In this document: piece after piece, positions 1-64,000 of the stretch
Layout of the letters: the number at the start of each line of letters is the position of its first letter
How positions within the stretch are numbered: the first letter of the stretch is position 1
Source: a virus
Reading direction: 5' to 3' (one strand)
Length of the DNA: 64,000 bases
IMG/VR virus record: IMGVR_UViG_3300036795_000211
Span: 1 to 64,000 of that record
Translations under genes and position numbers: made by a program
The notes under the pieces: model-generated
The model's input: the letters and a program-made list of their open reading frames with translations, nothing else
The model's database searches: none
What the model was told of the DNA's origin: nothing

Positions 1-50
1 GAAGGTATCCAGGTCGGGTACCTTTCCGGTGTCGCAGGCCTCGAACTGGG

Positions 51-509
51 ATGGAGCGAACGATGACCGAGTTCAGTGACGAGACCATCCGCAAGGGAAC
101 GGCGGACTGGTTCAACCGCGAAGGACCGTTCAACACGACCCTCGAGGAACTTACCCGGTACGCAACTGCGGTCGCGAGTGCCCCTCTCTCCGCCGTTAGC
201 CACTGGCTCACCCCGCGTTGCCCCGAGTGCGGGCTTTCGATCAAGGAGATGGGCGTCGACAAGGACGTGCACCTGATCATGCTCGGTAACGTTCTCGTGG
301 GTTGTGAGTGGTTCTGGGTGGTCAACCCGAACGCCGTTGGCATCGCGATGCCGAACTGGGATGACTGGACCGAGTCGTACGGTGACCTCGAGCTCTGGAA
401 AGAGACCGGCCGTCCGGGTAAGCCGATAGCGGAGAAGCCCCCGTGCACTTACCTGAGCCCCGGTGGCACTCCGTGTCGCCTTCGTCAGGACGGGCACTGG
501 CACGAATAG
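51..509 (+). CDS. hypothetical phage protein (CPEC zinc knuckle)
   Basis: 152-aa ORF packed with the downstream ORFs; start could be 63. Confidence 0.65.
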   Translation: MERTMTEFSDETIRKGTADWFNREGPFNTTLEELTRYATAVASAPLSAVSHWLTPRCPECGLSIKEMGVDKDVHLIMLGNVLVGCEWFWVVNPNAVGIAMPNWDDWTESYGDLELWKETGRPGKPIAEKPPCTYLSPGGTPCRLRQDGHWHE

Positions 510-531
510 CTGAAAGGGGACTACAACCGCG

Positions 532-837
532 ATGAAGGACCGTCCGTTCGTAACGCTGGCAAAGGAGTTGAACTACGTGATGAGTGGCGCACACGAGGTC
601 CCGAAGGACCTGCATGTCGGGACCGAGAACGCGGGACCCGAGGAGCAGATGTTCACCGTGGTCGTTTACGACCAGGGAGGCCGGACGGTGCTGTTCCGAC
701 AGATCGCCGGCTATTCCGCAGCTGGGGTCCTCACGCAGTACACCGAGCAGGTGTCCTCGGGTAACCCGGACTACGGAAAGGACACGACCGACGAGTCGTC
801 GGCTCCGTTCTACCGGGCAAGTGGGGTGACCCCGTGA
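532..837 (+). CDS. hypothetical protein
   Basis: SD-like gaaagggga upstream; 4-nt GTGA overlap with next ORF. Confidence 0.7.
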   Translation: MKDRPFVTLAKELNYVMSGAHEVPKDLHVGTENAGPEEQMFTVVVYDQGGRTVLFRQIAGYSAAGVLTQYTEQVSSGNPDYGKDTTDESSAPFYRASGVTP

Positions 838-1049
838 ACATCGACCAGGCCATACACGCGATTCGCGACAAGTGGGCAGTGCCGGTTAAGTCGATACCGG
901 ACCTGCGGTCTATCCTCGAGCAGATAAACCCGGACGAGGAGCCGAAGTGCGGCGCAATTACCTGGCCGTATACCGAGAACAACATCTGCGTCCTTAAGCC
1001 GCACAAAGGCGGAAGGCACAAGGACGCGCGGGAACGGGAGTTCGACTAA
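834..1049 (+). CDS. hypothetical protein (C..C-x-L..H..H motif)
   Basis: Translationally coupled at both ends. Confidence 0.65.
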   Translation: MNIDQAIHAIRDKWAVPVKSIPDLRSILEQINPDEEPKCGAITWPYTENNICVLKPHKGGRHKDAREREFD

Positions 1050-1189
1050 TGGACAAGTACTGGGTGGTCGTATACAAGGCGCAGCCGGGAACGAACACGA
1101 TCTGGTACAAGCAGTACGAGAACCGCGAGATCGAAGCCGCTTCGACCAGCGACGCCATTGACAAGGCCGCCGGCGAACAAGGGGACTGA
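1049..1189 (+). CDS. small hypothetical protein, 46 aa (not in ORF track)
   Basis: TAATG coupling with the previous gene; MDKYWVVVYKAQPG...AAGEQGD. Confidence 0.6.
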   Translation: MDKYWVVVYKAQPGTNTIWYKQYENREIEAASTSDAIDKAAGEQGD

Positions 1190-1202
1190 AAGGACTACAA
1201 CC

Positions 1203-1246
1203 CGAGGCAGCTCAGGTCCAGCTCATACCGGACCTGAGCTGCCTCG
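1203..1246. terminator. bidirectional terminator hairpin between the converging arms
   Basis: Perfect 17-bp inverted repeat cgaggcagctcaggtcc / ggacctgagctgcctcg with a 10-nt loop. Confidence 0.8.
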
Positions 1247-1261
1247 ATCTCCGGGTAGCGG

Positions 1262-1540
1262 TCAGACCGCGGAGAGGCCGAGCAACGTGACGGTCACCTG
1301 CTTGGACTGGCACGTGCGAATACCGCCGGACCCGTTCGCCTCCCAGCAGCGGACCTTCACCGACTTGGCACCGGTCACCAGAACCGATGCACCGATGATA
1401 CCGGCCATCGTCCCGGCCTGCGGCTGGTTTGGCGACGCCATCGCAGCGTCGATATTGTTCGCGAACGAGTGAGTGAAATACCCGCTCGAGTCCGTCGAAG
1501 TGGTAACTTCGTCGAACTGCGGGTCTCCGACAATGCTCAT
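1262..1540 (-). CDS. small beta-rich hypothetical protein
   Basis: SD gaaaggg upstream; last gene of the late arm. Confidence 0.65.
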   Translation of the reverse strand: MSIVGDPQFDEVTTSTDSSGYFTHSFANNIDAAMASPNQPQAGTMAGIIGASVLVTGAKSVKVRCWEANGSGGIRTCQSKQVTVTLLGLSAV

Positions 1541-1564
1541 AGTGCACCCTTTCGTTGGAGCTTA

Positions 1565-1715
1565 GCTGTTCTCCCCCGGGGATAGTCCGTCCAGTCGCTC
1601 TCTCACCAGTACCCGCAGTGGGTCGACAGTCGTCCCGGTTAAACGGTGTGAAGGCTATCCCTACCTAGGCACGCACCGTGTCGTTGGTAGCCGCGACTCG
1701 CCCGGGGGAGCAACT
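1565..1715 (-). ncRNA. candidate structured RNA (multibranch)
   Basis: Closing stem ctcccccggg (1571-80) / cccgggggag (1701-10) with nested stems; no ORF in the gap. Confidence 0.4.
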
Positions 1716-2216
1716 CTATGCGCCGACAAGCTCCAGCTCGGACCCGATGTTGGCTCGGATCAGATCGAAGCGGCGGCGAATCTCGAGGATCGCGTCATCG
1801 CAATCGGTGGTGAGGTGATCGGCTGGGAGCTCCACCGACTCGGTCACCGTAGTGCGGGTGAGCCGGATAAGGGTCGGTGAATCGTCCTCGAAGAAGCCGG
1901 GCGGGTCTTCGGTGGAGAGGTCCGGAATGAACCCGTGTTGCGTTCGGCCTTCGGCGATCTCGGAAAGAGTTGGCGGCGCCGTACGAATTGGTTCGGTATC
2001 GTGGTGCCGTGCCGGAGCTTGGACTCCCGCGCCCTCGTCGAGGATTGCGGTCAGCTCTTCGGTGATTCCGTGTCGCTCCTCCGCCTCGTAGTGCGCTTCC
2101 AGCTCTTCGATCTCGCGATCGAATCGGCGCTGCAGGTACATCGCCACGACGCAGGCCCCGAAAATGGCGGCCAGTATCAGCGATCCGACCCAGATAATCC
2201 GTGCGGTGGTGTCCAC
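1716..2216 (-). CDS. membrane protein, lysis-cassette associated
   Basis: One N-terminal TM helix; GTG start after GGAG; follows the endolysin. Confidence 0.7.
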   Translation of the reverse strand: MDTTARIIWVGSLILAAIFGACVVAMYLQRRFDREIEELEAHYEAEERHGITEELTAILDEGAGVQAPARHHDTEPIRTAPPTLSEIAEGRTQHGFIPDLSTEDPPGFFEDDSPTLIRLTRTTVTESVELPADHLTTDCDDAILEIRRRFDLIRANIGSELELVGA

Positions 2217-2268
2217 TCTTTCTCCGATCCTCGAAGGTAACCCGGACGCAGCACGGGTCAAGGGGTGG

Positions 2269-3351
2269 TTAGTAAACGTTAACGCCGACGGCGACGTTGT
2301 CCGCGGAACCGTGGCTGTCCCGAATGACCGAGATCATCGTGATGTGCGCTCCGCCGTCCGGGAAGTCGTAGCTGACCTGGCCGTCGTTCTGCGTGGTATC
2401 GGCGGGAACTCGGATGCGGTCACGCGTCCACGTCTTGTCGTTGTTGTTGTACGTGGCGACCTTCAGGTACGGCGAGTTGGCTCCGACGTCCGTAGCGTTG
2501 CAGCCGAACGCCATTCCGCCGGCACTGCCGCCGATCCACTTGTAGATGGTCTGCGCACCGGTGCCGTTGTTCAGGTCCTGCATGTCGTTGTCCTCCGTTG
2601 TTCCCGTTGACTGTCCATTGCCGCCGGTGATGAGTGCGGCGAGGTCACTAAGGCCGCCGGGTCGACTCGAGCAGTCGACGAATCCGGTACCGGCCCACGG
2701 CTCGTAGGTGCAGTTGCCGATCTGGCCGTTCGAGTGCTGCCACAACGTGTGCGGAAGCGTTGGCTCACTCTGACCGTACGCCGCGACCCAGGTATGCACC
2801 TGCGGGTTCGTGAAGATCGGCGAAAGTCCGGCGGTCATTGCGAAGTTGAGACCCGAGTAGAGCCAGTTACCGGAATAACCGGGGTACGCGGGGAGGAGAG
2901 TACCGACAGTAGCGAGCCAGGCGATAGCACGAGAGAGCTGGTTGCCGCCGCCCTCCTCGTGGTCGAGAATGGCGAATTCGCCGTCCTGCAGTGAGCCGAC
3001 AAGTGCCACGAAGGCTCGAGCCTGTGCGATCACGTCCTGATCTGCCCGCAGGTACTGGTAGATCCCGAGTGTCGAAACGCCGGCGTTGTGTGCGAGCGCT
3101 CGCCTTCCCGCGGCCCACGCGTTGTCGATGTGGCTGGTTCCGTAGAGCGCACGGATTACCGCTCCGCCGCCATTCTCACCGGTGATCCCGGACCAGTTCG
3201 AGTTGTTGAACTCCGAAAGGTCCGGGAGATGGAATCCCGACGTAATTCCGTGCGGAGTGGCGGCGAAAGCTCTGGCGCCCTGCGGAATCAAACCCGCACG
3301 GCCCATTACTCCCTCCGGCACGTCCACGACGTCCTGTGCGCTGATCGTCAT
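2269..3351 (-). CDS. endolysin, GH25 muramidase with unknown C-terminal domain
   Basis: PDLSEFN, GIYQY, ILDHEE, WVAAY, TLWQHS and VDCS motifs of GH25 lysozymes. Confidence 0.85.
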   Translation of the reverse strand: MTISAQDVVDVPEGVMGRAGLIPQGARAFAATPHGITSGFHLPDLSEFNNSNWSGITGENGGGAVIRALYGTSHIDNAWAAGRRALAHNAGVSTLGIYQYLRADQDVIAQARAFVALVGSLQDGEFAILDHEEGGGNQLSRAIAWLATVGTLLPAYPGYSGNWLYSGLNFAMTAGLSPIFTNPQVHTWVAAYGQSEPTLPHTLWQHSNGQIGNCTYEPWAGTGFVDCSSRPGGLSDLAALITGGNGQSTGTTEDNDMQDLNNGTGAQTIYKWIGGSAGGMAFGCNATDVGANSPYLKVATYNNNDKTWTRDRIRVPADTTQNDGQVSYDFPDGGAHITMISVIRDSHGSADNVAVGVNVY

Positions 3352-3383
3352 CCGGTGCCTCCTTTACCGTTGGCTATTCCCGA

Positions 3384-3412
3384 AGTCTAGCATGATAACC
3401 CCGAAAGGTCAA
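3384..3412 (-). promoter_or_regulatory. SigA/HrdB-type promoter for the endolysin
   Basis: TTGACC-17-TAGACT with extended TG. Confidence 0.65.
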
Positions 3413-3414
3413 TC

Positions 3415-3777
3415 TCAGTGGGGCACCGGTATCCCGTAGTGATGCGCCAGCTGGAGTAGCGAGTACGACGGCGGTGGAAGCGTTCCGCTACAGTGAAGTG
3501 TCGAGAACGAGTTTCGCGAATCAACTACGATCTGGATGCCGAGCTGCGACGCCTTTGCGTTCACGGGTGCGACAGCAATATCGCGGTAGAAACCGCAGGA
3601 ACCACGTACAGATAGAAAAAACACCACGAGACCGGCGCCGAATAGCACGGTCACGACTCCGTTGAGGATAAGGAACGCCAAAACAAGCCGACGCTGCTTC
3701 TTCGTCCACTGCTTGTATTCTTCATCGAGCACTTCCGGCGATAGCTGCGGCTCATGTGCGTGCTCATTCGTGGTCAC
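3415..3777 (-). CDS. membrane protein (lysis cassette)
   Basis: Single TM helix; located between tail genes and endolysin. Confidence 0.7.
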   Translation of the reverse strand: MTTNEHAHEPQLSPEVLDEEYKQWTKKQRRLVLAFLILNGVVTVLFGAGLVVFFLSVRGSCGFYRDIAVAPVNAKASQLGIQIVVDSRNSFSTLHCSGTLPPPSYSLLQLAHHYGIPVPH

Positions 3778-4184
3778 GCGGTTTCTCCTTTGCCGTGGAG
3801 GAATATCTCGCGGCTAGTGCGAATCTCGGTGACCACGGCCCCTTGTGCAGCATCGATTTGCCGTGTTATTGCCCCTAGCGACTCGGACATGTGGCGATGC
3901 AGCTCTTCGATTGCCGATCGACCGGACACGATGTCACCGAGTGTCTGTACCTGCGCTTGTAGTGCGGCTATCTGCTGTGCTTGCTGCTGATTCGTCGCAT
4001 GTAGATCTCTCGTCTCGACCTCCAGCGCTTCAGCTCGTTCACGATACGAATCCGCGGCCTGCTTGTAGTTGGTCACAATCGCCGTGTTTCGGGTCGAACG
4101 GAATACAGCTACGCCTCCTATCGACCCGGCAATAGCGAGGAGTACCGCAACGACTGCTGCGAGTACCGAGATGACGTTACCCAT
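3774..4184 (-). CDS. membrane protein with coiled coil (holin-like, lysis cassette)
   Basis: N-terminal TM helix followed by heptad-rich region. Confidence 0.7.
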   Translation of the reverse strand: MGNVISVLAAVVAVLLAIAGSIGGVAVFRSTRNTAIVTNYKQAADSYRERAEALEVETRDLHATNQQQAQQIAALQAQVQTLGDIVSGRSAIEELHRHMSESLGAITRQIDAAQGAVVTEIRTSREIFLHGKGETA

Positions 4185-4193
4185 CGGTCCCCC

Positions 4194-5357
4194 TCACTTC
4201 TTCTTCTTGAGCGGCTTCGTCGTCGTAATTGCCTGCGTCCGGGCGGGTGCCGCATTCGTAGCATTCTGCAGTAGCGTTGCGAAATCGGCACGGAAATTCT
4301 CGAACGGCGTAACCGTGGCCTGCATTGCCGCGTCGTCCCAGCTATACGCTCCGACCAGGAACTGCACCGGACCGCGGGTGACCTCGCCACTGAATGCGAA
4401 GTCCGAGAGGATAGCGCGACAGAACATCGTTACGGCGCCGTCTTGGTAGAACACGCCGGGATCGACTGGTACACCGCCCATGTTCGTCAACTGTCCGTAC
4501 TGAAGTACGAACGGGTCCGTAAAACCCGCACGGGTAAACCGCTTCATCACCGCCGCACCGATGTTCGTGGCAGCACCGGACGTCAATACGCCGCCACTAC
4601 TAACGTCCGTAAAGTCCTCGCGGCGTCCTTGCGTTGCGATTGCGCTTGAGCGATCGACCTCCACTAGGGCGTACTTCGCCGGAACGTTTCCTGCGTCCGC
4701 CGCACTGTTGTATCGAATGAAGAGTGCATTCGGACCCGAGGCAATTGACTGCGCCACCGGATCGGTAGCGATCAAGATGCGATTCGGCACGGTCGGTATC
4801 GGGAATACCGAAAGCCGATTCTGGTCACCCGGTCCTTCGGAGACCATCCACGTCAAGCCGCCCTTGGCGCACCCCGCGGTTAGCAGGTCCGCAACCGAGA
4901 TGCTGGCGGAATCGAACTTCTGACCGGTCCAGATCCCGGAAACGGCTCCGATGTTCGTTTGTCGGGTCCACGGGAGCCCCCGCGCTATCGCTTGGTCGAC
5001 CACGTCATTGAATACTGCGGCACCCCACGCCACCGTATAGACCGCACGGTAATCCGCACCCTGCGTTCCCGATCCGTGTGCCGTAATCGTCCACCCGGAG
5101 GACGCGGGAGAGGGCTCATCTAGGATTCCGGTCCACACTATCGACCCGCCACGGAACGCCTTTACCGTCCGACCCGGTGTGAGCGCTTCCGAGCGATCTC
5201 TCGGCGGCTTGATCCACGTGGCCGTTAGGGTATCACATCCGCCGGGAGTCGTAAAGCTGTACGTAGCAGGTGCAAGGTGCCCGATATGCGACAGCGATAT
5301 CCCTCTCGTGCCTCCCGGCGGAAAGGTTACGACATGTGTAAGCCCGGGCATCAGCAT
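4194..5357 (-). CDS. minor tail / baseplate hub protein
   Basis: PGGCDTL...VWTGILDEP...WTITAHG pattern of actinophage hub proteins; position. Confidence 0.7.
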   Translation of the reverse strand: MLMPGLTHVVTFPPGGTRGISLSHIGHLAPATYSFTTPGGCDTLTATWIKPPRDRSEALTPGRTVKAFRGGSIVWTGILDEPSPASSGWTITAHGSGTQGADYRAVYTVAWGAAVFNDVVDQAIARGLPWTRQTNIGAVSGIWTGQKFDSASISVADLLTAGCAKGGLTWMVSEGPGDQNRLSVFPIPTVPNRILIATDPVAQSIASGPNALFIRYNSAADAGNVPAKYALVEVDRSSAIATQGRREDFTDVSSGGVLTSGAATNIGAAVMKRFTRAGFTDPFVLQYGQLTNMGGVPVDPGVFYQDGAVTMFCRAILSDFAFSGEVTRGPVQFLVGAYSWDDAAMQATVTPFENFRADFATLLQNATNAAPARTQAITTTKPLKKKK

Positions 5358-5360
5358 CGG

Positions 5361-5705
5361 TCAGGACCCGGCCAGCTTGATGAACTTCGCCGCCTGCACG
5401 GCAAGGGACGGCGTCATCCCGTTGAGAGGCGTTCCCTCCTGCATTGCCGCGATTGTCGGCTGCAGGTCCGATACGAGCTGGATAATCGCGTCAACCTCCT
5501 CAACGGTATACGGAGCGTCCGGGTCCAGGTTGGCCAGATCGCCGTCCGGATTCGCCGGATCGGACGGGTTGGTGGTCAGCTCGTCAACGACAGCGATAAC
5601 GGACGTCGCTGTACGAATTGCGTCGGCCAGTTTGAGCCCGAGCTGCACGAGCGTGTTATCCAACTGGGCCCGGGTTAGTGGCGCCCCTGCCGTAAACTTC
5701 GCCAT
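5361..5705 (-). CDS. tail-region hypothetical protein
   Basis: Strong SD gaaggagg; gene packing. Confidence 0.7.
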   Translation of the reverse strand: MAKFTAGAPLTRAQLDNTLVQLGLKLADAIRTATSVIAVVDELTTNPSDPANPDGDLANLDPDAPYTVEEVDAIIQLVSDLQPTIAAMQEGTPLNGMTPSLAVQAAKFIKLAGS

Positions 5706-5718
5706 TACGCCTCCTTCG

Positions 5719-6216
5719 CTATCCGACCATTGTCAGTGTCGCAACTGAATCGGCCCCTACGGTATAGCTGCCACCGCCGGTAGTGGCAACTGCGACGTTT
5801 AGCGTACCGGCCACGCTTACCGTGAACGACCCGGAGAACAGCCACTCCACTGCCGTTCCCGCAGCATACGCTGGTGTGTTCCCGAGACCTAGTGCGGCGC
5901 CACTGAACTCACGGGTATTGATTCCCGCTTGCACGAACTGCGTCGCGACCTGCCAGTTGTTCGATACTCGACAGCTGGAGATCGAACACGATCCGCCGAA
6001 CCCGTTTGCTTGTGCAACGGCCGACGCACCCTGCGACCAGTTGACCATCCCGTGTATCTCGTACTGTCCCGGAACGACATTCCACGTCATTCCGGAAATC
6101 GAGACGGCTCCGACACCGCTTACTGGCTGGTTCGACGCAAGGATCTGCGGTTGCGGTATCCGGGCAAGTAGTGCGTCGAGTCGCTGCGCACTATCGACAG
6201 ACTTGTCGGACGTCAT
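5719..6216 (-). CDS. minor tail protein (beta-sandwich, receptor-binding-like)
   Basis: ATGA overlap with upstream tail gene; beta-rich. Confidence 0.65.
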   Translation of the reverse strand: MTSDKSVDSAQRLDALLARIPQPQILASNQPVSGVGAVSISGMTWNVVPGQYEIHGMVNWSQGASAVAQANGFGGSCSISSCRVSNNWQVATQFVQAGINTREFSGAALGLGNTPAYAAGTAVEWLFSGSFTVSVAGTLNVAVATTGGGSYTVGADSVATLTMVG

Positions 6217-9200
6217 TGCAGCCTCTCCGTCCACCACTGCGGCGGGTAGAACGCCGTGATACCGGGAAGTCCTTGTGCCGAGTACACGAACAGCCGGTTG
6301 TTCGCATTCGGGTACACGGCCAACGGACCACCACTGAACCTCTCGGCGTACTGCAGTGCCGATACTGCCTGGTCGCGGTCCAAGTTCGACCCGAGTATCC
6401 GACCAAGTTGCCGAGTAGTGTCCGGCTGATCGACCCAGATGTTATTGAATACCGAAATCGACCCTACGTTGACCAGGATGAACGTTCCCTTCGTATCAAC
6501 GAGGAACACGTCCAGGAAGCGATCGGAGGTATTGGTGTCAGTAATGGTCAGACCAAAGTACGGAGACAACGATCCTGGCGGTATGTCTGACAAAGGCAGC
6601 GTTACTGGTCCCATGTCGACAATGGTTTGAGTACCGAGTAGGTCAGTGGAAGGGACCAGGCCTTGACGCGGGATGTTCTGCGTCAAGGCCGTTCCACCGG
6701 GATACGGGTACTGACGGAGCTGGATCGTAATGTCGCGGGAGGCCGAGGGCGTGTTAACGGTACCGAGGACGGCGAACATCGTGTAGGTACCGTCATAACG
6801 AGCATTCAGGTTCCCGATGTCCGGGATCAGATACTCCGTAGCACCGTTCGGAACGTCCGTTGCCGTGATCGGACACAGTGGGTTGAAAGCGTCCGGCGCA
6901 TCACGAGGCGGGATATGCAGCGCCAAGCTTTGCAACGGAAGGATACCCGCGGCACCGAATGTCAGCCGGATCTTTCCGTTTGCGCCGGTAGCACCAAGGT
7001 AACCGGAACCGTCATCGGATCCACCGCCTCCACCGCCACCCGGACCTGTCGTCGGCGGCTTACCTTGTGACGCGGGTGCCGTGTTGACCCCGGAGAAACC
7101 ACCGTCCCCTCCCGGACCGCCGTCAAATACTGCCGGAGCACCGCCCCGTCCGTTCCCGTAGTTACCGGCGGACTTTCCTGCGGACCCCGGACCACCGGAA
7201 GAACCTCCACCGCCTCCGTGATCGTCACCAGCGGCGTTGGATTGTCTGCCGTCGCCACCGGGATAGTGCGCATAGTTCTGCGATCCATCGCCGCCCTTAC
7301 CACCGCCCCAAGCCGTGGACTGCCAGCCCCCGTCACCACCGTGCGCATATAGCTGTCGTCCACTGTCTCCCGAGAAGAACGAGTCACCGCCACCCTGCCC
7401 TTGGTTGCCTCCTCCGGTACCACCTGTTCCGCCGGCACCTACGAAGGGGTGGTAAACGGTTAGTGGCGTTACCGGAACGTTGAGCTCCATTACGTACTCA
7501 CCGGCGCCACCTCCACCGCCGCCGTGTCCGGGTTGCGCACCGGCACCTCCGGCTCCCGCGCCCCACCCTTCCTCTTTGTCTACGTGCGTTACGCCGGTCG
7601 GTGCCGTCCAGTTGTTCGATCCGGGCGTCGTGAACTCGGCAACGCTGGAGAAGGAGCTCGTTCCCGGAGCGGCTTGGATCGCTAGCGGCGTCCTTGCGGT
7701 ACCGACGATACCGGGTAGCTGGTAGAACGCACCGCGGGTACCGACAGTCCCAACCGAAGTTGGCTGTGCTTGGACGAGGTTGAGGTACGCGTCTGCCTGT
7801 AGTACCTCTTGCCCTTTCGACCCGGTAGACGTGACGGCATTCGCATCCCAGCGACTCCACATCTTAATCGACCAGCGGCTAATGGTCGTAAAGTCGAATC
7901 CGGAGGCCACCTGTGGAATGTGTGCACTAATCGACTGCCAGTGCGGCGAGTTAACCAGTGCCGAGGCATGACACGTCCGCTTGAAGCCGAACGAGTTCTT
8001 ATTTCCGGCGGAGTCGTATAGCGTTACCGCAAAGCTAACGGTACCGCGGTGCCAGACCGGCCACTGGTTAGACGGGGTCGACAATCCGAACCAGAAGGAG
8101 AACTTCGGACGACCCGTAATGTCAACCGGAGCCGGAAGTACGTGATCGTACAGTGGACGGCTGTGCCACTGTCGAGACCAGTGCGCACTAAAGCTACCGA
8201 ATGCCGTAACGGACGCCTTCGTCCACGTGGACCCGTTATCCGCACTGAATACCGGACCGCGATCGAGATAGCCGTCATCAAAGAAGTGCTGTTCGTTAGC
8301 GGCGCCCGTGCTGACTACCTGAGCGAGCAGACGAGCATACGCAGTTCCGGACGGCGCAATCAGCCCCGTGGACGTTACCTGCGTATACGCTGACGTCGTA
8401 TCAGCGGCACCGGAACCCGTAAGCGGACCGCCGATCTGCGTACCGGACGAGTCGAAGAAGTTTGCTCCGGTCTTACACGTTCTCGCTGACACTGCAGAAC
8501 GGAACCAGCCTTTTGCGGTGATCGAATCTCCGGCGTTGCACTTCAGTCCGGCGCCTTGCGCTCCGGTCGGTGAATCGATAAGCGGTGACGGTGCCGCACT
8601 ATGCGCTGCGAACATGTCACCGGAGGCAACGGAGGTAAGGCGGAGTGCGCCGGCTCCGGAATGTACCGGTGTCGTCACCCGAGCTATCGTACTGTTCCCC
8701 GCACCGACCCAGTTCGCAATCGTGGTATCGAACGTGGACGCATCACCGGTGAGGAAGTTGGCCGCTCCTACCGTTGACCCGAAGTCGTCAATCAATACCG
8801 TCGTAGGCGGAGGCGGGAACTGCTGGGACGGCGAGTTGAACTGGATTAGCTCCTGCGTGTCGGAACGACCGTACGGAAAGGCGGCAAACGACACATCGAC
8901 CAACGAGAACAGACCCTGCTCGGTCAATACCGAGTAGTGCACGACCACCGAGCTCAAGCCCATGCAGTCGAGAATCAGTGGTTCGGCGCCTTCGCGGGTC
9001 CAGATGAGCTCCCACGAATCCTGCGCTGTCGTTTGCAGCAGCAGCTCTCTTGCTCCGGCCAGCGTCAATCGATCAGCGATGTGATCTCCGGTTGACGGGA
9101 CGCCCATCACGACCGGAATGGTCGGAGCACGATTCGAGGCCCGGAAGCCGGTGATCACTTCACCGTCAAGTAGCAACGAAGCCGTTTGCTCGGACGTCAT

Positions 9201-9326
9201 CTGCGGAGCCGAAAGATCGAACCCGGTACCGAGGTAGAAGTACGCACCTACGCACTGCGGGTTCATGCTAGGTACGCCGCCGCCTAGCAGCTCAATGATC
9301 CCGCCGATTACCAAGCTGTCAGTCAT
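6213..9326 (-). CDS. distal tail (Dit-like) protein with inserted carbohydrate-binding and Gly-rich domains
   Basis: Directly follows the tape measure; CBM-like segment (HSGAGALRLT...APSGTAYARL...FFDDG); Gly-rich repeats. Confidence 0.75.
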   Translation of the reverse strand: MTDSLVIGGIIELLGGGVPSMNPQCVGAYFYLGTGFDLSAPQMTSEQTASLLLDGEVITGFRASNRAPTIPVVMGVPSTGDHIADRLTLAGARELLLQTTAQDSWELIWTREGAEPLILDCMGLSSVVVHYSVLTEQGLFSLVDVSFAAFPYGRSDTQELIQFNSPSQQFPPPPTTVLIDDFGSTVGAANFLTGDASTFDTTIANWVGAGNSTIARVTTPVHSGAGALRLTSVASGDMFAAHSAAPSPLIDSPTGAQGAGLKCNAGDSITAKGWFRSAVSARTCKTGANFFDSSGTQIGGPLTGSGAADTTSAYTQVTSTGLIAPSGTAYARLLAQVVSTGAANEQHFFDDGYLDRGPVFSADNGSTWTKASVTAFGSFSAHWSRQWHSRPLYDHVLPAPVDITGRPKFSFWFGLSTPSNQWPVWHRGTVSFAVTLYDSAGNKNSFGFKRTCHASALVNSPHWQSISAHIPQVASGFDFTTISRWSIKMWSRWDANAVTSTGSKGQEVLQADAYLNLVQAQPTSVGTVGTRGAFYQLPGIVGTARTPLAIQAAPGTSSFSSVAEFTTPGSNNWTAPTGVTHVDKEEGWGAGAGGAGAQPGHGGGGGGAGEYVMELNVPVTPLTVYHPFVGAGGTGGTGGGNQGQGGGDSFFSGDSGRQLYAHGGDGGWQSTAWGGGKGGDGSQNYAHYPGGDGRQSNAAGDDHGGGGGSSGGPGSAGKSAGNYGNGRGGAPAVFDGGPGGDGGFSGVNTAPASQGKPPTTGPGGGGGGGSDDGSGYLGATGANGKIRLTFGAAGILPLQSLALHIPPRDAPDAFNPLCPITATDVPNGATEYLIPDIGNLNARYDGTYTMFAVLGTVNTPSASRDITIQLRQYPYPGGTALTQNIPRQGLVPSTDLLGTQTIVDMGPVTLPLSDIPPGSLSPYFGLTITDTNTSDRFLDVFLVDTKGTFILVNVGSISVFNNIWVDQPDTTRQLGRILGSNLDRDQAVSALQYAERFSGGPLAVYPNANNRLFVYSAQGLPGITAFYPPQWWTERLQ

Positions 9327-9333
9327 ATCACCC

Positions 9334-12027
9334 TCACTGCGCCGAATACGTTGCTCGGTAGGCCGCGTTGCGCGCTGTCCCGTCCAGCGCACCTCCGAGG
9401 GCCGAACCGGTATTCACGGCGGACTTCTCTACGGTTCCGATTAGCTTCCGTAGTAGCATTTCGACATTACCCATACCGCTCATCTTGGCCCCCCGCGCCA
9501 GTGCGATGAACGCGCGGCGTTCCGCGGGAGTGAGCACCTCCTCAGTACCACCGGTACCGTTCATGATCATGTGCTGTCCCGGGGGAAGGGGCCCGCCCTT
9601 GTCGTACCAGTTGTTCGCCACTTCGTGCCCCCACGCGGCCGCGGGAGAACCATACCGGCCAAGGATGTAATTCAGCCCCCACAAGATCTGCGCCTTGTAG
9701 TCGCCGAGGTTGTACGGGTGTCCGTGCCCTAGCGACTGCGGAATACCGTACGCCCCGGAGGACTGGTTAACGGCGTATGCGGACCAACCGGACTCCTGAT
9801 TCCACAACGACAGGAGTGGCGGGAACTGCGAAGCACCCCAGCCGTAATTACCGAGAATCGACCGAGCATATGCCTGCGCGAGTGCGGCGGATGCCGAACG
9901 AGCCCCGGTGTCCATAAAGCCACCGAACATCGACGGCGACAGCTGCGCATTCTTCTGCACGTACGCCGCAATAGCCTTCTGTGCCGCCGCGTTCCGCGCA
10001 TTCAACTGCCGAAGGAATGTCGGAACGGAGGGGTTGAACTGGTCCGCGTACTGCCAATCGCCGGTACCGCCGGCCAGTCCTCCGAGTACCTTCTTGGTCG
10101 GACCGGCCGGCATCACGTGGGAGCCCTTCGGCAACCACGTGATCTCCGGACCCTCTTCACCGGTGAGGTAATAGCCGGACGCTCCGATTCCGCCTCCCCG
10201 CGCCCTACGTCCCTTAATCGGACGGGACGGGAACGACACACCGGCGGGAAGGTTCAACCCGAACGTCAGCGCGACCTTCTTGCCGTGAATTGCGTCCCAG
10301 TCGTGCTGGATGTTCCGCGCCTTCTTTGCGATGTCCGCTTGGATCGCATCGGTCGTGGTCTTGATCGAGGCCTGTGCCTTTCGGAACGGCGCACCCAACG
10401 GACCCGGGAGCTTCGCCATAATCCCGATGATCTTCGACACGAGCTTCAAGAAGGTCAGCTCGATTGCATCCGCCGTAAGGAAGGTGGCGTTCTTCCAGAT
10501 GTCCAGCGCCCGCGGAATCGTCTTCGTAAAGAAGTTGATCAGCGGTGCCGCGAAGTTGTTATAGATCGAGTGCCACGCTGAGATCCACGCTCGCTTAATC
10601 GCCGGCCACATGTTTATCAGCAGCGCGGACAAGGCGACAACGGCACCGACCACTGCCGCGATGATCAGCGGAACGCCCGCGAACGCTAGTGCTAGTGCGA
10701 CGCCAAGTGCCGTAACCCCGAGGATGATTGCCAGCAGGGCGTTCGGCGACAGGTGCGCAAGGAACTTCGCGATCGCTGCGGTGATCACTAGCATTACGGC
10801 GCCGAGCGGTGCTAGTGCGATACCGAGGTTAACGAAGATGCGCAGGATGCTAAGCAGCAGCGATCCGAGAACCGGTCCGTTTGCCACAACGTATGCGATG
10901 AACGCATTGAAGCCGGCGGAACCCGACAGTCCACTGGCCCAGTTCGCAAACTCCCGGGCCAGCGATACGATTCCGGGTAGGACAATCTGCGCCAACGGAA
11001 TGAACGCGAGCAGGATCTGACCGAGTGCGTTAGCTAGCTGTACGCCAGCAAGACCGAATTCCTTGAGCGCGAACGCTCCGAACTTGCCCATCTCCTGCAG
11101 GAAGTCGTGGAACGCGGGGGAGGTAGCAACGATCTCGAACTCATCGCCGAGAGCCTTGAAGGCACCGAGCGCTGGTTTGACGATCAGCGGTAGTAGACCC
11201 AGTACCGTCTTTACGACCTGGAACCACGGCTGAAGAGCGTTCGATACCGGCCTTGCGAATTCGTTCTGCAGCTTATGCCAGAGTGCGACGACCTGCAGCA
11301 GCTCTTGGAACAAGCCCTTCTGCGTACCGGTGAGGTTCCTCGTCGCGTCCGCTTCAGCACGCAGTGCGGCCGTTCGTTGGGTCCCGGTCGTTGCAGCCTT
11401 GAGCTTCGCCTGTGCCGCCGTCAAGGCCTGGTAGTCCTTGATCAGCTTCGAGACGACCGGACCAACGGCAATCGCAATACCGCCGACAGCAAGTCCAGCG
11501 CCGGCCAACGACGCGGTAAGTGCACCGGCAAGACCGATAACCGGAGTTAGTGCGGCAACGATCAACGGGGCTAGACCGATAATTGCGGAGACAAGACCCG
11601 ACCAAACGACGTTACCTTGCGAGATGTTGTTCGACATCCCGCTGAACGCACCACCGAGACCGCCGATAGCCGAGAGCAGACCGCCGAAACCGCCTCCGCC
11701 GCCGAAAATCCCGCCGATGTTAAGCCGCTTCTTGTTCAGCGAGTCAACTTCGTGCTTCGTAATCTCGATCTCAGCGTCGGCTTCGGCAAACCCCTGCGCA
11801 TCGACCTTGAGCTTTATCGCCTTCTGGAGGTTCTCGCGAAGAGCGTCGTACATCGCGGTAGTCGATACCGCTTCTTCCTTCGGCTGCGCAGCGTCGACCT
11901 TTAGCTCGGCCTCAAAGGTCTTACCGTCGAAGTCCGCGCCCTCTTGCTTCGCCTTTGCAACATCTCGTTCGAACTGATCACGATTGAGCTTAAGCGTCGC
12001 TTCGATCGAGCCGGCATCGAACGTCAC
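9334..12027 (-). CDS. tape measure protein with C-terminal lytic transglycosylase domain
   Basis: Ala/Leu/Gly helical repeats; LWNQESGW...SSGAYGIPQ SLT motif. Confidence 0.9.
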   Translation of the reverse strand: MTFDAGSIEATLKLNRDQFERDVAKAKQEGADFDGKTFEAELKVDAAQPKEEAVSTTAMYDALRENLQKAIKLKVDAQGFAEADAEIEITKHEVDSLNKKRLNIGGIFGGGGGFGGLLSAIGGLGGAFSGMSNNISQGNVVWSGLVSAIIGLAPLIVAALTPVIGLAGALTASLAGAGLAVGGIAIAVGPVVSKLIKDYQALTAAQAKLKAATTGTQRTAALRAEADATRNLTGTQKGLFQELLQVVALWHKLQNEFARPVSNALQPWFQVVKTVLGLLPLIVKPALGAFKALGDEFEIVATSPAFHDFLQEMGKFGAFALKEFGLAGVQLANALGQILLAFIPLAQIVLPGIVSLAREFANWASGLSGSAGFNAFIAYVVANGPVLGSLLLSILRIFVNLGIALAPLGAVMLVITAAIAKFLAHLSPNALLAIILGVTALGVALALAFAGVPLIIAAVVGAVVALSALLINMWPAIKRAWISAWHSIYNNFAAPLINFFTKTIPRALDIWKNATFLTADAIELTFLKLVSKIIGIMAKLPGPLGAPFRKAQASIKTTTDAIQADIAKKARNIQHDWDAIHGKKVALTFGLNLPAGVSFPSRPIKGRRARGGGIGASGYYLTGEEGPEITWLPKGSHVMPAGPTKKVLGGLAGGTGDWQYADQFNPSVPTFLRQLNARNAAAQKAIAAYVQKNAQLSPSMFGGFMDTGARSASAALAQAYARSILGNYGWGASQFPPLLSLWNQESGWSAYAVNQSSGAYGIPQSLGHGHPYNLGDYKAQILWGLNYILGRYGSPAAAWGHEVANNWYDKGGPLPPGQHMIMNGTGGTEEVLTPAERRAFIALARGAKMSGMGNVEMLLRKLIGTVEKSAVNTGSALGGALDGTARNAAYRATYSAQ

Positions 12028-12326
12028 TGCCAGTCCGCCTTTCCTTCGACCGCGCGGACCCGGACTCCGATGCCCTGCAGCGCCTGGTCCTTCTCCGTCT
12101 TAGCCGAACGTTCAGGTGTCTGCGGTACCGATCCGGGCTCGTTCCCGACCTTCCCCTCTTCGCGAAGGCCTTCGATTAGCGAATACTGCTCCCACCATTC
12201 GAGCTGTTCCCATTCGTCCCACGACATCATGAACTTGACGCGGACAACGTAGTAGGTTAGGCGCGCATCCCGATACCCGGTATCCCGTTCAACTGAGGCA
12301 TCGAAACGGCGCCACCGACTTCCGGG
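12024..12326 (-). CDS. tail assembly chaperone, frameshifted extension (gpGT-like)
   Basis: ORF in the -1 frame overlapping the chaperone gene and ending at the TMP start. Confidence 0.7.
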   Translation of the reverse strand, partial: PGSRWRRFDASVERDTGYRDARLTYYVVRVKFMMSWDEWEQLEWWEQYSLIEGLREEGKVGNEPGSVPQTPERSAKTEKDQALQGIGVRVRAVEGKADWQ

Positions 12327-12694
12327 CGCAGCTCCTTCATCAGCCACGCATAGAAGAGCATGCGGCCACGCATCGGCAACTTGTTGAGCTGAATCGTTGT
12401 CGGCTGACCCTGACAGAGCTTTGCGAAGGCCTTTGTGTAACCGTTGATCATCTGTCCGAGGCCGACGCTCTCCTCCATGTTCGACAGTACCTTCATGATC
12501 GTCGCCGGGTCAGCATCTTCCGACAAGTCCGTCAAGCCGGACTTCGCTAGGAGCTCCTTCGATACCTTTGCGAGGTCTCGGAAGAGGGCCTCCATCGCCT
12601 TGTCCGACGGCTCCGGAACGACCCCCTTTCCGCCTCCGTACTTCTCGAAGTTCCAGTCGAGTTCCTTGAGTACGGCGCCTGCATCGAATCCCAC
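12257..12694 (-). CDS. tail assembly chaperone (gpG-like)
   Basis: Between major tail protein and tape measure. Confidence 0.8.
   Translation of the reverse strand: MGFDAGAVLKELDWNFEKYGGGKGVVPEPSDKAMEALFRDLAKVSKELLAKSGLTDLSEDADPATIMKVLSNMEESVGLGQMINGYTKAFAKLCQGQPTTIQLNKLPMRGRMLFYAWLMKELRPEVGGAVSMPQLNGIPGIGMRA
12320..12326 (-). other. putative -1 frameshift site C-CCG-GAA
   Basis: RPE codons; a -1 slip enters the downstream ORF (PGSRWRR...). Confidence 0.55.
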
Positions 12695-12728
12695 AGCTGC
12701 CTCCTAGCCGCTGGTTGGGTCGACCCGC

Positions 12729-13328
12729 TTACAGCGCGGTCGAGATGATGTCGATGACCTGGCAGTTAGACAGGTCGGTCAACGAGTTCAGCGTGATCGG
12801 GTACATCCGCTTGTCCGCCGCACGGCGGAAGTTCGTCTGCACCTGTCCCGCCGAGTTGATCTTCGGGATGTAGAAGACGCGGGGGAACCCGAGGTCGTTC
12901 TTCGCCAGGATCGCACAGGCGAGCGAAGCGAAGTTCGAACTCAAGGTAAGCGTCTTCTTACCGGGAACGCCGGTACCCTGCGATTGCGTGGCGATCGATC
13001 CACCGCCGCCGTACGCGAGGTTGATGTTGTTCAGCGTCTCTTCGGCCATCGAGGTCGAGATCTGGAAGGTCGCCGTTTGCACCAGCGAGGCCACCGGGAT
13101 CGGCGTCTCCTCGATCTGGATGTCGTTCATGTTCGGCGAGAACTGGACCTGGACGCCCTGATCGGTACCGCCGGTATACGTCCAGCCAGTCCACTTGGAG
13201 AAGTCACCGAGATCGACGTCCGCCGGGAGCGCCGTACCGAACGGTGACGTCCACAGGTAACCGTTACCGAATAGCACCTCCTGCGTGTTGTACGCGGGAG
13301 GCAGGAACTCAGTACCCAAGTTCGGCAT
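12729..13328 (-). CDS. major tail tube protein
   Basis: WTYTGGTDQGV...SMAEETL motifs; high GC3; position. Confidence 0.85.
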   Translation of the reverse strand: MPNLGTEFLPPAYNTQEVLFGNGYLWTSPFGTALPADVDLGDFSKWTGWTYTGGTDQGVQVQFSPNMNDIQIEETPIPVASLVQTATFQISTSMAEETLNNINLAYGGGGSIATQSQGTGVPGKKTLTLSSNFASLACAILAKNDLGFPRVFYIPKINSAGQVQTNFRRAADKRMYPITLNSLTDLSNCQVIDIISTAL

Positions 13329-13352
13329 TGCGGGTCACTCCTTTCCGTGTAG

Positions 13353-13730
13353 TTAGACGCCGGGAACCGGTGTCACGTTGATTAGACCGACCGAAATGGT
13401 CGAAGCACCGGCGAAGTCGATGTACATGTTCCCATCGGCCTGCTTGTGATTCTTTGCGTTGTACGGACCGAGGACGTACGTCTTACCGGTCGGTACCGTC
13501 GCCAACGGCATCTGCGCCGCTGCCGGAACAGCCCCCTCCGGTTCGACCAGCGGACTGACGTTCCTCGTAAGGGTCAGCGTGCTACCCGACGTGTTCGTCA
13601 CGACCAGCAGCATGTAGCCGTTGTTCGCGAACTGCACACCGGTAAAGCCGGTCGTAACGGTGAGTGCCGCGGTCGTGACGTCGACCCCTGCCGGACTTGC
13701 TGCGGCCGGGTTAAGCGCTAGCCTCGCCAC
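13353..13730 (-). CDS. small beta-sandwich virion protein
   Basis: F.N.G..LL.V.N.SG..T.T...VP.G....GP pattern; position before the tail tube gene. Confidence 0.65.
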   Translation of the reverse strand: MARLALNPAAASPAGVDVTTAALTVTTGFTGVQFANNGYMLLVVTNTSGSTLTLTRNVSPLVEPEGAVPAAAQMPLATVPTGKTYVLGPYNAKNHKQADGNMYIDFAGASTISVGLINVTPVPGV

Positions 13731-14088
13731 CGGCTTCCTCCTCGCTCTTGTCGGTGAGCGTCACGCCCTGCGACACGGCCGCGTCACGCAAGAGTGCGGC
13801 CTGCTGCGGACTAAACGCACGGTACTCATCGGTGACCTCGGCCCCGATGATCTCGAGACCGGAGTGCGGTGAAGCCACCTTCAGCCACACGGAATCCGAC
13901 TTCGGATCCTTTTCCGCTTCATCCGGAATCGGCTGTCCGGCCGGAACGACCCCGGGAGGGTATTCCTCTGCGGGTGCCGCCCCCGCAGCTTCCGCCGGAG
14001 GCTCCGAGTCGGCATCGGAAACGGTAACCGCGGGGGCGGCAGCTTCGGTCTTCTGCGGTTCTTCGTCGTCAGCCCATGTGGAGCTCAT
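13711..14088 (-). CDS. acidic hypothetical neck-region protein
   Basis: Gene packing and codon bias. Confidence 0.7.
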   Translation of the reverse strand: MSSTWADDEEPQKTEAAAPAVTVSDADSEPPAEAAGAAPAEEYPPGVVPAGQPIPDEAEKDPKSDSVWLKVASPHSGLEIIGAEVTDEYRAFSPQQAALLRDAAVSQGVTLTDKSEEEAGGEASA

Positions 14089-14477
14089 ACTCCGACCACC
14101 AATCGATAGTTGCTTACGTACTCGAGTCGATCGCCGTCATCCGGTGGTCCCAGCGGGGTAGGCGCACTTCCGAATCGGTCGATCAATCGGATACGCGTGG
14201 TACCGATTGTCATCGGCACGGGAGCGGCAAGCAACATCGCATCGTATGCCGTCGCCGTATTCTCGGGCCAGTCCTGTTCGTTGGCGTCCCCGCGTACCCG
14301 CATCTGGAAGTTCTGGTCGTCGAGAATCCCCTCCGTGGTAAGCCCGGCGCCTCCCGCGAACGTGAACGTGATCATCCGTCCCGGCATCTCGGGGATGAAC
14401 GGACCCCGATTGATCAGTGTCTTGTCGGCACCGAGCTGCAGCAGGAAGCCGTTGAAGTCGGCCCAGATCCACGCCAT
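14085..14477 (-). CDS. tail terminator
   Basis: FQMRVRG...YVSNY pattern; TAATG coupling. Confidence 0.75.
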   Translation of the reverse strand: MAWIWADFNGFLLQLGADKTLINRGPFIPEMPGRMITFTFAGGAGLTTEGILDDQNFQMRVRGDANEQDWPENTATAYDAMLLAAPVPMTIGTTRIRLIDRFGSAPTPLGPPDDGDRLEYVSNYRLVVGV

Positions 14478-14986
14478 TACGCACCGCCGTGATAGTTCGG
14501 CGGGTGAATGTGTCCCTCGACGTGCCACCAGATGTAACCGAGTAGTGGACCGGGAAGCGGAATCCGCCGCGCTTTGTCCCGCAGTTCCTGCTCGGTCAAA
14601 CGGCGGGCCGCGGGAGGACGATTAAAGATAAGCTTTCCGCTGCTCGTTACGCTCGGGTGTCCCGATCGTCGAAGGTCGCCCCACAACACCGGGGCATGCG
14701 TTTCCACGCCACCTTCTCCGGCGAGGTCCTCCATCGCGTCTTCCATCCCCCGTGCACCACCGTCCTCAAGGACAGTTTCGGCGATCCCGGTGAGGTACCG
14801 ATCGCGATTGTCTAGGAGCGGTTGGCTCAGATATTTGGCCTGTCCGCCCCTGGGGTGCTTCAGGTCCAGCCCTTCGTGCTGGTACTTCGCGTAGATCTGA
14901 TCCACGACCACTTGTCCGGTAAGCGGACCGCCTTCGTCTACGATTTTCGACAGGTCGTCCATTCGCTTACCGAAGGTCCCGGCCAT
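14477..14986 (-). CDS. HK97 gp10-like / neck protein
   Basis: YAKYQHE...GGQAKYL and APVLWGDLRRSG motifs. Confidence 0.7.
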   Translation of the reverse strand: MAGTFGKRMDDLSKIVDEGGPLTGQVVVDQIYAKYQHEGLDLKHPRGGQAKYLSQPLLDNRDRYLTGIAETVLEDGGARGMEDAMEDLAGEGGVETHAPVLWGDLRRSGHPSVTSSGKLIFNRPPAARRLTEQELRDKARRIPLPGPLLGYIWWHVEGHIHPPNYHGGA

Positions 14987-15489
14987 CAGAAGCCCTCGTG
15001 GAGTGCAGGATCGTTCTCCAGCGATACGCCGTCAACGCCGAAGGGCGGCCGGAGCCCGAGACCGAAGTCGCTACCGGTAAACGCCGTGGCACCGTATAGC
15101 AACGGATTGATCACCTTCGACCGTGTTTCCACGGGAACCGGATCAGTGTCGACTCCCGGAGGTACGACCTGAATCTCCCCGGCCCGGATACCCTTCAGCG
15201 TTGCTTGGGCGTCCTGGTACAGCAAGTAGACCGGATCGAACTGCGAAAGGTCCTTGCCCTTTCGGTATGCGAGGGTAGCGTAGTACGCTCCCAGCGCGAT
15301 AACGAGTCCCTTAACGATCGGGGTTACGTTCGAGTCCTCGAACGGCTGACCCGTGGACCCATCGACCAGACCCTGCGCACGAGTTATGTGCTGCGACATC
15401 TGATCGTCCGTGAACGTAGCCGCGGTACCGGCGAAGTTGCCGTCCGGGGCCAGCGTTTCACGGATATCGGCTGGGAGCGCGTACGTCAC
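14986..15489 (-). CDS. head-tail adaptor (Mu gp36-like)
   Basis: MTYA..ADI...YQDA..TLKGIRAG pattern. Confidence 0.75.
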   Translation of the reverse strand: MTYALPADIRETLAPDGNFAGTAATFTDDQMSQHITRAQGLVDGSTGQPFEDSNVTPIVKGLVIALGAYYATLAYRKGKDLSQFDPVYLLYQDAQATLKGIRAGEIQVVPPGVDTDPVPVETRSKVINPLLYGATAFTGSDFGLGLRPPFGVDGVSLENDPALHEGF

Positions 15490-15680
15490 TTCTGGTCGCT
15501 CCCCTTCGGGGCCTCAGCGGCTGAGTCCTTCTTCGTGGACTCATCGGCCTCGCGCTCTTCACGCGCGGCCGCCGCCACCGGGGCATCCGGGTCCGGCAAC
15601 TTCTTCGTGCCGGCATCGGTACCGGCAGAAGCGGCCGTGGGGACGGCGTCCTTCGGGTCGTACTCGCCTTCCTTGGTCAC
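15486..15680 (-). CDS. small acidic low-complexity protein
   Basis: GTGA and ATGA overlaps with neighbours. Confidence 0.55.
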   Translation of the reverse strand: MTKEGEYDPKDAVPTAASAGTDAGTKKLPDPDAPVAAAAREEREADESTKKDSAAEAPKGSDQK

Positions 15681-15907
15681 GACTCCTCCTCCGGTTCCTC
15701 ACCGAACAGCGGTGCCTTGGCCGCGGACCGGAACGTTGCCGCCTCTTCCTTTGACGGCTTACGAACGGTACCCCGATCGCGCAGCTCCGTGGCGACGGAT
15801 CGCGGGAGCTCCACGACCGTGTCGGCCCGAAGCAGCTGGCCCTGATGCGAACTGTTCCGCACCATATAGGCCTTGACCATCGGGTCCTTCTCGGCGGTGT
15901 CCGCCAT
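15677..15907 (-). CDS. small head-completion-type protein
   Basis: Follows MCP; VVELP..VA.EL..RG motif; strong SD. Confidence 0.7.
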   Translation of the reverse strand: MADTAEKDPMVKAYMVRNSSHQGQLLRADTVVELPRSVATELRDRGTVRKPSKEEAATFRSAAKAPLFGEEPEEES

Positions 15908-15945
15908 TGTTCCTCCTTTCCCGAACTACTGCTGGCGTTCCGGGA

Positions 15946-16944
15946 TCAGCCGGTCGTCAGTGCGGTGCCACCGGCAGGCGGCTGGGCCGTGGTAACGCCG
16001 GTCAGCATGCAGACGGCCTGCGGCTGGTCGACACCCAGCGCCGATGCCCGCTGCACGTCGGAACGCCACGTCTTGCGCGGCTCATCCCGGTACAGCGGCG
16101 AGGCCATCAGCGGGATCTCATCGGAATAGAACCCGAGGCGACCTCGCTGCACGACGAACGCCGTACCTGCCGGGCACTGTCGGGAGACCAGAACGTCGAG
16201 GTTCATGATCTTGTTCGGCAGCAACCCGGTGTAGTAGATAGAATCGGTGGCCGCGTCGCCGATGTACGGCTTGGCGAAGTCCACCGACTTGAACAGGGCC
16301 AGCTTGGCCGTGTGGTCGATGATCAGGGTGTCCGGCTCGAAGCCGAAGAAGTTCTGACCCTGAGCGTCGTACGCGGCGTTCTCGACCAGCCAGATCGCAT
16401 CGGCGAGGTGCGCCCGGATGATCCCCGAGTTCGCCGTTGACGTGCCGCCCTGCGCGATGGTGCCGTCCCACGCGTCCGCCGCCGTGATCGAGTACTGCGA
16501 CCCGGAAGGGATCTGCGAAACGAGCAGGTTGAAGAACGCCGTGTTCCAGTTCTTCACCATCGTGTTCTTGACCTGCGTGAGCTGCCGGTTCACCGGGTCC
16601 ACGATCTGCCGGCGCCGCATGGCATCGGAGACCTGGATTGCCAGTGCACGCTCATAGCTGTACGCCACGAGCAGTTCCCCGACGGCCCCGGTCGTGGCGG
16701 GCACTTCGGCGAACTCAGCGCGGATGTCCGAGTCGTTCTGAGCGAACAGCGGCGTGGACCGTTCGTAACGGACCGCACCGGACTCGTTCATGCCGGCATT
16801 CCGGAGCACGGACTCGATGATGAACTCGTTCGACATCAGGTCGAGTATGAGTGCCGGAATGCGCATCGGGTCCTTGAGATAGTCGTCGACGGTAATGCGC
16901 TGGCCGTCGAACGAGCTAGCAATCGGGAACGTCTGCGTAACCAC
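15946..16944 (-). CDS. major capsid protein (HK97 fold)
   Basis: 332 aa, extreme GC3 bias, AEFAEVP, PDTLII and C-terminal GVDQPQAV motifs. Confidence 0.9.
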   Translation of the reverse strand: MVTQTFPIASSFDGQRITVDDYLKDPMRIPALILDLMSNEFIIESVLRNAGMNESGAVRYERSTPLFAQNDSDIRAEFAEVPATTGAVGELLVAYSYERALAIQVSDAMRRRQIVDPVNRQLTQVKNTMVKNWNTAFFNLLVSQIPSGSQYSITAADAWDGTIAQGGTSTANSGIIRAHLADAIWLVENAAYDAQGQNFFGFEPDTLIIDHTAKLALFKSVDFAKPYIGDAATDSIYYTGLLPNKIMNLDVLVSRQCPAGTAFVVQRGRLGFYSDEIPLMASPLYRDEPRKTWRSDVQRASALGVDQPQAVCMLTGVTTAQPPAGGTALTTG

Positions 16945-16982
16945 CCGGTTCCTCCTTTCCCTTCGTTGTTATCGAGTGGCGG

Positions 16983-17405
16983 TCAGAGCAGCGGACCGAT
17001 TCGGGCCCGAGCCACCGTTGCTGCGCCGGCCACACCGAGAGGTTCGGTGCATCGGCCGACGACCGTGCCGAACACGTTCGCAGCGATCGTCTGGACCTGG
17101 CCAGTGGCATCTGCCGCCAGCAAGGCACCGAACGCCGTTGCGGTGTTGTACGTGACCCGGAGGTCGATCCCGTAGCCGACGGCCACGTAGTCCGGGTTCT
17201 GAGCGATGTTCGCCGGGTTCTGGGCGTCCTGACTCGTCCGGACCCCCGCGTCATGCAGGGCAACGCCCACGCACGTTGCGGCGAGTGCGGTGCAGGTCTT
17301 AACCGCACCACCGGTATCCGGCATCACCAGCTGGCTGCCCAGCACGGTCGAGATGACCTGATACGTGGTCGGACCCTGACGGACGTAAGGCACGAGGCCT
17401 GGCAT
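16983..17405 (-). CDS. capsid cement/decoration protein (DUF2190-like)
   Basis: VGVALHDA...GALLAADATGQV...VVGRC pattern; between scaffold and MCP. Confidence 0.75.
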   Translation of the reverse strand: MPGLVPYVRQGPTTYQVISTVLGSQLVMPDTGGAVKTCTALAATCVGVALHDAGVRTSQDAQNPANIAQNPDYVAVGYGIDLRVTYNTATAFGALLAADATGQVQTIAANVFGTVVGRCTEPLGVAGAATVARARIGPLL

Positions 17406-17463
17406 CGGCTACGGCCCTCCTTCCTTTCTGTTCTCGATGATCGCGGGAGTGGGAGCTTGCCCC

Positions 17464-18711
17464 TTACAGGGCGAACGCCGACCGCGCCGCCTTCACGAAG
17501 TCGCGCGTTTCCTGGACTTCCTGCTCGCGCTCCTCCCGCTCTTCGTCCGGCTCGAGGCCGTTCCCGATGACGCCGCTCAGGTCGAGCAGCTTGATCTGCT
17601 TGCCGATCTCGGTCAGCACGGTTCGCATGACCTGGCCGGCATCGATCTCGTCCCCGCCGGACAGTTCGACCACGTGGCCGGACCCTTCCAGCAGTGGCCG
17701 CGCCAGGTCCACGATCGCCGGGGGGATGCCCAGCGCGTTGGCGAACTGCGTCCGTTCGTTCTGGAACGCCTGCTCGTCGAGACCGGCCTGTACCGCGTCG
17801 AGGTGCTCACCCTGCTGCACGATCAGCGCGTTCGCGTTGGCCAGTTCCAGTGCCTGCCGACGTTGCGAAGCCGAAACGGTCGCAGGAACCCGATCGGTCG
17901 GGGCCACTTCGTCCTCCTCCTCTTCGTCCTCATCGTCGTCGGTGTCCTCGTCCTCGACCATGTCGGCTTCGGCCTGCGCGATCAGCGCGTCGAGGTCCTC
18001 GTCGCTCAGCTCCGATTCGTCGTCGCTCTCACCGTCATCGTCGTCCTCGGTGAGTTCGTCGACAAGGCCTTCCAGGTCGTCATCCGACGCGTTGCGGGCC
18101 TTCTTCAGCAGCTCGAGGAGCTGACCCTTGTCTTCCAGCGTGAACGCCACCTTGTCTCCTCCTTCCCTTTCTCCGAACGTTGCATCGGAGAGGTCGAGAA
18201 CTTCGACCGTTCCGAGCTCGTTGCTCAGCGCGACGGGCACTTCGACTTCCTGCCACGTTCGCATTCCCGCGATGTGCGGGTCGAGCGTTCCCAGCACGTG
18301 CTGTAGTGCGGCCTTCCAGTGCTTTCCATCGGAACGCTCGTAGTCCTCATAGATCCTTGCGGAGACCCCGAGTTCGGGGTTGTCTCGCAGGAGTTCATCT
18401 CCCTTCCTCGTGGCCTCCAAGATCAGATCGAGACCGTCATTCGTCATCTCGACGCCGACGATCTTTCCCCGGGTCCGTTCCGGGTCGTTGTTGTGCTTGT
18501 TGTTCCCGTCGGCCAGCTGGAACGGTACCTGACCGAACGCCTTGTCCTTGAACGAACGGACGAGGTTCTGAAGGTAGTCCTTGTCGAACTTGAGCTGCTG
18601 CCCCTTGTAGGTGATCTCGCCGAGCGGCAGCAGCTGCGTACGCCACATCCGGCGACCAAGCGATACGGTACGCCGTTTGGAGCGCGGGGTGAGGAGTCCG
18701 TTTACCGTCAT
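17464..18711 (-). CDS. Mu I-like prohead protease-scaffold
   Basis: QLLPLG...H..D...GVSA...LQHVLGTLDPHIAGM protease half followed by an acidic coiled scaffold half. Confidence 0.8.
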   Translation of the reverse strand: MTVNGLLTPRSKRRTVSLGRRMWRTQLLPLGEITYKGQQLKFDKDYLQNLVRSFKDKAFGQVPFQLADGNNKHNNDPERTRGKIVGVEMTNDGLDLILEATRKGDELLRDNPELGVSARIYEDYERSDGKHWKAALQHVLGTLDPHIAGMRTWQEVEVPVALSNELGTVEVLDLSDATFGEREGGDKVAFTLEDKGQLLELLKKARNASDDDLEGLVDELTEDDDDGESDDESELSDEDLDALIAQAEADMVEDEDTDDDEDEEEEDEVAPTDRVPATVSASQRRQALELANANALIVQQGEHLDAVQAGLDEQAFQNERTQFANALGIPPAIVDLARPLLEGSGHVVELSGGDEIDAGQVMRTVLTEIGKQIKLLDLSGVIGNGLEPDEEREEREQEVQETRDFVKAARSAFAL

Positions 18712-20774
18712 GTCGCCTTCCTCGTGATCTTCTTCCCGGGTGCGAACTGTGGAATGGCGGTCCCGTGAAGGAGCCGGGCCAGTGCGATCTTGCGGGCCTC
18801 ACCCTGCGACCATCCACGAGCTTCGAGAGCGGCGGCCAACGTCCGGAGCTGCCCGACCTTCGACACGGTGATACCGAGTCGTTCGGCGAGTGCGGCGTCC
18901 TTGGCTTGCTGCTTCTCGGAGGCGATAGCGTTTGCGCCACGGTTCTTGAACAGCGTCTGCTGCAGCGTCGGATGCTTCGAGGTCGCACCGGACGCCTTGG
19001 CCGCCTTGTTCTCCGCCTTACGTACCGTGCGTCCTGCGGTGCCCTTCGGAGGAACGGCTGCGCCTCGGGCCACGGACATCGACCGCTCATGCCCGATACC
19101 TTGCAGCTTCGCCTTGTCGTAGGCCCGCTTCTGGTGCGGCTTGAGCGCTGCGTACTCGGCCTGGTGATCGGAAATCGATTTGCCGGTTGACGGTGCGGAG
19201 GTCTTACCTTCGGGGGTAGCCGTCCTACTGGTGCGGCGGCGTGACGTCCCGGGTGCCGCTCCCGTTCGTGTCACGCCGCCACTACCGCCCTCGCCCGCCC
19301 GGCGAGTCTTTCGGGATTGTCGTACTGCGCGCTCCGCCTTCAAGCGCTCCGGATGCCCCTGCGGATACTGCGCTCGAGCTGCCGTTCGGGCCTTCAGCAA
19401 GGTTGCGTGCTCCGGAGTCCCAACCGGAGTTGGGGTCGTTGCACCCGGGGTCTTAACGGTTGCCGTGTTTCCACCCGGGGTCTTTGTCGTAGCCGCCGGC
19501 TGCTTCGGCGCATTGACCACTGGCTTCTGCGTGGTCTGCTTCGTTGCGGCCATTCGATCAAGTGCGCCGCCGTGTGACATACCGCTCGCACGCAAGGCCT
19601 TGTACTGGGGGTTACCCTGCAGCTGCGTGAGCGTCATTCCGCCGACTCCGACCGGCTCGGAGGTATCCTCACCCCGCGCTTTCCGATCCAGTAGATCGTT
19701 CGTCTGCAACGTGCTGAGGGTCGACGCACGGTGCTTTCGACTCTCGATACCGTGATTCGACAGCCCACGGCGTTGCGAGATAACGGACTCGTGATCGGCG
19801 GCGTGGTCCTCGATGAGGAGCTGATGCGAACGTCCTTCGTGTCCGTGGGTAATCCCGTGCACGTCCGACAGATGCGCTATCAGCTTGAGTCGATCCTCGT
19901 TTGAACGGGAATGCGCCGGCGTGACCTTCTGACCGGACGGTGCGTACTTTGCGGCGGCTGCTGCCGTGTCCGTGGCGGAGTGCTCAGCGCCGGTCTTCGA
20001 CGGGGTCTTCGTTCCGCCGCCCTTGGTCCCGTGCTGGTAATGCGAGACCATTCCGGCGTGAATCCGAATCGTTTGACCGGACTTCGCACCCTTCGTAACT
20101 GCGACGTTGAGGTGCTCGCCGTCCTTCGAAAGGACCGTACCTTCGTGAACACCCGAGGACTGCGGGAACCGAACCTTGGAGCCGGCAGCGATCTTCGGAA
20201 GGCCGGGACCGCCGTGGTAAATCCAGCCGTGCGAATACCCCTTCGGACCGGTGAACTCGATGGCCTCTCGGCCTCCCGCGTACTCGGCGGGTGCCTTCAC
20301 CGCGCTGGGCGGGTAGCCCTTGTTCGCCGCATAGCGCTTGCACGCGGACATTGCGAACTTCGTGACAGCGTCGCCGGTCTTGCCCTGGTTCTTCGCCATT
20401 GACACGGCACGCTTGTAGACCCGGTCCATCTCACCGGCGACCGGCTGGTCCGACAACTCCCAGACGAATTCGCCTTGGGCTGCGGCGAGCTCCAGCGTTG
20501 CCCGCAAGGCCGACGACATCGCCTTTGCGGTCTGCGTGTTATCCGCCCACGAGCCCTTGACGGTTGACCACGCTCCGAGCTCACGGGCGCGCTTCCGGAT
20601 CAGCCGGCCCAGTGCGGGTCGCTTACCGGGTGCCGCCCTACCGACCGCCTGAATGGCCTTCTTCAGGTACGACCGATTCGGAATCGGATACGAGTCGTCC
20701 GGGAGTGCCTTGCCGGCCTTGGCCAGCTTTCGGCGCCCTGCCGCACGCTCCGGTGCGGGGGTCTTAACGGTCAC
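18708..20774 (-). CDS. mosaic basic head-associated protein (DUF6582-like N-terminus, Tudor/SH3-like segment, repeated helical motifs)
   Basis: ALPDDSYPI...LKKAIQAVGRA...IRKRARELG; ATGA-coupled to the protease gene. Confidence 0.75.
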   Translation of the reverse strand: MTVKTPAPERAAGRRKLAKAGKALPDDSYPIPNRSYLKKAIQAVGRAAPGKRPALGRLIRKRARELGAWSTVKGSWADNTQTAKAMSSALRATLELAAAQGEFVWELSDQPVAGEMDRVYKRAVSMAKNQGKTGDAVTKFAMSACKRYAANKGYPPSAVKAPAEYAGGREAIEFTGPKGYSHGWIYHGGPGLPKIAAGSKVRFPQSSGVHEGTVLSKDGEHLNVAVTKGAKSGQTIRIHAGMVSHYQHGTKGGGTKTPSKTGAEHSATDTAAAAAKYAPSGQKVTPAHSRSNEDRLKLIAHLSDVHGITHGHEGRSHQLLIEDHAADHESVISQRRGLSNHGIESRKHRASTLSTLQTNDLLDRKARGEDTSEPVGVGGMTLTQLQGNPQYKALRASGMSHGGALDRMAATKQTTQKPVVNAPKQPAATTKTPGGNTATVKTPGATTPTPVGTPEHATLLKARTAARAQYPQGHPERLKAERAVRQSRKTRRAGEGGSGGVTRTGAAPGTSRRRTSRTATPEGKTSAPSTGKSISDHQAEYAALKPHQKRAYDKAKLQGIGHERSMSVARGAAVPPKGTAGRTVRKAENKAAKASGATSKHPTLQQTLFKNRGANAIASEKQQAKDAALAERLGITVSKVGQLRTLAAALEARGWSQGEARKIALARLLHGTAIPQFAPGKKITRKAT

Positions 20775-20832
20775 CGATTCACCTCCATTTCGGTTGAGAC
20801 GAAAGCGACCGAGAACCCGGTATGAATCGCTA

Positions 20833-20929
20833 CCCTACTCGGCAGTGACAACCTGGCCCTAACGGTCAATGAGGTGAACCCTAACGGAGTCCACCTTGGA
20901 TATACCCCTAAATGGTGCCCACTAAACCG
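20833..20929 (-). repeat. degenerate direct repeats CCGTTAGGG upstream of the head operon
   Basis: ccctaacgg at 20857 and 20879; variants at 20833, 20906 and 20920. Confidence 0.6.
20902..20928 (-). promoter_or_regulatory. SigF/SigB-type promoter for the capsid operon
   Basis: GGTTT-N16-GGGTAT. Confidence 0.65.
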
Positions 20930-20947
20930 TTTTAACATCGCTGTAGT

Positions 20948-21307
20948 TTACGTGGGGTCAACGACAAACGGTCCGAATTGCGCCGTTACCGTCTTCCCGG
21001 CTGACGTTACGTCAATGCGCCACCAGGTCGACGCTGCAGTAGTCAGATCCGCATGCGGAATGCTAAACAGCGTGATTCCGTTCGCTAGCGGTGCCTGATT
21101 AGCACCGGCGTACGACTTGAACGACGTGTCCGAGTCCAGAACATCTCGTGAAGCCTTACGAATGAACGTACAAGTCTTCCCGGTGAGGTCCAGTGGCTGC
21201 TGCTTTCCGCCGACCAACGGAAGACTCGGATCCGTCAGTGCCGCTTGAATCGTTACGTCGTTGTTCTGACGTACCGAGATCGAGACCGGATCCATTTCGC
21301 CGGACAT
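20948..21307 (-). CDS. BppU N-terminal-like Ig domain protein
   Basis: PLDLTG.T..F...NGITLFSI..ADL...WWRIDV...T..FG.F.V pattern. Confidence 0.65.
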   Translation of the reverse strand: MSGEMDPVSISVRQNNDVTIQAALTDPSLPLVGGKQQPLDLTGKTCTFIRKASRDVLDSDTSFKSYAGANQAPLANGITLFSIPHADLTTAASTWWRIDVTSAGKTVTAQFGPFVVDPT

Positions 21308-23448
21308 TAGTCCTCCACTACTATCGTTACGTCGAACCCTAGCGGCTCGACGGTTCCCCCGTAGGTAACTACGGTAATCGTGACCCCGTAAACTATTGGC
21401 ATTGCCGATCCTTCCACCGTGTCCGGTTGGAGAACTATCGCATACCCGAGAACCACTATACTGGCTGCCAGGGCGTTTGTCGAAATCGTACAGCCAATAT
21501 CCTCCGGCGGGGGAGGTATAATGGGCGCAATTGTCGGACCGGGAAGTTCAGTGGCACGCCGTTTACGCTGGAGCGACCGCCAGAAGCGCTGGGCCAGTCG
21601 CTTGACCACTGCAACCGGAAGGGGCGGCGGCTTCGGAGGTGGCGACGGCACCCACGGAATCGTGATTCGCCTCTTAGGTAGTGACCGCCTCGACGCTCTC
21701 GGCTGTACTACCGGCTCCGGTGCGAACGGGACTAGCTTACTGCTTCGGGCTCTTCGGGTTCGTCCGGCCTGACCCTTCCGGGTAGTCTGCGGGGCGTACG
21801 GCACAACGGTGGCCCGTGGTTGTCCGGGAAGCTGCGGAGGTCGTATACGTCGAAGTAGTACAATCCGCCGCATTCGGTGCGTATCCGGAACGGTCGGGGC
21901 CACCGGTACCGTGACGGGTGGAACCGGGGTCGTAGTTGCATTCGACTTCCTTCGATACCAGCGAGTTCGGATTCGAGTCGGTGCATACGGAGCAAACGCC
22001 GCAACCGAAGGGGTAGTTGTCGGGCCCGGAAGCTGATGAATGTTCGAGCGGCGAATCCGAATTCGCCAAGTACGGTTTCGCGGCTCGTACGGAGCCGGTT
22101 GCGCCGGGGTGACCACTTGCGGAGCCGGAGGTGCCACTACGCTCTGACTTGGCTTGCGATAACGCGTTGTCCGTCTGTTCGGCTGTATCGGAATAGTCGG
22201 CTCCGGACCGAATTGAGCTGGTGCAGCATACCGTGAACGTCGGAACCGGAATACTCGACGATACAACGACAAAGCCGGAAGTGGCTGGAATACGGCTCCG
22301 ATTCCACCGGGTATCTGCTGCACTGCCCCGCGCTGTCGCCTATACCGGGTACGCCGTACGCTAGGGGTCGCGGGAGGCGGAGCCGCACTAGTAGGCAACG
22401 GTGTCGCGTGCAGGATTCGTCGACCGCGAAGGGCCCAGCGTCGCGGTATCGGAACCGGCGGAATCGGCGGTAGGGGAACTATCACCGTCGGAACCAGCGT
22501 ACCGCTCCCGTGCGAGCGCCGATAGCGGAGCTTCGAACGACTCGGCTGCGCAACCGTCTCGATTGCAGCCGGGACCTGTGTCGCACTACCCTTTCGTAGC
22601 CTACGCATAGCTGGCCGGGTAGTTCGACCCAGCTGCGGAGGCGGAAATACGACGACCGGAGGTATCACCGCTGGAACGAACGCAGTAGCGCGTCGAACAG
22701 TTCTTGGTCGGTACGGACGCGATCTTGGCGCGACGGGTACGATACCGGCGGTGACCGCGATCACCTTGGACGGGACCGGAACCGCCCTGCGATAACCTCG
22801 TACCGATCTCCGATTAAGCCGAGGCTGTCCCGGCGGGAGACCAAACGGAACGCGGGCAATGTAAACGCCCGCAAAGCCGTCGGTAAACGTCCCGGTATTC
22901 TTCAACGTCCAGACCAGTCCGAGACCTGATGTGTCCGTTATCGTTGCCGCACTGCTTGCGGCAACTACCAGAGCGACGAGTAGGCTACCCGGCGGCGGCG
23001 TGAACGCTGCTGTCGTAGCCGAGTTCGCATTGGCAGTGGCGAGCGCCGGCGTAGAGCCGTCCAGCGTAATCGTGCCATTCGGCAAGACCTCGAACAGACC
23101 TACGCCGACGTTAAGAAAGGTGTTCGATGCTCCGATCGTTACCGATCCCGGCGTTCCAGTAGCCGAAGTCGCCTTTACAGCGCCGAGCTGGAAGCTGTTC
23201 TGTGCGGCCTGCGCGATAATCGTACTACTTGCCGTAGCAAGCAGCGTGGACGCTGACCCGCCTACGGCACCGTAGACCACCGAGCCGGTTACCGTAGTAG
23301 TGATTGCTTTCGAGTAGGCCGAGCTCGACTGGTTAGTGGTACTCGCTGCCGGCTGCGCCAGGGCCGTATTTCTGAGAACCTCGACCAGGATACTCGTGCC
23401 AGTCGTAATAACCGTGCCGGCTTGCGTGGCTTTAACCGTAAACGCCAC
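21307..23448 (-). CDS. 713-aa protein: beta-rich N-domain plus periodic Arg/Pro repeats
   Basis: Single long ORF, TAATG coupling to the downstream gene, no competing long ORF. Confidence 0.75.
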   Translation of the reverse strand: MAFTVKATQAGTVITTGTSILVEVLRNTALAQPAASTTNQSSSAYSKAITTTVTGSVVYGAVGGSASTLLATASSTIIAQAAQNSFQLGAVKATSATGTPGSVTIGASNTFLNVGVGLFEVLPNGTITLDGSTPALATANANSATTAAFTPPPGSLLVALVVAASSAATITDTSGLGLVWTLKNTGTFTDGFAGVYIARVPFGLPPGQPRLNRRSVRGYRRAVPVPSKVIAVTAGIVPVAPRSRPYRPRTVRRATAFVPAVIPPVVVFPPPQLGRTTRPAMRRLRKGSATQVPAAIETVAQPSRSKLRYRRSHGSGTLVPTVIVPLPPIPPVPIPRRWALRGRRILHATPLPTSAAPPPATPSVRRTRYRRQRGAVQQIPGGIGAVFQPLPALSLYRRVFRFRRSRYAAPAQFGPEPTIPIQPNRRTTRYRKPSQSVVAPPAPQVVTPAQPAPYEPRNRTWRIRIRRSNIHQLPGPTTTPSVAAFAPYAPTRIRTRWYRRKSNATTTPVPPVTVPVAPTVPDTHRMRRIVLLRRIRPPQLPGQPRATVVPYAPQTTRKGQAGRTRRARSSKLVPFAPEPVVQPRASRRSLPKRRITIPWVPSPPPKPPPLPVAVVKRLAQRFWRSLQRKRRATELPGPTIAPIIPPPPEDIGCTISTNALAASIVVLGYAIVLQPDTVEGSAMPIVYGVTITVVTYGGTVEPLGFDVTIVVED

Positions 23449-23472
23449 TGCGCACCCAGCTCTCTCCGAATG

Positions 23473-23505
23473 GGCCGGCGGGTCCGCATACTACCCGCCG
23501 GCCCC
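23473..23505 (-). terminator. GC-rich hairpin (attenuator or terminator)
   Basis: About 12-bp stem gggccggcgggt / acccgccggccc. Confidence 0.55.
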
Positions 23506-23518
23506 GCTCCCGTTCGAC

Positions 23519-24034
23519 CTACTCGTCGGTCTCCACCGTGACCACGAACAGATGCGAGGCCGGGAGTGCGTTACCGATGTTGACCAGGGCCAGTCCGTTC
23601 GCCGTTCCCTGGTCCACGATGAACATGTCGTCCGGGAATTCGAACGGCACGTCCCAGCCGACCTGCGTGTTGAACGTCAGCTTGTGCAGTGCGGTTGCGC
23701 CGATCGTCGGACCGGTCGTACCTGCGGTCGTTGCCGTGGTTACGTCCAGCCCGGTGATCACCGAAGCCGGTCCGCGCTGATCCGTGTTCTGGAACGTGGT
23801 CGTACCGAATCCGGTACCGACCACTCGAACCGTCTGACGGTACAGCGCGATCGTGTGCTGGTCCGAGGTGACGGAACCCGCCGGTCCCCGAACGCCGAGG
23901 ATCAGCCGGCGCAGCTTGACGTTCGATGATGCCCCCGCGACAATCGCCGCGAAGTACCCGTTGAACGTGGTCGTTGCCGGCGTCCCAGCGAGCTGTGCGG
24001 ACTGCGATTCGAGCGACGCTACGAAGCGACCCAT
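23519..24034 (-). CDS. Thr/Ala-rich beta-sandwich structural protein
   Basis: High GC3 as in abundant virion proteins; followed by a hairpin. Confidence 0.75.
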   Translation of the reverse strand: MGRFVASLESQSAQLAGTPATTTFNGYFAAIVAGASSNVKLRRLILGVRGPAGSVTSDQHTIALYRQTVRVVGTGFGTTTFQNTDQRGPASVITGLDVTTATTAGTTGPTIGATALHKLTFNTQVGWDVPFEFPDDMFIVDQGTANGLALVNIGNALPASHLFVVTVETDE

Positions 24035-24315
24035 TACTCGCTACCTCCCTTCCGGATCGCGAGAGCGGCCTGGAGCCGTTCCCGATTATCGCTGCCCACG
24101 ACCTGCTCGCCGGAGTCGTGGAGCTCGAGGAGTCGGGCGGCGTGGTCGGCCTCCCGCATCTCCTCATCGGAGAGCTGGTCGATAAGGCTCTCGAGCGTCT
24201 TCACGTGCGACTCAATCTGCTCGAGTCGCGTTCGCAAGGCCGGTCGCGTGTACTTCGCACGCAGAGTCTCAACGAGTCCGTCGAGTACGCTGCGGTCCGA
24301 CGTTTCGTCCGCCAC
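24034..24315 (-). CDS. small helical hypothetical protein
   Basis: GTG start after purine-rich SD; TAATG coupling. Confidence 0.65.
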   Translation of the reverse strand: MADETSDRSVLDGLVETLRAKYTRPALRTRLEQIESHVKTLESLIDQLSDEEMREADHAARLLELHDSGEQVVGSDNRERLQAALAIRKGGSE

Positions 24316-24435
24316 TTCCCTTTCCCTTCTTCGGTTCGGGTTCGGTGTAGATAATCGGAACACCGTCAGCGTTCAACGTGATAACGGTATCCCCCGGCTC
24401 GGGTACTTCATCTTCCGGAGGCGGATCCTGCTTGG

Positions 24436-25059
24436 TCATACTGCCACCGCCCTAGTGTGTCGTTTGTCCCAGTGGCCCTTCCGTTGTTGCGCCTGCCGGA
24501 AGTCCTTTTGCGTATACGTATACGACCCGATGTGTCGCATCGTCTTGACGCGCTTCGAGGTGAACTGCTCGTTCACGTATACGTGCACTTCGCCGGTGAC
24601 CTGATCGACCACCTGCACCACGATCAACGGCATCCAGCCGTTCTTTGCGGTCTCCGCCTTCTTACGGAGCTGCTCTTCGGTCTTCATCGCGATTCGCTGG
24701 TTCTTGGCGTGGACGTTTAGCGTCTTCAGCTCTCCGCCGTACTTGTGGTCGAGTCGGAAGTCGAGTGGCGTATTTCGTGCCGTTGTCTGCCCCGCCTTAC
24801 GAACCCCGGCTCCGGAGATCTCGATATACGGATGCCCGAAGTGCTTCTCGAGCAGGGCCTTACCCTTTGCTGCGAACAACGCTTCGAACGTATCACCGAT
24901 CTCGGTCTTGCCCATCGCCGCACCAGTAGACGGATGCGTAAAACGAGAGGCCGTCTGACCTGGATCGCTAGCAAGCGACCCGACACCCTTCTTCGTAAAC
25001 TCACCGCCGCCGTGGTGATGCCCCGGAATGCGTGGGTGCAGATCCTCTTCCCACGTCAC
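24436..25059 (-). CDS. HPR...GGEF-tagged putative PD-(D/E)xK nuclease
   Basis: N-terminal WEEDLHPR...GGGEF; E...PLDF...GGELKT nuclease-like motif. Confidence 0.6.
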   Translation of the reverse strand: MTWEEDLHPRIPGHHHGGGEFTKKGVGSLASDPGQTASRFTHPSTGAAMGKTEIGDTFEALFAAKGKALLEKHFGHPYIEISGAGVRKAGQTTARNTPLDFRLDHKYGGELKTLNVHAKNQRIAMKTEEQLRKKAETAKNGWMPLIVVQVVDQVTGEVHVYVNEQFTSKRVKTMRHIGSYTYTQKDFRQAQQRKGHWDKRHTRAVAV

Positions 25060-25997
25060 AACGCACGCGCCCGAAGAACCAAAGCGGATGCCCTGCCCCT
25101 GAGTTGCCGAACCTGCACTTGTAGCTGCCCGATCTGGTTCCTCAAGCTATTCGCCTTAGTTGTTGCGGCACTTGACGCTGTTGAGGTGGCCTTTTTTGCC
25201 GTTGTCTTTCCGGCCTTCTTGGCCACAGTGGTGGCTGAGGCCTTAGCCTTCGTAGCAGTCTTTCCCTTGGTCGTCGTCCCGGTTGCTTTCGACCCGCCGG
25301 TCTTGGTCGACTTTCCGGAGTTCGTAACCCCCTTGAGCTCCTTCTGCAAGCCGCCGATCTTTACCTCGAGTGCGTTAGCCTGCTGCCGAAAGCCTTTCGC
25401 CCTCGTTAGCAACTGCGCCTTCTTGGCGCCCTTCGGACCGCGGGAGACCGGAGCCGTCTTTTGCCCCGGAGCCTTTTTCGCAGCAGGTGCCTTTGCCGCT
25501 GACGCACCGCCGCTGCTTCCGGACTTTGGTGCGAACTGCCCGCCGGTAGCGCTACCGGCTCCGACGTGCATCGTGTTGAACAGCTCGATCGGTTGCGCCA
25601 AAACGTCGTCTCGTGACATAGCCTTCGCTCTCGCCGCGGTTGCCTTGAGTTCGGCGATAGCCGCTGCAGCCGCCGCCTTTACTTCGGGATGCTTGCTCGT
25701 TGCCGCAAGTCGCTTGCACGCGTTGATCGCGGTGGCCGTTGCTCGACCCTCCGCCATACCGCCACGCATCAACGCGTTACGCATGTTCTCGATGTAGTTA
25801 GGTAGCTTCGCACCCTTCATGTGGTACAAGCCGGGTCCGCCGGGCTTGCCGCGTGGCGCGGGGGTAGCCACGAGTCGAGGCGTTTCCGCCGACAACGAGA
25901 TACCCTTGTGCTTCCGAATAAGCCGCATTAGCAGCTGCGTATGGGCATCCGGCTTCGGATCATGCGCATACGAGGAGTCACTGAGTTGCGTTGTCAC
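25056..25997 (-). CDS. Lys/Ala-rich head-associated protein
   Basis: PAP.GKPGGPGLYH..LP.YIE..R.AL.R domain; internal FNTMH..GGQF; H1-like tail. Confidence 0.7.
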   Translation of the reverse strand: MTTQLSDSSYAHDPKPDAHTQLLMRLIRKHKGISLSAETPRLVATPAPRGKPGGPGLYHMKGAKLPNYIENMRNALMRGGMAEGRATATAINACKRLAATSKHPEVKAAAAAAIAELKATAARAKAMSRDDVLAQPIELFNTMHVGAGSATGGQFAPKSGSSGGASAAKAPAAKKAPGQKTAPVSRGPKGAKKAQLLTRAKGFRQQANALEVKIGGLQKELKGVTNSGKSTKTGGSKATGTTTKGKTATKAKASATTVAKKAGKTTAKKATSTASSAATTKANSLRNQIGQLQVQVRQLRGRASALVLRARAL

Positions 25998-28096
25998 GAC
26001 TTCTTGATACCTCCAAGATCGTACTCCTGCGGCATCATCTTCAGCTTTGCGTACTCCGCGTACGCTCTAGCCGCTGCCCGCGGATTCGAATTCGCCGTTG
26101 CCTCGGTCCACAGCTCGGCCATTAGCTCGCTCGGCGATTGAGATGCGTATTCCGAGATGTTCGCCTTAATCGCCGGCGCATTCGCCTCGACCCACTTCTG
26201 CAGCGTCCCCCGGTTTATCAGTGCGTCCGCGCGATCGACACTGTCCTGCGTCATTCCGGCGAACACTTTGTCGATCTCCGCCGTCATCTGCGGACGATTG
26301 GCCTTTAGCGCCTCGTACGGCGCACGCATTTCGGCCACCGTGGTATGCGACAACTCCGGTCGGGTTGCGCCGATCGAATCAGCTATCGTATTCCACAGTT
26401 CCTGCGTAAAGCCGCCTTGCGGAAGGTGACGATGTACGCCGTGTCCGATCTCGTGGGTGAAGTTCGACTGAAAGCGGCCGACCTTTTCGTTGGTCGGTAC
26501 GTGAAATCCGGAGGACTCCTCGTCGCCCTTCCCCCGAAGGGTGTGCAGCTTCGGATGCAGCGTTATCTCGCCGCCGGGTCCGTGCGTCCCCGCCGTATAT
26601 GCGCCGGGGCGACTCTTCGCAGTTTCCGGATCAACGGTGCTCTGCGGCTTTTCAACGGTGACGTGCGTGGCGGAAACAACATGCGGAGCGTGCTTCGACT
26701 GAATTTCGAGAACCTTCTCGATCTTCTGCTTGAAGCGTACCTTCTCGCCGGGTGAGTATAGGAACGTACTCACCGTAGGATCGGACTCGTTTATCGTTAC
26801 ACCGCGACTCTTTACCGGTTCCGGTGCAGGCGGAAGTCCGGCCCGCTGTAGGTCCGCGTTGTACCGTGCTCGCTCCTCCGGATTTAGCCGGGACGCCACC
26901 TTTTCCGTTAGCTTTTCGTTCGCCGCTCGGGCACGAGTGTTGTAATCCGCTATTGCTCCCGCGCTACCCTGCTTGTCGTTCGGTAGGGTTAGCGATACCA
27001 GCTTACCGTTCTCCTGCTGACGCTCTACTACGAAGCCATTTTCCTCGAGCTTCGCCGCGTACGCCGTTAGATTGTTGTGTACCCGATCCGCGGTAGACGA
27101 ATTGCGGCTGCCCAACGAGCTACCGGTGTAGTGCTCAATTCGCACCCCGTTGTCACCGGCGGATACTTCGTGTCCCGGATCGTAATTGCGCCAGCCCTTG
27201 ACGGACGTCGAATGGCTCTTCACGGCCGCGAATCCGGACGAGCTTAGCGCAGAACGCGCTCGTCGCGCATTGACTTCGGCTGCTACGCGACCCTTTCCCT
27301 TCTCCACGGCTTGCACGTGCGCCGTCAAGGCAGTGTACTGCGAATCACCGCCGCCGAGGTAGATCTCCTTGCTGTTCCCGCTAGTGAGGAACGAGCCACC
27401 GGAGGACTTGTTCGTGGTAACGGCACCGATGTGCTTGTCGTCATGCCGAAAAGTGGTGACCCAGTCCTTGTGCTGCGTCGGAACGACACCACGACGCTGC
27501 TCCCGTAGATTCGGATACGAGTGTCCGGTACGCTCAATCGGTTCGGAGGTCGTTACCTCGGAAGGGTGTATTCCGCCCTTGCGGCGGCGTGAGCTCCTCG
27601 GTACCCGCGGGGCCTTGACCGCGGGAGGCGAAGCCACCTGGAGGTCCTCGCGATTGGCTACCTCGGCGTGGACTTCCTTCCAGAATTCCGTCCGATGCGC
27701 TGACCCCGGGTGATCCTCGCTGAGTCCGCGATCATTCGCGTTCTGCATCGCACTAGCCACGGCGTCATCGTATGCCGCGGTTTTCGGGAACGCCGATACC
27801 TTTCGACGCCACTCCGATTCCGTACCACCGAGACCGACCGGGGATTCACCGGGTGTCGTTTCCATCTTCGGAGCGGCTTCTTGACCCGGCTCGACCGACT
27901 TCGTGTGCATTCCGAGCTTGCGCGACTTGCGTACTGCGTTCTCGGCCTTTAGCCGTTCAGGGTGACCCGCGGGATGCGCCGCTCGAGCCTCAGTCCGAGC
28001 CGTTAGCAGCTCGGAGTGTGGCGTAACGCCGGGTATTCCGTGGAATACCCAGCCGTGGGAGTACCCTTTCGGTCCCACAAGGTCGAGCGTGCGCAT
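25994..28096 (-). CDS. 700-aa protein with C-terminal zincin-like metallopeptidase
   Basis: THEIGHG plus ISEYA...ELMAELW. Confidence 0.7.
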   Translation of the reverse strand: MRTLDLVGPKGYSHGWVFHGIPGVTPHSELLTARTEARAAHPAGHPERLKAENAVRKSRKLGMHTKSVEPGQEAAPKMETTPGESPVGLGGTESEWRRKVSAFPKTAAYDDAVASAMQNANDRGLSEDHPGSAHRTEFWKEVHAEVANREDLQVASPPAVKAPRVPRSSRRRKGGIHPSEVTTSEPIERTGHSYPNLREQRRGVVPTQHKDWVTTFRHDDKHIGAVTTNKSSGGSFLTSGNSKEIYLGGGDSQYTALTAHVQAVEKGKGRVAAEVNARRARSALSSSGFAAVKSHSTSVKGWRNYDPGHEVSAGDNGVRIEHYTGSSLGSRNSSTADRVHNNLTAYAAKLEENGFVVERQQENGKLVSLTLPNDKQGSAGAIADYNTRARAANEKLTEKVASRLNPEERARYNADLQRAGLPPAPEPVKSRGVTINESDPTVSTFLYSPGEKVRFKQKIEKVLEIQSKHAPHVVSATHVTVEKPQSTVDPETAKSRPGAYTAGTHGPGGEITLHPKLHTLRGKGDEESSGFHVPTNEKVGRFQSNFTHEIGHGVHRHLPQGGFTQELWNTIADSIGATRPELSHTTVAEMRAPYEALKANRPQMTAEIDKVFAGMTQDSVDRADALINRGTLQKWVEANAPAIKANISEYASQSPSELMAELWTEATANSNPRAAARAYAEYAKLKMMPQEYDLGGIKKS

Positions 28097-28108
28097 CCCG
28101 CGCCCTTT

Positions 28109-28942
28109 CTACTGAACGCCGTTACGAGCGGCCCAACGCGTCAGTGCCTGGTACGCACCCAGCACATCGGCATCGACCGAAGGACTGGGAGTCGGTGCCG
28201 GCGGGGCCGAGGTCAGTGCCTTCGGAACGTTTACGTCGCCGTTCTCGGAAAGCAGTCGCGCCCAGGTGTCCCACGACATGTAACCGCGGCCGTCCACGCC
28301 CCAGCTCGCCCCCCACGAGTTCTGGAAGCCGACGAGCTGCGGCTCGATCACGATCTCATCGAAGCACATCTCGTGTCCACCGGCCACTCCGGAACCCGGC
28401 GAGATCGAAATGACTCCCTTCGAGTTCGGAGTGAACATCGACTCGTAGAAGTTGAAGCCGGAGATGGTCGGCTGCTTCTCCAGCGCTCCGAGTGCCGTGC
28501 TAAGCGACAGCGCGTGAAGGTACCCGGAGATGTACCCGTCGTTCTTCGCTGCCTTGCAGGCCGACGTTCCGTCCGATCCGGTGTCCTCGGAACCCGGAGC
28601 CGTGGGATTCTTCCAGTTGTACGTTCCCGGGAACGAGTCGAGCGCCGTGGCCTCGCCGTAGAACTCCTGTGCGAGGTTCTCGCCTCGGGTCTGCATTGCC
28701 TGCTGGAGGATCGCCGTAAGCGCGTCCCAGAGCGGACCGGATGCACAGGCACCGCCGATAGCGTTTCCGGTACACGCACCGGTCTGAAGCTGGTCGTAAA
28801 TCGGAATGTGCCGCGGCCACTTCACCGGCGTGTACGTCGCCTCGCGTGTTGCGAGGAAGTGCAGGTTACGGGAGTCGAACGCGAAGTGGCGACCCAGTCT
28901 CGGGTCACGAACGAGCGGATATCGGGCAGTTGAGATCGTCAT
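28109..28942 (-). CDS. papain-like (C1) cysteine peptidase
   Basis: DQLQTGACTG, GGHE and QNSWGASWGVDG catalytic motifs; ATGA overlap with MuF. Confidence 0.85.
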   Translation of the reverse strand: MTISTARYPLVRDPRLGRHFAFDSRNLHFLATREATYTPVKWPRHIPIYDQLQTGACTGNAIGGACASGPLWDALTAILQQAMQTRGENLAQEFYGEATALDSFPGTYNWKNPTAPGSEDTGSDGTSACKAAKNDGYISGYLHALSLSTALGALEKQPTISGFNFYESMFTPNSKGVISISPGSGVAGGHEMCFDEIVIEPQLVGFQNSWGASWGVDGRGYMSWDTWARLLSENGDVNVPKALTSAPPAPTPSPSVDADVLGAYQALTRWAARNGVQ

Positions 28943-29607
28943 GCGTTGCCTCCTGTTGGTAGCATTCGAGCACCCCGATGCGGAGCACCGGGGAAACACC
29001 GACAGTGAACGTGGACCGTTCCCGGCCAGCCGATCTTCGGCGGGATTAGCGCACTGAAATTCTTGCCATTAGCGTTCCGACACTCCGCCGTCGTTCGGCT
29101 ATCGTTCTTGCTATACCACCCGAGAACCGTACCGTACTGCTGTCCTAGCGCGTCGATCGTGGACGCCGCTATTATCCGTTGTGCCGACGCTTGAATGTGC
29201 TGCCCGTAAAACCGTCGCTCCGCATACCGAGCAGTGTTTGCCGCTACGTTTGGGTTCTCACCGTGCGCGCGGGCTTCTGCAATTTCCCGACGCAAACGTG
29301 TAAGCGCATTCACGAGGTACGCGGAGCGACGGAGCTCGTTCTCGCGGATCATTTCGGCTTGTGCGGCTCCGACACCTTGCATCTGCGGCATCGGGAACTC
29401 GTCGATTATCGCTAGTGCGATCTGCAGTGCGGACATTCCGACCTTGTCGGCGACCCGAATACCGAGCAACCGCGAGAGCGCGGGAAGGGCAGCCGTTGCA
29501 CTAAGGAACATCGAACCGCCGAGGATTAGCGCTACGGTTCCGACCAGTGCGGTATTGCTTTGCTGCGGCGGAATCTGCGTTTGCGTGTTAGGCTGCACGC
29601 TGTCCAC
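28939..29607 (-). CDS. MuF-like minor head protein (short form)
   Basis: W...ND.RT..EC...GK.F...P..H..CRC motif. Confidence 0.85.
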   Translation of the reverse strand: MDSVQPNTQTQIPPQQSNTALVGTVALILGGSMFLSATAALPALSRLLGIRVADKVGMSALQIALAIIDEFPMPQMQGVGAAQAEMIRENELRRSAYLVNALTRLRREIAEARAHGENPNVAANTARYAERRFYGQHIQASAQRIIAASTIDALGQQYGTVLGWYSKNDSRTTAECRNANGKNFSALIPPKIGWPGTVHVHCRCFPGAPHRGARMLPTGGNA

Positions 29608-31096
29608 CTCCGGCGGCTGCGGCTAGCTTCGATGCAGCATCTGCGGCCCCCGCGATACGTGCGGCACCTTGACCGATCGGCGAGGCGCCCATCGCACTTG
29701 CTTGCGCTGCCTGCTGTGCTCGGTAATCGGCAGCGTGGGACAGGATCGTCACTACCTTGTCCTGCGGAAGGTTGAAGATGGTCGACACCTTTTCGGCCAC
29801 CAGGTCAAGGAACTCCGGCGGGATGTTCAACTTCGGAGCAGCCATTCCGGCCTGCAGCAATCCGACGATCTGTGCCGAATCGGTCTGCGACAACGGTGAG
29901 GAGACCAAGCGGGGCACCTTCGCATTCGCACCCCACTTGTTTAGGATGCACAACGGTGCCGTAACCTCGGACGTAAACTGGTCGCAGATCTCCGTTTTCA
30001 CGGCCTCGCGGTGCTTGAGGAAGAAGTCGGACTGCGACTCGGACAACGCATAGGACCCGCGACCCAGCGCTGCCGCATTACCGAGCTCCAAGAACCCGGC
30101 TAGAACGCTTCGACTCTGATAGCTCTGGAGGAACTGCAGCGCGGCTTGAAACTGCTGCGCGCCCTGACCCTGCGAGGCGATTACGTCGAATAGCTTTCCA
30201 CCTTGCGGCGGACGCTGAAAGCCCGCCACTCCGGAGGACTTCATCGACGCGATCGTTTCGGCTATCTCATTCGCCGAGGTCGGGTCCGGTCCGTAGGCCG
30301 CAATCTTCGGAAGCGATTGCTGCTCGAGGAACTGGAACCACAGGAACAGCAGCTTCTGCTTCTGCTTGTAGCACCAGTACGTTACGTCCATGTCGGAGAT
30401 ACCCGTCAATGGCTGACGGTGCATTCCGTGAATGAACACGAACGCTCTCGGCTTGTAGATCCGAATGTAACCGTCCCAGTTGTTTCCGAATCGCTCCTTG
30501 GCTTTCGGGTTCGTTGAGAACCACCACGCACGCTGACGGAATCCGGTCATCTTTGCCGTGTGTTCGTCCCGCATCACCTCACACGTCTCCGGAGGACGCC
30601 AGTTCAGCGACTCGAGCTTGACGACATTACCTTCGGGGTTCGTCCACTCCTTCTCGAAGAACGCCTTTCGGTGGTACGTACCTCCGGACATCTGACCGAT
30701 GATCGTCGACATATTCGGAGTGATACCGCCGGCCTCGACCGGACTCTCGAGCTGCTCCTGCACCAGATCGAGCTCTCCGGTGTCACCCTTCTGTCCTTCG
30801 AAGCTGTACGTAGCTGCACGTATCGGCAGGGTCAGTGCTTGCTCGATCATGATTGCGTCGCCGTCTCGACGAAGCATTTCGTCGAGGTCCCGGATCTTCC
30901 ATTCGCCGGTCTCGAATACCGAACCGTCCTGGAACGAGACGAACATCCGGGTGTAGAGGTCGAACGCCGTACCCGATTCACCCTGCAGTAGCCGACGCTT
31001 CTGCGCCTTCGTAAGCTTCGGAAGGGAATCGATAACGTCCTTCGGAGCGGGAGGCGGCTTCTTCCGGGCTAGCCCGTTTCCGGCGATCGTAGCCAT
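29588..31096 (-). CDS. portal protein (DUF935/Mu gp29-like)
   Basis: Follows terL; SVLAGFL.LG...GSYALSES motif. Confidence 0.85.
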   Translation of the reverse strand: MATIAGNGLARKKPPPAPKDVIDSLPKLTKAQKRRLLQGESGTAFDLYTRMFVSFQDGSVFETGEWKIRDLDEMLRRDGDAIMIEQALTLPIRAATYSFEGQKGDTGELDLVQEQLESPVEAGGITPNMSTIIGQMSGGTYHRKAFFEKEWTNPEGNVVKLESLNWRPPETCEVMRDEHTAKMTGFRQRAWWFSTNPKAKERFGNNWDGYIRIYKPRAFVFIHGMHRQPLTGISDMDVTYWCYKQKQKLLFLWFQFLEQQSLPKIAAYGPDPTSANEIAETIASMKSSGVAGFQRPPQGGKLFDVIASQGQGAQQFQAALQFLQSYQSRSVLAGFLELGNAAALGRGSYALSESQSDFFLKHREAVKTEICDQFTSEVTAPLCILNKWGANAKVPRLVSSPLSQTDSAQIVGLLQAGMAAPKLNIPPEFLDLVAEKVSTIFNLPQDKVVTILSHAADYRAQQAAQASAMGASPIGQGAARIAGAADAASKLAAAAGGGQRAA

Positions 31097-32871
31097 CAGT
31101 CCCAGCCTCCGCTAGTGTCGTACGAATGCACGTTCGTGTGCGTATGTCCGCCGGTCCGGGTCAATCCGGCCTGCGCTAGTTGCTCAATCCGATTCCGTGC
31201 GTCATTCGCGCTTCTCCGTGAACGGGACGCGGGGGGTCCAGGAGCCCATTCGTCCAGGTCCTCTTCTCCGACGCTGTAGGCATGTATCCGCGCTCGCCCC
31301 TCCGAGCTCGAATCGGGCCAGAACGTCATCACGATTGCGTCACCGCAGTCCGGTGAGCGCTTGAGCCGCTTTACGACATTCTCTTTCGGCTCTACGGCGA
31401 TGATCCCGCCGGTCTTTACCTTCCACGTCGGGATCGTGAGATCGGCAAGGAGATCCTCATCCCGCGGAAACGCCACGTTACCCGGTCCGTTTACGGGGTC
31501 CAGCAACTCCCGGACATGCCAGTACGCTGCTGAACGGATATTTGCGAATCCGAACTCTCCGGTAACGTCACGGAGTCCCTCGGCTCGTCCGGCACCGATA
31601 TACGGAATAACCGGAAGTCGCGTATGCCGAATCTTGTTCACGACGCCAATTCCGATTCCCGTGGCGTCAACGCAGGCCAGCGCTCCGCCGATTGTCTGAA
31701 GCCGACCGATCAAACGCGAGGCCGTGGTTTCGGTGTCCTGCTGTCCGACGCGTTCCATCGACATCACGATCGGACCGACACGGTTCGTCATCACCGTCTC
31801 GTCCTTTCCGGTGTCGGCAACGTCGCACCCTAGGATCAATCGACCGTCCGGGCGTGGGCGACCCGCCTCGTCCCACAAGTCCCACCGGCGGAAGGCGGAT
31901 TCGATCCACGAGAGAGGAATGAGCCCTTCGGACCCTTCCTCCGGGGGCCTCCCGCGGACCTTGCTCCACCACAGCGCCGGTTCACGCCAGCGTACCTTAC
32001 CAGTTTCGGGGTCTTCGAATCGTCTTACGCCCCAGCGCTCCATTCGCTCGTGTACCCATACGGGAGAGAGGAGAACGTCGTTCCATTCCTTGCGGATGTA
32101 CAACGGGACCTGCATCTCACGGAGCTTCTTGTCCGCCGGCGGAATACCGTTGTCGATCATGTACTGCTTCAGGTCCGGGTACTTCGAGACCGCTTTCTTC
32201 GTGAAGTTCGGGGTGCGCAAACCGTCGATCGGTACGACATTCCATCCGGACCCCGGGCGGACCACCTTCGCAAAATGCGAGTCCGCCGAATCGGGGTTAC
32301 CAATAGCCAGGACATGAGCCGCACCCGAAGAGGCCAACGTGTCCGCCGCGATCCAAAGCGCCTCGGGAATGCCGTCAGCTTCCTCCAGCACGATGAGAAT
32401 GAACTTCGCATGAATACCCTGGAACGATGCAACTTCGGTAGGACGACGACCAAAAGCCACGAGCTCGTCACCAATACGCCATTGCGGATATCCTGCACGG
32501 GTGAGCCTCCCCCGTAGCTTTGCCATCGTGTGGACCTTCTGCAACTCGCGCCAGAGTACGGACTCGACCTGGGCGGAGGTCGGTGCGGTCGTGACGACAA
32601 ACGCACTACCGACCGGATGCGAGTCAATGAAGTGGCCGACCTTCATTGCGGAGTAACGTGACTTACCTGCGGCGTGGCAACTGGGCACCGCCGTATAGCG
32701 ATTCTCGACGACCGATTGATTAATCGCAATCTGGGCAGGCGTTAGCCACGTTCCCAAGCGGGTCTGCGACCAGCGTTCGAACGAGTCCGTCGTTCGCGGC
32801 TGGAACATTGCCGCTGCTAGCGCAAGTGGATCCGTGTCGATCAAGTCACTCGCGGTAAGCAATTCCGTCAA
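31096..32871 (-). CDS. terL: terminase large subunit
   Basis: SCHAAGKS Walker A, LEEADG, IGNP, GCDVA..G.D and RSPDCGDA nuclease motifs. Confidence 0.95.
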   Translation of the reverse strand: MTELLTASDLIDTDPLALAAAMFQPRTTDSFERWSQTRLGTWLTPAQIAINQSVVENRYTAVPSCHAAGKSRYSAMKVGHFIDSHPVGSAFVVTTAPTSAQVESVLWRELQKVHTMAKLRGRLTRAGYPQWRIGDELVAFGRRPTEVASFQGIHAKFILIVLEEADGIPEALWIAADTLASSGAAHVLAIGNPDSADSHFAKVVRPGSGWNVVPIDGLRTPNFTKKAVSKYPDLKQYMIDNGIPPADKKLREMQVPLYIRKEWNDVLLSPVWVHERMERWGVRRFEDPETGKVRWREPALWWSKVRGRPPEEGSEGLIPLSWIESAFRRWDLWDEAGRPRPDGRLILGCDVADTGKDETVMTNRVGPIVMSMERVGQQDTETTASRLIGRLQTIGGALACVDATGIGIGVVNKIRHTRLPVIPYIGAGRAEGLRDVTGEFGFANIRSAAYWHVRELLDPVNGPGNVAFPRDEDLLADLTIPTWKVKTGGIIAVEPKENVVKRLKRSPDCGDAIVMTFWPDSSSEGRARIHAYSVGEEDLDEWAPGPPASRSRRSANDARNRIEQLAQAGLTRTGGHTHTNVHSYDTSGGWD

Positions 32872-32912
32872 CGAGGTCCAATAGGCCGGAGGTGCAGGTA
32901 TATAACTGCATC

Positions 32913-32939
32913 ATACCCCTGTCGGTAGCTTTCCAAACC
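32913..32939 (-). promoter_or_regulatory. SigF/SigB-type promoter for the terL operon
   Basis: GGTTT-N16-GGGTAT immediately after the terS stop. Confidence 0.65.
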
Positions 32940-33536
32940 TCAGCTACCTAGCACTTTTCCTTCGATTGGCAGGACCTTATTCGTTTCCGGCTCACCGCCA
33001 GTCGTGGCGAGTACCAGCCAGCGGTAGATCGTGGCCCGAACCTGGTCGTCATCGGCATCGATTCCGAGATCGCCAAGCATACCGATAATTGCCCGACCCA
33101 GGTTCTCGGCCTGTCGTTCGGCGAGTCGGACGCGTCGTTCCTCAATCCCCGCCGCCAACGCGGTACGACAGATACTCGCGAGGTGCTTCCGTTCCTGCAG
33201 GTATAGGTCAACCCACAACGACCCAGCGTCCGAAAAGGAACTGAGGTCGATCTCCCGCGGATTGATGTAACCGGACTGCCTCCGGACAAGCCACAGCGAC
33301 TTGACGAATGTCAGCGGATCGCTTAGCTGGATCTGCTCGCGCAGCCATTCGATGTGTCCGGCGGTACGGCGGATCTCCTGCAGCAGCACTTCGGCCGGAT
33401 CCGTGATATCCGAATCGTCACCGTAGAACGCTCTCGCCTTGGACCGGTAGCTTCGGGCCAGCGACGTATCGCCGTTTACCGACCGTGCCGTTCGGCGTAC
33501 CTTGCGTGCGCCCGGGGTCATGTTCTTCGCAGCCAT
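32940..33536 (-). CDS. terS: terminase small subunit
   Basis: DP..LL.EI.R.AGHI.WL...AGIEERRVRLAE actinophage TerS pattern; upstream of terL. Confidence 0.8.
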   Translation of the reverse strand: MAAKNMTPGARKVRRTARSVNGDTSLARSYRSKARAFYGDDSDITDPAEVLLQEIRRTAGHIEWLREQIQLSDPLTFVKSLWLVRRQSGYINPREIDLSSFSDAGSLWVDLYLQERKHLASICRTALAAGIEERRVRLAERQAENLGRAIIGMLGDLGIDADDDQVRATIYRWLVLATTGGEPETNKVLPIEGKVLGS

Positions 33537-33594
33537 ATCCTGGTTGTACCCCGAAATGGCTTAACGTATTCCGTTTCGGGTAAGACAAAAACTT

Positions 33595-33623
33595 TTGCCG
33601 ATTCGAAAATCTTCTGCTATAAT
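33595..33623 (+). promoter_or_regulatory. SigA-type promoter, probably leaderless
   Basis: TTGCCG-17-TATAAT with extended TG; ATG at 33630. Confidence 0.7.
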
Positions 33624-33629
33624 AGCGGT

Positions 33630-34013
33630 ATGGAAACGGAAACGTATGCGCACTACCACAAACGACACGTTCGAGTCTATAAGATTCGCGGCAAGGCGCG
33701 TGCGCAGCCGTGTTTCGTTTGTCACGGAGCAGCAACGGAGTGGGCGACGCTACACTGGTCAAACGGTTCCGATCCACTTAACGACTACGTTCCGATGTGT
33801 CCACTCTGCCACGGCTGGTACGATTCAACTGAGAAGGACGGTCAGATGAAGATTGTCTACCCGCCGAGTTCGAAGCGTCGTCGCATAACCGTTGATAAAC
33901 CGTGCACGAATTGCTTGGAGCCGACGCATTCGCAAATCGGAATCTGCTACCGTCCTAGCTGTCGTCAAGCGTATCGCCGAACGTGGTCGCGGATACGACG
34001 CACTCGAAGCTGA
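33630..34013 (+). CDS. HNH-like (His-Me) endonuclease
   Basis: H.RV..IRG.A...C..C...EWA...DYVPMC..CH..YD. Confidence 0.7.
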   Translation: METETYAHYHKRHVRVYKIRGKARAQPCFVCHGAATEWATLHWSNGSDPLNDYVPMCPLCHGWYDSTEKDGQMKIVYPPSSKRRRITVDKPCTNCLEPTHSQIGICYRPSCRQAYRRTWSRIRRTRS

Positions 34014-34015
34014 CG

Positions 34016-34044
34016 TTGCCGGCCGCCTGCAGGCATGATATACT
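34016..34044 (+). promoter_or_regulatory. SigA-type promoter
   Basis: TTGCCG-17-TATACT with extended TG. Confidence 0.65.
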
Positions 34045-34070
34045 CACGGTGTGAGAGGGAGGTGGCGCAT

Positions 34071-34322
34071 ATGGCCGACAACGGCCCAGCTGCGATACTG
34101 AAGGACATCGAGGAGTTCACGAGGGCGCTCGGCAACCAGGCCTCGCAGGACGTCCTCGAGATGCATCTCAAGGACCTGACCCCGGACGACATCAAGCTGC
34201 GATACCTGTTCGCATGCCAGATGATGGCTTCGTTCCTCGAGCCGGCGGTCCGTAAGGACATGCACATCGGCATGATCAAGATGATGGCGGCGCATGACGG
34301 AGTGGACCTCGATGACGAGTAA
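34071..34322 (+). CDS. hypothetical protein
   Basis: SD ggaggt; high GC3. Confidence 0.7.
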   Translation: MADNGPAAILKDIEEFTRALGNQASQDVLEMHLKDLTPDDIKLRYLFACQMMASFLEPAVRKDMHIGMIKMMAAHDGVDLDDE

Positions 34323-34584
34323 AGCGGAGCACTGGGACGCAACGCCCGGCGTACTGTACGATCTCGATTGGCGACAGTGCCGGTCGTGCCTGCACTGGCA
34401 CCAGGTCACGCAGGAGGACCTGGACGGCAGCGCTGATGCGATCCCGGACCCGGAGCACCCGGACACGGTAATGCTGACCAACGAGCCCGGGAACACCTGT
34501 CCGGACTGCGGTGGCGAACTCGGCGAATGGCTGCCCCGCAATGCGACGGGTCGCGACGAGAACGGAGAGCTGACCTATGAGTAA
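34312..34584 (+). CDS. zinc-ribbon protein
   Basis: CRSC...CPDC. Confidence 0.65.
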   Translation: MTSKAEHWDATPGVLYDLDWRQCRSCLHWHQVTQEDLDGSADAIPDPEHPDTVMLTNEPGNTCPDCGGELGEWLPRNATGRDENGELTYE

Positions 34585-34849
34585 CGCGGTCGAGGAGTGG
34601 GTCAAGCGACACGGTCCGAACGTTACGGACGTGATACCGGGGACGGTCGAGTTCGCAATCGAAACGGACTACGAGTGCGCCCCGACGCTTTCGATAAGTT
34701 GGTCGCAGAAGGTGACTCGCCGGGGACCGAAGTACCACGGAGAAGCTGAGCGACGAACGCGGGAGATGACCGAACATACAACCTGGCATCTCGGCGTTTC
34801 CGAGATCGACCTCACGGCGATGATCAACGAGATCGTGGACGGGACATGA
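34577..34849 (+). CDS. hypothetical protein
   Basis: Coupled ORF. Confidence 0.65.
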   Translation: MSNAVEEWVKRHGPNVTDVIPGTVEFAIETDYECAPTLSISWSQKVTRRGPKYHGEAERRTREMTEHTTWHLGVSEIDLTAMINEIVDGT

Positions 34850-35079
34850 GCACCTGTCGGCGACACACGTCAATCACCGTCACGGTACGCGGGAGGCCCC
34901 GCTGCGGGTGGTGTGGCCACCGGGTCCCGGACGCTGCGGGTGTCGCGCCAGGTCAAACCCGGGACATGATGCTGTCGCACCCCGCAGGAGCTGCTCGGAT
35001 CGCAGTCACGGAGTTGCTGGACCGCCGTCGCGCTCGGAGGCGCGCCCAGGACAGCGGACAGCAGCGCAACGTCGCATAA
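34846..35079 (+). CDS. hypothetical protein (C..H...CxxC)
   Basis: ATGA coupling. Confidence 0.55.
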   Translation: MSTCRRHTSITVTVRGRPRCGWCGHRVPDAAGVAPGQTRDMMLSHPAGAARIAVTELLDRRRARRRAQDSGQQRNVA

Positions 35080-35097
35080 AGAGCCAGCTCAGGCCGC

Positions 35098-35126
35098 TTG
35101 ACACGCCGCCCGGCTGCATGTAGTCT
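35098..35126 (+). promoter_or_regulatory. SigA-type promoter
   Basis: TTGACA-17-TAGTCT. Confidence 0.7.
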
Positions 35127-35181
35127 TGAGAGGTGGGCAAGAGCCCACGACCCAGACACCCACGAGATGGGAAGGCACGAG

Positions 35182-35925
35182 ATGCCTACACACATCCGCC
35201 TGCCGCACAATGTCCCCGACACCCGGTCGAATGAGGCCAGCCCCAAGCAGATCGCGTTGCTGGAGCGCTTGATCGAAGAGCGCGAGATGACGGACGAGCA
35301 GGCGTCCTGGTACATCGACAGGATCTACCGGCACCGCAACCAGACAAACCCGTACCTCATCTCGAAGACCGAGATCAGCAAGTGGTTCGGCAAGCGCGAG
35401 CTCGGAACCGGCCTGTTTGGTCGGCCACTACGGACCGGGATGGTTCCGGACCACAAGAAGGCGTTCGTGGCCGAACCGTTCGGAACCCCGGTCCAGGACG
35501 TCGGAGAGCAGCACCTGGCAGTTCCGGCGAACTTCACCGAGGTCGCCCGTACCCGTCCCCGTCCGCCTGTTCAGCCAGTGCGTAACCGAGTGGCCGCCGA
35601 GGTTGGCGTGTACCGGCACAACGGTAAGGTGTACGTGGTCCGCAAGCGGCGGGGCCGCGAGTACCGTTACGCCACCGTCCTGGTCGAACTCGGCCTCCCG
35701 CGTTTGAACGAGCACGGCCAGACAGTTACCCACGATTTCGTGCAGGCGCACGGAATGCAGTACGAGCTCAGTGCCGAAGAGCGCATCACGGACGACGAGG
35801 AGATCAAGGCGCTGTGCATTCAGGTGGGCCGTTGCATCATGTGTAGCCACGCCATCTGGCAGGCCAAGTCGGTCGCGCGGATGATGGGAACCCGTTGCTA
35901 CAAGCGGGCGCACGGCCTGATCTGA
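35182..35925 (+). CDS. DUF6011-like zinc-finger protein
   Basis: C-terminal CIMCSHAI...SVARMMG.RC; N-terminal SPKQ...ASWYID motif. Confidence 0.7.
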   Translation: MPTHIRLPHNVPDTRSNEASPKQIALLERLIEEREMTDEQASWYIDRIYRHRNQTNPYLISKTEISKWFGKRELGTGLFGRPLRTGMVPDHKKAFVAEPFGTPVQDVGEQHLAVPANFTEVARTRPRPPVQPVRNRVAAEVGVYRHNGKVYVVRKRRGREYRYATVLVELGLPRLNEHGQTVTHDFVQAHGMQYELSAEERITDDEEIKALCIQVGRCIMCSHAIWQAKSVARMMGTRCYKRAHGLI

Positions 35926-35974
35926 ACCGAGAGCGTGAGGTGCCCCGGGGCCTACAACCCGGGGGCCTTGCGGT

Positions 35975-36102
35975 CCGGCTTCAAGGGAAAGTACGAAAGC
36001 TAGCGGGTCGGCCTGGCAAGCCGGTATAGTACCTCTCGCTGCCGAGCGAAACGTTCGCGCAATCGGTGGTCTACCGAGGGTCCCGTTTCCCCTTGAAGCC
36101 GG
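35975..36102 (+). ncRNA. candidate structured RNA
   Basis: Perfect 13-bp closing stem ccggcttcaaggg / cccttgaagccgg enclosing several hairpins. Confidence 0.45.
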
Positions 36103-36131
36103 TCCGGAAGGCCGAGAAGAAAGGAACACTG

Positions 36132-36671
36132 ATGCCTACACCCGGAGGTCTGCCGAAGCGAGGCGACCGCATGGAGAACGACATGTACCCGAACGTCCTA
36201 TTCGAGGTGATCGAGAGGACGTCACCGACCGTCCCGTTCATCGCGTGGATTCGCCGAGTCGACGGAAAGGAGCTCCCGCCGGGATTCGGCAGCAATCACA
36301 CCCGCAACAACCGCCGCGAGTGGTCGTTGCTCTGGGAGACATCGGAGATGCCCGGAAAGTGGCACTTCTCCGATGCAATTCCGCCACGAGTGATTCCGCT
36401 GGAGGAGAAGAAGAACGTCACGATGGTGACCGGTCCGCCGCAGTTCACGGTGTCGATCACCGAACGCGAGGAGTACTTCTCCTTTCAGCCGCAGCGTCGC
36501 ATCCCGACCATTGCCTCCCGCGCCAACTGGGAGGACTACATGGACTCGCACAACACGCCGGCCGCAGCGTACGAGGCCTGTGACCGGTCGCAGAAAGCGT
36601 TCGGCGAGAACGTAGAGTGGCGCGTGGTGCTCAAGCGTACGACGGTCGATGTCGTACACCGCACCAGTTAA
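36132..36671 (+). CDS. hypothetical protein
   Basis: SD gaaagga; ATG at 36132. Confidence 0.7.
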   Translation: MPTPGGLPKRGDRMENDMYPNVLFEVIERTSPTVPFIAWIRRVDGKELPPGFGSNHTRNNRREWSLLWETSEMPGKWHFSDAIPPRVIPLEEKKNVTMVTGPPQFTVSITEREEYFSFQPQRRIPTIASRANWEDYMDSHNTPAAAYEACDRSQKAFGENVEWRVVLKRTTVDVVHRTS

Positions 36672-36689
36672 ACCAGCCCCTGGTTCCCG

Positions 36690-36719
36690 TTGACAAGCCC
36701 CGTCCACATCGGATAGGCT
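36690..36719 (+). promoter_or_regulatory. SigA-type promoter
   Basis: TTGACA-18-TAGGCT. Confidence 0.7.
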
Positions 36720-36766
36720 GGTGTCCAGAGCACCAGTTATCGCCCACCACAGGAGGCACTACCCAG

Positions 36767-37624
36767 ATGGTTACCGTCAAGGAGCAGCTGGCCGAGAAGA
36801 AGAGGCTCGCTGCTGAGGCCGAGGCAACCCCGGCCGCCAAGCCCGCCCGCAAGACCCGGTCCGCGAAGGCCGCGACCACCGAGACCGCACCGGCCGCGAA
36901 GACCAAGACCCGTTCCGCCAAGGCCAAGGCCGCCCCGGCGAAGGAGACCGAGGCCCCGGCCGCCAAGCCCAAGCTGACGGACGAGGAGAAGCAGGCCCGC
37001 AAGGAGGCCGCATTCGCCAAGCTCAAGGCCGCCGCAGCGGTCAAGCGTGAGGAGAAGCGGAAGGCCATCGCCGCGGCCCTGGTCCAGACCAAGAAGTCGC
37101 TCAAGAAGGGTGCGAAGCTGTACCTCACCCGGGCCAGTTACTACGGCTGCAAGGTCGTGGTCGTGGGCTCCGAGGAGGTCCGGGGCCGCATCCTCGTCAC
37201 CGTCCGGCTCGTGACCAAGAAGGACGGCACCGAGCCCTGGCCGATCGAGAACGACACCCGCCGGGTCAGCCCCGACTTCCTGCAGGCCGAGAAGCCCGGC
37301 CCCCGCGAGAAGCGCGAGAGCAAGAAGCAGCGGGAGCGTCGCGAGGCGCGGGAGGCCAAGGCCGAGGCGAAGGGCAGCAAGCGCCGGTCCAAGAAGGCCG
37401 CCGATGAGGCCGAGGCGGAGGACGAGAGCGAGGACCTGGAGGACGAGCTCGAGGTCGAGGATGAGGACGAAGAGGACCTCGAGGAGGACGACACCGAGGA
37501 CGAGGAAGACGAAGAGGTGGACGAGCCCGAGGAGGCCGATGACGAGGCCGACACGGATGAGGACGATGACGAAGAGGAGGACGACGACGACGAAGAGGAC
37601 GATGAGGACTCCTGGGAGGAGTAA
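36767..37624 (+). CDS. histone-H1-like / SH3-like / polyacidic-tail protein
   Basis: PAAK-type repeats, small beta core, ~73-aa D/E tail; SD aggagg; near-pure GC3. Confidence 0.85.
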   Translation: MVTVKEQLAEKKRLAAEAEATPAAKPARKTRSAKAATTETAPAAKTKTRSAKAKAAPAKETEAPAAKPKLTDEEKQARKEAAFAKLKAAAAVKREEKRKAIAAALVQTKKSLKKGAKLYLTRASYYGCKVVVVGSEEVRGRILVTVRLVTKKDGTEPWPIENDTRRVSPDFLQAEKPGPREKRESKKQRERREAREAKAEAKGSKRRSKKAADEAEAEDESEDLEDELEVEDEDEEDLEEDDTEDEEDEEVDEPEEADDEADTDEDDDEEEDDDDEEDDEDSWEE

Positions 37625-37636
37625 CCTCTAATCCCC

Positions 37637-37678
37637 TGCCGGGGGCCGGTCGCGATGACCGGCCCTTTCGGCATCTTT
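37637..37678 (+). terminator. intrinsic terminator
   Basis: gggccggtc / gaccggccc stem followed by tcttt. Confidence 0.65.
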
Positions 37679-37697
37679 GCCGGAAAGGAGAATCGGA

Positions 37698-38132
37698 ATG
37701 GCGAATCGGACTACAACCCGGCCACTTGCGCCGATCGAAAAGAAGGCGGTCGCCGGTCCAACGGCCGCAGTTCTCGGCGGTTACATCGTGTGGCTCGTAT
37801 TCACGATCTGGCCCAACCTCAAGACATACGTCACGCCCGAAGCGGCGGCGCAGATGCCGGTCGTGGTCGGAGGCATCCTGGCCGCCCTTGCGGCATACGT
37901 GGCACCGCACACCTCGCGACCCGACCTACCTTCGGTACAACCCGCCCCAGCTCAGGCACTCGGCGGACAAGGTGGACAATCGTCCTTCCGAAGCGGAACC
38001 GGCCAAACGCACATCGTCGTACACGGTGGTGACCCGGTAAGTCCGTCCGGCGGTGCCGGTGGAGGTGGGGTCCCCCTGCGTCCGGGTCCCGATTCGACAC
38101 CGGAAGCTGGCGGGGCCTGGCCGGCGGAATGA
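37698..38132 (+). CDS. holin-like two-TM protein
   Basis: IEKKAVA...AAYVAPHTSRPDL pattern of actinophage holins. Confidence 0.65.
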   Translation: MANRTTTRPLAPIEKKAVAGPTAAVLGGYIVWLVFTIWPNLKTYVTPEAAAQMPVVVGGILAALAAYVAPHTSRPDLPSVQPAPAQALGGQGGQSSFRSGTGQTHIVVHGGDPVSPSGGAGGGGVPLRPGPDSTPEAGGAWPAE

Positions 38133-39478
38133 AGCCCGACGTACACCAGGAGAAGGCAATCGACCTGTTCGTCGCCAATCGAACGTTCGGTTGCTTTGAC
38201 GTGCCGGGGAGCGGTAAGACAGCTATTGCGATTAACGCACTTGATCGCTTGGGCCGCTTCCCGGCAGTGATTACCGCTCCGGCGCACCTCGTTCCGCAAT
38301 GGCGACAGCAGTTCATCGACTGGGGCTTTCCGGAGGACGAGATCGCGTACACCCCGCGCGGATGCGGTCCGGAACATCGACTCGACGTGCTGTTTAGCGA
38401 CGCTGCCTTTAAAGTGGTGTCGTACGACATGTGGGCAACGGATCGCTATCGGAAGTACCTCCTCGATCGGGAGTACGAAGCATACGTATTCGATGAAGCA
38501 CACCGTCTGAGGCGCGGGGGACGGAGGAAGCGACGATCCGTTGAAGGTGGCGCGTACAAGGCCGTGAAGTGGCTGCGGACGAAGACCCGTTCGAAGCACA
38601 TGAACACGCCGGTCTGGTGGCTCACCGGTACCCCGATAATCAAGGACGCGACCGACGTCTGGCCGTTCCTCGCAATGGCGAATCCGTATCGCTTCACCTC
38701 CCGCGAACGCTTTGCACAGGACACGTGCTATACGTCGTATTCACCGTACGGTCTCGTGATCGGTAAGGTGAAGGAGCCCGAGAAGTTCCAGCGGCTACTC
38801 GGAAAGTATTCGATCCGCCGCACCTGGTCCGACATTCCGGAGCTCGCCGATCTGTCGATTCGACATATCGAGGTACCGGTGGAGCTCGCACCGCGTGAGC
38901 TGCATCGTCACCGAACGATAAAGCAGGACTATCGTGATCCGCTTACCGGCGAACCGCTGTTCTCGTCCGGGTCGATGGTCCGTGCTCTCCGACAATTGAC
39001 CGTACCAGCCAAACTAGACGCACTGTCCGAGGTGCTGGAGGACCACCCCGGACGCTGGTTGCTCCTCGCTTGGTACAAGAAGAGCGCGAGGGACATTGAA
39101 GCGCTGGTCAAGAAGACCGGTCGTCCTGTCGGGTACATCGACGGAACGGTGAAGGAGCGTGATCGTCAGGAAGCATTCAAGCTATACCGACGTAATCCGC
39201 AGGCCGTAATGGTCGCGACGATCGGATCGACGAAGGAGGGATTCGACGGCCTGCAGGTGGGCAACCAGGTCGGGTTCGTCGAACAGCACTACCTATCCGA
39301 AGACAACGCGCAGGCGTTTGGCCGCCTCCTGCGGCGCGGGCAGGGCCAGCCCGTACTCGCTTACTGGTTCTATGCTCGCAGGTCATTCGACATGCGCGTT
39401 CGTCGAGTAGCACTAAACCGGGGAAAGGGTATCGCCGAAGCACTCGGTGAGTACCTCGAAGAGGAGGAATGGGAATGA
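38129..39478 (+). CDS. SNF2-like (SF2) helicase
   Basis: PGSGKT, DEAH, LTGTP and QAFGRLLRRGQ motifs. Confidence 0.9.
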   Translation: MKPDVHQEKAIDLFVANRTFGCFDVPGSGKTAIAINALDRLGRFPAVITAPAHLVPQWRQQFIDWGFPEDEIAYTPRGCGPEHRLDVLFSDAAFKVVSYDMWATDRYRKYLLDREYEAYVFDEAHRLRRGGRRKRRSVEGGAYKAVKWLRTKTRSKHMNTPVWWLTGTPIIKDATDVWPFLAMANPYRFTSRERFAQDTCYTSYSPYGLVIGKVKEPEKFQRLLGKYSIRRTWSDIPELADLSIRHIEVPVELAPRELHRHRTIKQDYRDPLTGEPLFSSGSMVRALRQLTVPAKLDALSEVLEDHPGRWLLLAWYKKSARDIEALVKKTGRPVGYIDGTVKERDRQEAFKLYRRNPQAVMVATIGSTKEGFDGLQVGNQVGFVEQHYLSEDNAQAFGRLLRRGQGQPVLAYWFYARRSFDMRVRRVALNRGKGIAEALGEYLEEEEWE

Positions 39479-39660
39479 GGTACCGCATCGCAAAATGGAA
39501 GGACGCACTGATTCGCAAGGTCGTGTGGCACCTACCGCGCCGAGTCGTGATGTGGAGCTACATTCGGGTAGCCGCTCACGCAACTACCGGTAAGTTCGGT
39601 GACACGGTCGTACCGGAGCTGTCGATGATGGACGCACTCAAACGATGGGACGAACGATGA
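39475..39660 (+). CDS. hypothetical protein
   Basis: ATGA coupling at both ends. Confidence 0.65.
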   Translation: MRYRIAKWKDALIRKVVWHLPRRVVMWSYIRVAAHATTGKFGDTVVPELSMMDALKRWDER

Positions 39661-40265
39661 ATGACATCGCACATCGTACGGAGAACGACAACGACCTGCA
39701 CGGTGACCCCGACGCGACGCACTGGGCCGAACGCTTTATCGCCGTTCGCAAGGAGATCCGATTTCAGAAGCTGCGGGATATCGCGGACGACGAAGGTGCG
39801 ATGCTAGCGTGGTTCGCCGGAGCAATCGAGACCGGCCGAATGGCGGAACACGAACTGTTCGACCGCCCTTTCGGCTCCGATGCGCCGTCGGACGGGGACA
39901 CTGCCGAAGTCCCTGCTGGTGATCGTCCGGAGTATATCACCTTCTTCGATGCGTTCAGCGGATGGGCGCACCTGCAGGAGCTCTGGCCGGAGAACGGACA
40001 GTGGTGTCGACGACACTGGTCTCCGTGTCCGGCAGGCGGTTACAACGGAATCGGCGCAGCGGTCGCAATGATGGAAGCGTTCGCACAGGACAGCGAGTTG
40101 TCCGGAGATGCACTTACGCCCGAAGGACTCAATCGGTCACTACTGCGGGTCGTAAAGGAGCACGGCGCAATCTGCTGCGCTCTCGGCGACCAAGAGATGT
40201 ACCGTATCTGGCAGGACTGGCCCGGCGCAACGAAGCTACCGGGCCAGGTAGACGCTTCCGAATAG
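39657..40265 (+). CDS. hypothetical protein
   Basis: DATHWAERF...WFAGAIETG motif. Confidence 0.7.
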   Translation: MNDIAHRTENDNDLHGDPDATHWAERFIAVRKEIRFQKLRDIADDEGAMLAWFAGAIETGRMAEHELFDRPFGSDAPSDGDTAEVPAGDRPEYITFFDAFSGWAHLQELWPENGQWCRRHWSPCPAGGYNGIGAAVAMMEAFAQDSELSGDALTPEGLNRSLLRVVKEHGAICCALGDQEMYRIWQDWPGATKLPGQVDASE

Positions 40266-40275
40266 GAGAGAGAAC

Positions 40276-40872
40276 ATGCCACTCGCAGGAACGAACATTC
40301 CGAAGGCCGTCCGTGCCGGTGACTTCTTCTGCGTGCAGGGCTCATCGAGCTCCGGACGGTGGATTAAAGGCGCCGAGATCATCGACGACGCTTCACCCGA
40401 TGCTGCCGAGTTCCAGCACGCCGGAATCGTCACAAAGGTTACGTGGCCGACCGCCGGAGTCCCGAACGTCACGATTCTCGAAGCCGAAGGTGACGGCGCA
40501 ATCGAGACTGCGTACCACTACGACGGTGCGCATATAATTTGGTCGACCGGCGCAATCGTGCCGTCCGCGGTTCAGCGTCCGAACATCGTGGCAGGCGCAC
40601 TCACGCTAAAGGGTGCGAAGTACGGCTATCTCGATTACGCAGCGCTTGGGCTGCATCACTACCACGTCGACATCCCCGGCCTTCGTGCTTACATCGGCTG
40701 GTCGAAGCGGCTCATCTGCTCGCAGCTCGTAGACCGGGCATACGAACTCGGCGATTACCATCTGTTCGTCAAGCCGCCACGCTGGAACGGCTACGTAAAG
40801 CCCTCCGATCTGTCGCAGCTGCTGATCAATCTTGGCGTAACGGCACTCGGGCCGGCCCACGACAGTTGGTGA
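40276..40872 (+). CDS. permuted papain-like NlpC/P60 (YiiX/YebB-like) hydrolase
   Basis: GDFF...HAGIV...G.KY...LICSQLVDRAY...PSDL. Confidence 0.8.
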   Translation: MPLAGTNIPKAVRAGDFFCVQGSSSSGRWIKGAEIIDDASPDAAEFQHAGIVTKVTWPTAGVPNVTILEAEGDGAIETAYHYDGAHIIWSTGAIVPSAVQRPNIVAGALTLKGAKYGYLDYAALGLHHYHVDIPGLRAYIGWSKRLICSQLVDRAYELGDYHLFVKPPRWNGYVKPSDLSQLLINLGVTALGPAHDSW

Positions 40873-40873
40873 G

Positions 40874-40902
40874 TTGACATGCCTGTAGTTTCGGTATAGA
40901 CT
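40874..40902 (+). promoter_or_regulatory. SigA-type promoter
   Basis: TTGACA-17-TAGACT. Confidence 0.7.
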
Positions 40903-40923
40903 GGGATCTGAGGAGGCATCTAT

Positions 40924-42156
40924 ATGGCCGAGGAAGTCACTTACCCGCCGCGCTGGAAGCCGCGTCCGCCGGCACGGTTGCCCGGGGTGAACGGTAAGGC
41001 ACCGTTCGAGATCACCGTGAACGAGCTAAACTCGTACCTCCACTGTCGCCGACAGTGGCACATTACATCCGCAAACCGACAGTCGCTGCTGAAGATCGGC
41101 GCTCCGACCCCCGCGCTGCACATCGGGTCCGCATTCCACTATGCAACGGCGATGCACTCGCATCACGGACAGGACCCCGAGCAGGCCGTTCGCGAGTTCT
41201 TCTCCGACTCGATTGAGCGACTCCAGGCGCAGTACCTGCAGCGCGTCGGCGCCTATATGTCGACACAGGAGCTCAACCTGATCGACGAGCAGCGAATGAT
41301 GGCGCTGCACCTCATCCGTGTCTACTACGAACGTCACGGGCTCAAGAACCCGATCCGACCGTTCAAGCACATCGCGTCCGAGGTTACCTTTCGCTTGCCG
41401 CTCGTCAAGGAATACGACGTGTGGCTCGTTGGCACGATCGACGAGATCGGTATTGATCCGGACGGAAATCCGGTGCCGATTGAGCGAAAGACCTACACGC
41501 GGAAGCCGGACAAGAAGAACTGGCGGTTCAACCACCAGATCTACGGTTACGCGTGCGCGCTCAGCATCCTTACCGGCAAGCCGGTTAACTACGCGGCATA
41601 TGACGGCATCCGCAAGAAGGAGCCGACCGTCCCGCAGCTCTTGAAGTCCGGTGAGCTGTCCCGCAAGTGGATCGACACCACCTACGACGTGTACAAAGGG
41701 GCGGTGCTGGCCACCTATCACGGTGAGGTCCCGATCGAGTTCCTCGACATCCTGAACCGCCTTCAGGCGCGGGACCAGGGACCTGAGAACGCGTTCACGC
41801 ACCGCTTCCGCATTCCGATCTCCCGGTACGCGATGTCGAAGTGGTGGGACGACGCGCAGGCCGTTGCGATGGAGGCCTCGCACCAGCCACGGATCATTCC
41901 GAACTTCGAGTGGCAGGGCTGCCCGATGTGTCGGCAGAAGGACCTGTGCCACGCGATTCAGGCCGGTGACCGTAACGCGCAGACCGAGATCATCCGTTCC
42001 GAGTATCGGAAGGGTACGACGCCGACCATTACCACCGTTCGTTCCGGCGTTCCGATAGCGGAGAAGCGGGTCAAGGACGTCAGCCAACTGGCGAAGTACA
42101 GCCAGGTGTCGATGGGCCACGATCCGGACTACACCACGGAGGTCGTTCCGTCATGA
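40924..42156 (+). CDS. Cas4/RecB-like PD-(D/E)xK exonuclease
   Basis: C.RQW, GSAFH, GTID...IERKT, QIYGY, CPMC...C. Confidence 0.85.
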   Translation: MAEEVTYPPRWKPRPPARLPGVNGKAPFEITVNELNSYLHCRRQWHITSANRQSLLKIGAPTPALHIGSAFHYATAMHSHHGQDPEQAVREFFSDSIERLQAQYLQRVGAYMSTQELNLIDEQRMMALHLIRVYYERHGLKNPIRPFKHIASEVTFRLPLVKEYDVWLVGTIDEIGIDPDGNPVPIERKTYTRKPDKKNWRFNHQIYGYACALSILTGKPVNYAAYDGIRKKEPTVPQLLKSGELSRKWIDTTYDVYKGAVLATYHGEVPIEFLDILNRLQARDQGPENAFTHRFRIPISRYAMSKWWDDAQAVAMEASHQPRIIPNFEWQGCPMCRQKDLCHAIQAGDRNAQTEIIRSEYRKGTTPTITTVRSGVPIAEKRVKDVSQLAKYSQVSMGHDPDYTTEVVPS

Positions 42157-42380
42157 GGAAGCTCGATTTCGAAGGCGATTGGCGTCAGCAGCTTCGCGAT
42201 CTAATCGACCCACTTCTCGAGAAGGGTGCGAATCGCGAGACCGTTGACTTCGAGACCTCCCGCGTTTTCGGCATTCAGCTCGGACAAGGCGGACAAGGTC
42301 CGAACCCCGTCCCGGAGTGCAAGTACTGCGGGGCATACGGAGGCGGAGGCCACGGCGGCTTCTGTCCGAACGGAGGATGA
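42153..42380 (+). CDS. small zinc-binding protein
   Basis: CKYCG...H...CP. Confidence 0.6.
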   Translation: MRKLDFEGDWRQQLRDLIDPLLEKGANRETVDFETSRVFGIQLGQGGQGPNPVPECKYCGAYGGGGHGGFCPNGG

Positions 42381-42381
42381 A

Positions 42382-42624
42382 GTGGCAACTGAACTGGTCC
42401 GACACGCATTCGAGTTCGCGCACGAGGCTCCCGACCTCTCGCAGCTACCGCCGGGAGGTCACTTCGACGTGGAGATCGTCAAGGTCGAGCTGCGTCAGGA
42501 CCGCGCTACCGGGCAGCTCATCGTTACCGAGATCGCGCGGATCATCCGTGCACGGGACGCGGGAGGCCAAGTGATCGAGTGGCCGCCGAAGCAGGGGATG
42601 CCGTACACGTCGAGGACCGAATGA
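42382..42624 (+). CDS. hypothetical protein
   Basis: GTG start after ggagg. Confidence 0.55.
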   Translation: MATELVRHAFEFAHEAPDLSQLPPGGHFDVEIVKVELRQDRATGQLIVTEIARIIRARDAGGQVIEWPPKQGMPYTSRTE

Positions 42625-42893
42625 AGTACCGCTTCCGAGGCGGTCCGCTTGACGGCCAGGACTGGGACGTTACTCGCGACGCTGACGGTTTTCTTCCGTA
42701 CCACATCTGCGCACTACAACCGATGTCGCTCCCGGTGCCGACCGAGCTCACACCCGCCGTCTCGACCCCCGACGTGCGTGAACCGGTCACGTACACCCTC
42801 GGCAAGCTGGTCACCGGCGAGTACGTGTACACGTGTCGTCCCGAAGACCTCGCAGAAATCTTCGGTAGCGGCAGCTCAGGACCGCCGGAGTAG
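42621..42893 (+). CDS. GGPLDG-family small protein
   Basis: FRGGPLDG; related to 56492-57004. Confidence 0.65.
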   Translation: MKYRFRGGPLDGQDWDVTRDADGFLPYHICALQPMSLPVPTELTPAVSTPDVREPVTYTLGKLVTGEYVYTCRPEDLAEIFGSGSSGPPE

Positions 42894-42894
42894 C

Positions 42895-42923
42895 TTGCCG
42901 TCCGGACCGGCATCGTCTATACT
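42895..42923 (+). promoter_or_regulatory. SigA-type promoter
   Basis: TTGCCG-17-TATACT. Confidence 0.65.
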
Positions 42924-42952
42924 CAGAGGGTAGTCAAGCAACCGCGAAGGAG

Positions 42953-43213
42953 GTGAGTGCAGTGCGAGTTTGGATTCCGTGGCCCGTCTGGGTGCTGATC
43001 ATCGTGTTCGGCATCCCGTTGTACCTGATCTGGGCGTGTATCGCGACCGGCGTATTTATTGTCGTGTCGCTGATCGCGTGGGCCGTGTCCCGCTCGTGGC
43101 GTCGGGGACTTCGGATCGGCGGACTTACCTTCGCCGCGATGATTGCTCCCGGTCACATGACTAGGGCGCACAACGACCGCAACCGTGTCGTCAACGTAAG
43201 GGTCGTAGCATGA
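42953..43213 (+). CDS. membrane protein
   Basis: Long hydrophobic stretch. Confidence 0.6.
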   Translation: MSAVRVWIPWPVWVLIIVFGIPLYLIWACIATGVFIVVSLIAWAVSRSWRRGLRIGGLTFAAMIAPGHMTRAHNDRNRVVNVRVVA

Positions 43214-43458
43214 GATTGCGTGACCGGTTCCGTCTCGTCGTAACGTGGGATCCGATGCCCGAATTCCACGCCTGCCCGGCCTGCCAAGGTCGGTGCTATA
43301 TGCGATCAGTGACAGACGGAACCGGTCACCAGTATCTGATCCCGGTGTGGCCGGGGAACCGGCACAAGGCCTGCTTCCCGTGTCACGCATGCAAAGGGAA
43401 GGGATCGGTTCCGACCATCGGATCGGACAACCGGATCCTCGAGAAGAAAGGCTTCTAA
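43210..43458 (+). CDS. DnaJ-type zinc-finger small protein
   Basis: CPACQG...CHACKGKG. Confidence 0.6.
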   Translation: MRLRDRFRLVVTWDPMPEFHACPACQGRCYMRSVTDGTGHQYLIPVWPGNRHKACFPCHACKGKGSVPTIGSDNRILEKKGF

Positions 43459-43459
43459 C

Positions 43460-43732
43460 ATGGCGCTGGACCAACGAGAGCTGATTATCGCATTCACCTC
43501 CGTGCAGTTCTGCGCTCAGCCGGAGATCTATCCGATATGGCAAGCGTTCAACCGTGCGGTCCTGAAGGAGTCATTCGGTGACGAGGCCATCGAGATGCCG
43601 AGTCGCGAAGAGCTCGTGGCGGCAGCAGCTACGCTAATGCGGGCGATCTTCGAGTTGCTAACGCCGGGAGAGCGCGACTCGGTCTTCACGGAAGCCGCGA
43701 AGATAGTTAACAGGAGGAGGCAGACCCGATGA
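43460..43732 (+). CDS. hypothetical protein
   Basis: Packed ORF. Confidence 0.65.
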   Translation: MALDQRELIIAFTSVQFCAQPEIYPIWQAFNRAVLKESFGDEAIEMPSREELVAAAATLMRAIFELLTPGERDSVFTEAAKIVNRRRQTR

Positions 43733-44316
43733 GCGCTGTTGTAGTCCTCGCATTCGCCAAGCGTGCGGAGGCCGCGAGGTTCGTAAAGGCGATGTACGCC
43801 GAAGACCCGAGTGCGGGTGAAATCGGCGATGCAGTGTTCGCGTCGGAGGTCGCGGCAACGATAGCGCGTCCCGATTACTGGTGTACCTGCGAAGGACAGC
43901 AGGACCCCGGCGGAACTCGCAAGGCGAGGCGCGGGAGACCGAAGCGTGAGCTCGGATGGACGCGCGATGAAAAGACCGGAATGTTCGTGTGCGTACATTG
44001 CGGTAAGCCGGCAAAGGCGACCGTGATCCACTTCATCTCGTCCATGCTGATCGGCTCGAAGGACATGACGCCGCAGATCCTCGGTACCGGCGAGGCAACG
44101 ACGCTATTCGAGCAGCGCGTGATGGAAGCGGTCACGAACGCTATTGCCGAAGGACACGAGCCCGATATCGACACCCTCACGTCGTTCGAGCGCACGCACC
44201 TTGCGCATACGCCGAACGGACTTGCCGATCCGACACACGGTGGCACCGGCCTGTCGTCCACCGGAACGCCACGCAGCATCAACCGCAAGCGAAAGGAAAG
44301 GCCGCGTCGTGGCTGA
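43729..44316 (+). CDS. zinc-binding hypothetical protein
   Basis: CTC...CVHCGKP. Confidence 0.7.
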   Translation: MSAVVVLAFAKRAEAARFVKAMYAEDPSAGEIGDAVFASEVAATIARPDYWCTCEGQQDPGGTRKARRGRPKRELGWTRDEKTGMFVCVHCGKPAKATVIHFISSMLIGSKDMTPQILGTGEATTLFEQRVMEAVTNAIAEGHEPDIDTLTSFERTHLAHTPNGLADPTHGGTGLSSTGTPRSINRKRKERPRRG

Positions 44317-44812
44317 CGAACCAGTGCTAAGTCGCAATGGCTTCGAAACCGAGGAGATCACCGAGTTCGAGTGCACGATTCGCTTTCCGACCGGAACGCT
44401 TACGTTCAAGGGGAAGCATCTCCGTGCCGCCGTCGAACTAGTCCGCTTGATCCAGCCGGTAGAGCACTTCGATGCACTCGAAATTACGGCTCAGCGTGCC
44501 GTACTCCCGAGCGAAGCTGCCGCAAAGGAACTCGTGATCACCGTCAAGCGTCCGGGCAATCACGGAGATACTACGTTCGAAATGGAGTACAACGATGGTC
44601 GCGAGGAGCGACGACGCAAGCGAATTCGGCTTCCGGGTATTCACGCGGATATCGTTCTCGAACTAATGTCGAAGCATCCGGCCGGCGGCGAAGGCGTCGA
44701 CATGACGGTGATTGATAGCGGAAATCGTGCCGTCGGGACGGCGGAGGTCGAGATGACCCTTGAAGGCGTAAAACACCTGGTTGCTGCCCTGCAAGAGGTC
44801 GCAGGTCTCTGA
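44309..44812 (+). CDS. hypothetical protein
   Basis: GTG start after gaaagg. Confidence 0.6.
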   Translation: MADEPVLSRNGFETEEITEFECTIRFPTGTLTFKGKHLRAAVELVRLIQPVEHFDALEITAQRAVLPSEAAAKELVITVKRPGNHGDTTFEMEYNDGREERRRKRIRLPGIHADIVLELMSKHPAGGEGVDMTVIDSGNRAVGTAEVEMTLEGVKHLVAALQEVAGL

Positions 44813-44867
44813 GAACTGCCCTTGCCTGACCCGACCTTACCCGATCCGACAATCGGAGGAGACGCCG

Positions 44868-45119
44868 ATGAATCCCAGCAACCCCCCGCTCTGTCAGGAG
44901 TGCGGAGAACATGAAGTGGCGTACTCCGACTTCGTCTGCCGGTTCTGCTTTGCCAAGCTCCCGAATCACCACAAACGTGCCCTTCGTTTGAGCGTAGGGC
45001 GAGAAGATGAACGACACACGAGGGAGCGAGCACTGCAGTGGCTAAAGCGGAACCGCCGAAGTACTGGGACGAAAGGTCGGAGCGAATCGCGAATGCGAAC
45101 GAGCTCGCGTCGGGGATGA
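44868..45119 (+). CDS. zinc-binding small protein
   Basis: CQEC...CRFC; SD ggagg. Confidence 0.6.
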   Translation: MNPSNPPLCQECGEHEVAYSDFVCRFCFAKLPNHHKRALRLSVGREDERHTRERALQWLKRNRRSTGTKGRSESRMRTSSRRG

Positions 45120-45197
45120 ACTTCGTAGTCCCGGACGTCGTACCGCCACCGAGGGCGCAGATACGCTGGGCCCTCCAGCAACTAAGGAGCAAGTACA

Positions 45198-45461
45198 GTG
45201 TCAACCGAACCCGACCGTAGCGGGATCATGGACGTCGGAAATCCGTTTCTCGCCGTAGTCCCGTCCCGGGTGGACACCGGTACCGTGCAAACGGCGCAGG
45301 GAATGCGTGGCGTCGTGACAACGCGGACGTCCTCCGCAACGGTGACCGAGTTCCTCACGAAGGCCGATCTCCTCACCCGAGCTCGAGTCTTCAACGAGCT
45401 CGCTGACAAGGTCAGCGACACCGGCATCATCGTCGTAGGAGGTTCACTCAATGGCGGCTAA
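45198..45461 (+). CDS. hypothetical protein
   Basis: SD aaggag. Confidence 0.6.
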   Translation: MSTEPDRSGIMDVGNPFLAVVPSRVDTGTVQTAQGMRGVVTTRTSSATVTEFLTKADLLTRARVFNELADKVSDTGIIVVGGSLNGG

Positions 45462-46071
45462 CGTACGGCGGATGTTCTACGCCCCCGAATCGCTTTCCGC
45501 GGAAGTCGTGCAGATGGTCCTCGAACTTATCTCCGTGGACGTAAAGCTCGGAATCGTGGAACGCTGGACGCCGCATGAGCTCCTCGTTGCCTACGACTAC
45601 GCGATGCGTGCGCACCTGCGTGCGTCCGACAATCCGACTCACCTACGTCCGCAACCGTGGTTCGTCACTACTGCAGCCGCGATGTCGAAGGCGGCACCGT
45701 TCCACGATCCGACCGAGGCGTTTCACTCCGGTTCACGCACGGCGGAAAGCGACACCGGTCGCATTACGGTCAACGACCATATTCGCGTTACGACTCCCGG
45801 CGTTTCGGCTGAGTACCGCATTAACGGCGTACGAATCGTGTACGACACGGAGCACCTCACGTTCATGTCGGACGAACTCGACAAAGCCGGAATCACCGAG
45901 ATCGAGATGGCGAACTACGCCGGAATGTGCTCTCGGGACCAACGCGTCACCGCACGCGGGAGGAAGGACGATAAAGCTCCGTGGCTGTTCCTCCACGCTA
46001 GCGGAACGGTGTGTACGCACGACTTTCGTCCCGCCGAATCGCACATGTTCGGCGAATGGGAGCCCTCTTGA
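45451..46071 (+). CDS. hypothetical protein
   Basis: SD aggagg; HLRASDNP motif. Confidence 0.65.
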   Translation: MAANVRRMFYAPESLSAEVVQMVLELISVDVKLGIVERWTPHELLVAYDYAMRAHLRASDNPTHLRPQPWFVTTAAAMSKAAPFHDPTEAFHSGSRTAESDTGRITVNDHIRVTTPGVSAEYRINGVRIVYDTEHLTFMSDELDKAGITEIEMANYAGMCSRDQRVTARGRKDDKAPWLFLHASGTVCTHDFRPAESHMFGEWEPS

Positions 46072-46283
46072 GCTCCGCGATACCGAACGCGGGCTGGTAC
46101 ATCGAGTTCTACAACGCCGAAGGCGAAAAGATCGGCGATTCGATCCCGTTTCCCGATCCGGCTCCGTTCGAGTACAGCCTTCCGGTCCCGGAGGGTACGG
46201 AATACATGCGCCACGTATTCATCTTTCGTGCGCCGGAACCGATGATCCCGCCGTACTTCGACGAAGATGCGAGGCCGAGTTGA
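46068..46283 (+). CDS. hypothetical protein
   Basis: TTGA coupling. Confidence 0.5.
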   Translation: MSSAIPNAGWYIEFYNAEGEKIGDSIPFPDPAPFEYSLPVPEGTEYMRHVFIFRAPEPMIPPYFDEDARPS

Positions 46284-46558
46284 GCTGCGGTAAAGATCTG
46301 CCGGGCCGAATCGCACGCGTTCCCGGCGCAGCAATGCGAATGATCTTTCCCGAAGTGCGTGATGCGGACAACGACAAGATCTGGGGCTCGGCATGGGACA
46401 ACGAAGCCTCGGCGAAGGAGAGTTGTCGCCTTAACGCAACGGAGCACGGTCATCTCGGAGCCACGCTCGGTCCGTTGCATACCGAGATCGGCTGGATCAC
46501 CGGTGTCGACCTACGAGGCGCAATATCGAGAAACGGCGGTAGAGATGCTCACATATGA
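46280..46558 (+). CDS. hypothetical protein
   Basis: TTGA coupling. Confidence 0.5.
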   Translation: MSCGKDLPGRIARVPGAAMRMIFPEVRDADNDKIWGSAWDNEASAKESCRLNATEHGHLGATLGPLHTEIGWITGVDLRGAISRNGGRDAHI

Positions 46559-46853
46559 CACCGAGGAAGTCACGTATCTGCTTACCGCAGCTGCGAAGAG
46601 CCGCGGGAGGAAGGAGATGTACTGCGGTAGTGCGGTTCTCGAATGGCTCAAGGAAACGACACCGGAAGCCGAATCGGACCCGCCCGGAAGTGTCATGTCG
46701 TATGCAACGCTCACCGGTGTGTCGATCATTCTTAAGGACGACTATGCTCCTTCCGAGTTCCGCATCATCAAGCACGATAGCTGCACCGTGTCGGGAAGCG
46801 ATGTGTCGCACGGAATGTGCTTGCCTATCGCTGACGGCTACCTGGCGTTGTAG
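46545..46853 (+). CDS. small protein resembling an isolated capsid A-domain
   Basis: MYCGSAVLEWLK...TLTGVSIILKDDYAPSEFRII. Confidence 0.55.
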   Translation: MLTYDTEEVTYLLTAAAKSRGRKEMYCGSAVLEWLKETTPEAESDPPGSVMSYATLTGVSIILKDDYAPSEFRIIKHDSCTVSGSDVSHGMCLPIADGYLAL

Positions 46854-46919
46854 GACAAATCGAATGGCTTCCCAGTTTGCCAGCCAGGGTATATGATCAT
46901 TCTTCTATGGGCATAGCGC

Positions 46920-46962
46920 ACAGGAACCCCAGCTCACTGTTGCCGCAAGCTGGGGTTCCTGT
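46920..46962 (+). other. 15-bp perfect hairpin upstream of the primase
   Basis: acaggaaccccagct / agctggggttcctgt. Confidence 0.7.
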
Positions 46963-47074
46963 TAGGCCGAGGAAGGCCACTGCGATGTCCGCCTACCGCG
47001 TTAGGAGGATCACCACTCATGAGCCTACCCGATCCCTTTCCGTCTGTCAAGCTGCTATGTGATGGCGCACTTCG

Positions 47075-49288
47075 GTGAAGGCAGCGTCGGTACCGAAGGA
47101 GCTTACTGACGCCCTCGATAAGCTAGAGGACGTATCGCAGGAAGGTGATCAGTACCGTGCTATCTGCCCGGTGCATAACGGACACGGTCTAACCGTTCGA
47201 TGGAACTCCGAATCGAACGTCCTCGTAGTGCATTGTCACGCGGGGTGCGAGAAGGACGATGTCGTAACGGAGCTGCGTAAGCTCGGGATTCATCTCGGTA
47301 GTGCACGCCACCGTTATGAATATCGCGACGCCGATGGCGTGCTTAAGTGGACGAAGATCCGTTCACGCAGCAAAGAGGGACGTCGCTTCACCTACTATAT
47401 GTGTCACTCCGTCAAGGGCAAGGTGCCGGTAGAGGGAGTTCATCTCGGTAAGAAGACACGCAAACCCGATGGAACTTGTCGTTTCTGCGGCTCAGCGGAG
47501 CATCCCCGCGGAATGCTGTACAACGCAGCATCCGTAGTCGCAGCGATCGCTAATGGCGACGAGATATGGCTTGTCGAAGGCGAGAAGGATGTCGATGCGT
47601 TGACGTCGAAAGGTGTCATCGCAACAACGGCAATGAACGGCGTGGACGATTGGGGACCGATATACGTCGATCAGCTCGCCGGAGCACGCAGTGTCGTAAT
47701 CGTCGCGGACAATGACGCACACTCACACGGTAAGCGCGGTGCGTACAGTCGCTACCTATCACTCACCGGACACGTAGACACGGTGTGCGTAAAGGTCGCG
47801 AAGACCGGTAAAGACAGCTTCGATCACCTGCATGCGGGCTATACGGTAAACGACTTCGTAGATGTACCGATTGACGAACTCGAAGCACTTGCGCAGATAA
47901 CTACGGAAAGCGTAGATGCTGACGATCCGTTGTTCGATGAACGATGGACGCAGTACGGCTATGCGAAACGCTTCATTGAGCTACACGGCACGGAGGTCGT
48001 ATTCGACGGCAGATGGTGGCGCTATTGGGACGGTGCATACTGGCGAAAGGACGAACACGGTAGAGTGCTGCGTATGTCTGCGCGTCTCTCTCGGCGTATG
48101 TCGCAAGTGTCGGACAAGGTGCTAGGGACGAACGACAAACCGTTGTACGGAGCATTCGCAGCGAAGCAGGAAGGCGCAGGTGCTATTGCGTCAACGATGG
48201 CGCTCGCTAAGTCGGAGCTATCACTGCCGCAAGAAGAGTTCGATACCGATACAACGCTACTCGTATGCCGTTCCGGTATGTACGCTGGAGGCGGCGCATT
48301 CGCACCGCATGATCCGTTGAAGCTATACACGAAGTGCGTACCGGTTGATCACGATCCGAATGCCGAAGCACCGCAATGGGAACGCTTTCTCCGTAGCAGC
48401 ATTCCCGACCGTGATCAGCGTCGCTACCTGCAAACGCTCATCGGCTTTGCGCTTGTTGGCGGCGACCGAAAGAAGAAGCGCATCGTAAACCTGATCGGCC
48501 CGAAGGACACCGGTAAGTCAACGTTCCTCAGGTACATCGGCGAATTGCTTGCTCCGTACATCAGTACGCCGGCAGTAGAAGAACTCGTCTCGCACAAGTC
48601 GCGTAGACAGTCCGACAAGTTCGCACTAAGCGAGCTCCGAGGTTCGCGCATGGCCGTCGTGTCCGAGATCGAAGCGCACAGCACGTTCCGCGTTGCACCG
48701 TTGAAGGCATTGACCGGCGGTGACGTGATACAAACGCAATCGAAGAACCGTGATCCCGTCGAATGGCGTGCGTCAATTATGCTGCTGATCGCTACGAATG
48801 AACGCATTGCATTCGACGTCACGGACGACGCATTCGCTGAGCGTCAGATTGATATCGTGTTCCGGCGCAAGCGTAAGATTGATCGCAGCTTGTCGGTAAA
48901 GCTTGATGCCGAGAAACCCGGGATATGGAACTGGATCCTAGCCGGTGTCGATTCGTACCTACGTGACGAACTCGTTGAACCGCAGTCCGTAAAGGATGCG
49001 CGGGAGACCGCAGAGACTGAGATCTCGATCCCGTTCCAGTTCATTCAGCAGGGACTCGAATCCGGTATGCTCGTTGCAACGAAGGACGACTTCCCGGTCG
49101 TCAAGTGCTGCGGCGTTACGAAGCTGTTCGCCGACTTCGATGCATGGTGCAAGAACGAAGGTATGCGCGGTCCACGCCTACGCGAGTTCAGTAGAATCGT
49201 GCAGCGTCGCTATCGCAAGCATCACAACGCAAGCGACGGTCGCGATCACTTCGTCGGAATTGCGCCCTCTCGCAATGCAGAGAAGTAA
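47075..49288 (+). CDS. DNA primase-helicase (zinc finger, TOPRIM, D5-like SF3 helicase)
   Basis: CPVH...HCHAGC; VEGEKD, ADND, KDSFD; GPKDTGKST. Confidence 0.9.
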   Translation: MKAASVPKELTDALDKLEDVSQEGDQYRAICPVHNGHGLTVRWNSESNVLVVHCHAGCEKDDVVTELRKLGIHLGSARHRYEYRDADGVLKWTKIRSRSKEGRRFTYYMCHSVKGKVPVEGVHLGKKTRKPDGTCRFCGSAEHPRGMLYNAASVVAAIANGDEIWLVEGEKDVDALTSKGVIATTAMNGVDDWGPIYVDQLAGARSVVIVADNDAHSHGKRGAYSRYLSLTGHVDTVCVKVAKTGKDSFDHLHAGYTVNDFVDVPIDELEALAQITTESVDADDPLFDERWTQYGYAKRFIELHGTEVVFDGRWWRYWDGAYWRKDEHGRVLRMSARLSRRMSQVSDKVLGTNDKPLYGAFAAKQEGAGAIASTMALAKSELSLPQEEFDTDTTLLVCRSGMYAGGGAFAPHDPLKLYTKCVPVDHDPNAEAPQWERFLRSSIPDRDQRRYLQTLIGFALVGGDRKKKRIVNLIGPKDTGKSTFLRYIGELLAPYISTPAVEELVSHKSRRQSDKFALSELRGSRMAVVSEIEAHSTFRVAPLKALTGGDVIQTQSKNRDPVEWRASIMLLIATNERIAFDVTDDAFAERQIDIVFRRKRKIDRSLSVKLDAEKPGIWNWILAGVDSYLRDELVEPQSVKDARETAETEISIPFQFIQQGLESGMLVATKDDFPVVKCCGVTKLFADFDAWCKNEGMRGPRLREFSRIVQRRYRKHHNASDGRDHFVGIAPSRNAEK

Positions 49289-49470
49289 ATTCCTGTAGTA
49301 ATCCGTAATCCTGTGGACTTCTATGTAGCCGCCTTCTCCTTTCTACATGGTATCTACAGTTCTACAGATGATAGGTATGATAATGTGTCACACCTGAGGC
49401 AGGTAATGGAGACAGCATATGCCTCAGGTATGGGCCTCCTTATAGGAACTGTAATCCTGTAGTGGCTCTA
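49285..49470. other. putative replication origin
   Basis: AT-richer non-coding stretch after the primase with direct and inverted CTGTAG/CTACAG repeats and a 10-bp inverted repeat (49392-49429). Confidence 0.55.
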
Positions 49471-49548
49471 CCGGACTCCGCAATACTTTGAGCTGCTCGG
49501 ATAGCCACAGTATTGTAAACCTGTGACAGATGAACGGAAGGACATACG

Positions 49549-49725
49549 ATGGACGAGAGAATAGCGAAGCTACTCGAAGCGCAGAACAAGCTTCTCGCAG
49601 CAATCGCAACCGAGATCAGCTATACCGGTCACTCCGGAGAGTACTACACGTCGTATAGTACGAACGAGAATGGCACCGCCGTGTATCGGCGTAACATGCC
49701 GGACACGAGAGAAACGGAGTTGTAA
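49549..49725 (+). CDS. small hypothetical protein, 58 aa (not in ORF track)
   Basis: SD ggaagg; MDERIAKLLEAQNKLLAAIA... Confidence 0.55.
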   Translation: MDERIAKLLEAQNKLLAAIATEISYTGHSGEYYTSYSTNENGTAVYRRNMPDTRETEL

Positions 49726-49828
49726 CGACATTCCGGAAGGACAGCCGATTGCGACGAGCTTTTCCGTACGAAACGAAGACTCTTAGCCGTCTCTATCTCC
49801 GCTTGTCTAGGTGCTACATTCTCACCGT

Positions 49829-49857
49829 TTGACATCACGGCAATTCACTGATAGGCT
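49829..49857 (+). promoter_or_regulatory. SigA-type promoter
   Basis: TTGACA-17-TAGGCT with extended TG. Confidence 0.7.
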
Positions 49858-49862
49858 TCTGA

Positions 49863-49982
49863 TGCCGGGCAGCCATACGAGCAGCGAGCGACGGCAACGC
49901 ACCCAGCATCCGATATCCGACATGGCGCGATTGAGGATGGCGTTGCCTGGCCTGATCGTGTAGTTCGCGTGGCTGTCCGGCA
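49863..49982 (+). ncRNA. long irregular hairpin leader / candidate ncRNA
   Basis: tgccgggcagcca / tggctgtccggca, ggcaacgc / gcgttgcc and catcc / ggatg stems, beginning at the predicted TSS. Confidence 0.45.
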
Positions 49983-50000
49983 CACCGAGGAAGGAAGACC

Positions 50001-50624
50001 ATGAACGACCCCACCGGACCAATCGCCGCACCACGGAGACGTTGGCCACGCCGCCATCCAATCATCACTGGCGTGCTAACAGCAATCGTTGCCTTCATTG
50101 CTGTCGGAATCGCACTTGCGCCGAGCGGCCAACAGCAGGTCGTTACGCCGCCCGCCGCAGCACCGGCAAGCCCGGTTTCCGCACCTTCGCCATCCGCAGC
50201 ACCGTCACCGACTGGCGTCCCCCGCGCTGTCATCGGAACGGCCGAGGAGTTCACTCAGTCCGGTGTCCCCGCGCTAACCATCACGCCGTATGCACCGGTT
50301 ATCGCAACCGGTCCGATCGATATGTACAGCGACGGGCCCCAGAATGGCTACTTCGTGTCGTTCAAGCTTGTTGCCGCCGGCCTGACGGACAACACGGAGG
50401 TCGATTCGACCGAGTTCTACGTCAAGCAGGGTGCCGATCGCTATGACGAGGGTGACGGAAACGCATACGAAGGACCGCATGCCGGTTCCGAGCTGTCGTA
50501 CAGCGAACTGAACACCGGCGACGTTACGACCGGATGGCTCACCTTCGACCTGCACTCACCGCACGGAAAGCTCGTGTATGCGCCGAACCTTGATGGCGGG
50601 CCACTGCAGATCTGGCGGTTCTAG
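50001..50624 (+). CDS. membrane-anchored DUF4352/MPT63-like protein
   Basis: TM helix, Pro/Ala linker, P.NG.FV...L..G....GWLTFD...KLVYAP. Confidence 0.75.
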   Translation: MNDPTGPIAAPRRRWPRRHPIITGVLTAIVAFIAVGIALAPSGQQQVVTPPAAAPASPVSAPSPSAAPSPTGVPRAVIGTAEEFTQSGVPALTITPYAPVIATGPIDMYSDGPQNGYFVSFKLVAAGLTDNTEVDSTEFYVKQGADRYDEGDGNAYEGPHAGSELSYSELNTGDVTTGWLTFDLHSPHGKLVYAPNLDGGPLQIWRF

Positions 50625-50658
50625 CTCCGCCATTCCGAACCGGCTACCACTGAATAGC

Positions 50659-50687
50659 TTGACAGGGTGCTAGCCATCGGATATGCT
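50659..50687 (+). promoter_or_regulatory. SigA-type promoter
   Basis: TTGACA-17-TATGCT. Confidence 0.7.
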
Positions 50688-50728
50688 GCGGTAACAGTTT
50701 AATCCACACCGAGGAAGGGCAAGTTGCT

Positions 50729-51289
50729 ATGCGCAAGACCTTGATCGCCGCGTTCGGTCTGTTGACCGCCGTGGGAATCTCACTGGGTGTCGTTCAGTCC
50801 AACTCGGCCGGAGCGGCCACTCGTGCCTGCACCGAAGCCGTGACCACGCACAATGGCGTGACCGCGAACTGGTGCGCCAGCCAGGACCTCACCGGGTCGT
50901 CGCCCCTGCTGCAGCTCGCGACCACGAACAAGGTCGGTGTCTACTCCCGGCTGACGCTGAAGGTGGCCGGCGAGAACAAGCAGACCGACTTCCAGTTCTA
51001 CCCCGTGGTCGCCGGCGGTTCCGCCAAGAAGTTCAACTGGTCGCCCCGTGGCGCGGCCTCAAACCTCTGCATGGACGTCTCGAATAACCGCACGGTACCG
51101 GTCCTGAAGTTCTGCGTCGCGAACAAGCTCTCCCAGCAGTGGGACGCCATTCAGATCGGCGACACGAACAGCTTCGACTGGGTCAACGCTGCCACCGGCA
51201 CTGCTCTCACGGCCCCGGTCCACGCTCAGTACGAGCGCTTGATCATGGGTAACGGTTCCGGCTTCACCTTCGATCAGTCCGGCTCATAA
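50729..51289 (+). CDS. secreted ricin-B-type beta-trefoil protein 1
   Basis: Sec signal ending AGA; LCMDV...C...SQQW; N.ATG.AL. Confidence 0.75.
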   Translation: MRKTLIAAFGLLTAVGISLGVVQSNSAGAATRACTEAVTTHNGVTANWCASQDLTGSSPLLQLATTNKVGVYSRLTLKVAGENKQTDFQFYPVVAGGSAKKFNWSPRGAASNLCMDVSNNRTVPVLKFCVANKLSQQWDAIQIGDTNSFDWVNAATGTALTAPVHAQYERLIMGNGSGFTFDQSGS

Positions 51290-51303
51290 CCGTCCCGACA
51301 ATT

Positions 51304-51358
51304 CCGATGGCGGCCGCATCCCGAATCGCGACGGGGTTCGGTCGCCTCGGCATCTTTT
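51304..51358 (+). terminator. intrinsic terminator
   Basis: Irregular GC hairpin followed by tctttt. Confidence 0.5.
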
Positions 51359-51372
51359 AACGACATAGGAGC

Positions 51373-51585
51373 ATGATGAATCTGCAGTCAGCACTCAACG
51401 TCGTTTCCGCCGGCGGAAGGGTTCGGCGTCCGACATGGCCGGAGAACGAAGTGATGCTGCAACGGATGGAAGGCGACGTTCCACGAATGACGTTCTGGAA
51501 CACCGACACGGACGAGGAGGTCCCGCGCGGATTCGCGATCCAAGACATCAACGCCGATGACTATATCGAGGTGGAAACGCCATGA
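51373..51585 (+). CDS. DUF2829 / Tad2-like protein
   Basis: MNLQSAL..V..G.RVRR..W...QDINADDY..V resembles the DUF2829 pattern. Confidence 0.6.
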   Translation: MMNLQSALNVVSAGGRVRRPTWPENEVMLQRMEGDVPRMTFWNTDTDEEVPRGFAIQDINADDYIEVETP

Positions 51586-51767
51586 CGGAACCCGAGCCGC
51601 AAAGCGTATTTACCGCCGAAATGGTACGTGAAAGCGAAGAGATCGCCATGCTCCGGCAGATCCGAACCATGATCCGCTTGATGGCCGTAGGACTCGGGCT
51701 ACTCACGTTCGGCTGCCTTGTCATGTTCGTCACCGTAATCGTTACGGCGATCCAATATGGCGGCTGA
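51582..51767 (+). CDS. small membrane protein
   Basis: C-terminal TM helix; ATGA coupling. Confidence 0.6.
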   Translation: MTEPEPQSVFTAEMVRESEEIAMLRQIRTMIRLMAVGLGLLTFGCLVMFVTVIVTAIQYGG

Positions 51768-51981
51768 CGATACACCGCCGATGCCTGAAGCCGTGATTGC
51801 GGTATCACGGTTTCAGGCCGATGGAACGGTAACCGTCCTCTCGTGGGAAGTCAGTGCGAGTGCCGCAAACGGGATGGAGGCCGGGATGCGATACCAGTTC
51901 GGCGATCCGGTATCCGGAATGGTTCCGATAGCCGCACTCGAGCAACTCGAGACTTACCCGGGATTCATCTCCGACGAATAG
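51757..51981 (+). CDS. hypothetical protein
   Basis: Packed ORF. Confidence 0.55.
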   Translation: MAADDTPPMPEAVIAVSRFQADGTVTVLSWEVSASAANGMEAGMRYQFGDPVSGMVPIAALEQLETYPGFISDE

Positions 51982-52012
51982 CGCGGGGGCCGACAGCACC
52001 GGTGCTATTTCC

Positions 52013-52041
52013 TTGACACCCACCTAGGTGACTGATAGGCT
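52013..52041 (+). promoter_or_regulatory. SigA-type promoter
   Basis: TTGACA-17-TAGGCT with extended TG. Confidence 0.7.
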
Positions 52042-52078
52042 TTACCCAATCGCGGAGGTACCGCGAGAAGGAGGCATC

Positions 52079-52546
52079 ATGTTCCGCAGAAGAATCGCAA
52101 TCGGATTGGCGAGTCTCGGACTCGTCGCCGGCGGCGCACTGGCAACGGTGTCCGCTTCGCCGGCAAGTGCGGCAACGACCTACCAGATCACGCTGCACGT
52201 GGACTCCCGGTTCGGAATCGTCACGCACGGCACCGGGAACCAGGTAACCGTTCAGCTCAACGGGCACACGCTGTTCTACAAAACGGCGACGTCCGATGGC
52301 TTCACGAAGCTGCACGTGAACGGCGGCTCGAACTGCCTCGAGGCGCTGAACAGCAACATCGTGGTCGTCAACCCCTGCTCGGCCGGAAACGACCAGCAGA
52401 AGTGGCACATCACCCCGGCAAGTCCGGCGTGCAACTACCAGGTCAAGTCGAACAACAACTTCATGGCCGTGGCCTCGGCAAGCGACGGACAAGGTGTCGT
52501 GATGAACGCCGGCCAGGGCGACATCCGATGGGATTGCGGGCCGTAG
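52079..52546 (+). CDS. secreted ricin-B-type beta-trefoil protein 2
   Basis: Signal peptide ending PASA; NCLEA...VVNPC..GNDQQKW. Confidence 0.75.
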   Translation: MFRRRIAIGLASLGLVAGGALATVSASPASAATTYQITLHVDSRFGIVTHGTGNQVTVQLNGHTLFYKTATSDGFTKLHVNGGSNCLEALNSNIVVVNPCSAGNDQQKWHITPASPACNYQVKSNNNFMAVASASDGQGVVMNAGQGDIRWDCGP

Positions 52547-52643
52547 TTCGGTAAGCGCCCCCCTAGCGTCAGGTCCGGGTCTCGCCGAAATGAGATGGCT
52601 CGGACCTGGCCCCCGGGGAACGACTCCGGAGAGAGAAGGTACC

Positions 52644-53204
52644 ATGCGCCGAATACTAACACTGATTTCCGGTGTCGCAATGGCGATCGGAATCGGAGCG
52701 GCTGCCGCCCCCGCGCACGCATCAACGGCCCCGGCCAAGCAGGTCGGATACGCTATCACGCAGACCAATCCGACGACCTACATCACGCCGCTCGACACGG
52801 CGATCCCGGCTGCTCCGCTCATTGCCGCGTGGCGGATCTGCACTCGGTCGACGCCAACTCGCTGCGCAACCGGCAAGGGCGCTGGCGAGCAGTTCCAGAT
52901 GCAGGCCTCGGGCTATAGCACGTTCAACCGGATCAGCGCTCCGTACGGCGTCATGTTCAAGACGCCTAACGGTCTCTGCCCGCATGCGAAGGACGGCGCG
53001 AATGGCTGGGTCGTCCTGGGTGACGTGGGTTGTGACCCGAACAACCAGTCCTACCAGTGGTTCATCACGACCGATAACCCGAATCGGCTGCTGAACCCGC
53101 TCTACGACCGTTACCTCGGCGTGCTGTTCAACAACCAGGACGGAGCCCGCACGACAACGCAGCCCGGGACCGGCGCCTTCTATCTCGGGGAGTTCGGGAG
53201 CTAA
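52644..53204 (+). CDS. secreted ricin-B-type beta-trefoil protein 3
   Basis: Signal peptide ending PAHA; NGLC...GCDPNNQSYQW. Confidence 0.7.
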   Translation: MRRILTLISGVAMAIGIGAAAAPAHASTAPAKQVGYAITQTNPTTYITPLDTAIPAAPLIAAWRICTRSTPTRCATGKGAGEQFQMQASGYSTFNRISAPYGVMFKTPNGLCPHAKDGANGWVVLGDVGCDPNNQSYQWFITTDNPNRLLNPLYDRYLGVLFNNQDGARTTTQPGTGAFYLGEFGS

Positions 53205-53229
53205 CCCGGGCGCACAACCGAAACCCCAG

Positions 53230-53258
53230 TTGACATCAGTGTAGTTCGCTGCTATACT
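53230..53258 (+). promoter_or_regulatory. SigA-type promoter followed by a 17-bp 5' hairpin
   Basis: TTGACA-17-TATACT; hairpin at 53264-53322. Confidence 0.7.
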
Positions 53259-53353
53259 GGGATGGCCGGCCCCGGTGTGGGTTCTGGAACCCCCCCTCCA
53301 CTCCACTACACCGGGGTCGGCCTTCTTGCCGCTATACCGAGGAAGGAAACGCA

Positions 53354-53848
53354 ATGTCGTTGTCCGGAATGGACCGTGAGTCCGCCGAAGCGTTGATGGC
53401 CGCCACTGGCCGGGTACTCGCGAAGTTCGACCGCTTGACCGAGAAGTACGGTACCGAGCCCCCGATGGGCTCCGTGGTCCGCTGGCAGAAGGTGTTCGGT
53501 GACGGCAAGGTCTACTCCTACGCCGCGATCCACACCGAGAATGGCTGGTACACCACCGGCCCGCGCTCCCCGAAGAGAATCGGCTGGGAGCCACTGATCG
53601 AGTGGATCGACGCGGGAGGCACCGCGTTCAACTTCGCGCAGATCGCCGGACCGTTCCCCATTCCGCACCGCGTGGTAACGACCGCCGGTTCGATCCTTGG
53701 CCCGTTTCCGCCGCCATTCCCGGCTGCTGATCTCGGCGAGGACATGATTACCCGTCGCAGTCCCGATCAGTCCGATGACGACATGCTGGATGACGAGCAG
53801 TCCGATGGCGAGCCGAATGACGGTGTCGGCTGGAAAGACCACAACTAA
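53354..53848 (+). CDS. hypothetical actinophage protein
   Basis: GSVVRW.K.F...YSYAAI...WYTTG...W..LIEWI. Confidence 0.7.
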   Translation: MSLSGMDRESAEALMAATGRVLAKFDRLTEKYGTEPPMGSVVRWQKVFGDGKVYSYAAIHTENGWYTTGPRSPKRIGWEPLIEWIDAGGTAFNFAQIAGPFPIPHRVVTTAGSILGPFPPPFPAADLGEDMITRRSPDQSDDDMLDDEQSDGEPNDGVGWKDHN

Positions 53849-53885
53849 CCCGCACCATTAACTCCGACAAGGGGGCATCAGCCCA

Positions 53886-55127
53886 GTGTCAATCACGCCC
53901 ACTCCTGATCAGCGTCGTGCACTCGACGCGATAATGACTTGGTACGCCGAAGGCGGCGATCCGCCACTGACTCTCGGCGGTTTCGCGGGGACCGGGAAGA
54001 CAACGCTACTCGGCCAGGTCCGTAGGCGCATCCCCGCCAAGCGAGTCGTGTTCGCGAGTTACACCGGTAAGGCCGTTTCGGTGTTGAAGTCCAAGCTTCC
54101 GCCGGGTTCCGATGTGACCACGCTTCATCGCCTCCTGTACACGCCGACCCATCGTCTGGTCTGCAAGGACTCCGGCGACAACCTGACGAACGCTCTCGGG
54201 ACGCCGGCCTCGTTCTGCGACACACACCGGCCGAACCTCAAGGGTGCGGATGCGGACCATTCAATCCTGCAGGGTCGCGATCCGTGTACGCCGCAACGAA
54301 AGCTCGATTGGCTGCAGAACCTGAGCCCGCTCGATGGTATCGACCTGGTCGTTGTCGATGAAGCATCAATGGTCTCCGACAAGATCTGGGGCGACCTCAC
54401 GAAGTGGGGTGTCCCGGTGCTGGCGGTCGGCGATCACGGCCAGTTGCCGCCGATCAAGTCAACGTTCAACCTGATGCAGCACCCGCAGATCAAGCTCGAG
54501 ACCATCGTGCGTCAGGCCGCCGAATCGCCGATCATCCAGATGTCGATCATGGCTCGCGAAGGGCGGCCTATCCCGCGCAAGGACTTCGGTAACGGTGTCG
54601 TGAAGGTGCCACGGCACAAGCTCGGAAGGTACGAGCTCGATCCCGACTCGCAGGAGCAGTTGATCATCGTTGGCTACAACGCCACTCGAAACGACACCAA
54701 CGAGATGCTCCGGCGACAGTGCGACCGGAAAGGTGAGCCGCAGCCCGGTGACGTGGTCATCTGCCTCCGTAACTCCTACGAGAACGGTGTCTTCAACGGG
54801 ATGCGGGGTCGCATACTGCATCTCGAACCCGAACCGTGGCGCGAGGGCTACATGGCCGACATTCAGGTGTTCGGCGAGGACGAGATCTACACCGCAATGA
54901 TCGCGGCCGACCAGTTCGGCAAGCCGAAGACCATGTCGGAGATGAATCGGCGATTCGGCCTGTGGGACTATGGCTATGCGATGACGTGTCACAAGGCCCA
55001 GGGCAGCCAAGCGGACAAAGTGGTCGTGATCGAGGAACGGATGCCGTCCGCCTCGGACGCGATGCACGCACGCTGGCTCTACACCGCCATTACGCGGGCC
55101 GCCAAGGAGTTGATCCTGGTCGGATGA
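53886..55127 (+). CDS. RecD/Dda-like SF1B helicase
   Basis: GFAGTGKT, VDEASM, GDHGQLPP, TCHKAQGS and YTAITRA motifs. Confidence 0.9.
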   Translation: MSITPTPDQRRALDAIMTWYAEGGDPPLTLGGFAGTGKTTLLGQVRRRIPAKRVVFASYTGKAVSVLKSKLPPGSDVTTLHRLLYTPTHRLVCKDSGDNLTNALGTPASFCDTHRPNLKGADADHSILQGRDPCTPQRKLDWLQNLSPLDGIDLVVVDEASMVSDKIWGDLTKWGVPVLAVGDHGQLPPIKSTFNLMQHPQIKLETIVRQAAESPIIQMSIMAREGRPIPRKDFGNGVVKVPRHKLGRYELDPDSQEQLIIVGYNATRNDTNEMLRRQCDRKGEPQPGDVVICLRNSYENGVFNGMRGRILHLEPEPWREGYMADIQVFGEDEIYTAMIAADQFGKPKTMSEMNRRFGLWDYGYAMTCHKAQGSQADKVVVIEERMPSASDAMHARWLYTAITRAAKELILVG

Positions 55128-55390
55128 CTCCCGAGATGAAAGCGTTTATCGAGCAGGGACTCGCCTCGATGGAATTCACGGTTGAAGTGACCGGCTTCCT
55201 CCCCCGCGGTACCGACACCGAATGGTTCATGCTGCTCTGCACGCAATGCGGTGACCCGGCCGAGCCACTGTGGATGCCATTCGAGAGTGCCGAAGCACGA
55301 GGTAAGTGGGCCGCTGCACACACCGAGCTCGCTCACCACGACAAATACCGCGTTATCGATGTACCGAAGGGAGCTACAACGAATGGCTAA
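55124..55390 (+). CDS. zinc-binding small protein
   Basis: CTQC...H...H; ATGA coupling. Confidence 0.6.
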   Translation: MTPEMKAFIEQGLASMEFTVEVTGFLPRGTDTEWFMLLCTQCGDPAEPLWMPFESAEARGKWAAAHTELAHHDKYRVIDVPKGATTNG

Positions 55391-55715
55391 CTCGCCCGCC
55401 CGGCAGATGGTCGCATTCCGCAAGCAACTGGCCGAGATGCCAACCGAGTACCTGTTCTGCCACAACTTCGGGCACCAGGTAACGCCGTCCACGATTAACC
55501 CGGACGGTCAGATCTTCGTTATCGGCCTGCTCTGCGGGTCATGCGGAATGGAGATCGACCGATTCCGCGACTCGTACACCGGAAAGGTGTCCAGCCGGTA
55601 CTGGCACCCGAAGGGTGACTACTACTTCCGGGGTACCGGTCCGATAACGCCGCAGATGAAACTCGAGATCGAGGAAGCATGGCGCAACTCGGTCGATCTA
55701 CCGAAAGCTGGCTGA
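55383..55715 (+). CDS. zinc-binding small protein
   Basis: C...GH...CGSCG. Confidence 0.65.
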   Translation: MANSPARQMVAFRKQLAEMPTEYLFCHNFGHQVTPSTINPDGQIFVIGLLCGSCGMEIDRFRDSYTGKVSSRYWHPKGDYYFRGTGPITPQMKLEIEEAWRNSVDLPKAG

Positions 55716-55831
55716 TGATGCAGCGCGAATACACGTTTAGCCTGTTTTATTGGCTGCTCGCCAACTGGAACTGGGCAACGGTAGCAGTACTCGCCGTTAT
55801 CTCCGGAGTACTACTCAAGGTGGCGGACTGA
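55715..55831 (+). CDS. 38-aa membrane peptide (not in ORF track)
   Basis: TGATG coupling; fills the gap exactly; one TM helix. Confidence 0.5.
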   Translation: MMQREYTFSLFYWLLANWNWATVAVLAVISGVLLKVAD

Positions 55832-56083
55832 ATGACGGTCGAGGAGCTCCTTCCCGGAACGCGAATCACGCTCGAAGGGTCACCGTTGATCGGCACCTAC
55901 ATCGAGCAGACCCGCCATCCGCTCTACCCGCAACTACGGCTGGTCGTATGGGTACTCAGTGACGACGTAATATCGCTGGACGCACTAAGTCCGCAGCAAG
56001 AAATCGGTAACCCGATCGACCCGCAGAATCTCAAGGCACGGACGTACTGGCTGCGACAAGCACTCAACGCTGGAGGTAGATAG
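55832..56083 (+). CDS. hypothetical protein
   Basis: Packed ORF. Confidence 0.65.
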   Translation: MTVEELLPGTRITLEGSPLIGTYIEQTRHPLYPQLRLVVWVLSDDVISLDALSPQQEIGNPIDPQNLKARTYWLRQALNAGGR

Positions 56084-56084
56084 T

Positions 56085-56495
56085 ATGCCGCTCTCGAGGA
56101 TGGCCCTGAAGTGGGGCTTCAATGATGCCGGCCTCGGTGACATTCCGGGTCTCGATTACGACAAGATGGTCCACGCCATCGTGATCAAGCTCGCCGAGAA
56201 CGATATCACGCAGTTCTTCGGCAAGATCCAGAACGCGATCGACAAGTGGCAGCGAGAGAACGCTCGGATCTTTCCGTCCGAGTACGCGGTAATACGTATT
56301 CACCCGTACGCGTACCGTGGCTACCTAAAGATGTGGCCGCAAACGATGGTGAGCCCCCTGCCGTTCGGCAGCAAGCCGAATTCCGTGTTCGGCGTCCCGA
56401 TCGACGAGGACCAGCGAATGTTCCGTACCTCGTGGGAGCTTCAGCTCGGCGGAAAGCTCCTCGAGTCCGGCGAAGTATTGGAGATTGTCGAATGA
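56085..56495 (+). CDS. small protein resembling an isolated capsid A-domain
   Basis: VIRIHPYAY..YLK...PNSVFGVPIDED. Confidence 0.6.
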   Translation: MPLSRMALKWGFNDAGLGDIPGLDYDKMVHAIVIKLAENDITQFFGKIQNAIDKWQRENARIFPSEYAVIRIHPYAYRGYLKMWPQTMVSPLPFGSKPNSVFGVPIDEDQRMFRTSWELQLGGKLLESGEVLEIVE

Positions 56496-57004
56496 GCTCC
56501 TATCTGTTTATCGGCGGGCCACTGGACGGTGAATACCGCGAGGTCGAGGACCCGCCGCCAACGTGTGTCCCGTACCTCTCAGCGGCACCGTGGACTTCGG
56601 AATACCAGCCGTACGCGATTCCGTACATCGCACTTCCAGCGGATACGGCTGACGGTACCTACGTGGTCTACACCGTTTTCGATGAAGCCGAGCTGTCCAC
56701 GGCTCTCCGATGTCCGGTGTGCGTAAGCGCGGGGATCTACTCGGTCGAGCACCTCCCCTATTCCGATGCAAGACCCGGTGACGATTACCACGGCCAGTTC
56801 CCAATTCCGACGCCGTGGAACGATCCGAAGGCTGCCGTCCTCGAGGACATTCATCGCACTCTCGGAGTGAGTGGCGGACCATTCGGAATTGATGACGAGT
56901 TCCCGACACGTGAACCGCAGACCTTTACGTTCGGATACGACGACACCTCCGAAACAGCGCAGATTGAGCCACTACCCGACCAAAAGGGAGACGATGAGAA
57001 TTGA
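56492..57004 (+). CDS. GGPLDG-family protein
   Basis: FIGGPLDG; ATGA coupling. Confidence 0.65.
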   Translation: MSSYLFIGGPLDGEYREVEDPPPTCVPYLSAAPWTSEYQPYAIPYIALPADTADGTYVVYTVFDEAELSTALRCPVCVSAGIYSVEHLPYSDARPGDDYHGQFPIPTPWNDPKAAVLEDIHRTLGVSGGPFGIDDEFPTREPQTFTFGYDDTSETAQIEPLPDQKGDDEN

Positions 57005-57332
57005 CATCGACGAATACGAGGTCACATATCGGCAGTTCGACCACTGGTGCCGCCAGAAATGGATTCGTTCCACCGGTAAAGGTGGCTCCGGAATCGATCG
57101 TGACTTCGAAGAGGACGAGGTAAAGATCTTCAAGATTATGGCTCCGCTCGTCAAGCTCGGCTTGTCCCCCCGCGTTGCAGCTGCGTTGGCGCGTACGCAC
57201 GTTGAAAACGGCTTCACCGGCGCATTGACACTTCGGGACGGTGAACTGGAGCTCAGTGGCATCTTTGCCTCGGTACGCGCTGACGCAGTTACCCGGCGGG
57301 GTGGTCACCCGGGAGAGATGTTCTTCCGCTGA
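56994..57332 (+). CDS. MerR-like HTH DNA-binding protein
   Basis: VTYRQFDHW.R..I...GSG..R.F...L..LG.S. Confidence 0.75.
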   Translation: MRIDIDEYEVTYRQFDHWCRQKWIRSTGKGGSGIDRDFEEDEVKIFKIMAPLVKLGLSPRVAAALARTHVENGFTGALTLRDGELELSGIFASVRADAVTRRGGHPGEMFFR

Positions 57333-57451
57333 CGTCACCTGCCCTGTCTGGGCCATATTGGGATACATGGGATTCGGCCTAGAATATCGGAACGGGACAG
57401 GTCGGGTTGCCTAGGGGCAATGGTACAGGGACTCTGGAGGTGCTATAGGGT

Positions 57452-57700
57452 GTGTCAGTGGAATATGGCTCTGGCCCAAGCATTCGTCGGTGTCCGCAGG
57501 TCGGACACTTCGTGTGCCCGAGTTGCGGTGGTAACGGAATAATGCTGATGATCCGCCATGCGAATACCGGACAAGCGGTCGGTACCGAAGTGTGCAACGT
57601 ATGCGGCGGATCCGGACAACTAGGGAGTGGTAATGCGACAGACGCGTGGCCGCAAGATCTCGGGTTCGGCAAAGGCCTCCCCGGAACTGGCCTCTCTTAG
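57452..57700 (+). CDS. DnaJ-type zinc-finger small protein
   Basis: CPSCGGNG...CNVCGGSG. Confidence 0.6.
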   Translation: MSVEYGSGPSIRRCPQVGHFVCPSCGGNGIMLMIRHANTGQAVGTEVCNVCGGSGQLGSGNATDAWPQDLGFGKGLPGTGLS

Positions 57701-58033
57701 CCGGATCCGCGGGATGGCGAGTTGGATTCGCCGAACCAGTGGAACGCCAAACGAATACCCGAAGATTTCGGCGATGAGTGGTCGCGAGATCTTCGATGCA
57801 AGGCAATTCGCAGTGGGCGGCTATCCGTGGCCCGCCAAGTGGACCCAACGACTCGTGGAGATGGCACGCAGTGGCTGAGTACCCGGAGGTGAATAGCGGT
57901 CCGCTCTGCAACGCCGAGGAGTCCGGCTACCTGGATAGTACCGAGGTGTTCTGCCCATTCGCAGCTGGACCGTGCACGTCGGAATGTCCGACCAATCGAG
58001 AACGAGCCTGCATTATCGGAGAGGACTAATCGC

Positions 58034-58336
58034 ATGGCTGACACCGACAAGAAGCCGTTCGACATCACGACCCGCGTAAACGGTAAAACTACTGACTTTC
58101 AGGTGCCGATTGACGATCCCTTCATTCGTCATACCGTGTGGACGGAATGGCGGCTAATCTCGTGGCTCCCGTTCCCCCGCGTCCGGACCAGGGTCGAGGT
58201 TATCGTCGGAGCCGACCGCGACATCATCTACGCCGTAATGCACGCAGTTAGCGAACATCGAGCCACGGTTCCGCTAAACGATCCGATTCCGCCGCCGGAC
58301 TCCACCGTTTTCGGATTCGAGTCCGCCGGTGACTAA
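58034..58336 (+). CDS. hypothetical protein
   Basis: SD gagga. Confidence 0.65.
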   Translation: MADTDKKPFDITTRVNGKTTDFQVPIDDPFIRHTVWTEWRLISWLPFPRVRTRVEVIVGADRDIIYAVMHAVSEHRATVPLNDPIPPPDSTVFGFESAGD

Positions 58337-58682
58337 GCCGCTGGAGGTACACCATTTCGTCGAAGGTGACCAGATCGACATTAAGTACCTCCTCGCTCCC
58401 GCGGTGGTCGAAGGTCACGAAGTAACGGAGCCGACCATGCTCTGGGTCGCCAATTCCGGCGGACCGGCCACCGTTACCGTGATGCAGTACGGCTGGAACC
58501 CGAAGAAGCCGGGTGACGTGATCACGGAGCCGAAAACGATTACCGTGCGGCGTCGGCGGTCACCGGATGACGGAGCATCCGAGACGCTCATCGGAATGTT
58601 CGCACCCGGTCCGATCAAGTACGACCGCCACTTCCGCAACCTTACCGTGTGCGCTTTTCGCTTTGACCCGAAGCCTGGTTGA
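58329..58682 (+). CDS. beta-sandwich protein resembling virion protein 13353-13730
   Basis: MLWVANSGGPATVTV...ETLIGMF. Confidence 0.6.
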   Translation: MTKPLEVHHFVEGDQIDIKYLLAPAVVEGHEVTEPTMLWVANSGGPATVTVMQYGWNPKKPGDVITEPKTITVRRRRSPDDGASETLIGMFAPGPIKYDRHFRNLTVCAFRFDPKPG

Positions 58683-58707
58683 CCTATCGGGATCACTCGG
58701 GTATCCT
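58679..58707 (+). promoter_or_regulatory. SigA-type promoter
   Basis: TTGACC-17-TATCCT. Confidence 0.6.
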
Positions 58708-58713
58708 ATAGGT

Positions 58714-58785
58714 GGAGGCCCCCGGTACACACGGCCCGTATCCGCAGACATCTGCGGGTCCTGCAGCGTGGCGGGGGCCTCTCCA
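58714..58785 (+). ncRNA. tRNA-like structured element ending in CCA
   Basis: 72 nt, can fold as a non-canonical cloverleaf; begins at the predicted TSS. Confidence 0.3.
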
Positions 58786-58806
58786 ACTTTAGCGAAGAGA
58801 GACCGA

Positions 58807-59109
58807 ATGTCCGACATGCAAGGTACCACGTCGCAGCGTAACCGAGAGCGAAACGAGGCAGTACAGGCTGAGCGACGTAGACGCAATCCTCCGATACCTA
58901 CCGAAGGTGGCGGACACGCATCGAAGGTGTTTCCGCACTTCTCGGTGGCGAATGGCTTGTGCATGTGTCTTGCCGGTTGCTGTCTCGGAGTAAATGGCTG
59001 CCGCTGTCACGAATGTCCGTGTGACCGACCTGGTTCCCGCGGATACGGTAAACACTCGGGCAAGCTCCGCCCGGAAGGAGAATTCAGTGGCACTCGCAAA
59101 AGCAGGTAG
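58807..59109 (+). CDS. Cys-rich small protein
   Basis: CMCLAGCCLGVNGCRCHECPC. Confidence 0.55.
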   Translation: MSDMQGTTSQRNRERNEAVQAERRRRNPPIPTEGGGHASKVFPHFSVANGLCMCLAGCCLGVNGCRCHECPCDRPGSRGYGKHSGKLRPEGEFSGTRKSR

Positions 59110-59896
59110 CAGTACCCTCGATCTGCCGTGGGGCAAGCCCGATGAAGTCGAAGGCGGAATCGGGGTCAATGCCGCCATCTTCGGGTTCGCGGGGAGTGGG
59201 AAGTCCACCGTGGCGGCATCCGCCGTTTCCGCCGAAAGCGGTAAGCCACTGCTGGTCGTCAACTTCGATGGCGAGGTCAACTCCCTTCGGGGACGCACCG
59301 ACATTGACATCTGGCCGCGGAAAGGCGGAGTGCGCAGCTGGGAACGAATCGCTGCGTTCACTGATCGGCTGGCCACCGGCAAGCACCCGTTCAAGACTAT
59401 CGTGTTCGACACCGGGAACAACATGTACCGGTATGCACTAGCGCACGTGAAAGCGTCGGGTTCGCCGAACCGGGACCCCCGGCAGATCTTTGGCGGCGCA
59501 AACGACCTGGTCAACGAGGTAATCGTCAAGTTCGTGCAGATCGCTAACGAGCGGGGAATCAACGTCATCTGGAACTGGCACGCCGAGGAGGTCAAGGAAG
59601 GTGTCGGCGACGCGGTAAAGCTGTTCATTCGGCCGGATGCTACTCCCGGGGTACTGAAGACCATCTACCAGCAGCACTCCACGATCGGCTATCTCGAAGA
59701 GCGAATGGCGGGTAAGCGTCGGCTCTACCTGCACAACACGCTGAAGCTCATCGCAAAGGTACACCAGCCGCAGGGCGAAGGTGCATTGGCGGTCGAGATT
59801 GACGATCCAGACTTCGGCAAGGTAATCGACCACCTGAGGGGCGTGGCCAAGTATGACGCAGGGAAGAAGTCAACGATACGTACCCGGTCCGCTTGA
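59087..59896 (+). CDS. AAA_24 / Sak4-like recombinase ATPase
   Basis: GFAGSGKST, FKTIVFDT, WHAEE. Confidence 0.8.
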   Translation: MALAKAGSSTLDLPWGKPDEVEGGIGVNAAIFGFAGSGKSTVAASAVSAESGKPLLVVNFDGEVNSLRGRTDIDIWPRKGGVRSWERIAAFTDRLATGKHPFKTIVFDTGNNMYRYALAHVKASGSPNRDPRQIFGGANDLVNEVIVKFVQIANERGINVIWNWHAEEVKEGVGDAVKLFIRPDATPGVLKTIYQQHSTIGYLEERMAGKRRLYLHNTLKLIAKVHQPQGEGALAVEIDDPDFGKVIDHLRGVAKYDAGKKSTIRTRSA

Positions 59897-59997
59897 GGGT
59901 CGACGCGACGTCCTAACGTGCTTGGACTGCGGAGCGATGGTTCCGTATCCGTTCGTTGATCGGCACGACAACCACCATTCTTCGTTGGAGGCACTCC

Positions 59998-60735
59998 GTG
60001 AACGGTTGGACCTGGTTCTTCGCGATCGTCAGCCTCTTGCTGGCAGTAATTATCGCAGTACTGACCTGGATCCTTCGCAGGGATCGGTCCAATCACCCTT
60101 CGGGCCTATCCTTGCCGGAATCGTCCGTCCCCAGTATCCCCACCGCTGAGGTCGAGCAGCTTCGGCGTGACCTGCATGAAGCCGGTGGATCGGTCGCGCG
60201 ACTGACCAAGGAACTTTCGCTGGAGCGAGAGCAGACCGGTCGAAACCTCGAGACCATTGCCAAGCGGGCCGAGGTCGAAATACAGCAACGAGTGGCGTTG
60301 GCCCGAACGGAGCTGGAACGCGAATTTGCCGAGCGGAAACGGACTGACCGCCAGGTGTCGAACCAGCTTTCTCGAGCTGCGTTGCTGGCCAAGGTGGCGG
60401 AGCACATGGGTCCGTTGTTCCCCGGCTTCCCGTACAACCTTAAGGAATGTCGTCACGTCGGTGAGGTATTCGATTACCTGGTCTATGAAGGGCTGGAAGC
60501 CGGCGGAGATATCTCGGTGATCTTCCTCGAGATCAAGTCCTCGGCGTCCGGGCGTACTCGCCGGGTAACCAATCCGCGGGAGAAGGCGCTCCGGGACGCA
60601 ATTAAAGCGGGTCGGGTCCACTACAAGGTCTGGCAGCCGCCAAACGCCGCCGAGCTGGAAAGGCTGGCTCGGGAGGCGATCGAATCGCTGGAGGTCCCAG
60701 CGCTCACCGAAGGAGGAGACAATGCCGATAGTTGA
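59998..60735 (+). CDS. membrane-anchored Holliday-junction-resolvase-like endonuclease (Endonuc_Holl type)
   Basis: TM helix, coiled coil, EH..P.FP.FPY...R..G...DY.V..G...IFLEIKS. Confidence 0.75.
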   Translation: MNGWTWFFAIVSLLLAVIIAVLTWILRRDRSNHPSGLSLPESSVPSIPTAEVEQLRRDLHEAGGSVARLTKELSLEREQTGRNLETIAKRAEVEIQQRVALARTELEREFAERKRTDRQVSNQLSRAALLAKVAEHMGPLFPGFPYNLKECRHVGEVFDYLVYEGLEAGGDISVIFLEIKSSASGRTRRVTNPREKALRDAIKAGRVHYKVWQPPNAAELERLAREAIESLEVPALTEGGDNADS

Positions 60736-61030
60736 GGAACCGGGTCCGGAGAAGCGAGTCCTCGGGCGACACCACGCACCACTGGGTCAGCCGATCAGCC
60801 CGTTCAAGTACACCGTAACGCGGAACGATGGCGGTAAGCCGATTCCGCTGGACGAGCCGTGCCTGGTAATCCGCGCGCAGGACGCCTTTGCGCTCGTGTT
60901 CATTCAGATGTACATCAATCACACCCTCGATACCGTTAGTCCGGCCCTGACTAACGAGCTGCTCGCCCACCGGGAACGGATCCGGCGGTGGCAGGACGAA
61001 CATCGGGATAAGGTAAAGCTCCCTGATTGA
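60722..61030 (+). CDS. conserved phage protein (DEP..VIRAQD family)
   Basis: SD aggag; motif. Confidence 0.7.
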   Translation: MPIVEEPGPEKRVLGRHHAPLGQPISPFKYTVTRNDGGKPIPLDEPCLVIRAQDAFALVFIQMYINHTLDTVSPALTNELLAHRERIRRWQDEHRDKVKLPD

Positions 61031-61055
61031 CAAACTTCCAGCCATTCTATAGACT
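61027..61055 (+). promoter_or_regulatory. SigA-type promoter
   Basis: TTGACA-17-TAGACT. Confidence 0.7.
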
Positions 61056-61113
61056 GGGTAATCCAAGGGGCCGCTGCCGCCCCGCAAGGCAGCAAAGAAG
61101 GAGGTACTCAGAT

Positions 61114-61557
61114 GTGGCGCAGCGACTAGAAGCGCATCACGGCTGGAAGGGCGACAAAGCTGGCTATCATGCGCAGCTACATCGTGTACGAAGAGCACGT
61201 GGTCGCGCCAAAGAGCACCTTTGCGTGAAGCACGCAGAGAAGGGTAAGCAGGTACGAGCGAATGACTGGGCACACGTTCACGGTGAAAGTGGCTTTGACG
61301 TGTACGCGGATTTCGTTCCGCTCTGCGATCCCTGTCACGAAGAGTACGACAATCCCACGAAGGCACGCGGTGCGAGAGTGCAACTTGCTGCCGGGAAGCT
61401 AGCCGAACAGGACGTCATTCGTATTCGAGAACTGCTAGCGAAGAAGGTTCCGCAGCAGCGTATCGCAACGGAGTTCGGTGTCGTACAAACGGCAATTAGC
61501 AAGATTAACACGGGTCGCACGTACGCAAACGTGGGACGAACCGAAGGAAGTGGTTAG
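61114..61557 (+). CDS. HNH-like endonuclease with C-terminal HTH
   Basis: WKGD..GY...RVRR.RG.A...DWA...LC.PCH.EYD followed by KL...V..IR...IA.EFGV.Q..IS.I. Confidence 0.75.
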   Translation: MAQRLEAHHGWKGDKAGYHAQLHRVRRARGRAKEHLCVKHAEKGKQVRANDWAHVHGESGFDVYADFVPLCDPCHEEYDNPTKARGARVQLAAGKLAEQDVIRIRELLAKKVPQQRIATEFGVVQTAISKINTGRTYANVGRTEGSG

Positions 61558-61960
61558 CATACCTGCAACGATTGACCTCACCGGCGTTAGCACCGAGGGC
61601 AAGCCGCCCCTGGAGCCAGACGTTTACCCGGCGGTCATCACGAAGGCCGACATTCACGACTCGAAGAGTGCCGGAGAGCCCACGCTCTACCTCGAGCTCT
61701 CCGTGAGTGACGAAGGCCGAAACGGTCGGTGGAGCACGTCACTGCAGCCCCAGTCGCTATGGCGGGTCAAGCGACTTCTGGTCAACCTCGGTCTCGAAGT
61801 CCCGGAAGGGGAGTTCGAATTCGACGAGGAGGACCTGATCGGCGTCGAGTGCCAGGTGCGGACGATCCAGGAGCCGCACTACCAGGACAAGAAGCGGAAG
61901 ACCTGGCGCATCGCCGAGATCCTCAACGAGGACGGCGAAACCGGCGAGGGCTGGGGGTAG
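61550..61960 (+). CDS. single-stranded DNA-binding protein (DUF669-like)
   Basis: PDVY.A.I...SK.AG.P...DLIG.EC.V; acidic tail ending in W; downstream of Sak4-like gene. Confidence 0.7.
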   Translation: MVSIPATIDLTGVSTEGKPPLEPDVYPAVITKADIHDSKSAGEPTLYLELSVSDEGRNGRWSTSLQPQSLWRVKRLLVNLGLEVPEGEFEFDEEDLIGVECQVRTIQEPHYQDKKRKTWRIAEILNEDGETGEGWG

Positions 61961-62032
61961 CAAGCACCGGTCCGAATTGCTGCACCCGACACGGATCGGG
62001 CGTCCTAGGGCGTGCAGCCGGACCGGGTAGTA

Positions 62033-62081
62033 CCCGGCGGGGATTCGGGATCGGAGCTGACGGGTCCCCGCCGGGCTTTTT
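62033..62081 (+). terminator. intrinsic terminator
   Basis: cccggcgggga / tccccgccggg stem followed by ttttt. Confidence 0.75.
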
Positions 62082-62096
62082 CGATCGGAGGGACGA

Positions 62097-62480
62097 ATGC
62101 GTGTTATCGGGGTTGACCCGGGGGCAGTATATACCGGTGTCGCGATACTGGACAGCGACGGCAAGTTCATCTACTGGAACGAGTCCGATGACCCGGTTGT
62201 CATCTGGGTCGCCATCGAAGAAGCTTGCCGTTACGGTGAAGGTGTCGTTGTCGTTGAGGACTTCCTCGGGTCCGGTCGCCGAAACGAATACACGCAACGG
62301 ACCACCGAAGCACTCGGGTACATCTACCACCGCTGTCGCGAGGAAGGCATTACGGTCGAACGGGTACCGCAGCAAGCTCGACTGGCCAACGTGATGAACG
62401 TCCCGAAGGAGATATCCCGCAAGGACGAGAAAGCTGCGGCGGCCCACGCACTCTCATACCGCGAAAGGAAACGGACTTGA
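62097..62480 (+). CDS. ruvC: RuvC-like Holliday junction resolvase
   Basis: VIGVDPG..TGVA...VVVEDF...DE.AA. Confidence 0.75.
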   Translation: MRVIGVDPGAVYTGVAILDSDGKFIYWNESDDPVVIWVAIEEACRYGEGVVVVEDFLGSGRRNEYTQRTTEALGYIYHRCREEGITVERVPQQARLANVMNVPKEISRKDEKAAAAHALSYRERKRT

Positions 62481-63013
62481 GTCCTAAGCGTACGGTCGAT
62501 CTTACGCATTATGCGCAGATCGCACACCGGTTGTTCTTGACGCCGGGAAAGTGCCAGCGTATCCACGGGCACTCGTTGACGATTAACCTCGAGCTGGTCG
62601 GGGAGGTGGACGGTACCGGGAAGATTGTCGGTCTCGATTTCGCCGCAATAAAGAGCGCCTTTCGGTCATTCGTGGACGCCTATCTCGATCACAGCTTGCT
62701 GCTGAATGAGATCGACCCGTTCGCTCGTCAGCTTCTTACGAACCCGCAGTATGGCGCAGAAGGCGGAACGTGGATCAGCGAAGTCGAACCCGCCGATCTT
62801 CCCGGGTTGCGAAGGTGCGCGGGAGACCCGACCACGGAGAACATAGCGATGTGGATCGCCGAATGGGCCGCGCTAACGTTCACGGTACTCGGTCTCTATA
62901 GCGTGTCCGTCCACGTTGACGAGACCGACACCAACGGTTCCGGGTACGAATGCGCCGTGGACCACCTTACCCGTAAGCGAGAGCTCACCGATGTACTCGG
63001 GAGGTGGAAGTGA
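62477..63013 (+). CDS. queD: 6-carboxy-5,6,7,8-tetrahydropterin synthase
   Basis: AHRL...C.RIHGHS...DFA..K...LDH...PTTENIA. Confidence 0.92.
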   Translation: MSPKRTVDLTHYAQIAHRLFLTPGKCQRIHGHSLTINLELVGEVDGTGKIVGLDFAAIKSAFRSFVDAYLDHSLLLNEIDPFARQLLTNPQYGAEGGTWISEVEPADLPGLRRCAGDPTTENIAMWIAEWAALTFTVLGLYSVSVHVDETDTNGSGYECAVDHLTRKRELTDVLGRWK

Positions 63014-63777
63014 TCGACTTCGAAGCGCGTCCGTCGCGTGACTGGCTGCTGGTCTCGGAGATGTTCGGTCCTACCTTTCAAGGCGAAGGGCCGTCAACCG
63101 GACAGTTGGCGATGTTCATTCGCCTCGGCGGGTGCAATCAGCACTGCGGCTTCTGTGACACGCCGCACACCTGGGTCTTCACCGATCGTCAGGTCGAACA
63201 GCATGACCTATCGCTGGTACCGTTCAGTCCGAAGGAGGAGCTAACCCGGTACACGATTCGCGATGTCGCCGCCGAGATCATCGCGTCCGGTGTCGATCTT
63301 ATCGTGATTACCGGTGGCGAGCCACTGCTGCAAGCCGAACAGGTGGCGAAGCTAATCTCAGCGGTGAACGAGGAATCGGCACACCACTTCGAAATCGAAA
63401 CGGCCGGGACGGTCTCCCCCGCGCCCCTAGTGATGTTCGAGAACGTCCGCTTCAACGTATCGCCGAAATTGGCGTCCAGCGGTAACGAGCTCGAGCTGCG
63501 CCGGAATATCCCGGTACTTTCCGAGCTGCGTGACTTCCCGGGTACCGCATTCAAGTTCGTAATGGGCTACGAATACGGTGCCGATCTGGCCGAAGTACTT
63601 GAGCTGCAGAAACTCGTCGGCTTCAATAACGATCGAGTCTGGCTGATGCCGGAGGGAATCACGGAGAAGGGTATTCTCGACGGAATGAAGCGGCTGTCCT
63701 CAGTGGCGTTGTTCAACTACTGGCATCTCTCCACCCGCATGCACGTACTCCTTTGGGGGAATGAACGTGGCCGTTAA
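63010..63777 (+). CDS. queE: 7-carboxy-7-deazaguanine synthase (radical SAM)
   Basis: TFQGEG, RLGGCNQHCGFCDT, TGGEP, VSPK. Confidence 0.93.
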   Translation: MIDFEARPSRDWLLVSEMFGPTFQGEGPSTGQLAMFIRLGGCNQHCGFCDTPHTWVFTDRQVEQHDLSLVPFSPKEELTRYTIRDVAAEIIASGVDLIVITGGEPLLQAEQVAKLISAVNEESAHHFEIETAGTVSPAPLVMFENVRFNVSPKLASSGNELELRRNIPVLSELRDFPGTAFKFVMGYEYGADLAEVLELQKLVGFNNDRVWLMPEGITEKGILDGMKRLSSVALFNYWHLSTRMHVLLWGNERGR

Positions 63778-64000
63778 TCTTCGTATGCAAGCCGCCGTTG
63801 AGATACTACTCAGCGAACTCGGGTACGACCTGTCGGATGCGCACTTCCGGCGGACCCCCGAACGCGTAGCGGAGGCACTCAACGGGTTCAGCAAGTCGCG
63901 TCACGATCGCGCGCACGACATTCTCGATGTCTCCTTCGAGGACGGGTTCTCGAGTCTGGTACTGGTCGGACCGATCGAGTACACGAGCATGTGCGCCCAT
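63767..64000 (+). CDS. folE: GTP cyclohydrolase I (5' part, truncated by window end)
   Basis: TPERVA...SMCAH. Confidence 0.9.
   Translation, partial: MAVNLRMQAAVEILLSELGYDLSDAHFRRTPERVAEALNGFSKSRHDRAHDILDVSFEDGFSSLVLVGPIEYTSMCAH

What the first reader, a model, noticed from the sequence alone, without database searches (positions are those of the whole stretch)
18708..28999. Candidate tagged virion-cargo system: unrelated head-cassette proteins share short peptide tags
Seen in sequence: about 10 kb and nine ORFs lie between MuF and the prohead protease. The 700-aa (25994-28096) and 688-aa (18708-20774) proteins are otherwise dissimilar but share two blocks. The first is GPKGYSHGW[VI][FY]HG.PG (about 28028-28078 and 20200-20250). 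The second is LL.ART.ARA.[HY]P.GHPERLKAE.AVR.SRK (about 27918-28010 and 19309-19401). The GPKGYSHGW codons differ at 4 of 9 synonymous positions, so conservation acts on the peptide. A second tag type, H...GG[EQ]F..K, starts the 207-aa protein (WEEDLHPRIPGHHHGGGEFTKK) and sits inside the 313-aa protein (FNTMHVGAGSATGGQFAPK). Established: MuF-neighbouring genes often encode virion-packaged polymorphic effectors, and T4 loads internal proteins via a short capsid-targeting peptide. Inference: the tags are procapsid- or portal-loading signals for a swappable set of effectors (nuclease, metalloprotease, basic DNA binders) injected at infection.
Basis: partly seen in the sequence, partly recalled or inferred. 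Interest (0 to 1): 0.88.

Follow-up and report, generated by a model that had tools for sequence, protein, structure and literature searches.

The report
Shared leader peptides on phage head cargo
A soil phage carries a variable set of enzyme genes between its portal/MuF genes and its capsid genes, and these otherwise unrelated proteins share short, strongly conserved peptide motifs that mark where each protein module begins, probably as signals for processing or retention inside the capsid.

Summary
The 700-aa and 688-aa proteins share only two blocks: M1 (xLDLVGPKGYSHGW...) and M2 (a GHPERLKAE helical hairpin). Both are conserved at the peptide level, with synonymous sites scrambled. The second tag type is also a real motif family (NPxxPRVPxGxxGGGxF).

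M1 is widespread. A profile search of 1.84 billion proteins found 495 cluster representatives, often with 2-4 copies each. It occurs in proteins carrying MuF, portal, ADP-ribosyltransferase, NUDIX, zeta-toxin and other domains. In 25 of 27 related viral contigs, the M1 genes lie between or beside homologues of this window's portal, MuF, protease/scaffold or capsid genes.

M1 is not simply an N-terminal address tag. It punctuates domain boundaries in giant portal-MuF-ART polyproteins. It is never within 30 residues of a C-terminus. It is preceded by a junction element (phi-phi-[DE]-L; long form SWxxVxxAIEL) that also precedes four other module leaders, and a similar element sits at the domain boundary of the protease/scaffold protein.

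Best reading: module-leader and junction signals of MuF/portal-linked head-internal effectors, acting in prohead processing and/or retention, like the T4 capsid targeting sequence. The function is inferred, not shown. The system type is known; I did not find this motif grammar in Pfam, in PDB sequences or in the papers I checked.

The parts
29588..31096 (-). Portal protein (502 aa)
   Evidence: Homologues (E down to 1e-248) lie next to TerL and MuF in related loci. The gene sits between TerL (31096-32871) and MuF. A conserved FLDL element lies near the C-terminal tail.
28939..29607 (-). Stand-alone MuF-like minor head protein (222 aa)
   Evidence: Pfam Phage_Mu_F at E 8.4e-4, below the curated cut-off. 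It is 37% identical (E 4e-41) to Streptomyces phage Intolerant gp8, annotated as MuF-like.
28109..28999 (-). Papain-like cysteine peptidase (296 aa)
   Evidence: phrog_16701 'peptidase' at E 2.3e-34 and a weak Pfam Peptidase_C1 hit. Candidate catalytic motifs by inspection: QTGACTGNA, GGHEM and QNSWG. Present in L004 and L005, absent in L006.
25994..28096 (-). 700-aa cargo protein: M1-M2 leader, central domain of unknown fold, C-terminal zincin (HEIGH at 26441-26455)
   Evidence: The leader is 78-94% identical in homologues whose middle regions differ. AF2 mean pLDDT is 57.6 and Foldseek finds no fold match.
28028..28090 (-). M1 leader motif, copy 1 (TLDLVGPKGYSHGWVFHGIPG, aa 3-23 of the 700-aa protein)
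27911..28027 (-). M2 motif, copy 1 (VTPHSELL...GHPERLKAE...SRKLG, aa 24-62)
   Evidence: AF2 predicts two helices (aa 27-40 and 46-60) at pLDDT 71-81.
25056..25997 (-). 313-aa 'trailer' protein: M4 helical module (25620-25901), M3 motif (25524-25592), K/A/T-rich basic region, C-terminal coiled coil (25059-25151)
   Evidence: In P0001, P0003-P0005, P0007 and P0008 it is fused to the C-terminus of 700-aa-type proteins. The M4 module is also found at the start of Streptomyces phage gp8/gp9.
24436..25059 (-). 207-aa protein: M3-type leader (24988-25053) followed by a PD-(D/E)xK nuclease-like domain (LDF...ELK at 24721-24765)
   Evidence: ESM Atlas feature hits score 0.94 to restriction-endonuclease-like and PDDEXK clusters, and structure hits include RecU and PDDEXK. 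The homologue in L009 is fused to MuF.
21307..23448 (-). 713-aa protein with a beta-rich N-terminus and a central Pro/Arg-rich repeat region of roughly 430 aa
   Evidence: Sequence. It has only a weak homologue in L006 and L008 (E about 1e-12) and no Pfam or PHROG family. It carries no shared tags.
18708..20774 (-). 688-aa cargo protein: conserved N-domain (ALPDxSYPIPN..., 20574-20708), M1 copy 2 (20202-20264), SH3-like barrel (20040-20189), M2 copy 2 (19302-19421), basic tail
   Evidence: The barrel has pLDDT 85-89 and gives SH3/Tudor-like Foldseek matches with E >= 0.009. Where the locus reaches that far, this gene type sits directly upstream of the protease/scaffold gene in most related loci.
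17464..18711 (-). 415-aa prohead protease/scaffold candidate: N-domain with invariant H73, S117 and H138, acidic linker, C-terminal helical domain. Junction-like sites at 18184-18258 (TWQEVEV...VLDLSD), 17653-17676 (HVVELSGG) and 17572-17592 (KLLDLSG)
   Evidence: In the alignment of 14 homologues, W153, D173 and L174 are invariant. One homologue hits phrog_976 'head maturation protease' at E 4.4e-5. hhalign to Mu gpI aligns the expected region but at only 1.6% probability. Annotated 'hypothetical' or 'scaffolding' in isolated phages.
15946..16944 (-). Major capsid protein (332 aa)
   Evidence: NCBIfam capsid_Caudo_1 at E 1e-32, below the curated cut-off. Homologues are in the same position in related loci.

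Best explanation
The region is a variable cassette of head-internal, probably ejected, effector proteins of a soil actinophage-like virus. It belongs to the known class of MuF/portal-linked polymorphic or polyvalent virion proteins.

The shared blocks are conserved module-leader peptides:
- M1: phi-[DE]-L-V-G-P-K-G-Y-x-H-G-W-phi-x-V-G.
- M2: a basic helix-loop-helix.
- M3: NPxxPRVPxGxxGGGxF.
- M4: LSAETxRL...GKPGGPGLW, a helical domain.

Each module starts after a junction element, phi-phi-[DE]-L, whose long form is SWxxVxxAIEL. In relatives the same modules are strung into single polyproteins of up to 2951 aa (portal-M1-MuF-M1-ART-ART). In this virus they are split into translationally coupled genes.

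Most likely mechanism (inferred): the proteins enter the procapsid with portal, MuF and the acidic protease/scaffold protein. The prohead protease cuts them at the junction elements. The leader that stays on each module serves as a handle for recognition or retention in the head. This would be functionally analogous to T4's capsid targeting sequence combined with gp21 sites.

Shown here: the motifs, their selection, their position in modules, and their link to portal, MuF and effector domains. Inferred: cleavage, binding partner, packaging and ejection.
For: - Two shared blocks only, with synonymous sites scrambled.
- The leader is 78-94% identical in homologues whose middle regions differ (ADPRT, zincin, others). 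The 313-aa protein is fused as a constant C-terminal trailer in six of them.
- In 25 of 27 IMG/VR loci, M1 genes lie between or beside homologues of portal, MuF, 415-aa protein or MCP. They favour two slots: right after MuF and right before the 415-aa gene.
- A separate lineage (L026) has M1 in the portal's C-terminal extension and between MuF and ADPRT.
- The exhaustive profile search found 495 representatives. Of 130 scanned, 19 carry ADPrib_exo_Tox, 10 MuF, 7 NUDIX, 6 Arr-ms and 5 portal, plus zeta toxin, NADAR, HINT and hydrolases.
- M1 sits at domain boundaries in portal-MuF-ART polyproteins.
- Of 225 M1 copies, 42 are within 30 aa of an N-terminus, none within 30 aa of a C-terminus and 1 within 60 aa.
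- N-terminal copies keep the phi-[DE]-L pre-strand.
- The junction regex occurs 32 times against 0.6 in shuffles. By my reading, almost all of its 35 occurrences (proteins plus loci) are followed by one of five leader types.
- The 415-aa protein has invariant W153...D173-L174 at its domain boundary and two more phi-phi-[DE]-L-S sites.
- L009 fuses MuF to the nuclease through a VVEL...YRHGW junction, in the place where the window has EEDL-HPR...GGGEF.
- AF2 gives low confidence for M1 in two contexts while the neighbouring domains fold, as expected for a motif that orders on binding.
- Only 2 true M1 hits were found in 185,579 prokaryote genomes, so the motif is virus-specific.
Against: - No direct evidence for cleavage, binding or packaging.
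- M1 is much longer and more conserved than typical protease sites.
- Its core is nearly invariant across lineages whose portal, MuF and capsid proteins are too diverged for phmmer. A co-evolving phage partner would be expected to let the motif drift. This could favour a universal ligand or a host target.
- The protease identity of the 415-aa protein is weakly supported: one PHROG hit among 14 homologues, and hhalign to Mu gpI at 1.6% probability.
- Enrichment of phi-phi-[DE]-L in the cargo proteins alone is not significant (3 observed against about 1.5 by my rough estimate).
- The loci were found through the motif itself, so their head context is not an unbiased sample, and most belong to one related phage group.
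Confidence: 0.5

Rival explanations
1. Pure address tags. M1, M2 and M3 dock stand-alone effectors in trans onto the capsid interior, scaffold, portal or MuF, as encapsulin cargo-loading peptides or the P22 scaffold helix-turn-helix do. No proteolysis is involved.
For: - Several unrelated proteins of one head cassette share the motifs.
- 27 of 225 M1 copies start within 15 aa of the N-terminus.
- M2 is a basic helix-loop-helix, like known coat-binding scaffold domains.
- M1 is disordered on its own in AF2 models.
- In MuF fusions M1 follows MuF by 15-35 residues, so a trans copy could mimic a cis contact.
Against: - Most copies are internal and repeated.
- M1 is present in proteins already covalently joined to portal or MuF, where an address tag is redundant.
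- The model does not explain the junction element shared with the protease/scaffold protein.
Confidence: 0.2
2. The motifs act after injection, or through an intrinsic property. Examples: binding a conserved host component or DNA, helping unfolded modules thread or refold, or self-processing chemistry. On this view the head context only reflects where effectors are encoded.
For: - The M1 core is nearly invariant across lineages whose head proteins have diverged beyond detection. That fits an invariant ligand better than a co-evolving phage partner.
- Tyr, His and Trp fall on one face of a predicted strand (inference from the sequence).
Against: - M1 also precedes MuF itself and lies in portal extensions, which are structural parts rather than effectors.
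- It is essentially absent from bacterial genomes, including their toxin systems.
- There is no PDB sequence match that would suggest a known ligand-binding hairpin.
Confidence: 0.15
3. The motifs are recombination joints or inert linker relics of domain shuffling, with no function of their own.
For: The proteins are highly mosaic, and the motifs lie at module boundaries.
Against: - Synonymous sites are scrambled while the peptide is kept, so DNA homology cannot drive exchange.
- Seven residues are invariant over 35 instances, and the profile finds hundreds of clusters.
- The leader is better conserved than the enzymatic domains next to it.
Confidence: 0.05

Closest known systems
MuF-associated polymorphic toxins and phage-type polyvalent proteins (Zhang et al. 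2012, PMC3482391; Jamet et al. 2017, PMC5576092; Iyer et al. 2017, PMC5512222; Iyer et al. 2022, PMC9503650)
   Same: - Effector enzymes (ARTs, NUDIX, nucleases, peptidases) are fused to, or encoded beside, MuF and portal in the head module, and are predicted to be packaged and injected.
- A papain-like peptidase is associated with MuF, as Zhang et al. 2012 noted.
- Zincin peptidases have been proposed to process polyvalent proteins.
   Different: - Term searches of these papers found no mention of a conserved leader or junction peptide grammar.
- Here the effectors are largely split from MuF into separate genes.
- The conserved parts are both ends (M1-M2 leader and M4-M3-basic-coiled-coil trailer) with a variable middle, rather than a conserved N-terminus with a variable C-terminal toxin.
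- I did not look for an immunity gene.
T4 capsid targeting sequence on internal proteins, with gp21 cleavage sites; prohead-protease motifs in giant phages (PMC3012670, PMC5694885, PMC10052503; details of these from my own knowledge)
   Same: - A short shared peptide sits on otherwise unrelated head-internal proteins.
- The junction element ends in phi-x-acidic, reminiscent of L/I-x-E.
- The same kind of site recurs in the scaffold/protease protein and in the cargo.
   Different: - M1 is far more conserved than the T4 CTS, is often internal and repeated, and probably stays on the module.
- There is no sequence similarity to the T4 CTS.
- Cleavage and targeting are untested here.
Pre-toxin junction motifs of polymorphic toxins (CdiA VENN, PT-TG, Rhs PxxxxDPxGL)
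   Same: A short conserved motif lies directly N-terminal of swappable domains.
   Different: The motif is virus-specific, occurs several times per protein and precedes non-toxin modules too. DNA-level identity is not conserved, so it does not serve as a homologous-recombination joint.
Streptomyces griseus phages LazerLemon and Intolerant (gp6-gp15 head module)
   Same: - Homologous MuF (37% identity) and 415-aa protein (about 42-50% identity over the matched parts).
- A large ART-bearing gene right after MuF that starts with the M4 module.
   Different: - One 1175-1187-aa protein stands in place of several genes.
- Only degenerate M1-like motifs are present (GATGWKHGWIPV; VLDF...FRYKHGWILI).
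- Canonical M1 is absent from 50,697 deposited phage records.

Membership tests
MuF/portal-linked polymorphic toxin or polyvalent virion protein systems | MuF-domain gene beside portal and terminase genes | tested here: met
   Pfam MuF at E 8.4e-4, below the cut-off. 37% identity (E 4e-41) to an annotated MuF-like protein. Gene order TerL-portal-MuF.
MuF/portal-linked polymorphic toxin or polyvalent virion protein systems | Variable enzymatic effector domains fused to, or directly downstream of, MuF or portal | tested here: met
   In the window: papain-like peptidase, zincin, PD-(D/E)xK nuclease. In relatives: MuF-nuclease fusion, MuF-M1-ADPRT, portal-MuF-ART polyproteins. Middle regions differ between homologues.
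MuF/portal-linked polymorphic toxin or polyvalent virion protein systems | Effectors physically present in virions and delivered to the host | not testable with these tools
   Needs virion proteomics. No isolate of this virus exists.
MuF/portal-linked polymorphic toxin or polyvalent virion protein systems | Cognate immunity gene next to the toxin (temperate-phage MuF toxins) | not tested
   I did not look for an immunity gene. Canonical M1 is nearly absent from prokaryote genomes, which suggests these viruses are rarely prophages.
T4-type capsid targeting sequence | Short N-terminal peptide shared by unrelated head-internal proteins | tested here: inconclusive
   N-terminal in the 700-aa and 207-aa proteins, and 42 of 225 M1 copies are within 30 aa of an N-terminus. 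Most copies are internal or repeated.
T4-type capsid targeting sequence | Removed or flanked by prohead-protease cleavage, and sufficient to load foreign proteins | not testable with these tools
Pre-toxin recombination motifs (VENN-like) | Conserved motif immediately N-terminal of variable domains | tested here: met
Pre-toxin recombination motifs (VENN-like) | Nucleotide-level conservation that supports cassette exchange | tested here: not met
   Nucleotide identity is 39/57 in M1 and 75/123 in M2, and most identical residues use different codons.
Mu gpI / P2 gpO-type prohead protease-scaffold fusion (for the 415-aa protein) | Sequence or profile similarity to known head maturation proteases, and a conserved catalytic His/Ser | tested here: inconclusive
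   No Pfam, NCBIfam or PDB hit. One of 14 homologues hits phrog_976 at E 4.4e-5. hhalign to Mu gpI aligns the expected region at only 1.6% probability. H73, S117 and H138 are invariant.

The most novel reading that the evidence does not exclude
The junction element plus the M1 leader form a portable capsid-targeting and processing signal of actinophages. On this reading, a peptide of about 20-30 residues would be sufficient to load any protein into the procapsid and to have it trimmed by the prohead protease. Portal-MuF-effector polyproteins would be built and dismantled by this single grammar. It would be a second, sequence-defined counterpart to T4's CTS that works across many phage lineages.
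Probability: 0.3. Interest if true: 0.75.

Novelty: new variant of a known kind. Interest (0 to 1): 0.6.

Why it matters
Head-packaged effectors linked to MuF and portal are predicted to be widespread, but how they are sorted, cut apart and kept in the capsid is largely unknown outside T4 and the giant phages.

A sequence-defined leader and junction grammar gives concrete sites to test by virion N-terminomics and mutagenesis. About 500 protein clusters carry it, including polyproteins that run from portal through MuF to several ADP-ribosyltransferases.

If the motifs prove sufficient for loading or processing, they would give a rule for finding virion cargo in metagenomes. They would also give a handle for loading proteins into actinophage capsids.

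Tried and rejected
Context came from IMG/VR loci instead.
No test of tag binding to the protease/scaffold, MCP, portal or MuF could be run.
- megablast of the region and tblastn of the 700-aa and 313-aa proteins against 50,697 phage records found nothing.
- M1 peptides of both flavours found no true match there.
- Arthrobacter phage Sonali's portal-MuF fusion has no M1.
- Pfam, PHROGs and NCBIfam give no family for the tag-bearing proteins.
- The M1 profile finds nothing among PDB sequences.
- Foldseek on the low-confidence 700-aa model finds no fold.
- AF2 does not place M1 confidently, either alone or next to the SH3-like barrel. M1 therefore does not appear to be an integral strand of that barrel.
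- hhalign of the 415-aa family against Mu gpI was inconclusive, and a PDB profile search gave nothing.
- Term searches in the MuF-toxin paper found no mention of motifs, linkers or cleavage.
- Sequencing runs: one soil-metagenome DNA run, possibly the source sample, and no RNA holder listed.
- Ideas considered and set aside:
  - The papain-like or zincin peptidase as the enzyme needed for M1. The close relative L006 keeps M1 but lacks both.
  - Recombination joints.
  - M1 binding the Pro/Arg-rich 713-aa protein through the SH3-like barrel. This was not tested, and most M1 copies lack the barrel.

Full report
**What the window is**

The window is 64 kb of a 73.7-kb IMG/VR virus record with direct terminal repeats, rated complete. 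GC content is about 61%. The only sequencing run that holds the sequence is a soil metagenome, possibly the source sample.

The head genes lie on the minus strand in this order:

| Gene | Coordinates | Evidence |
|---|---|---|
| TerS | 32940-33536 | position |
| TerL | 31096-32871 | position |
| Portal | 29588-31096 | homologues in related loci |
| MuF-like, 222 aa | 28939-29607 | weak Pfam hit; 37% identity, E 4e-41, to Streptomyces phage Intolerant gp8 |
| Nine ORFs | 18708-28999 | see below |
| Protease/scaffold candidate, 415 aa | 17464-18711 | |
| 140-aa protein | 16983-17405 | position |
| Major capsid protein | 15946-16944 | NCBIfam capsid_Caudo_1, E 1e-32 |

The nine ORFs are:
- a papain-like peptidase of 296 aa (phrog_16701, E 2e-34);
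- the 700-aa protein, which ends in a HEIGH zincin;
- the 313-aa protein;
- a 207-aa PD-(D/E)xK nuclease-like protein;
- ORFs of 109 and 171 aa;
- a 713-aa protein with a Pro/Arg-rich repeat region;
- a 119-aa ORF;
- the 688-aa protein.

Several consecutive genes overlap by 4 nt. The closest isolated relatives in the head module are Streptomyces griseus phages such as LazerLemon and Intolerant. The host is therefore probably an actinobacterium.

BLASTP of the 700-aa protein against the 688-aa protein gives only two significant blocks. M1 is aa 4-24 vs 172-192. M2 is aa 23-60 vs 452-489. Within GPKGYSHGW, 4 of 9 codons differ synonymously. In M2, 17 of 26 identical residues use different codons. 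The copies are therefore old and kept by selection on the peptide. There are no further copies in the genome.

**The tags in close relatives**

A search with residues 1-62 of the 700-aa protein found 11 proteins. In eight of them the M1-M2 leader is 78-94% identical while the rest differs. One has an ADP-ribosyltransferase (Pfam PF03496). Some have the zincin, and others have unrelated middle regions. Six of them end in a fused copy of the window's 313-aa protein.

The unit is therefore a constant leader (M1-M2), a variable middle and a constant trailer. The trailer consists of the M4 helical module, M3, a K/A/T-rich basic region and a coiled coil. In this window the unit is split into two coupled genes.

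**Genomic context**

A scan of IMG/VR found 27 loci with M1. Using phmmer with the window's head proteins, M1 genes in 25 of these loci lie between or beside homologues of portal, MuF, the 415-aa protein or MCP. Two slots are favoured: right after MuF and right before the 415-aa gene. Cassette content varies. The papain-like peptidase is present in L004 and absent in L006. In L009, MuF is fused to the nuclease.

A lineage without detectable similarity in head proteins (L026) has M1 in three places:
- the C-terminal extension of a 1166-aa portal protein;
- between MuF (aa 388-496) and an ADPRT (aa 594-741) in one 756-aa protein;
- a third neighbouring protein.

These loci were found through the motif itself and most belong to one phage group, so they are not an unbiased sample.

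**How far M1 reaches**

A 34-column profile of 35 instances was run against 1.84 billion representatives. It gave 495 proteins at E<=0.001 and 64 at E<=1e-10. By regex, 62 of the 146 best new hits have 2-3 copies; hmmsearch reports up to 4 matched stretches per protein.

Pfam families among 130 of these proteins:

| Family | Proteins |
|---|---|
| ADPrib_exo_Tox | 19 |
| Phage_Mu_F | 10 |
| NUDIX | 7 |
| Arr-ms | 6 |
| Phage_portal | 5 |
| ART-PolyVal | 3 |
| Zeta toxin | 2 |

NADAR, HINT, alpha/beta hydrolase and Tle3 also occur.

Domain maps show giant polyproteins. Examples are portal-M1-MuF-M1-ART-ART (2951 aa) and portal-M1-MuF-ART-M1-ART-M1-ART (2181 aa). In these, M1 lies at domain boundaries.

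Of 225 M1 copies, 27 lie within 15 aa of an N-terminus and 42 within 30 aa. None lies within 30 aa of a C-terminus and only 1 within 60 aa. M1 therefore belongs to the module that follows it.

There are two flavours...[DE]-L-V-G-P... and ...x-K-V-G-P... They never mix within a protein: 0 of 78 pairs, against 0 of 2000 shuffles reaching that value. Shared ancestry alone could produce this pattern.

**The junction element**

N-terminal copies keep the pre-strand, as in MRTLDL-, MTIEL- and MDL-. In L-type copies the upstream consensus is [AV]-[IVL]-[ED]-L-V.

A longer element, [ST]-W-x-x-phi-x-x-A-I-E-L, occurs 32 times in the protein set, against 0.6 in shuffles. With the locus ORFs added there are 35 occurrences. 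By my reading, almost all are followed by one of five module starts:
- M1;
- M4 (SAETxRL...);
- M3 (AGFNPAQPR...);
- an [AS]TFAGxKPGSG module;
- the TPxHE.AGRR start of the 688-aa-type N-domain.

Some proteins contain four such junctions.

The 415-aa family has invariant W153...D173-L174 (TWQEVEV...VLDLSD) exactly at the end of its N-domain. It also has two further conserved phi-phi-[DE]-L-S sites. MuF-M1 fusions of the K flavour have a phi-D-L-[ST] element just after the MuF core. MCP and portal homologues keep LILDL and FLDL elements.

The pattern resembles the repeated protease sites of a polyprotein. Whether they are cut was not tested.

**The second tag type**

The 207-aa protein's EEDLHPRIPGHHHGGGEF and the 313-aa protein's IELFNTMHVGAGSATGGQF are linked by intermediate forms. 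Examples are AFNEALHPRVPAGGAGGGEF and ELFNPAQPRVPPGQAGGGQF.

In L009 the homologous nuclease is fused to MuF, and the junction there reads VVELAATPDHEHIPGTAYHYRHGW. An M1-like YxHGW motif thus stands where the window has HPR...GGGEF. The two leader types can occupy the same position.

**Structure**

- AF2 of the 700-aa protein gives M1 a pLDDT of 37-55. M2 forms two helices at pLDDT 71-81.
- AF2 of M1 plus the following 80 residues of the 688-aa protein gives a confident small barrel (pLDDT 85-89). Its Foldseek matches are SH3/Tudor/KOW-like with E >= 0.009, and M1 is again poorly defined.
- About a third of M1 copies are followed by such a barrel; the rest are not.
- The M1 profile finds no PDB sequence.

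M1 behaves as a short motif that would order on binding a partner.

**Distribution**

A back-translated pattern scan of 185,579 prokaryote genomes gave 7 matches. Only 2 look genuine, in a Streptosporangiaceae MAG and a Mycobacterium MAG. Canonical M1 is absent from deposited phage genomes. Streptomyces phage gp8/gp9 carry degenerate versions, GWKHGWIPV and VLDF...FRYKHGWILI.

**Literature**

MuF-fused toxins, portal-MuF fusions, virion ARTs and polyvalent proteins are established predictions. So is the idea that built-in peptidases process polyvalent proteins (PMC3482391, PMC5576092, PMC5512222, PMC9503650, PMC7302621). Term searches in these papers found no conserved leader or junction peptide.

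**Interpretation**

The cassette is a member of the known MuF/portal-linked effector class. I found no prior description of the conserved grammar: junction element, leader, module. I favour a CTS-like role in prohead processing and/or retention (confidence 0.5). My reasons are:
- M1 precedes structural modules such as MuF as well as effectors.
- It is present in proteins already tethered to portal.
- It punctuates polyproteins, which must be cut if the effectors are to leave the head.
- The protease/scaffold protein carries look-alike sites.

The main counter-argument is that the M1 core is nearly invariant across lineages whose head proteins have diverged beyond detection. That would fit an invariant ligand or a host target.

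Inert recombination joints are unlikely (0.05).

The look-up of encoding contigs and complex prediction were closed, so no binding test was made.

Noticed in passing
window 21307-23448 (-): The 713-aa protein has a beta-rich N-terminus, then roughly 430 aa of Pro/Arg-rich repeats (units like RxRYRR...VPxxxP), then a short beta-rich C-terminus. No family was found. It has only a weak, longer homologue (about 1043 aa) in L006. It could be a basic DNA-condensing or hub protein.
   Followed up: partly
window 17464-18711 (-), aa about 195-270: The protease/scaffold candidate has a very acidic linker (runs of D and E). Several cargo proteins have long basic K/R/A/T-rich stretches. Electrostatic co-assembly in the procapsid, as in the T4 core, is conceivable.
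   Followed up: no
L009:8415-9866: A related virus fuses MuF directly to the homologue of the window's 207-aa nuclease. The same modules therefore exist fused and split in sister genomes.
   Followed up: yes
P0020 (2951 aa), P0023 (2181 aa), P0052, P0066, P0069: Single ORFs run from a portal domain through MuF to one to three ADP-ribosyltransferase domains. P0066 also shows a weak intein-splicing hit (E 8.5e-6, below the cut-off) after the portal domain.
   Followed up: partly
P0032, P0035, P0048, P0057, P0072: A sub-variant of M1 reads K-E-G-Y-I-H-G-W-I-C-V-x-P-P-C-G, with two conserved cysteines right after the motif. It may be a small metal-binding or disulphide element.
   Followed up: no
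window 24436-25059 (-): The ESM Atlas holds this protein only from Met49 on, so some gene calls skip the HPR...GGGEF leader. The leader is nevertheless conserved at the protein level in L004 and L006, which argues for the upstream GTG start.
   Followed up: partly
window 15946-16944 (-) aa 31-36, and 29588-31096 (-) aa 430-434: The MCP N-arm (LILDL) and the portal C-terminal region (FLDL) carry conserved phi-L-D-L elements like the cargo junctions. These are possible maturation cleavage sites.
   Followed up: partly
window 18708-20774 (-) aa 23-67: The N-domain motif ALPDxS[FY]PIPN..YLKKAI.AVGRA is the best conserved part of the 688-aa family. It also matches hypothetical proteins of large Microbacterium phages such as Pumpernickel and Zooman. 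Its function is unknown.
   Followed up: no
window 25994-25997, 25056-25059, 18708-18711: Consecutive cassette genes overlap by 4 nt (ATGA/GTGA type). This suggests translational coupling of what are single genes in relatives.
   Followed up: no

Follow-up and report, generated by a model that had tools for sequence, protein, structure and literature searches.

The locus described here lies in a complete 73.7-kb soil siphovirus, of which the first 64,000 nucleotides (the window) were analysed. Its central feature is an open reading frame at 21307-23448 on the minus strand, which is open for 713 amino acids and starts at GTG. The features of the locus, all on the minus strand, are as follows.

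24034..24363 (-): a 109-aa acidic helical protein directly upstream of gene A, of uncertain membership of the module.
23519..24034 (-): gene A, a 171-aa protein with a predicted jelly-roll fold.
23472..23504 (-): a 12-bp GC-rich hairpin in the 70-nt gap between gene A and the 713-aa gene.
22834..23448 (-): the N-terminal all-beta domain (aa 1-205) of the 713-aa protein.
21499..22833 (-): the Arg/Pro repeat region (aa 206-650), 14 units of about 32 aa.
21310..21498 (-): a small acidic, beta-rich C-terminal domain (aa 651-713).
20948..21307 (-): a 119-aa predicted beta-sandwich protein whose start overlaps the stop of the 713-aa gene by one base.

The Arg/Pro repeat protein and its reading frame

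A density scan of the 713-aa protein finds exactly 14 R/K clusters, among them RLNRRSVRGYRR, RRTRYRRQR, RRVFRFRRSR, RNRTWRIRIRR and RIRTRWYRRK, with centres running from aa 215 to 627. The spacings are 23.5-37 aa with a mean of 31.7; the Fourier peak is at 32.1 aa and the autocorrelation is matched by 0 of 2000 shuffles. Each unit is an Arg block followed by a Pro/aliphatic linker, often with a Q-hydrophobic-P motif. The region aa 201-650 is 19% Pro and 17% Arg, and aa 206-650 has a net charge of +79 and a pI of 12. The observation made in the preliminary description, of 14 Arg clusters at roughly 31-aa spacing, is therefore confirmed, except that 8 acidic residues were counted in aa 201-650 rather than the 6 given there. 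There is also, as described, no tandem repeat at the DNA level; TRF finds only one 21-nt array, and direct repeats are no longer than 24 nt.

It is clear that this is a genuine gene. Two outcomes had been named in advance as refuting it, namely that homologues would reveal a wrong-frame or frameshift artefact, or that the periodicity would not be conserved and the product not expressed, and neither was found. Homologues begin at the same place and keep the same frame. The repeat region is collinear with, and conserved in, two homologues (P0002 and P0004); the 3-sequence alignment has 49% mean column identity and invariant Arg-block residues, and the start of the C-terminal domain (PPPE-IGCTI...GY), which has a charge of -6, is also conserved in both. 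The GC3 of this gene, 0.59, is low for the phage, and wrong frames in GC-rich DNA are often Arg/Pro-rich; however, homologous repeat genes have GC3 of 0.82-0.92, and there is no other long ORF in any frame of this stretch.

The N-terminal domain is predicted to be well folded (AF2 pLDDT 91, pTM 0.90), but fold searches gave no clear PDB match, the best being Z 4.7 to trimeric RBP-head/TNF-like jelly rolls. The domain recurs in 55 viral loci, where it is joined to many different C-terminal parts. These relatives were found by alignment-based scans of viral contigs, whereas a single-sequence scan found none. A PDB sequence search with the 713-aa protein gave no hit at E <= 1, and Pfam and PHROG searches with it, with ten other repeat proteins and with families termed B and C gave nothing useful. 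Among sequencing runs, no RNA run is listed as carrying the sequence, only the soil metagenome that is probably its source.

The period is conserved in the absence of sequence conservation. The 34 unique repeat segments from uncultured phages fall into 20 groups that BLAST cannot link, and yet the period stays at 30.3-35.3 aa, mostly 31.5-33.6, with an estimated repeat number of about 7 to 29. The units share a motif with 94% R, 95% Q and 100% P at fixed positions, although the repeat HMM built from the regular repeat proteins does not score the more degenerate units of this window. This looks like a binding register rather than a spacer.

Gene A and its coupling to the repeats

Gene A has at least 500 homologues at 64-89% identity, all of about 170 aa. 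It has no Pfam or PHROG match, its distant relatives have no PHROG match, and tblastn with A found nothing in 50,697 GenBank phage records; the same search of GenBank phages with the 713-aa protein also gave no match. No cultured phage is thus found to carry the module. A scan of a genome collection for A gave only two short MAG contigs, from Streptosporangiaceae and Sporichthyaceae. An hhalign comparison of A with family B gave a probability of 0.4%, so B is not shown to be a paralogue of A.

The AF2 model of A is all-beta with pLDDT 76. The best VIA-align matches are small jelly rolls, all below Z 8 and so in the range that the tool calls common: a turret chain of HFTV1 (PDB 8qpg, Z 7.6, rmsd 3.4 over 101 residues), nucleoplasmin cores (Z 7.1-7.2), the Bacillus Ena pilus subunit (Z 7.0) and the phage KHP40 cement protein (7dou, Z 6.9), followed by STNV and nanovirus coat proteins (Z 6.3-6.6) and Pam1 (7eel_H) and GP4 (8h89_J) at Z 5.6-5.7. 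Foldseek gives E >= 2.8e-3 to jelly-roll coat proteins. Several of the best matches are subunits that build appendages or decorations.

Arg/Pro repeat proteins follow A. Of 58 A loci with at least 2.5 kb downstream, 38 carry a strongly periodic Arg/Pro ORF within 2 kb downstream, while only 1 such ORF lies upstream and 4 lie on the other strand; the remaining 20 loci did not pass the strict periodicity threshold. Some of these repeat proteins have a different N-terminal domain or none at all. Conversely, among unique N-domain proteins with at least 2.5 kb upstream, 7 of 9 with Arg/Pro tails have A within 3 kb upstream, against 0 of 34 without such tails (Fisher p = 1.1e-6). The coupling is therefore specific to the repeats and not to the N-terminal domain. 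Two Arg-rich N-domain proteins, in the loci L002 and L009, have no A in their records, but these records are incomplete and the repeats are of another type; a search of five A-less records, likewise incomplete, found no A.

A is far more conserved than its neighbours (64-75% identity), and its similarity does not follow the capsid-protein family. The A of locus L069 is 66% identical although its MCP is a phrog_2263 type, whereas the A proteins of loci L038 and L120 are 42-45% identical although their MCP is phrog_1650, the same family as in the window. The constraint on A therefore seems to lie inside the module. A also probably outnumbers the repeat protein, as the preliminary description had suggested. 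A has GC3 0.80 against 0.59 for the 713-aa gene, and the repeats use more rare Arg codons (CGA 32% and AGR 16%, against 17% and 7% in other late genes). The hairpin separates the two genes; the 73-nt stretch folds at -35.1 kcal/mol (z = -2.1), but there is no U-tract and a simple terminator scan did not call it, and it may act as an attenuator or an RNA stabiliser.

The preliminary description had grouped the 713-aa gene, A and the 119-aa protein as a three-gene module, which is only partly right: A goes with the repeats, whereas the 119-aa protein goes with the N-domain proteins, being found directly after, or fused into, N-domain or repeat proteins in 7 loci. The label "BppU-like" given to the 119-aa protein rests only on ESM Atlas look-alikes, with a feature score of 0.95 to clusters where 22-24% of members carry BppU_N or LtfC, and TM 0.75-0.80 to LtfC-like models, one structure-matched cluster having LtfC in 74% of its members; both sides of this comparison are predictions. 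No Pfam family, including PF10651 and PF23926, matches it at E <= 1, and its only PHROG match is phrog_1084 (unknown function, E = 0.0018). Homologues of the 109-aa protein lie just upstream of A in 7 loci at 34-49% identity; it has only weak coiled-coil-type Pfam noise.

The module lies in late structural operons. In L038, L120, L069 and two further loci, L081 and L005, it is 1-3 genes after the MCP and before neck or tail genes; in this phage it lies between the portal and the capsid gene. Relatives carry LamG-like inserts within the repeats, or glycosidase Pfam domains joined to the same N-terminal domain. The context is thus structural and looks external.

Possible roles of the module

The reading that best fits these data, held tentatively (probability about 0.4), is that the 713-aa protein and A form a two-part accessory structure on the outside of the virion. 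The Arg/Pro region would be a multivalent thread in which each unit of about 32 aa (an Arg block, a Q-hydrophobic-P motif and a Pro-rich linker) is a docking site for one A subunit or one small A oligomer, so that the number of repeats, 14 here and about 7-29 in relatives, would set the length of a bead-on-string or sheathed fibre. The N-terminal domain, and the extra lectin-like or glycosidase modules of relatives, would be glycan- or host-facing, while the 119-aa protein or the C-terminal domain would tie the fibre to the particle. The analysis establishes that the gene is real, that the repeat and its period are conserved, that A is genetically coupled to the repeats and that the module lies in late structural operons; that A binds the repeats, with what stoichiometry, that chain length sets fibre length, that the structure is external and where it attaches are all inferences. 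A is only mildly acidic (charge -3, pI 5.5) and cannot neutralise about +5.6 per repeat, so the fibre would stay strongly cationic, and there are no virion proteomics or images for this module. The interpretation offered in the preliminary description, of a ruler or scaffold on which the 171-aa subunit polymerises into a head fibre, a DNA-condensing internal protein, or a polyprotein of cationic Pro/Arg peptides, is therefore partly supported: the first gains real but indirect support, although polymerisation and a position on the head were not shown, and nothing was found to support the other two. The architecture argues against both of these, with lectin-like domains inserted in the repeats of homologues and a fibre-adaptor-like partner present.

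Alternatively, though this is unlikely, the Arg/Pro region may itself be the working part, an extended cationic tether that sticks the virion reversibly to anionic envelope polymers of Actinomycetota (teichoic or teichuronic acids, lipoglycans) or to soil surfaces, with A a merely co-inherited capsid decoration or turret base. The charge of +79, the near absence of acidic residues, the inability of A to neutralise the region, the lectin-like and glycosidase modules joined to the same scaffold in relatives and the precedent of HFTV1 would be consistent with this. Generic charge binding, however, does not explain the period kept across 20 unlinked groups together with the nearly invariant Q and P positions, nor why A tracks the repeats rather than the lectin-like N-terminal domain; it would also be odd for a protein that docks on the capsid not to follow the MCP family. 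Less likely still is a protamine-like core protein, whose Arg blocks would bind packaged DNA or be ejected with it and for which A would be a nucleoplasmin-like chaperone keeping the polycation soluble until assembly. The composition, the nucleoplasmin matches and the position in this phage between the portal and the scaffold/protease, among large unexplained head-operon proteins, could suit such a role, but in five other phages the module lies after the capsid gene beside neck and tail genes, lectin-like and glycosidase domains make little sense inside a DNA-filled head, the 119-aa partner resembles a fibre adaptor and A lacks the long acidic tracts of nucleoplasmins. Further, one +79 chain is negligible against roughly 147,000 phosphates unless present in many copies, and yet the codon use of the gene suggests low expression.

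It is also doubtful that the region is a flexible, disordered spacer whose periodicity is a relic of ancient unit duplication. High Pro and Arg content predicts disorder, no DNA-level repeat is left and unit lengths vary from 23 to 37 aa within the protein; but without constraint indels would erase a common period, whereas 20 unlinked groups keep 30-35 aa with nearly invariant non-charged positions, and the tight linkage to A also argues against it. Cleavage into cationic peptides is very unlikely. There is a superficial likeness to Pro/Arg-rich antimicrobial peptides, but folded domains flank the repeats in the same frame and, by inspection only, the aligned homologues show no recurring cleavage motif, signal peptide or export gene. 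The wrong-frame artefact is already refuted by the homologues.

The strictest form of the main reading, which is unlikely but not excluded, is a kind of protein ruler not previously seen in viruses, in which each repeat of 32-33 residues captures one copy of A, repeat number (7-29) sets the length of a virion fibre and interchangeable lectin or glycosidase heads sit on the thread; such a system would be widespread in uncultured soil actinophages and absent from every cultured phage. If the main reading is right, this would be a new way to build a phage appendage, a repeat thread threaded through, or coated by, a conserved jelly-roll subunit, with interchangeable host-facing heads. It would give a function to a family with at least 500 members at the 90% clustering level and to a set of repeat proteins that sequence searches cannot link, all currently "hypothetical", and would offer a simple, testable rule (about 32-33 residues per subunit) and a possible modular scaffold for displaying binding domains. 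Even if the fibre model is wrong, a strictly kept repeat period, in otherwise unrecognisably diverged polycationic proteins and tied to one conserved partner, still needs explaining.

Comparison with known systems

Literature searches for Arg/Pro repeat virion proteins found no description of such a module, and the comparisons that can be drawn are partial. The 119-aa neighbour resembles the BppU_N (PF10651) and LtfC-like (PF23926) fibre-adaptor domains in being a predicted small beta-sandwich encoded next to, or fused to, the large appendage protein, but it does not match their HMMs. The Arg-rich nucleic-acid-binding arms of small jelly-roll capsid proteins (STNV, nanoviruses, circoviruses; PMC7096446) also combine a jelly roll with Arg-rich segments. 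In those proteins the arm is terminal to the jelly-roll polypeptide itself, whereas A has no Arg-rich arm; the Arg segments here form a separate 445-aa region of 14 periodic units flanked by folded domains, in a tailed dsDNA phage, with no evidence of nucleic-acid binding. The jelly-roll cement and decoration proteins of HK97-fold capsids (KHP40, Pam1, GP4) are similar to A in size and in its predicted single jelly roll, and A is encoded near the capsid gene in most loci; the fold matches are only Z 5.6-6.9, there is no sequence similarity and no known cement protein is paired with a repeat thread.

In the HFTV1 capsid turret (bioRxiv 10.1101/2024.12.09.627619; PDB 8qpg), the gene for a small beta-protein, the turret base gp30, lies directly upstream of that for a large turret head protein, gp31, with carbohydrate-binding or hydrolase modules, within a head gene cluster, an arrangement proposed there to give a first reversible adsorption step. 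HFTV1 has no Arg/Pro repeats, however, while here A co-varies with the repeats and not with the lectin-like domain, and does not track the MCP family. The closest analogy of mechanism, and of mechanism only, is with molecular rulers such as nebulin, whose simple repeats of 35 residues each bind one actin subunit, and with phage tape-measure proteins. There is no sequence or fold relationship, the repeats here are Pro/Arg-rich rather than helical, the partner is a predicted jelly roll rather than actin or a tail tube, and both binding and length control are inferred by analogy; what is shared is a long chain of many short repeats of near-constant length, about 32-33 aa here, in variable number, paired with a conserved globular subunit that is probably made in excess.

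Genomic setting and coding status of the repeat gene

The window is part of a complete 73.7-kb IMG/VR virus record with direct terminal repeats, and the only sequencing run found to hold it is a soil metagenome, which is probably its source. The late genes lie on the minus strand and encode, in order, the large terminase, the portal, a 222-aa protein, a peptidase, proteins of 700, 313, 207 and 109 aa, the 171-aa protein (called A here), the 713-aa protein and the 119-aa protein; after a gap these are followed by a 688-aa protein, a 415-aa protein, a 140-aa scaffold-like protein, a major capsid protein of family phrog_1650, a head-tail adaptor, a tape-measure protein and tail proteins. The capsid protein is about 37-39% identical to those of Gordonia, Mycobacterium and Rhodococcus phages. 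The phage is therefore a siphovirus, very probably of an actinobacterial host. The genes given here by coordinate are:

21307-23448 (-), the 713-aa protein with the Arg/Pro repeats
18708-20774 (-), the 688-aa head-operon protein
25994-28096 (-), the 700-aa head-operon protein

The 688-aa and 700-aa proteins share short, nearly identical stretches (GPKGYSHGW..HG.PG and ...HPERLKAE.AVR.SRK), which are also kept in a sister phage, L025; the 700-aa protein ends in an HExxH motif, and neither protein has a Pfam or PHROG match. The stop codon of the 713-aa gene, at 21307, and the ATG of the 119-aa gene overlap by one base, which suggests translational coupling.

The ORF at 21307-23448 (-) is open for 713 codons. 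A density scan finds 14 R/K clusters with centres from aa 215 to 627; their mean spacing is 31.7 aa, the Fourier peak is at 32.1 aa, and 0 of 2000 shuffles reach the observed autocorrelation. The periodic Arg clusters set out in the preliminary description are therefore confirmed, although the repeat region, which is 19% Pro and 17% Arg with a net charge of +79, contains 8 acidic residues and not the 6 counted there. The repeats have no counterpart at the DNA level. The units share a loose grammar: an Arg block, often with alternating R and hydrophobic residues; then, in half of the units, Q 3-6 residues later followed by a hydrophobic residue and P; then a Pro/aliphatic stretch. The protein also has an N-terminal beta domain that is confidently folded in the predicted model (pLDDT 91) and a 63-aa acidic C-terminal domain.

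The GC3 of this gene, 0.59, is low for this phage, where other late genes have 0.63-0.86, and it also uses more rare Arg codons, so that translation in a wrong frame had to be excluded. No other long ORF exists in this stretch. Two metagenomic homologues, P0002 and P0004, align collinearly through the repeat region with a mean column identity of 49%; Arg-block residues and stretches such as HQLPGPTTTP, PTR.R.RWYRRK and RRLAQRFWR are invariant or nearly so. Furthermore, equivalent genes in GC-rich relatives have GC3 of 0.82-0.92. The frame is coding, and the low GC3 more probably means low expression.

The N-terminal domain is a shuffled module. An alignment-based scan found it in 55 viral loci, where it is joined to very different C-terminal parts, and in the protein database some relatives carry the glycosidase-type Pfam domains PF13204 and PF12904. 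The sister phage represented by loci L025 and L026 has a terminase 75% and a portal 72% identical to those of the window, and a comparison of L025:8693-13476 with window 20948-24363 shows that there has been a cassette swap between the two. Where the window has the 109-aa protein, A and the N-domain repeat protein, L025 has a 224-aa protein, a 195-aa protein of a further small family (B, described below) and an N-domain protein of 1042 aa with no Arg repeats; it has no homologue of A, but both phages keep the 119-aa gene downstream. The fold of the N-terminal domain has no clear solved relative, the best matches, at Z 4.0-4.7, being trimeric RBP-head and TNF-like jelly rolls.

Protein A and its genetic coupling to the repeats

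Protein A has at least 500 homologues of constant length (about 170 aa) at 64-89% identity, and about 100 clusters at 50% identity are detectable with a profile. The family is viral by the ESM Atlas, and has no name in Pfam or PHROGs. It is absent from 50,697 GenBank phage records, and among 185,579 species genomes it occurs only on two short MAG contigs, from Streptosporangiaceae and Sporichthyaceae. The predicted model of A is an all-beta jelly roll. Its best structural neighbours are the HFTV1 capsid turret protein (Z 7.6), nucleoplasmin cores (7.1-7.2), a Bacillus Ena pilus subunit (7.0), the KHP40 cement protein (6.9) and small-virus coat proteins; these Z values lie in a range that is common for such comparisons, so that they bear on the fold class and not on a family.

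A is coupled to the repeats and not to the N-terminal domain. Loci fetched through the N-terminal domain are unbiased with respect to A, and among these 7 of 9 unique proteins with Arg/Pro tails have A within 3 kb upstream, against 0 of 34 without such tails (Fisher p = 1.1e-6). Among 58 loci fetched through A that have at least 2.5 kb downstream, 38 carry an Arg/Pro ORF with a strong period of 28-37 aa that starts within 2 kb after A; a periodicity filter was needed because wrong frames in GC-rich DNA are also Arg/Pro-rich, and by the same filter only 1 such ORF lies upstream and 4 lie on the opposite strand. These downstream proteins have other N-terminal beta domains or none at all; those of loci L069, L081 and L090 start directly with repeats. 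They end in short Gly/Ser/Thr-rich tandem repeats or small domains. Many repeat proteins end in a Cys-framed run of short ‘GTT.RP’-type tandem units (CDC...SCGND), and others in GGGTGLVETV or SGDRSSTSA repeats (L098:1404-3149, L103:8388-9875, L104:8778-10436, L092:10226-12091); it is possible that these are trimerisation or tip elements. Two Arg-rich N-domain proteins, in L002:10001-12040 and L009:9995-12670, have no A gene in their (incomplete) records, and their basic repeats are of other kinds (RR.AARAVW.GT..RT.NAA, and SRAR.GPGGR.GAG with a period of about 36.6 aa), which suggests further thread types.

The period is conserved where the sequence is not. The 34 unique repeat segments fall into 20 groups that BLASTP with composition correction cannot link at E < 1e-5, and yet their periods are 30.3-35.3 aa, mostly 31.5-33.6, with estimated repeat numbers of about 7-29. 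In the largest group the unit consensus is RLRGLRLRRGRaatPVPpQVapPaP, in which three positions carry 94% R, 95% Q and 100% P. A period and non-charged positions held this tightly suggest that each unit meets a partner of fixed size, rather than being a spacer or a mere polycation.

Position of the module and its other members

In loci L038, L120, L081, L069 and L005 the module lies one to three genes after the capsid gene and before neck, tail-terminator and major-tail genes, while in the window it lies between the portal and the capsid gene; it is thus a mobile cassette within late structural operons. In L005 a glycosyltransferase-like gene and a methyltransferase-like gene (L005:4402-6551) lie directly upstream of the A/B/C/repeat module (B and C are described below), between the capsid gene and the tail genes. 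The similarity of A does not follow the capsid family. The A proteins of L069 and L081 are both 66% identical to that of the window, although their capsid families differ, whereas the A proteins of L038 and L120 are 42-45% identical although their capsid family is the same as that of the window. This argues that the main constraint on A is inside the module.

Two further unnamed families, B (about 180 aa) and C (about 100 aa), often lie between A and the large gene (L038:8284-9173, L005:7109-7965, L021:9666-9971 and others). They also occur with N-domain proteins that lack repeats, and the window has neither. B is not detectably related to A (hhalign probability 0.4%). The 119-aa protein recurs directly after, or fused into, N-domain or repeat proteins in 7 loci. 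In L006:10001-13183 a region similar to it is fused into the N-domain protein; tblastn places this region near the C-terminus (nt 12881-13144), while the first domain listed by jackhmmer is at residues 471-496. This fusion is a Rosetta-stone hint that the two proteins work together. The 119-aa protein looks like BppU_N/LtfC fibre-adaptor sandwiches by ESM features and predicted structure, though not by the Pfam HMMs.

Interpretation and comparison with known appendages

The evidence best fits an external accessory appendage in which the repeats would be docking sites for A, giving a ruler-like thread with a host-facing head, although this reading remains tentative. The coding frame, the conserved period, the genetic coupling of A to the repeats and the position within late structural operons are established by the analysis, whereas the binding of A to the repeats, the stoichiometry and the location of the structure are inferences. 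Of the functions proposed in the preliminary description, a ruler or scaffold for the 171-aa subunit gains real but indirect support, and nothing was found that supports the DNA-condensing or Pro/Arg-peptide polyprotein readings.

The most serious rival is a polycationic adhesin, with A as an unrelated turret or decoration; here the HFTV1 turret, whose base and glycan-binding head are encoded side by side, is a real precedent. Alternatively, an internal DNA-binding protein chaperoned by a nucleoplasmin-like A cannot be excluded, but it fits poorly with the lectin-like inserts, the glycosidase relatives, the fibre-adaptor-like partner and the usual position of the module beside neck and tail genes.

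Literature searches found no description of such a module, and no member is in any curated family or cultured phage. The general kind, a phage accessory fibre or decoration, is known; the construction principle would be new.
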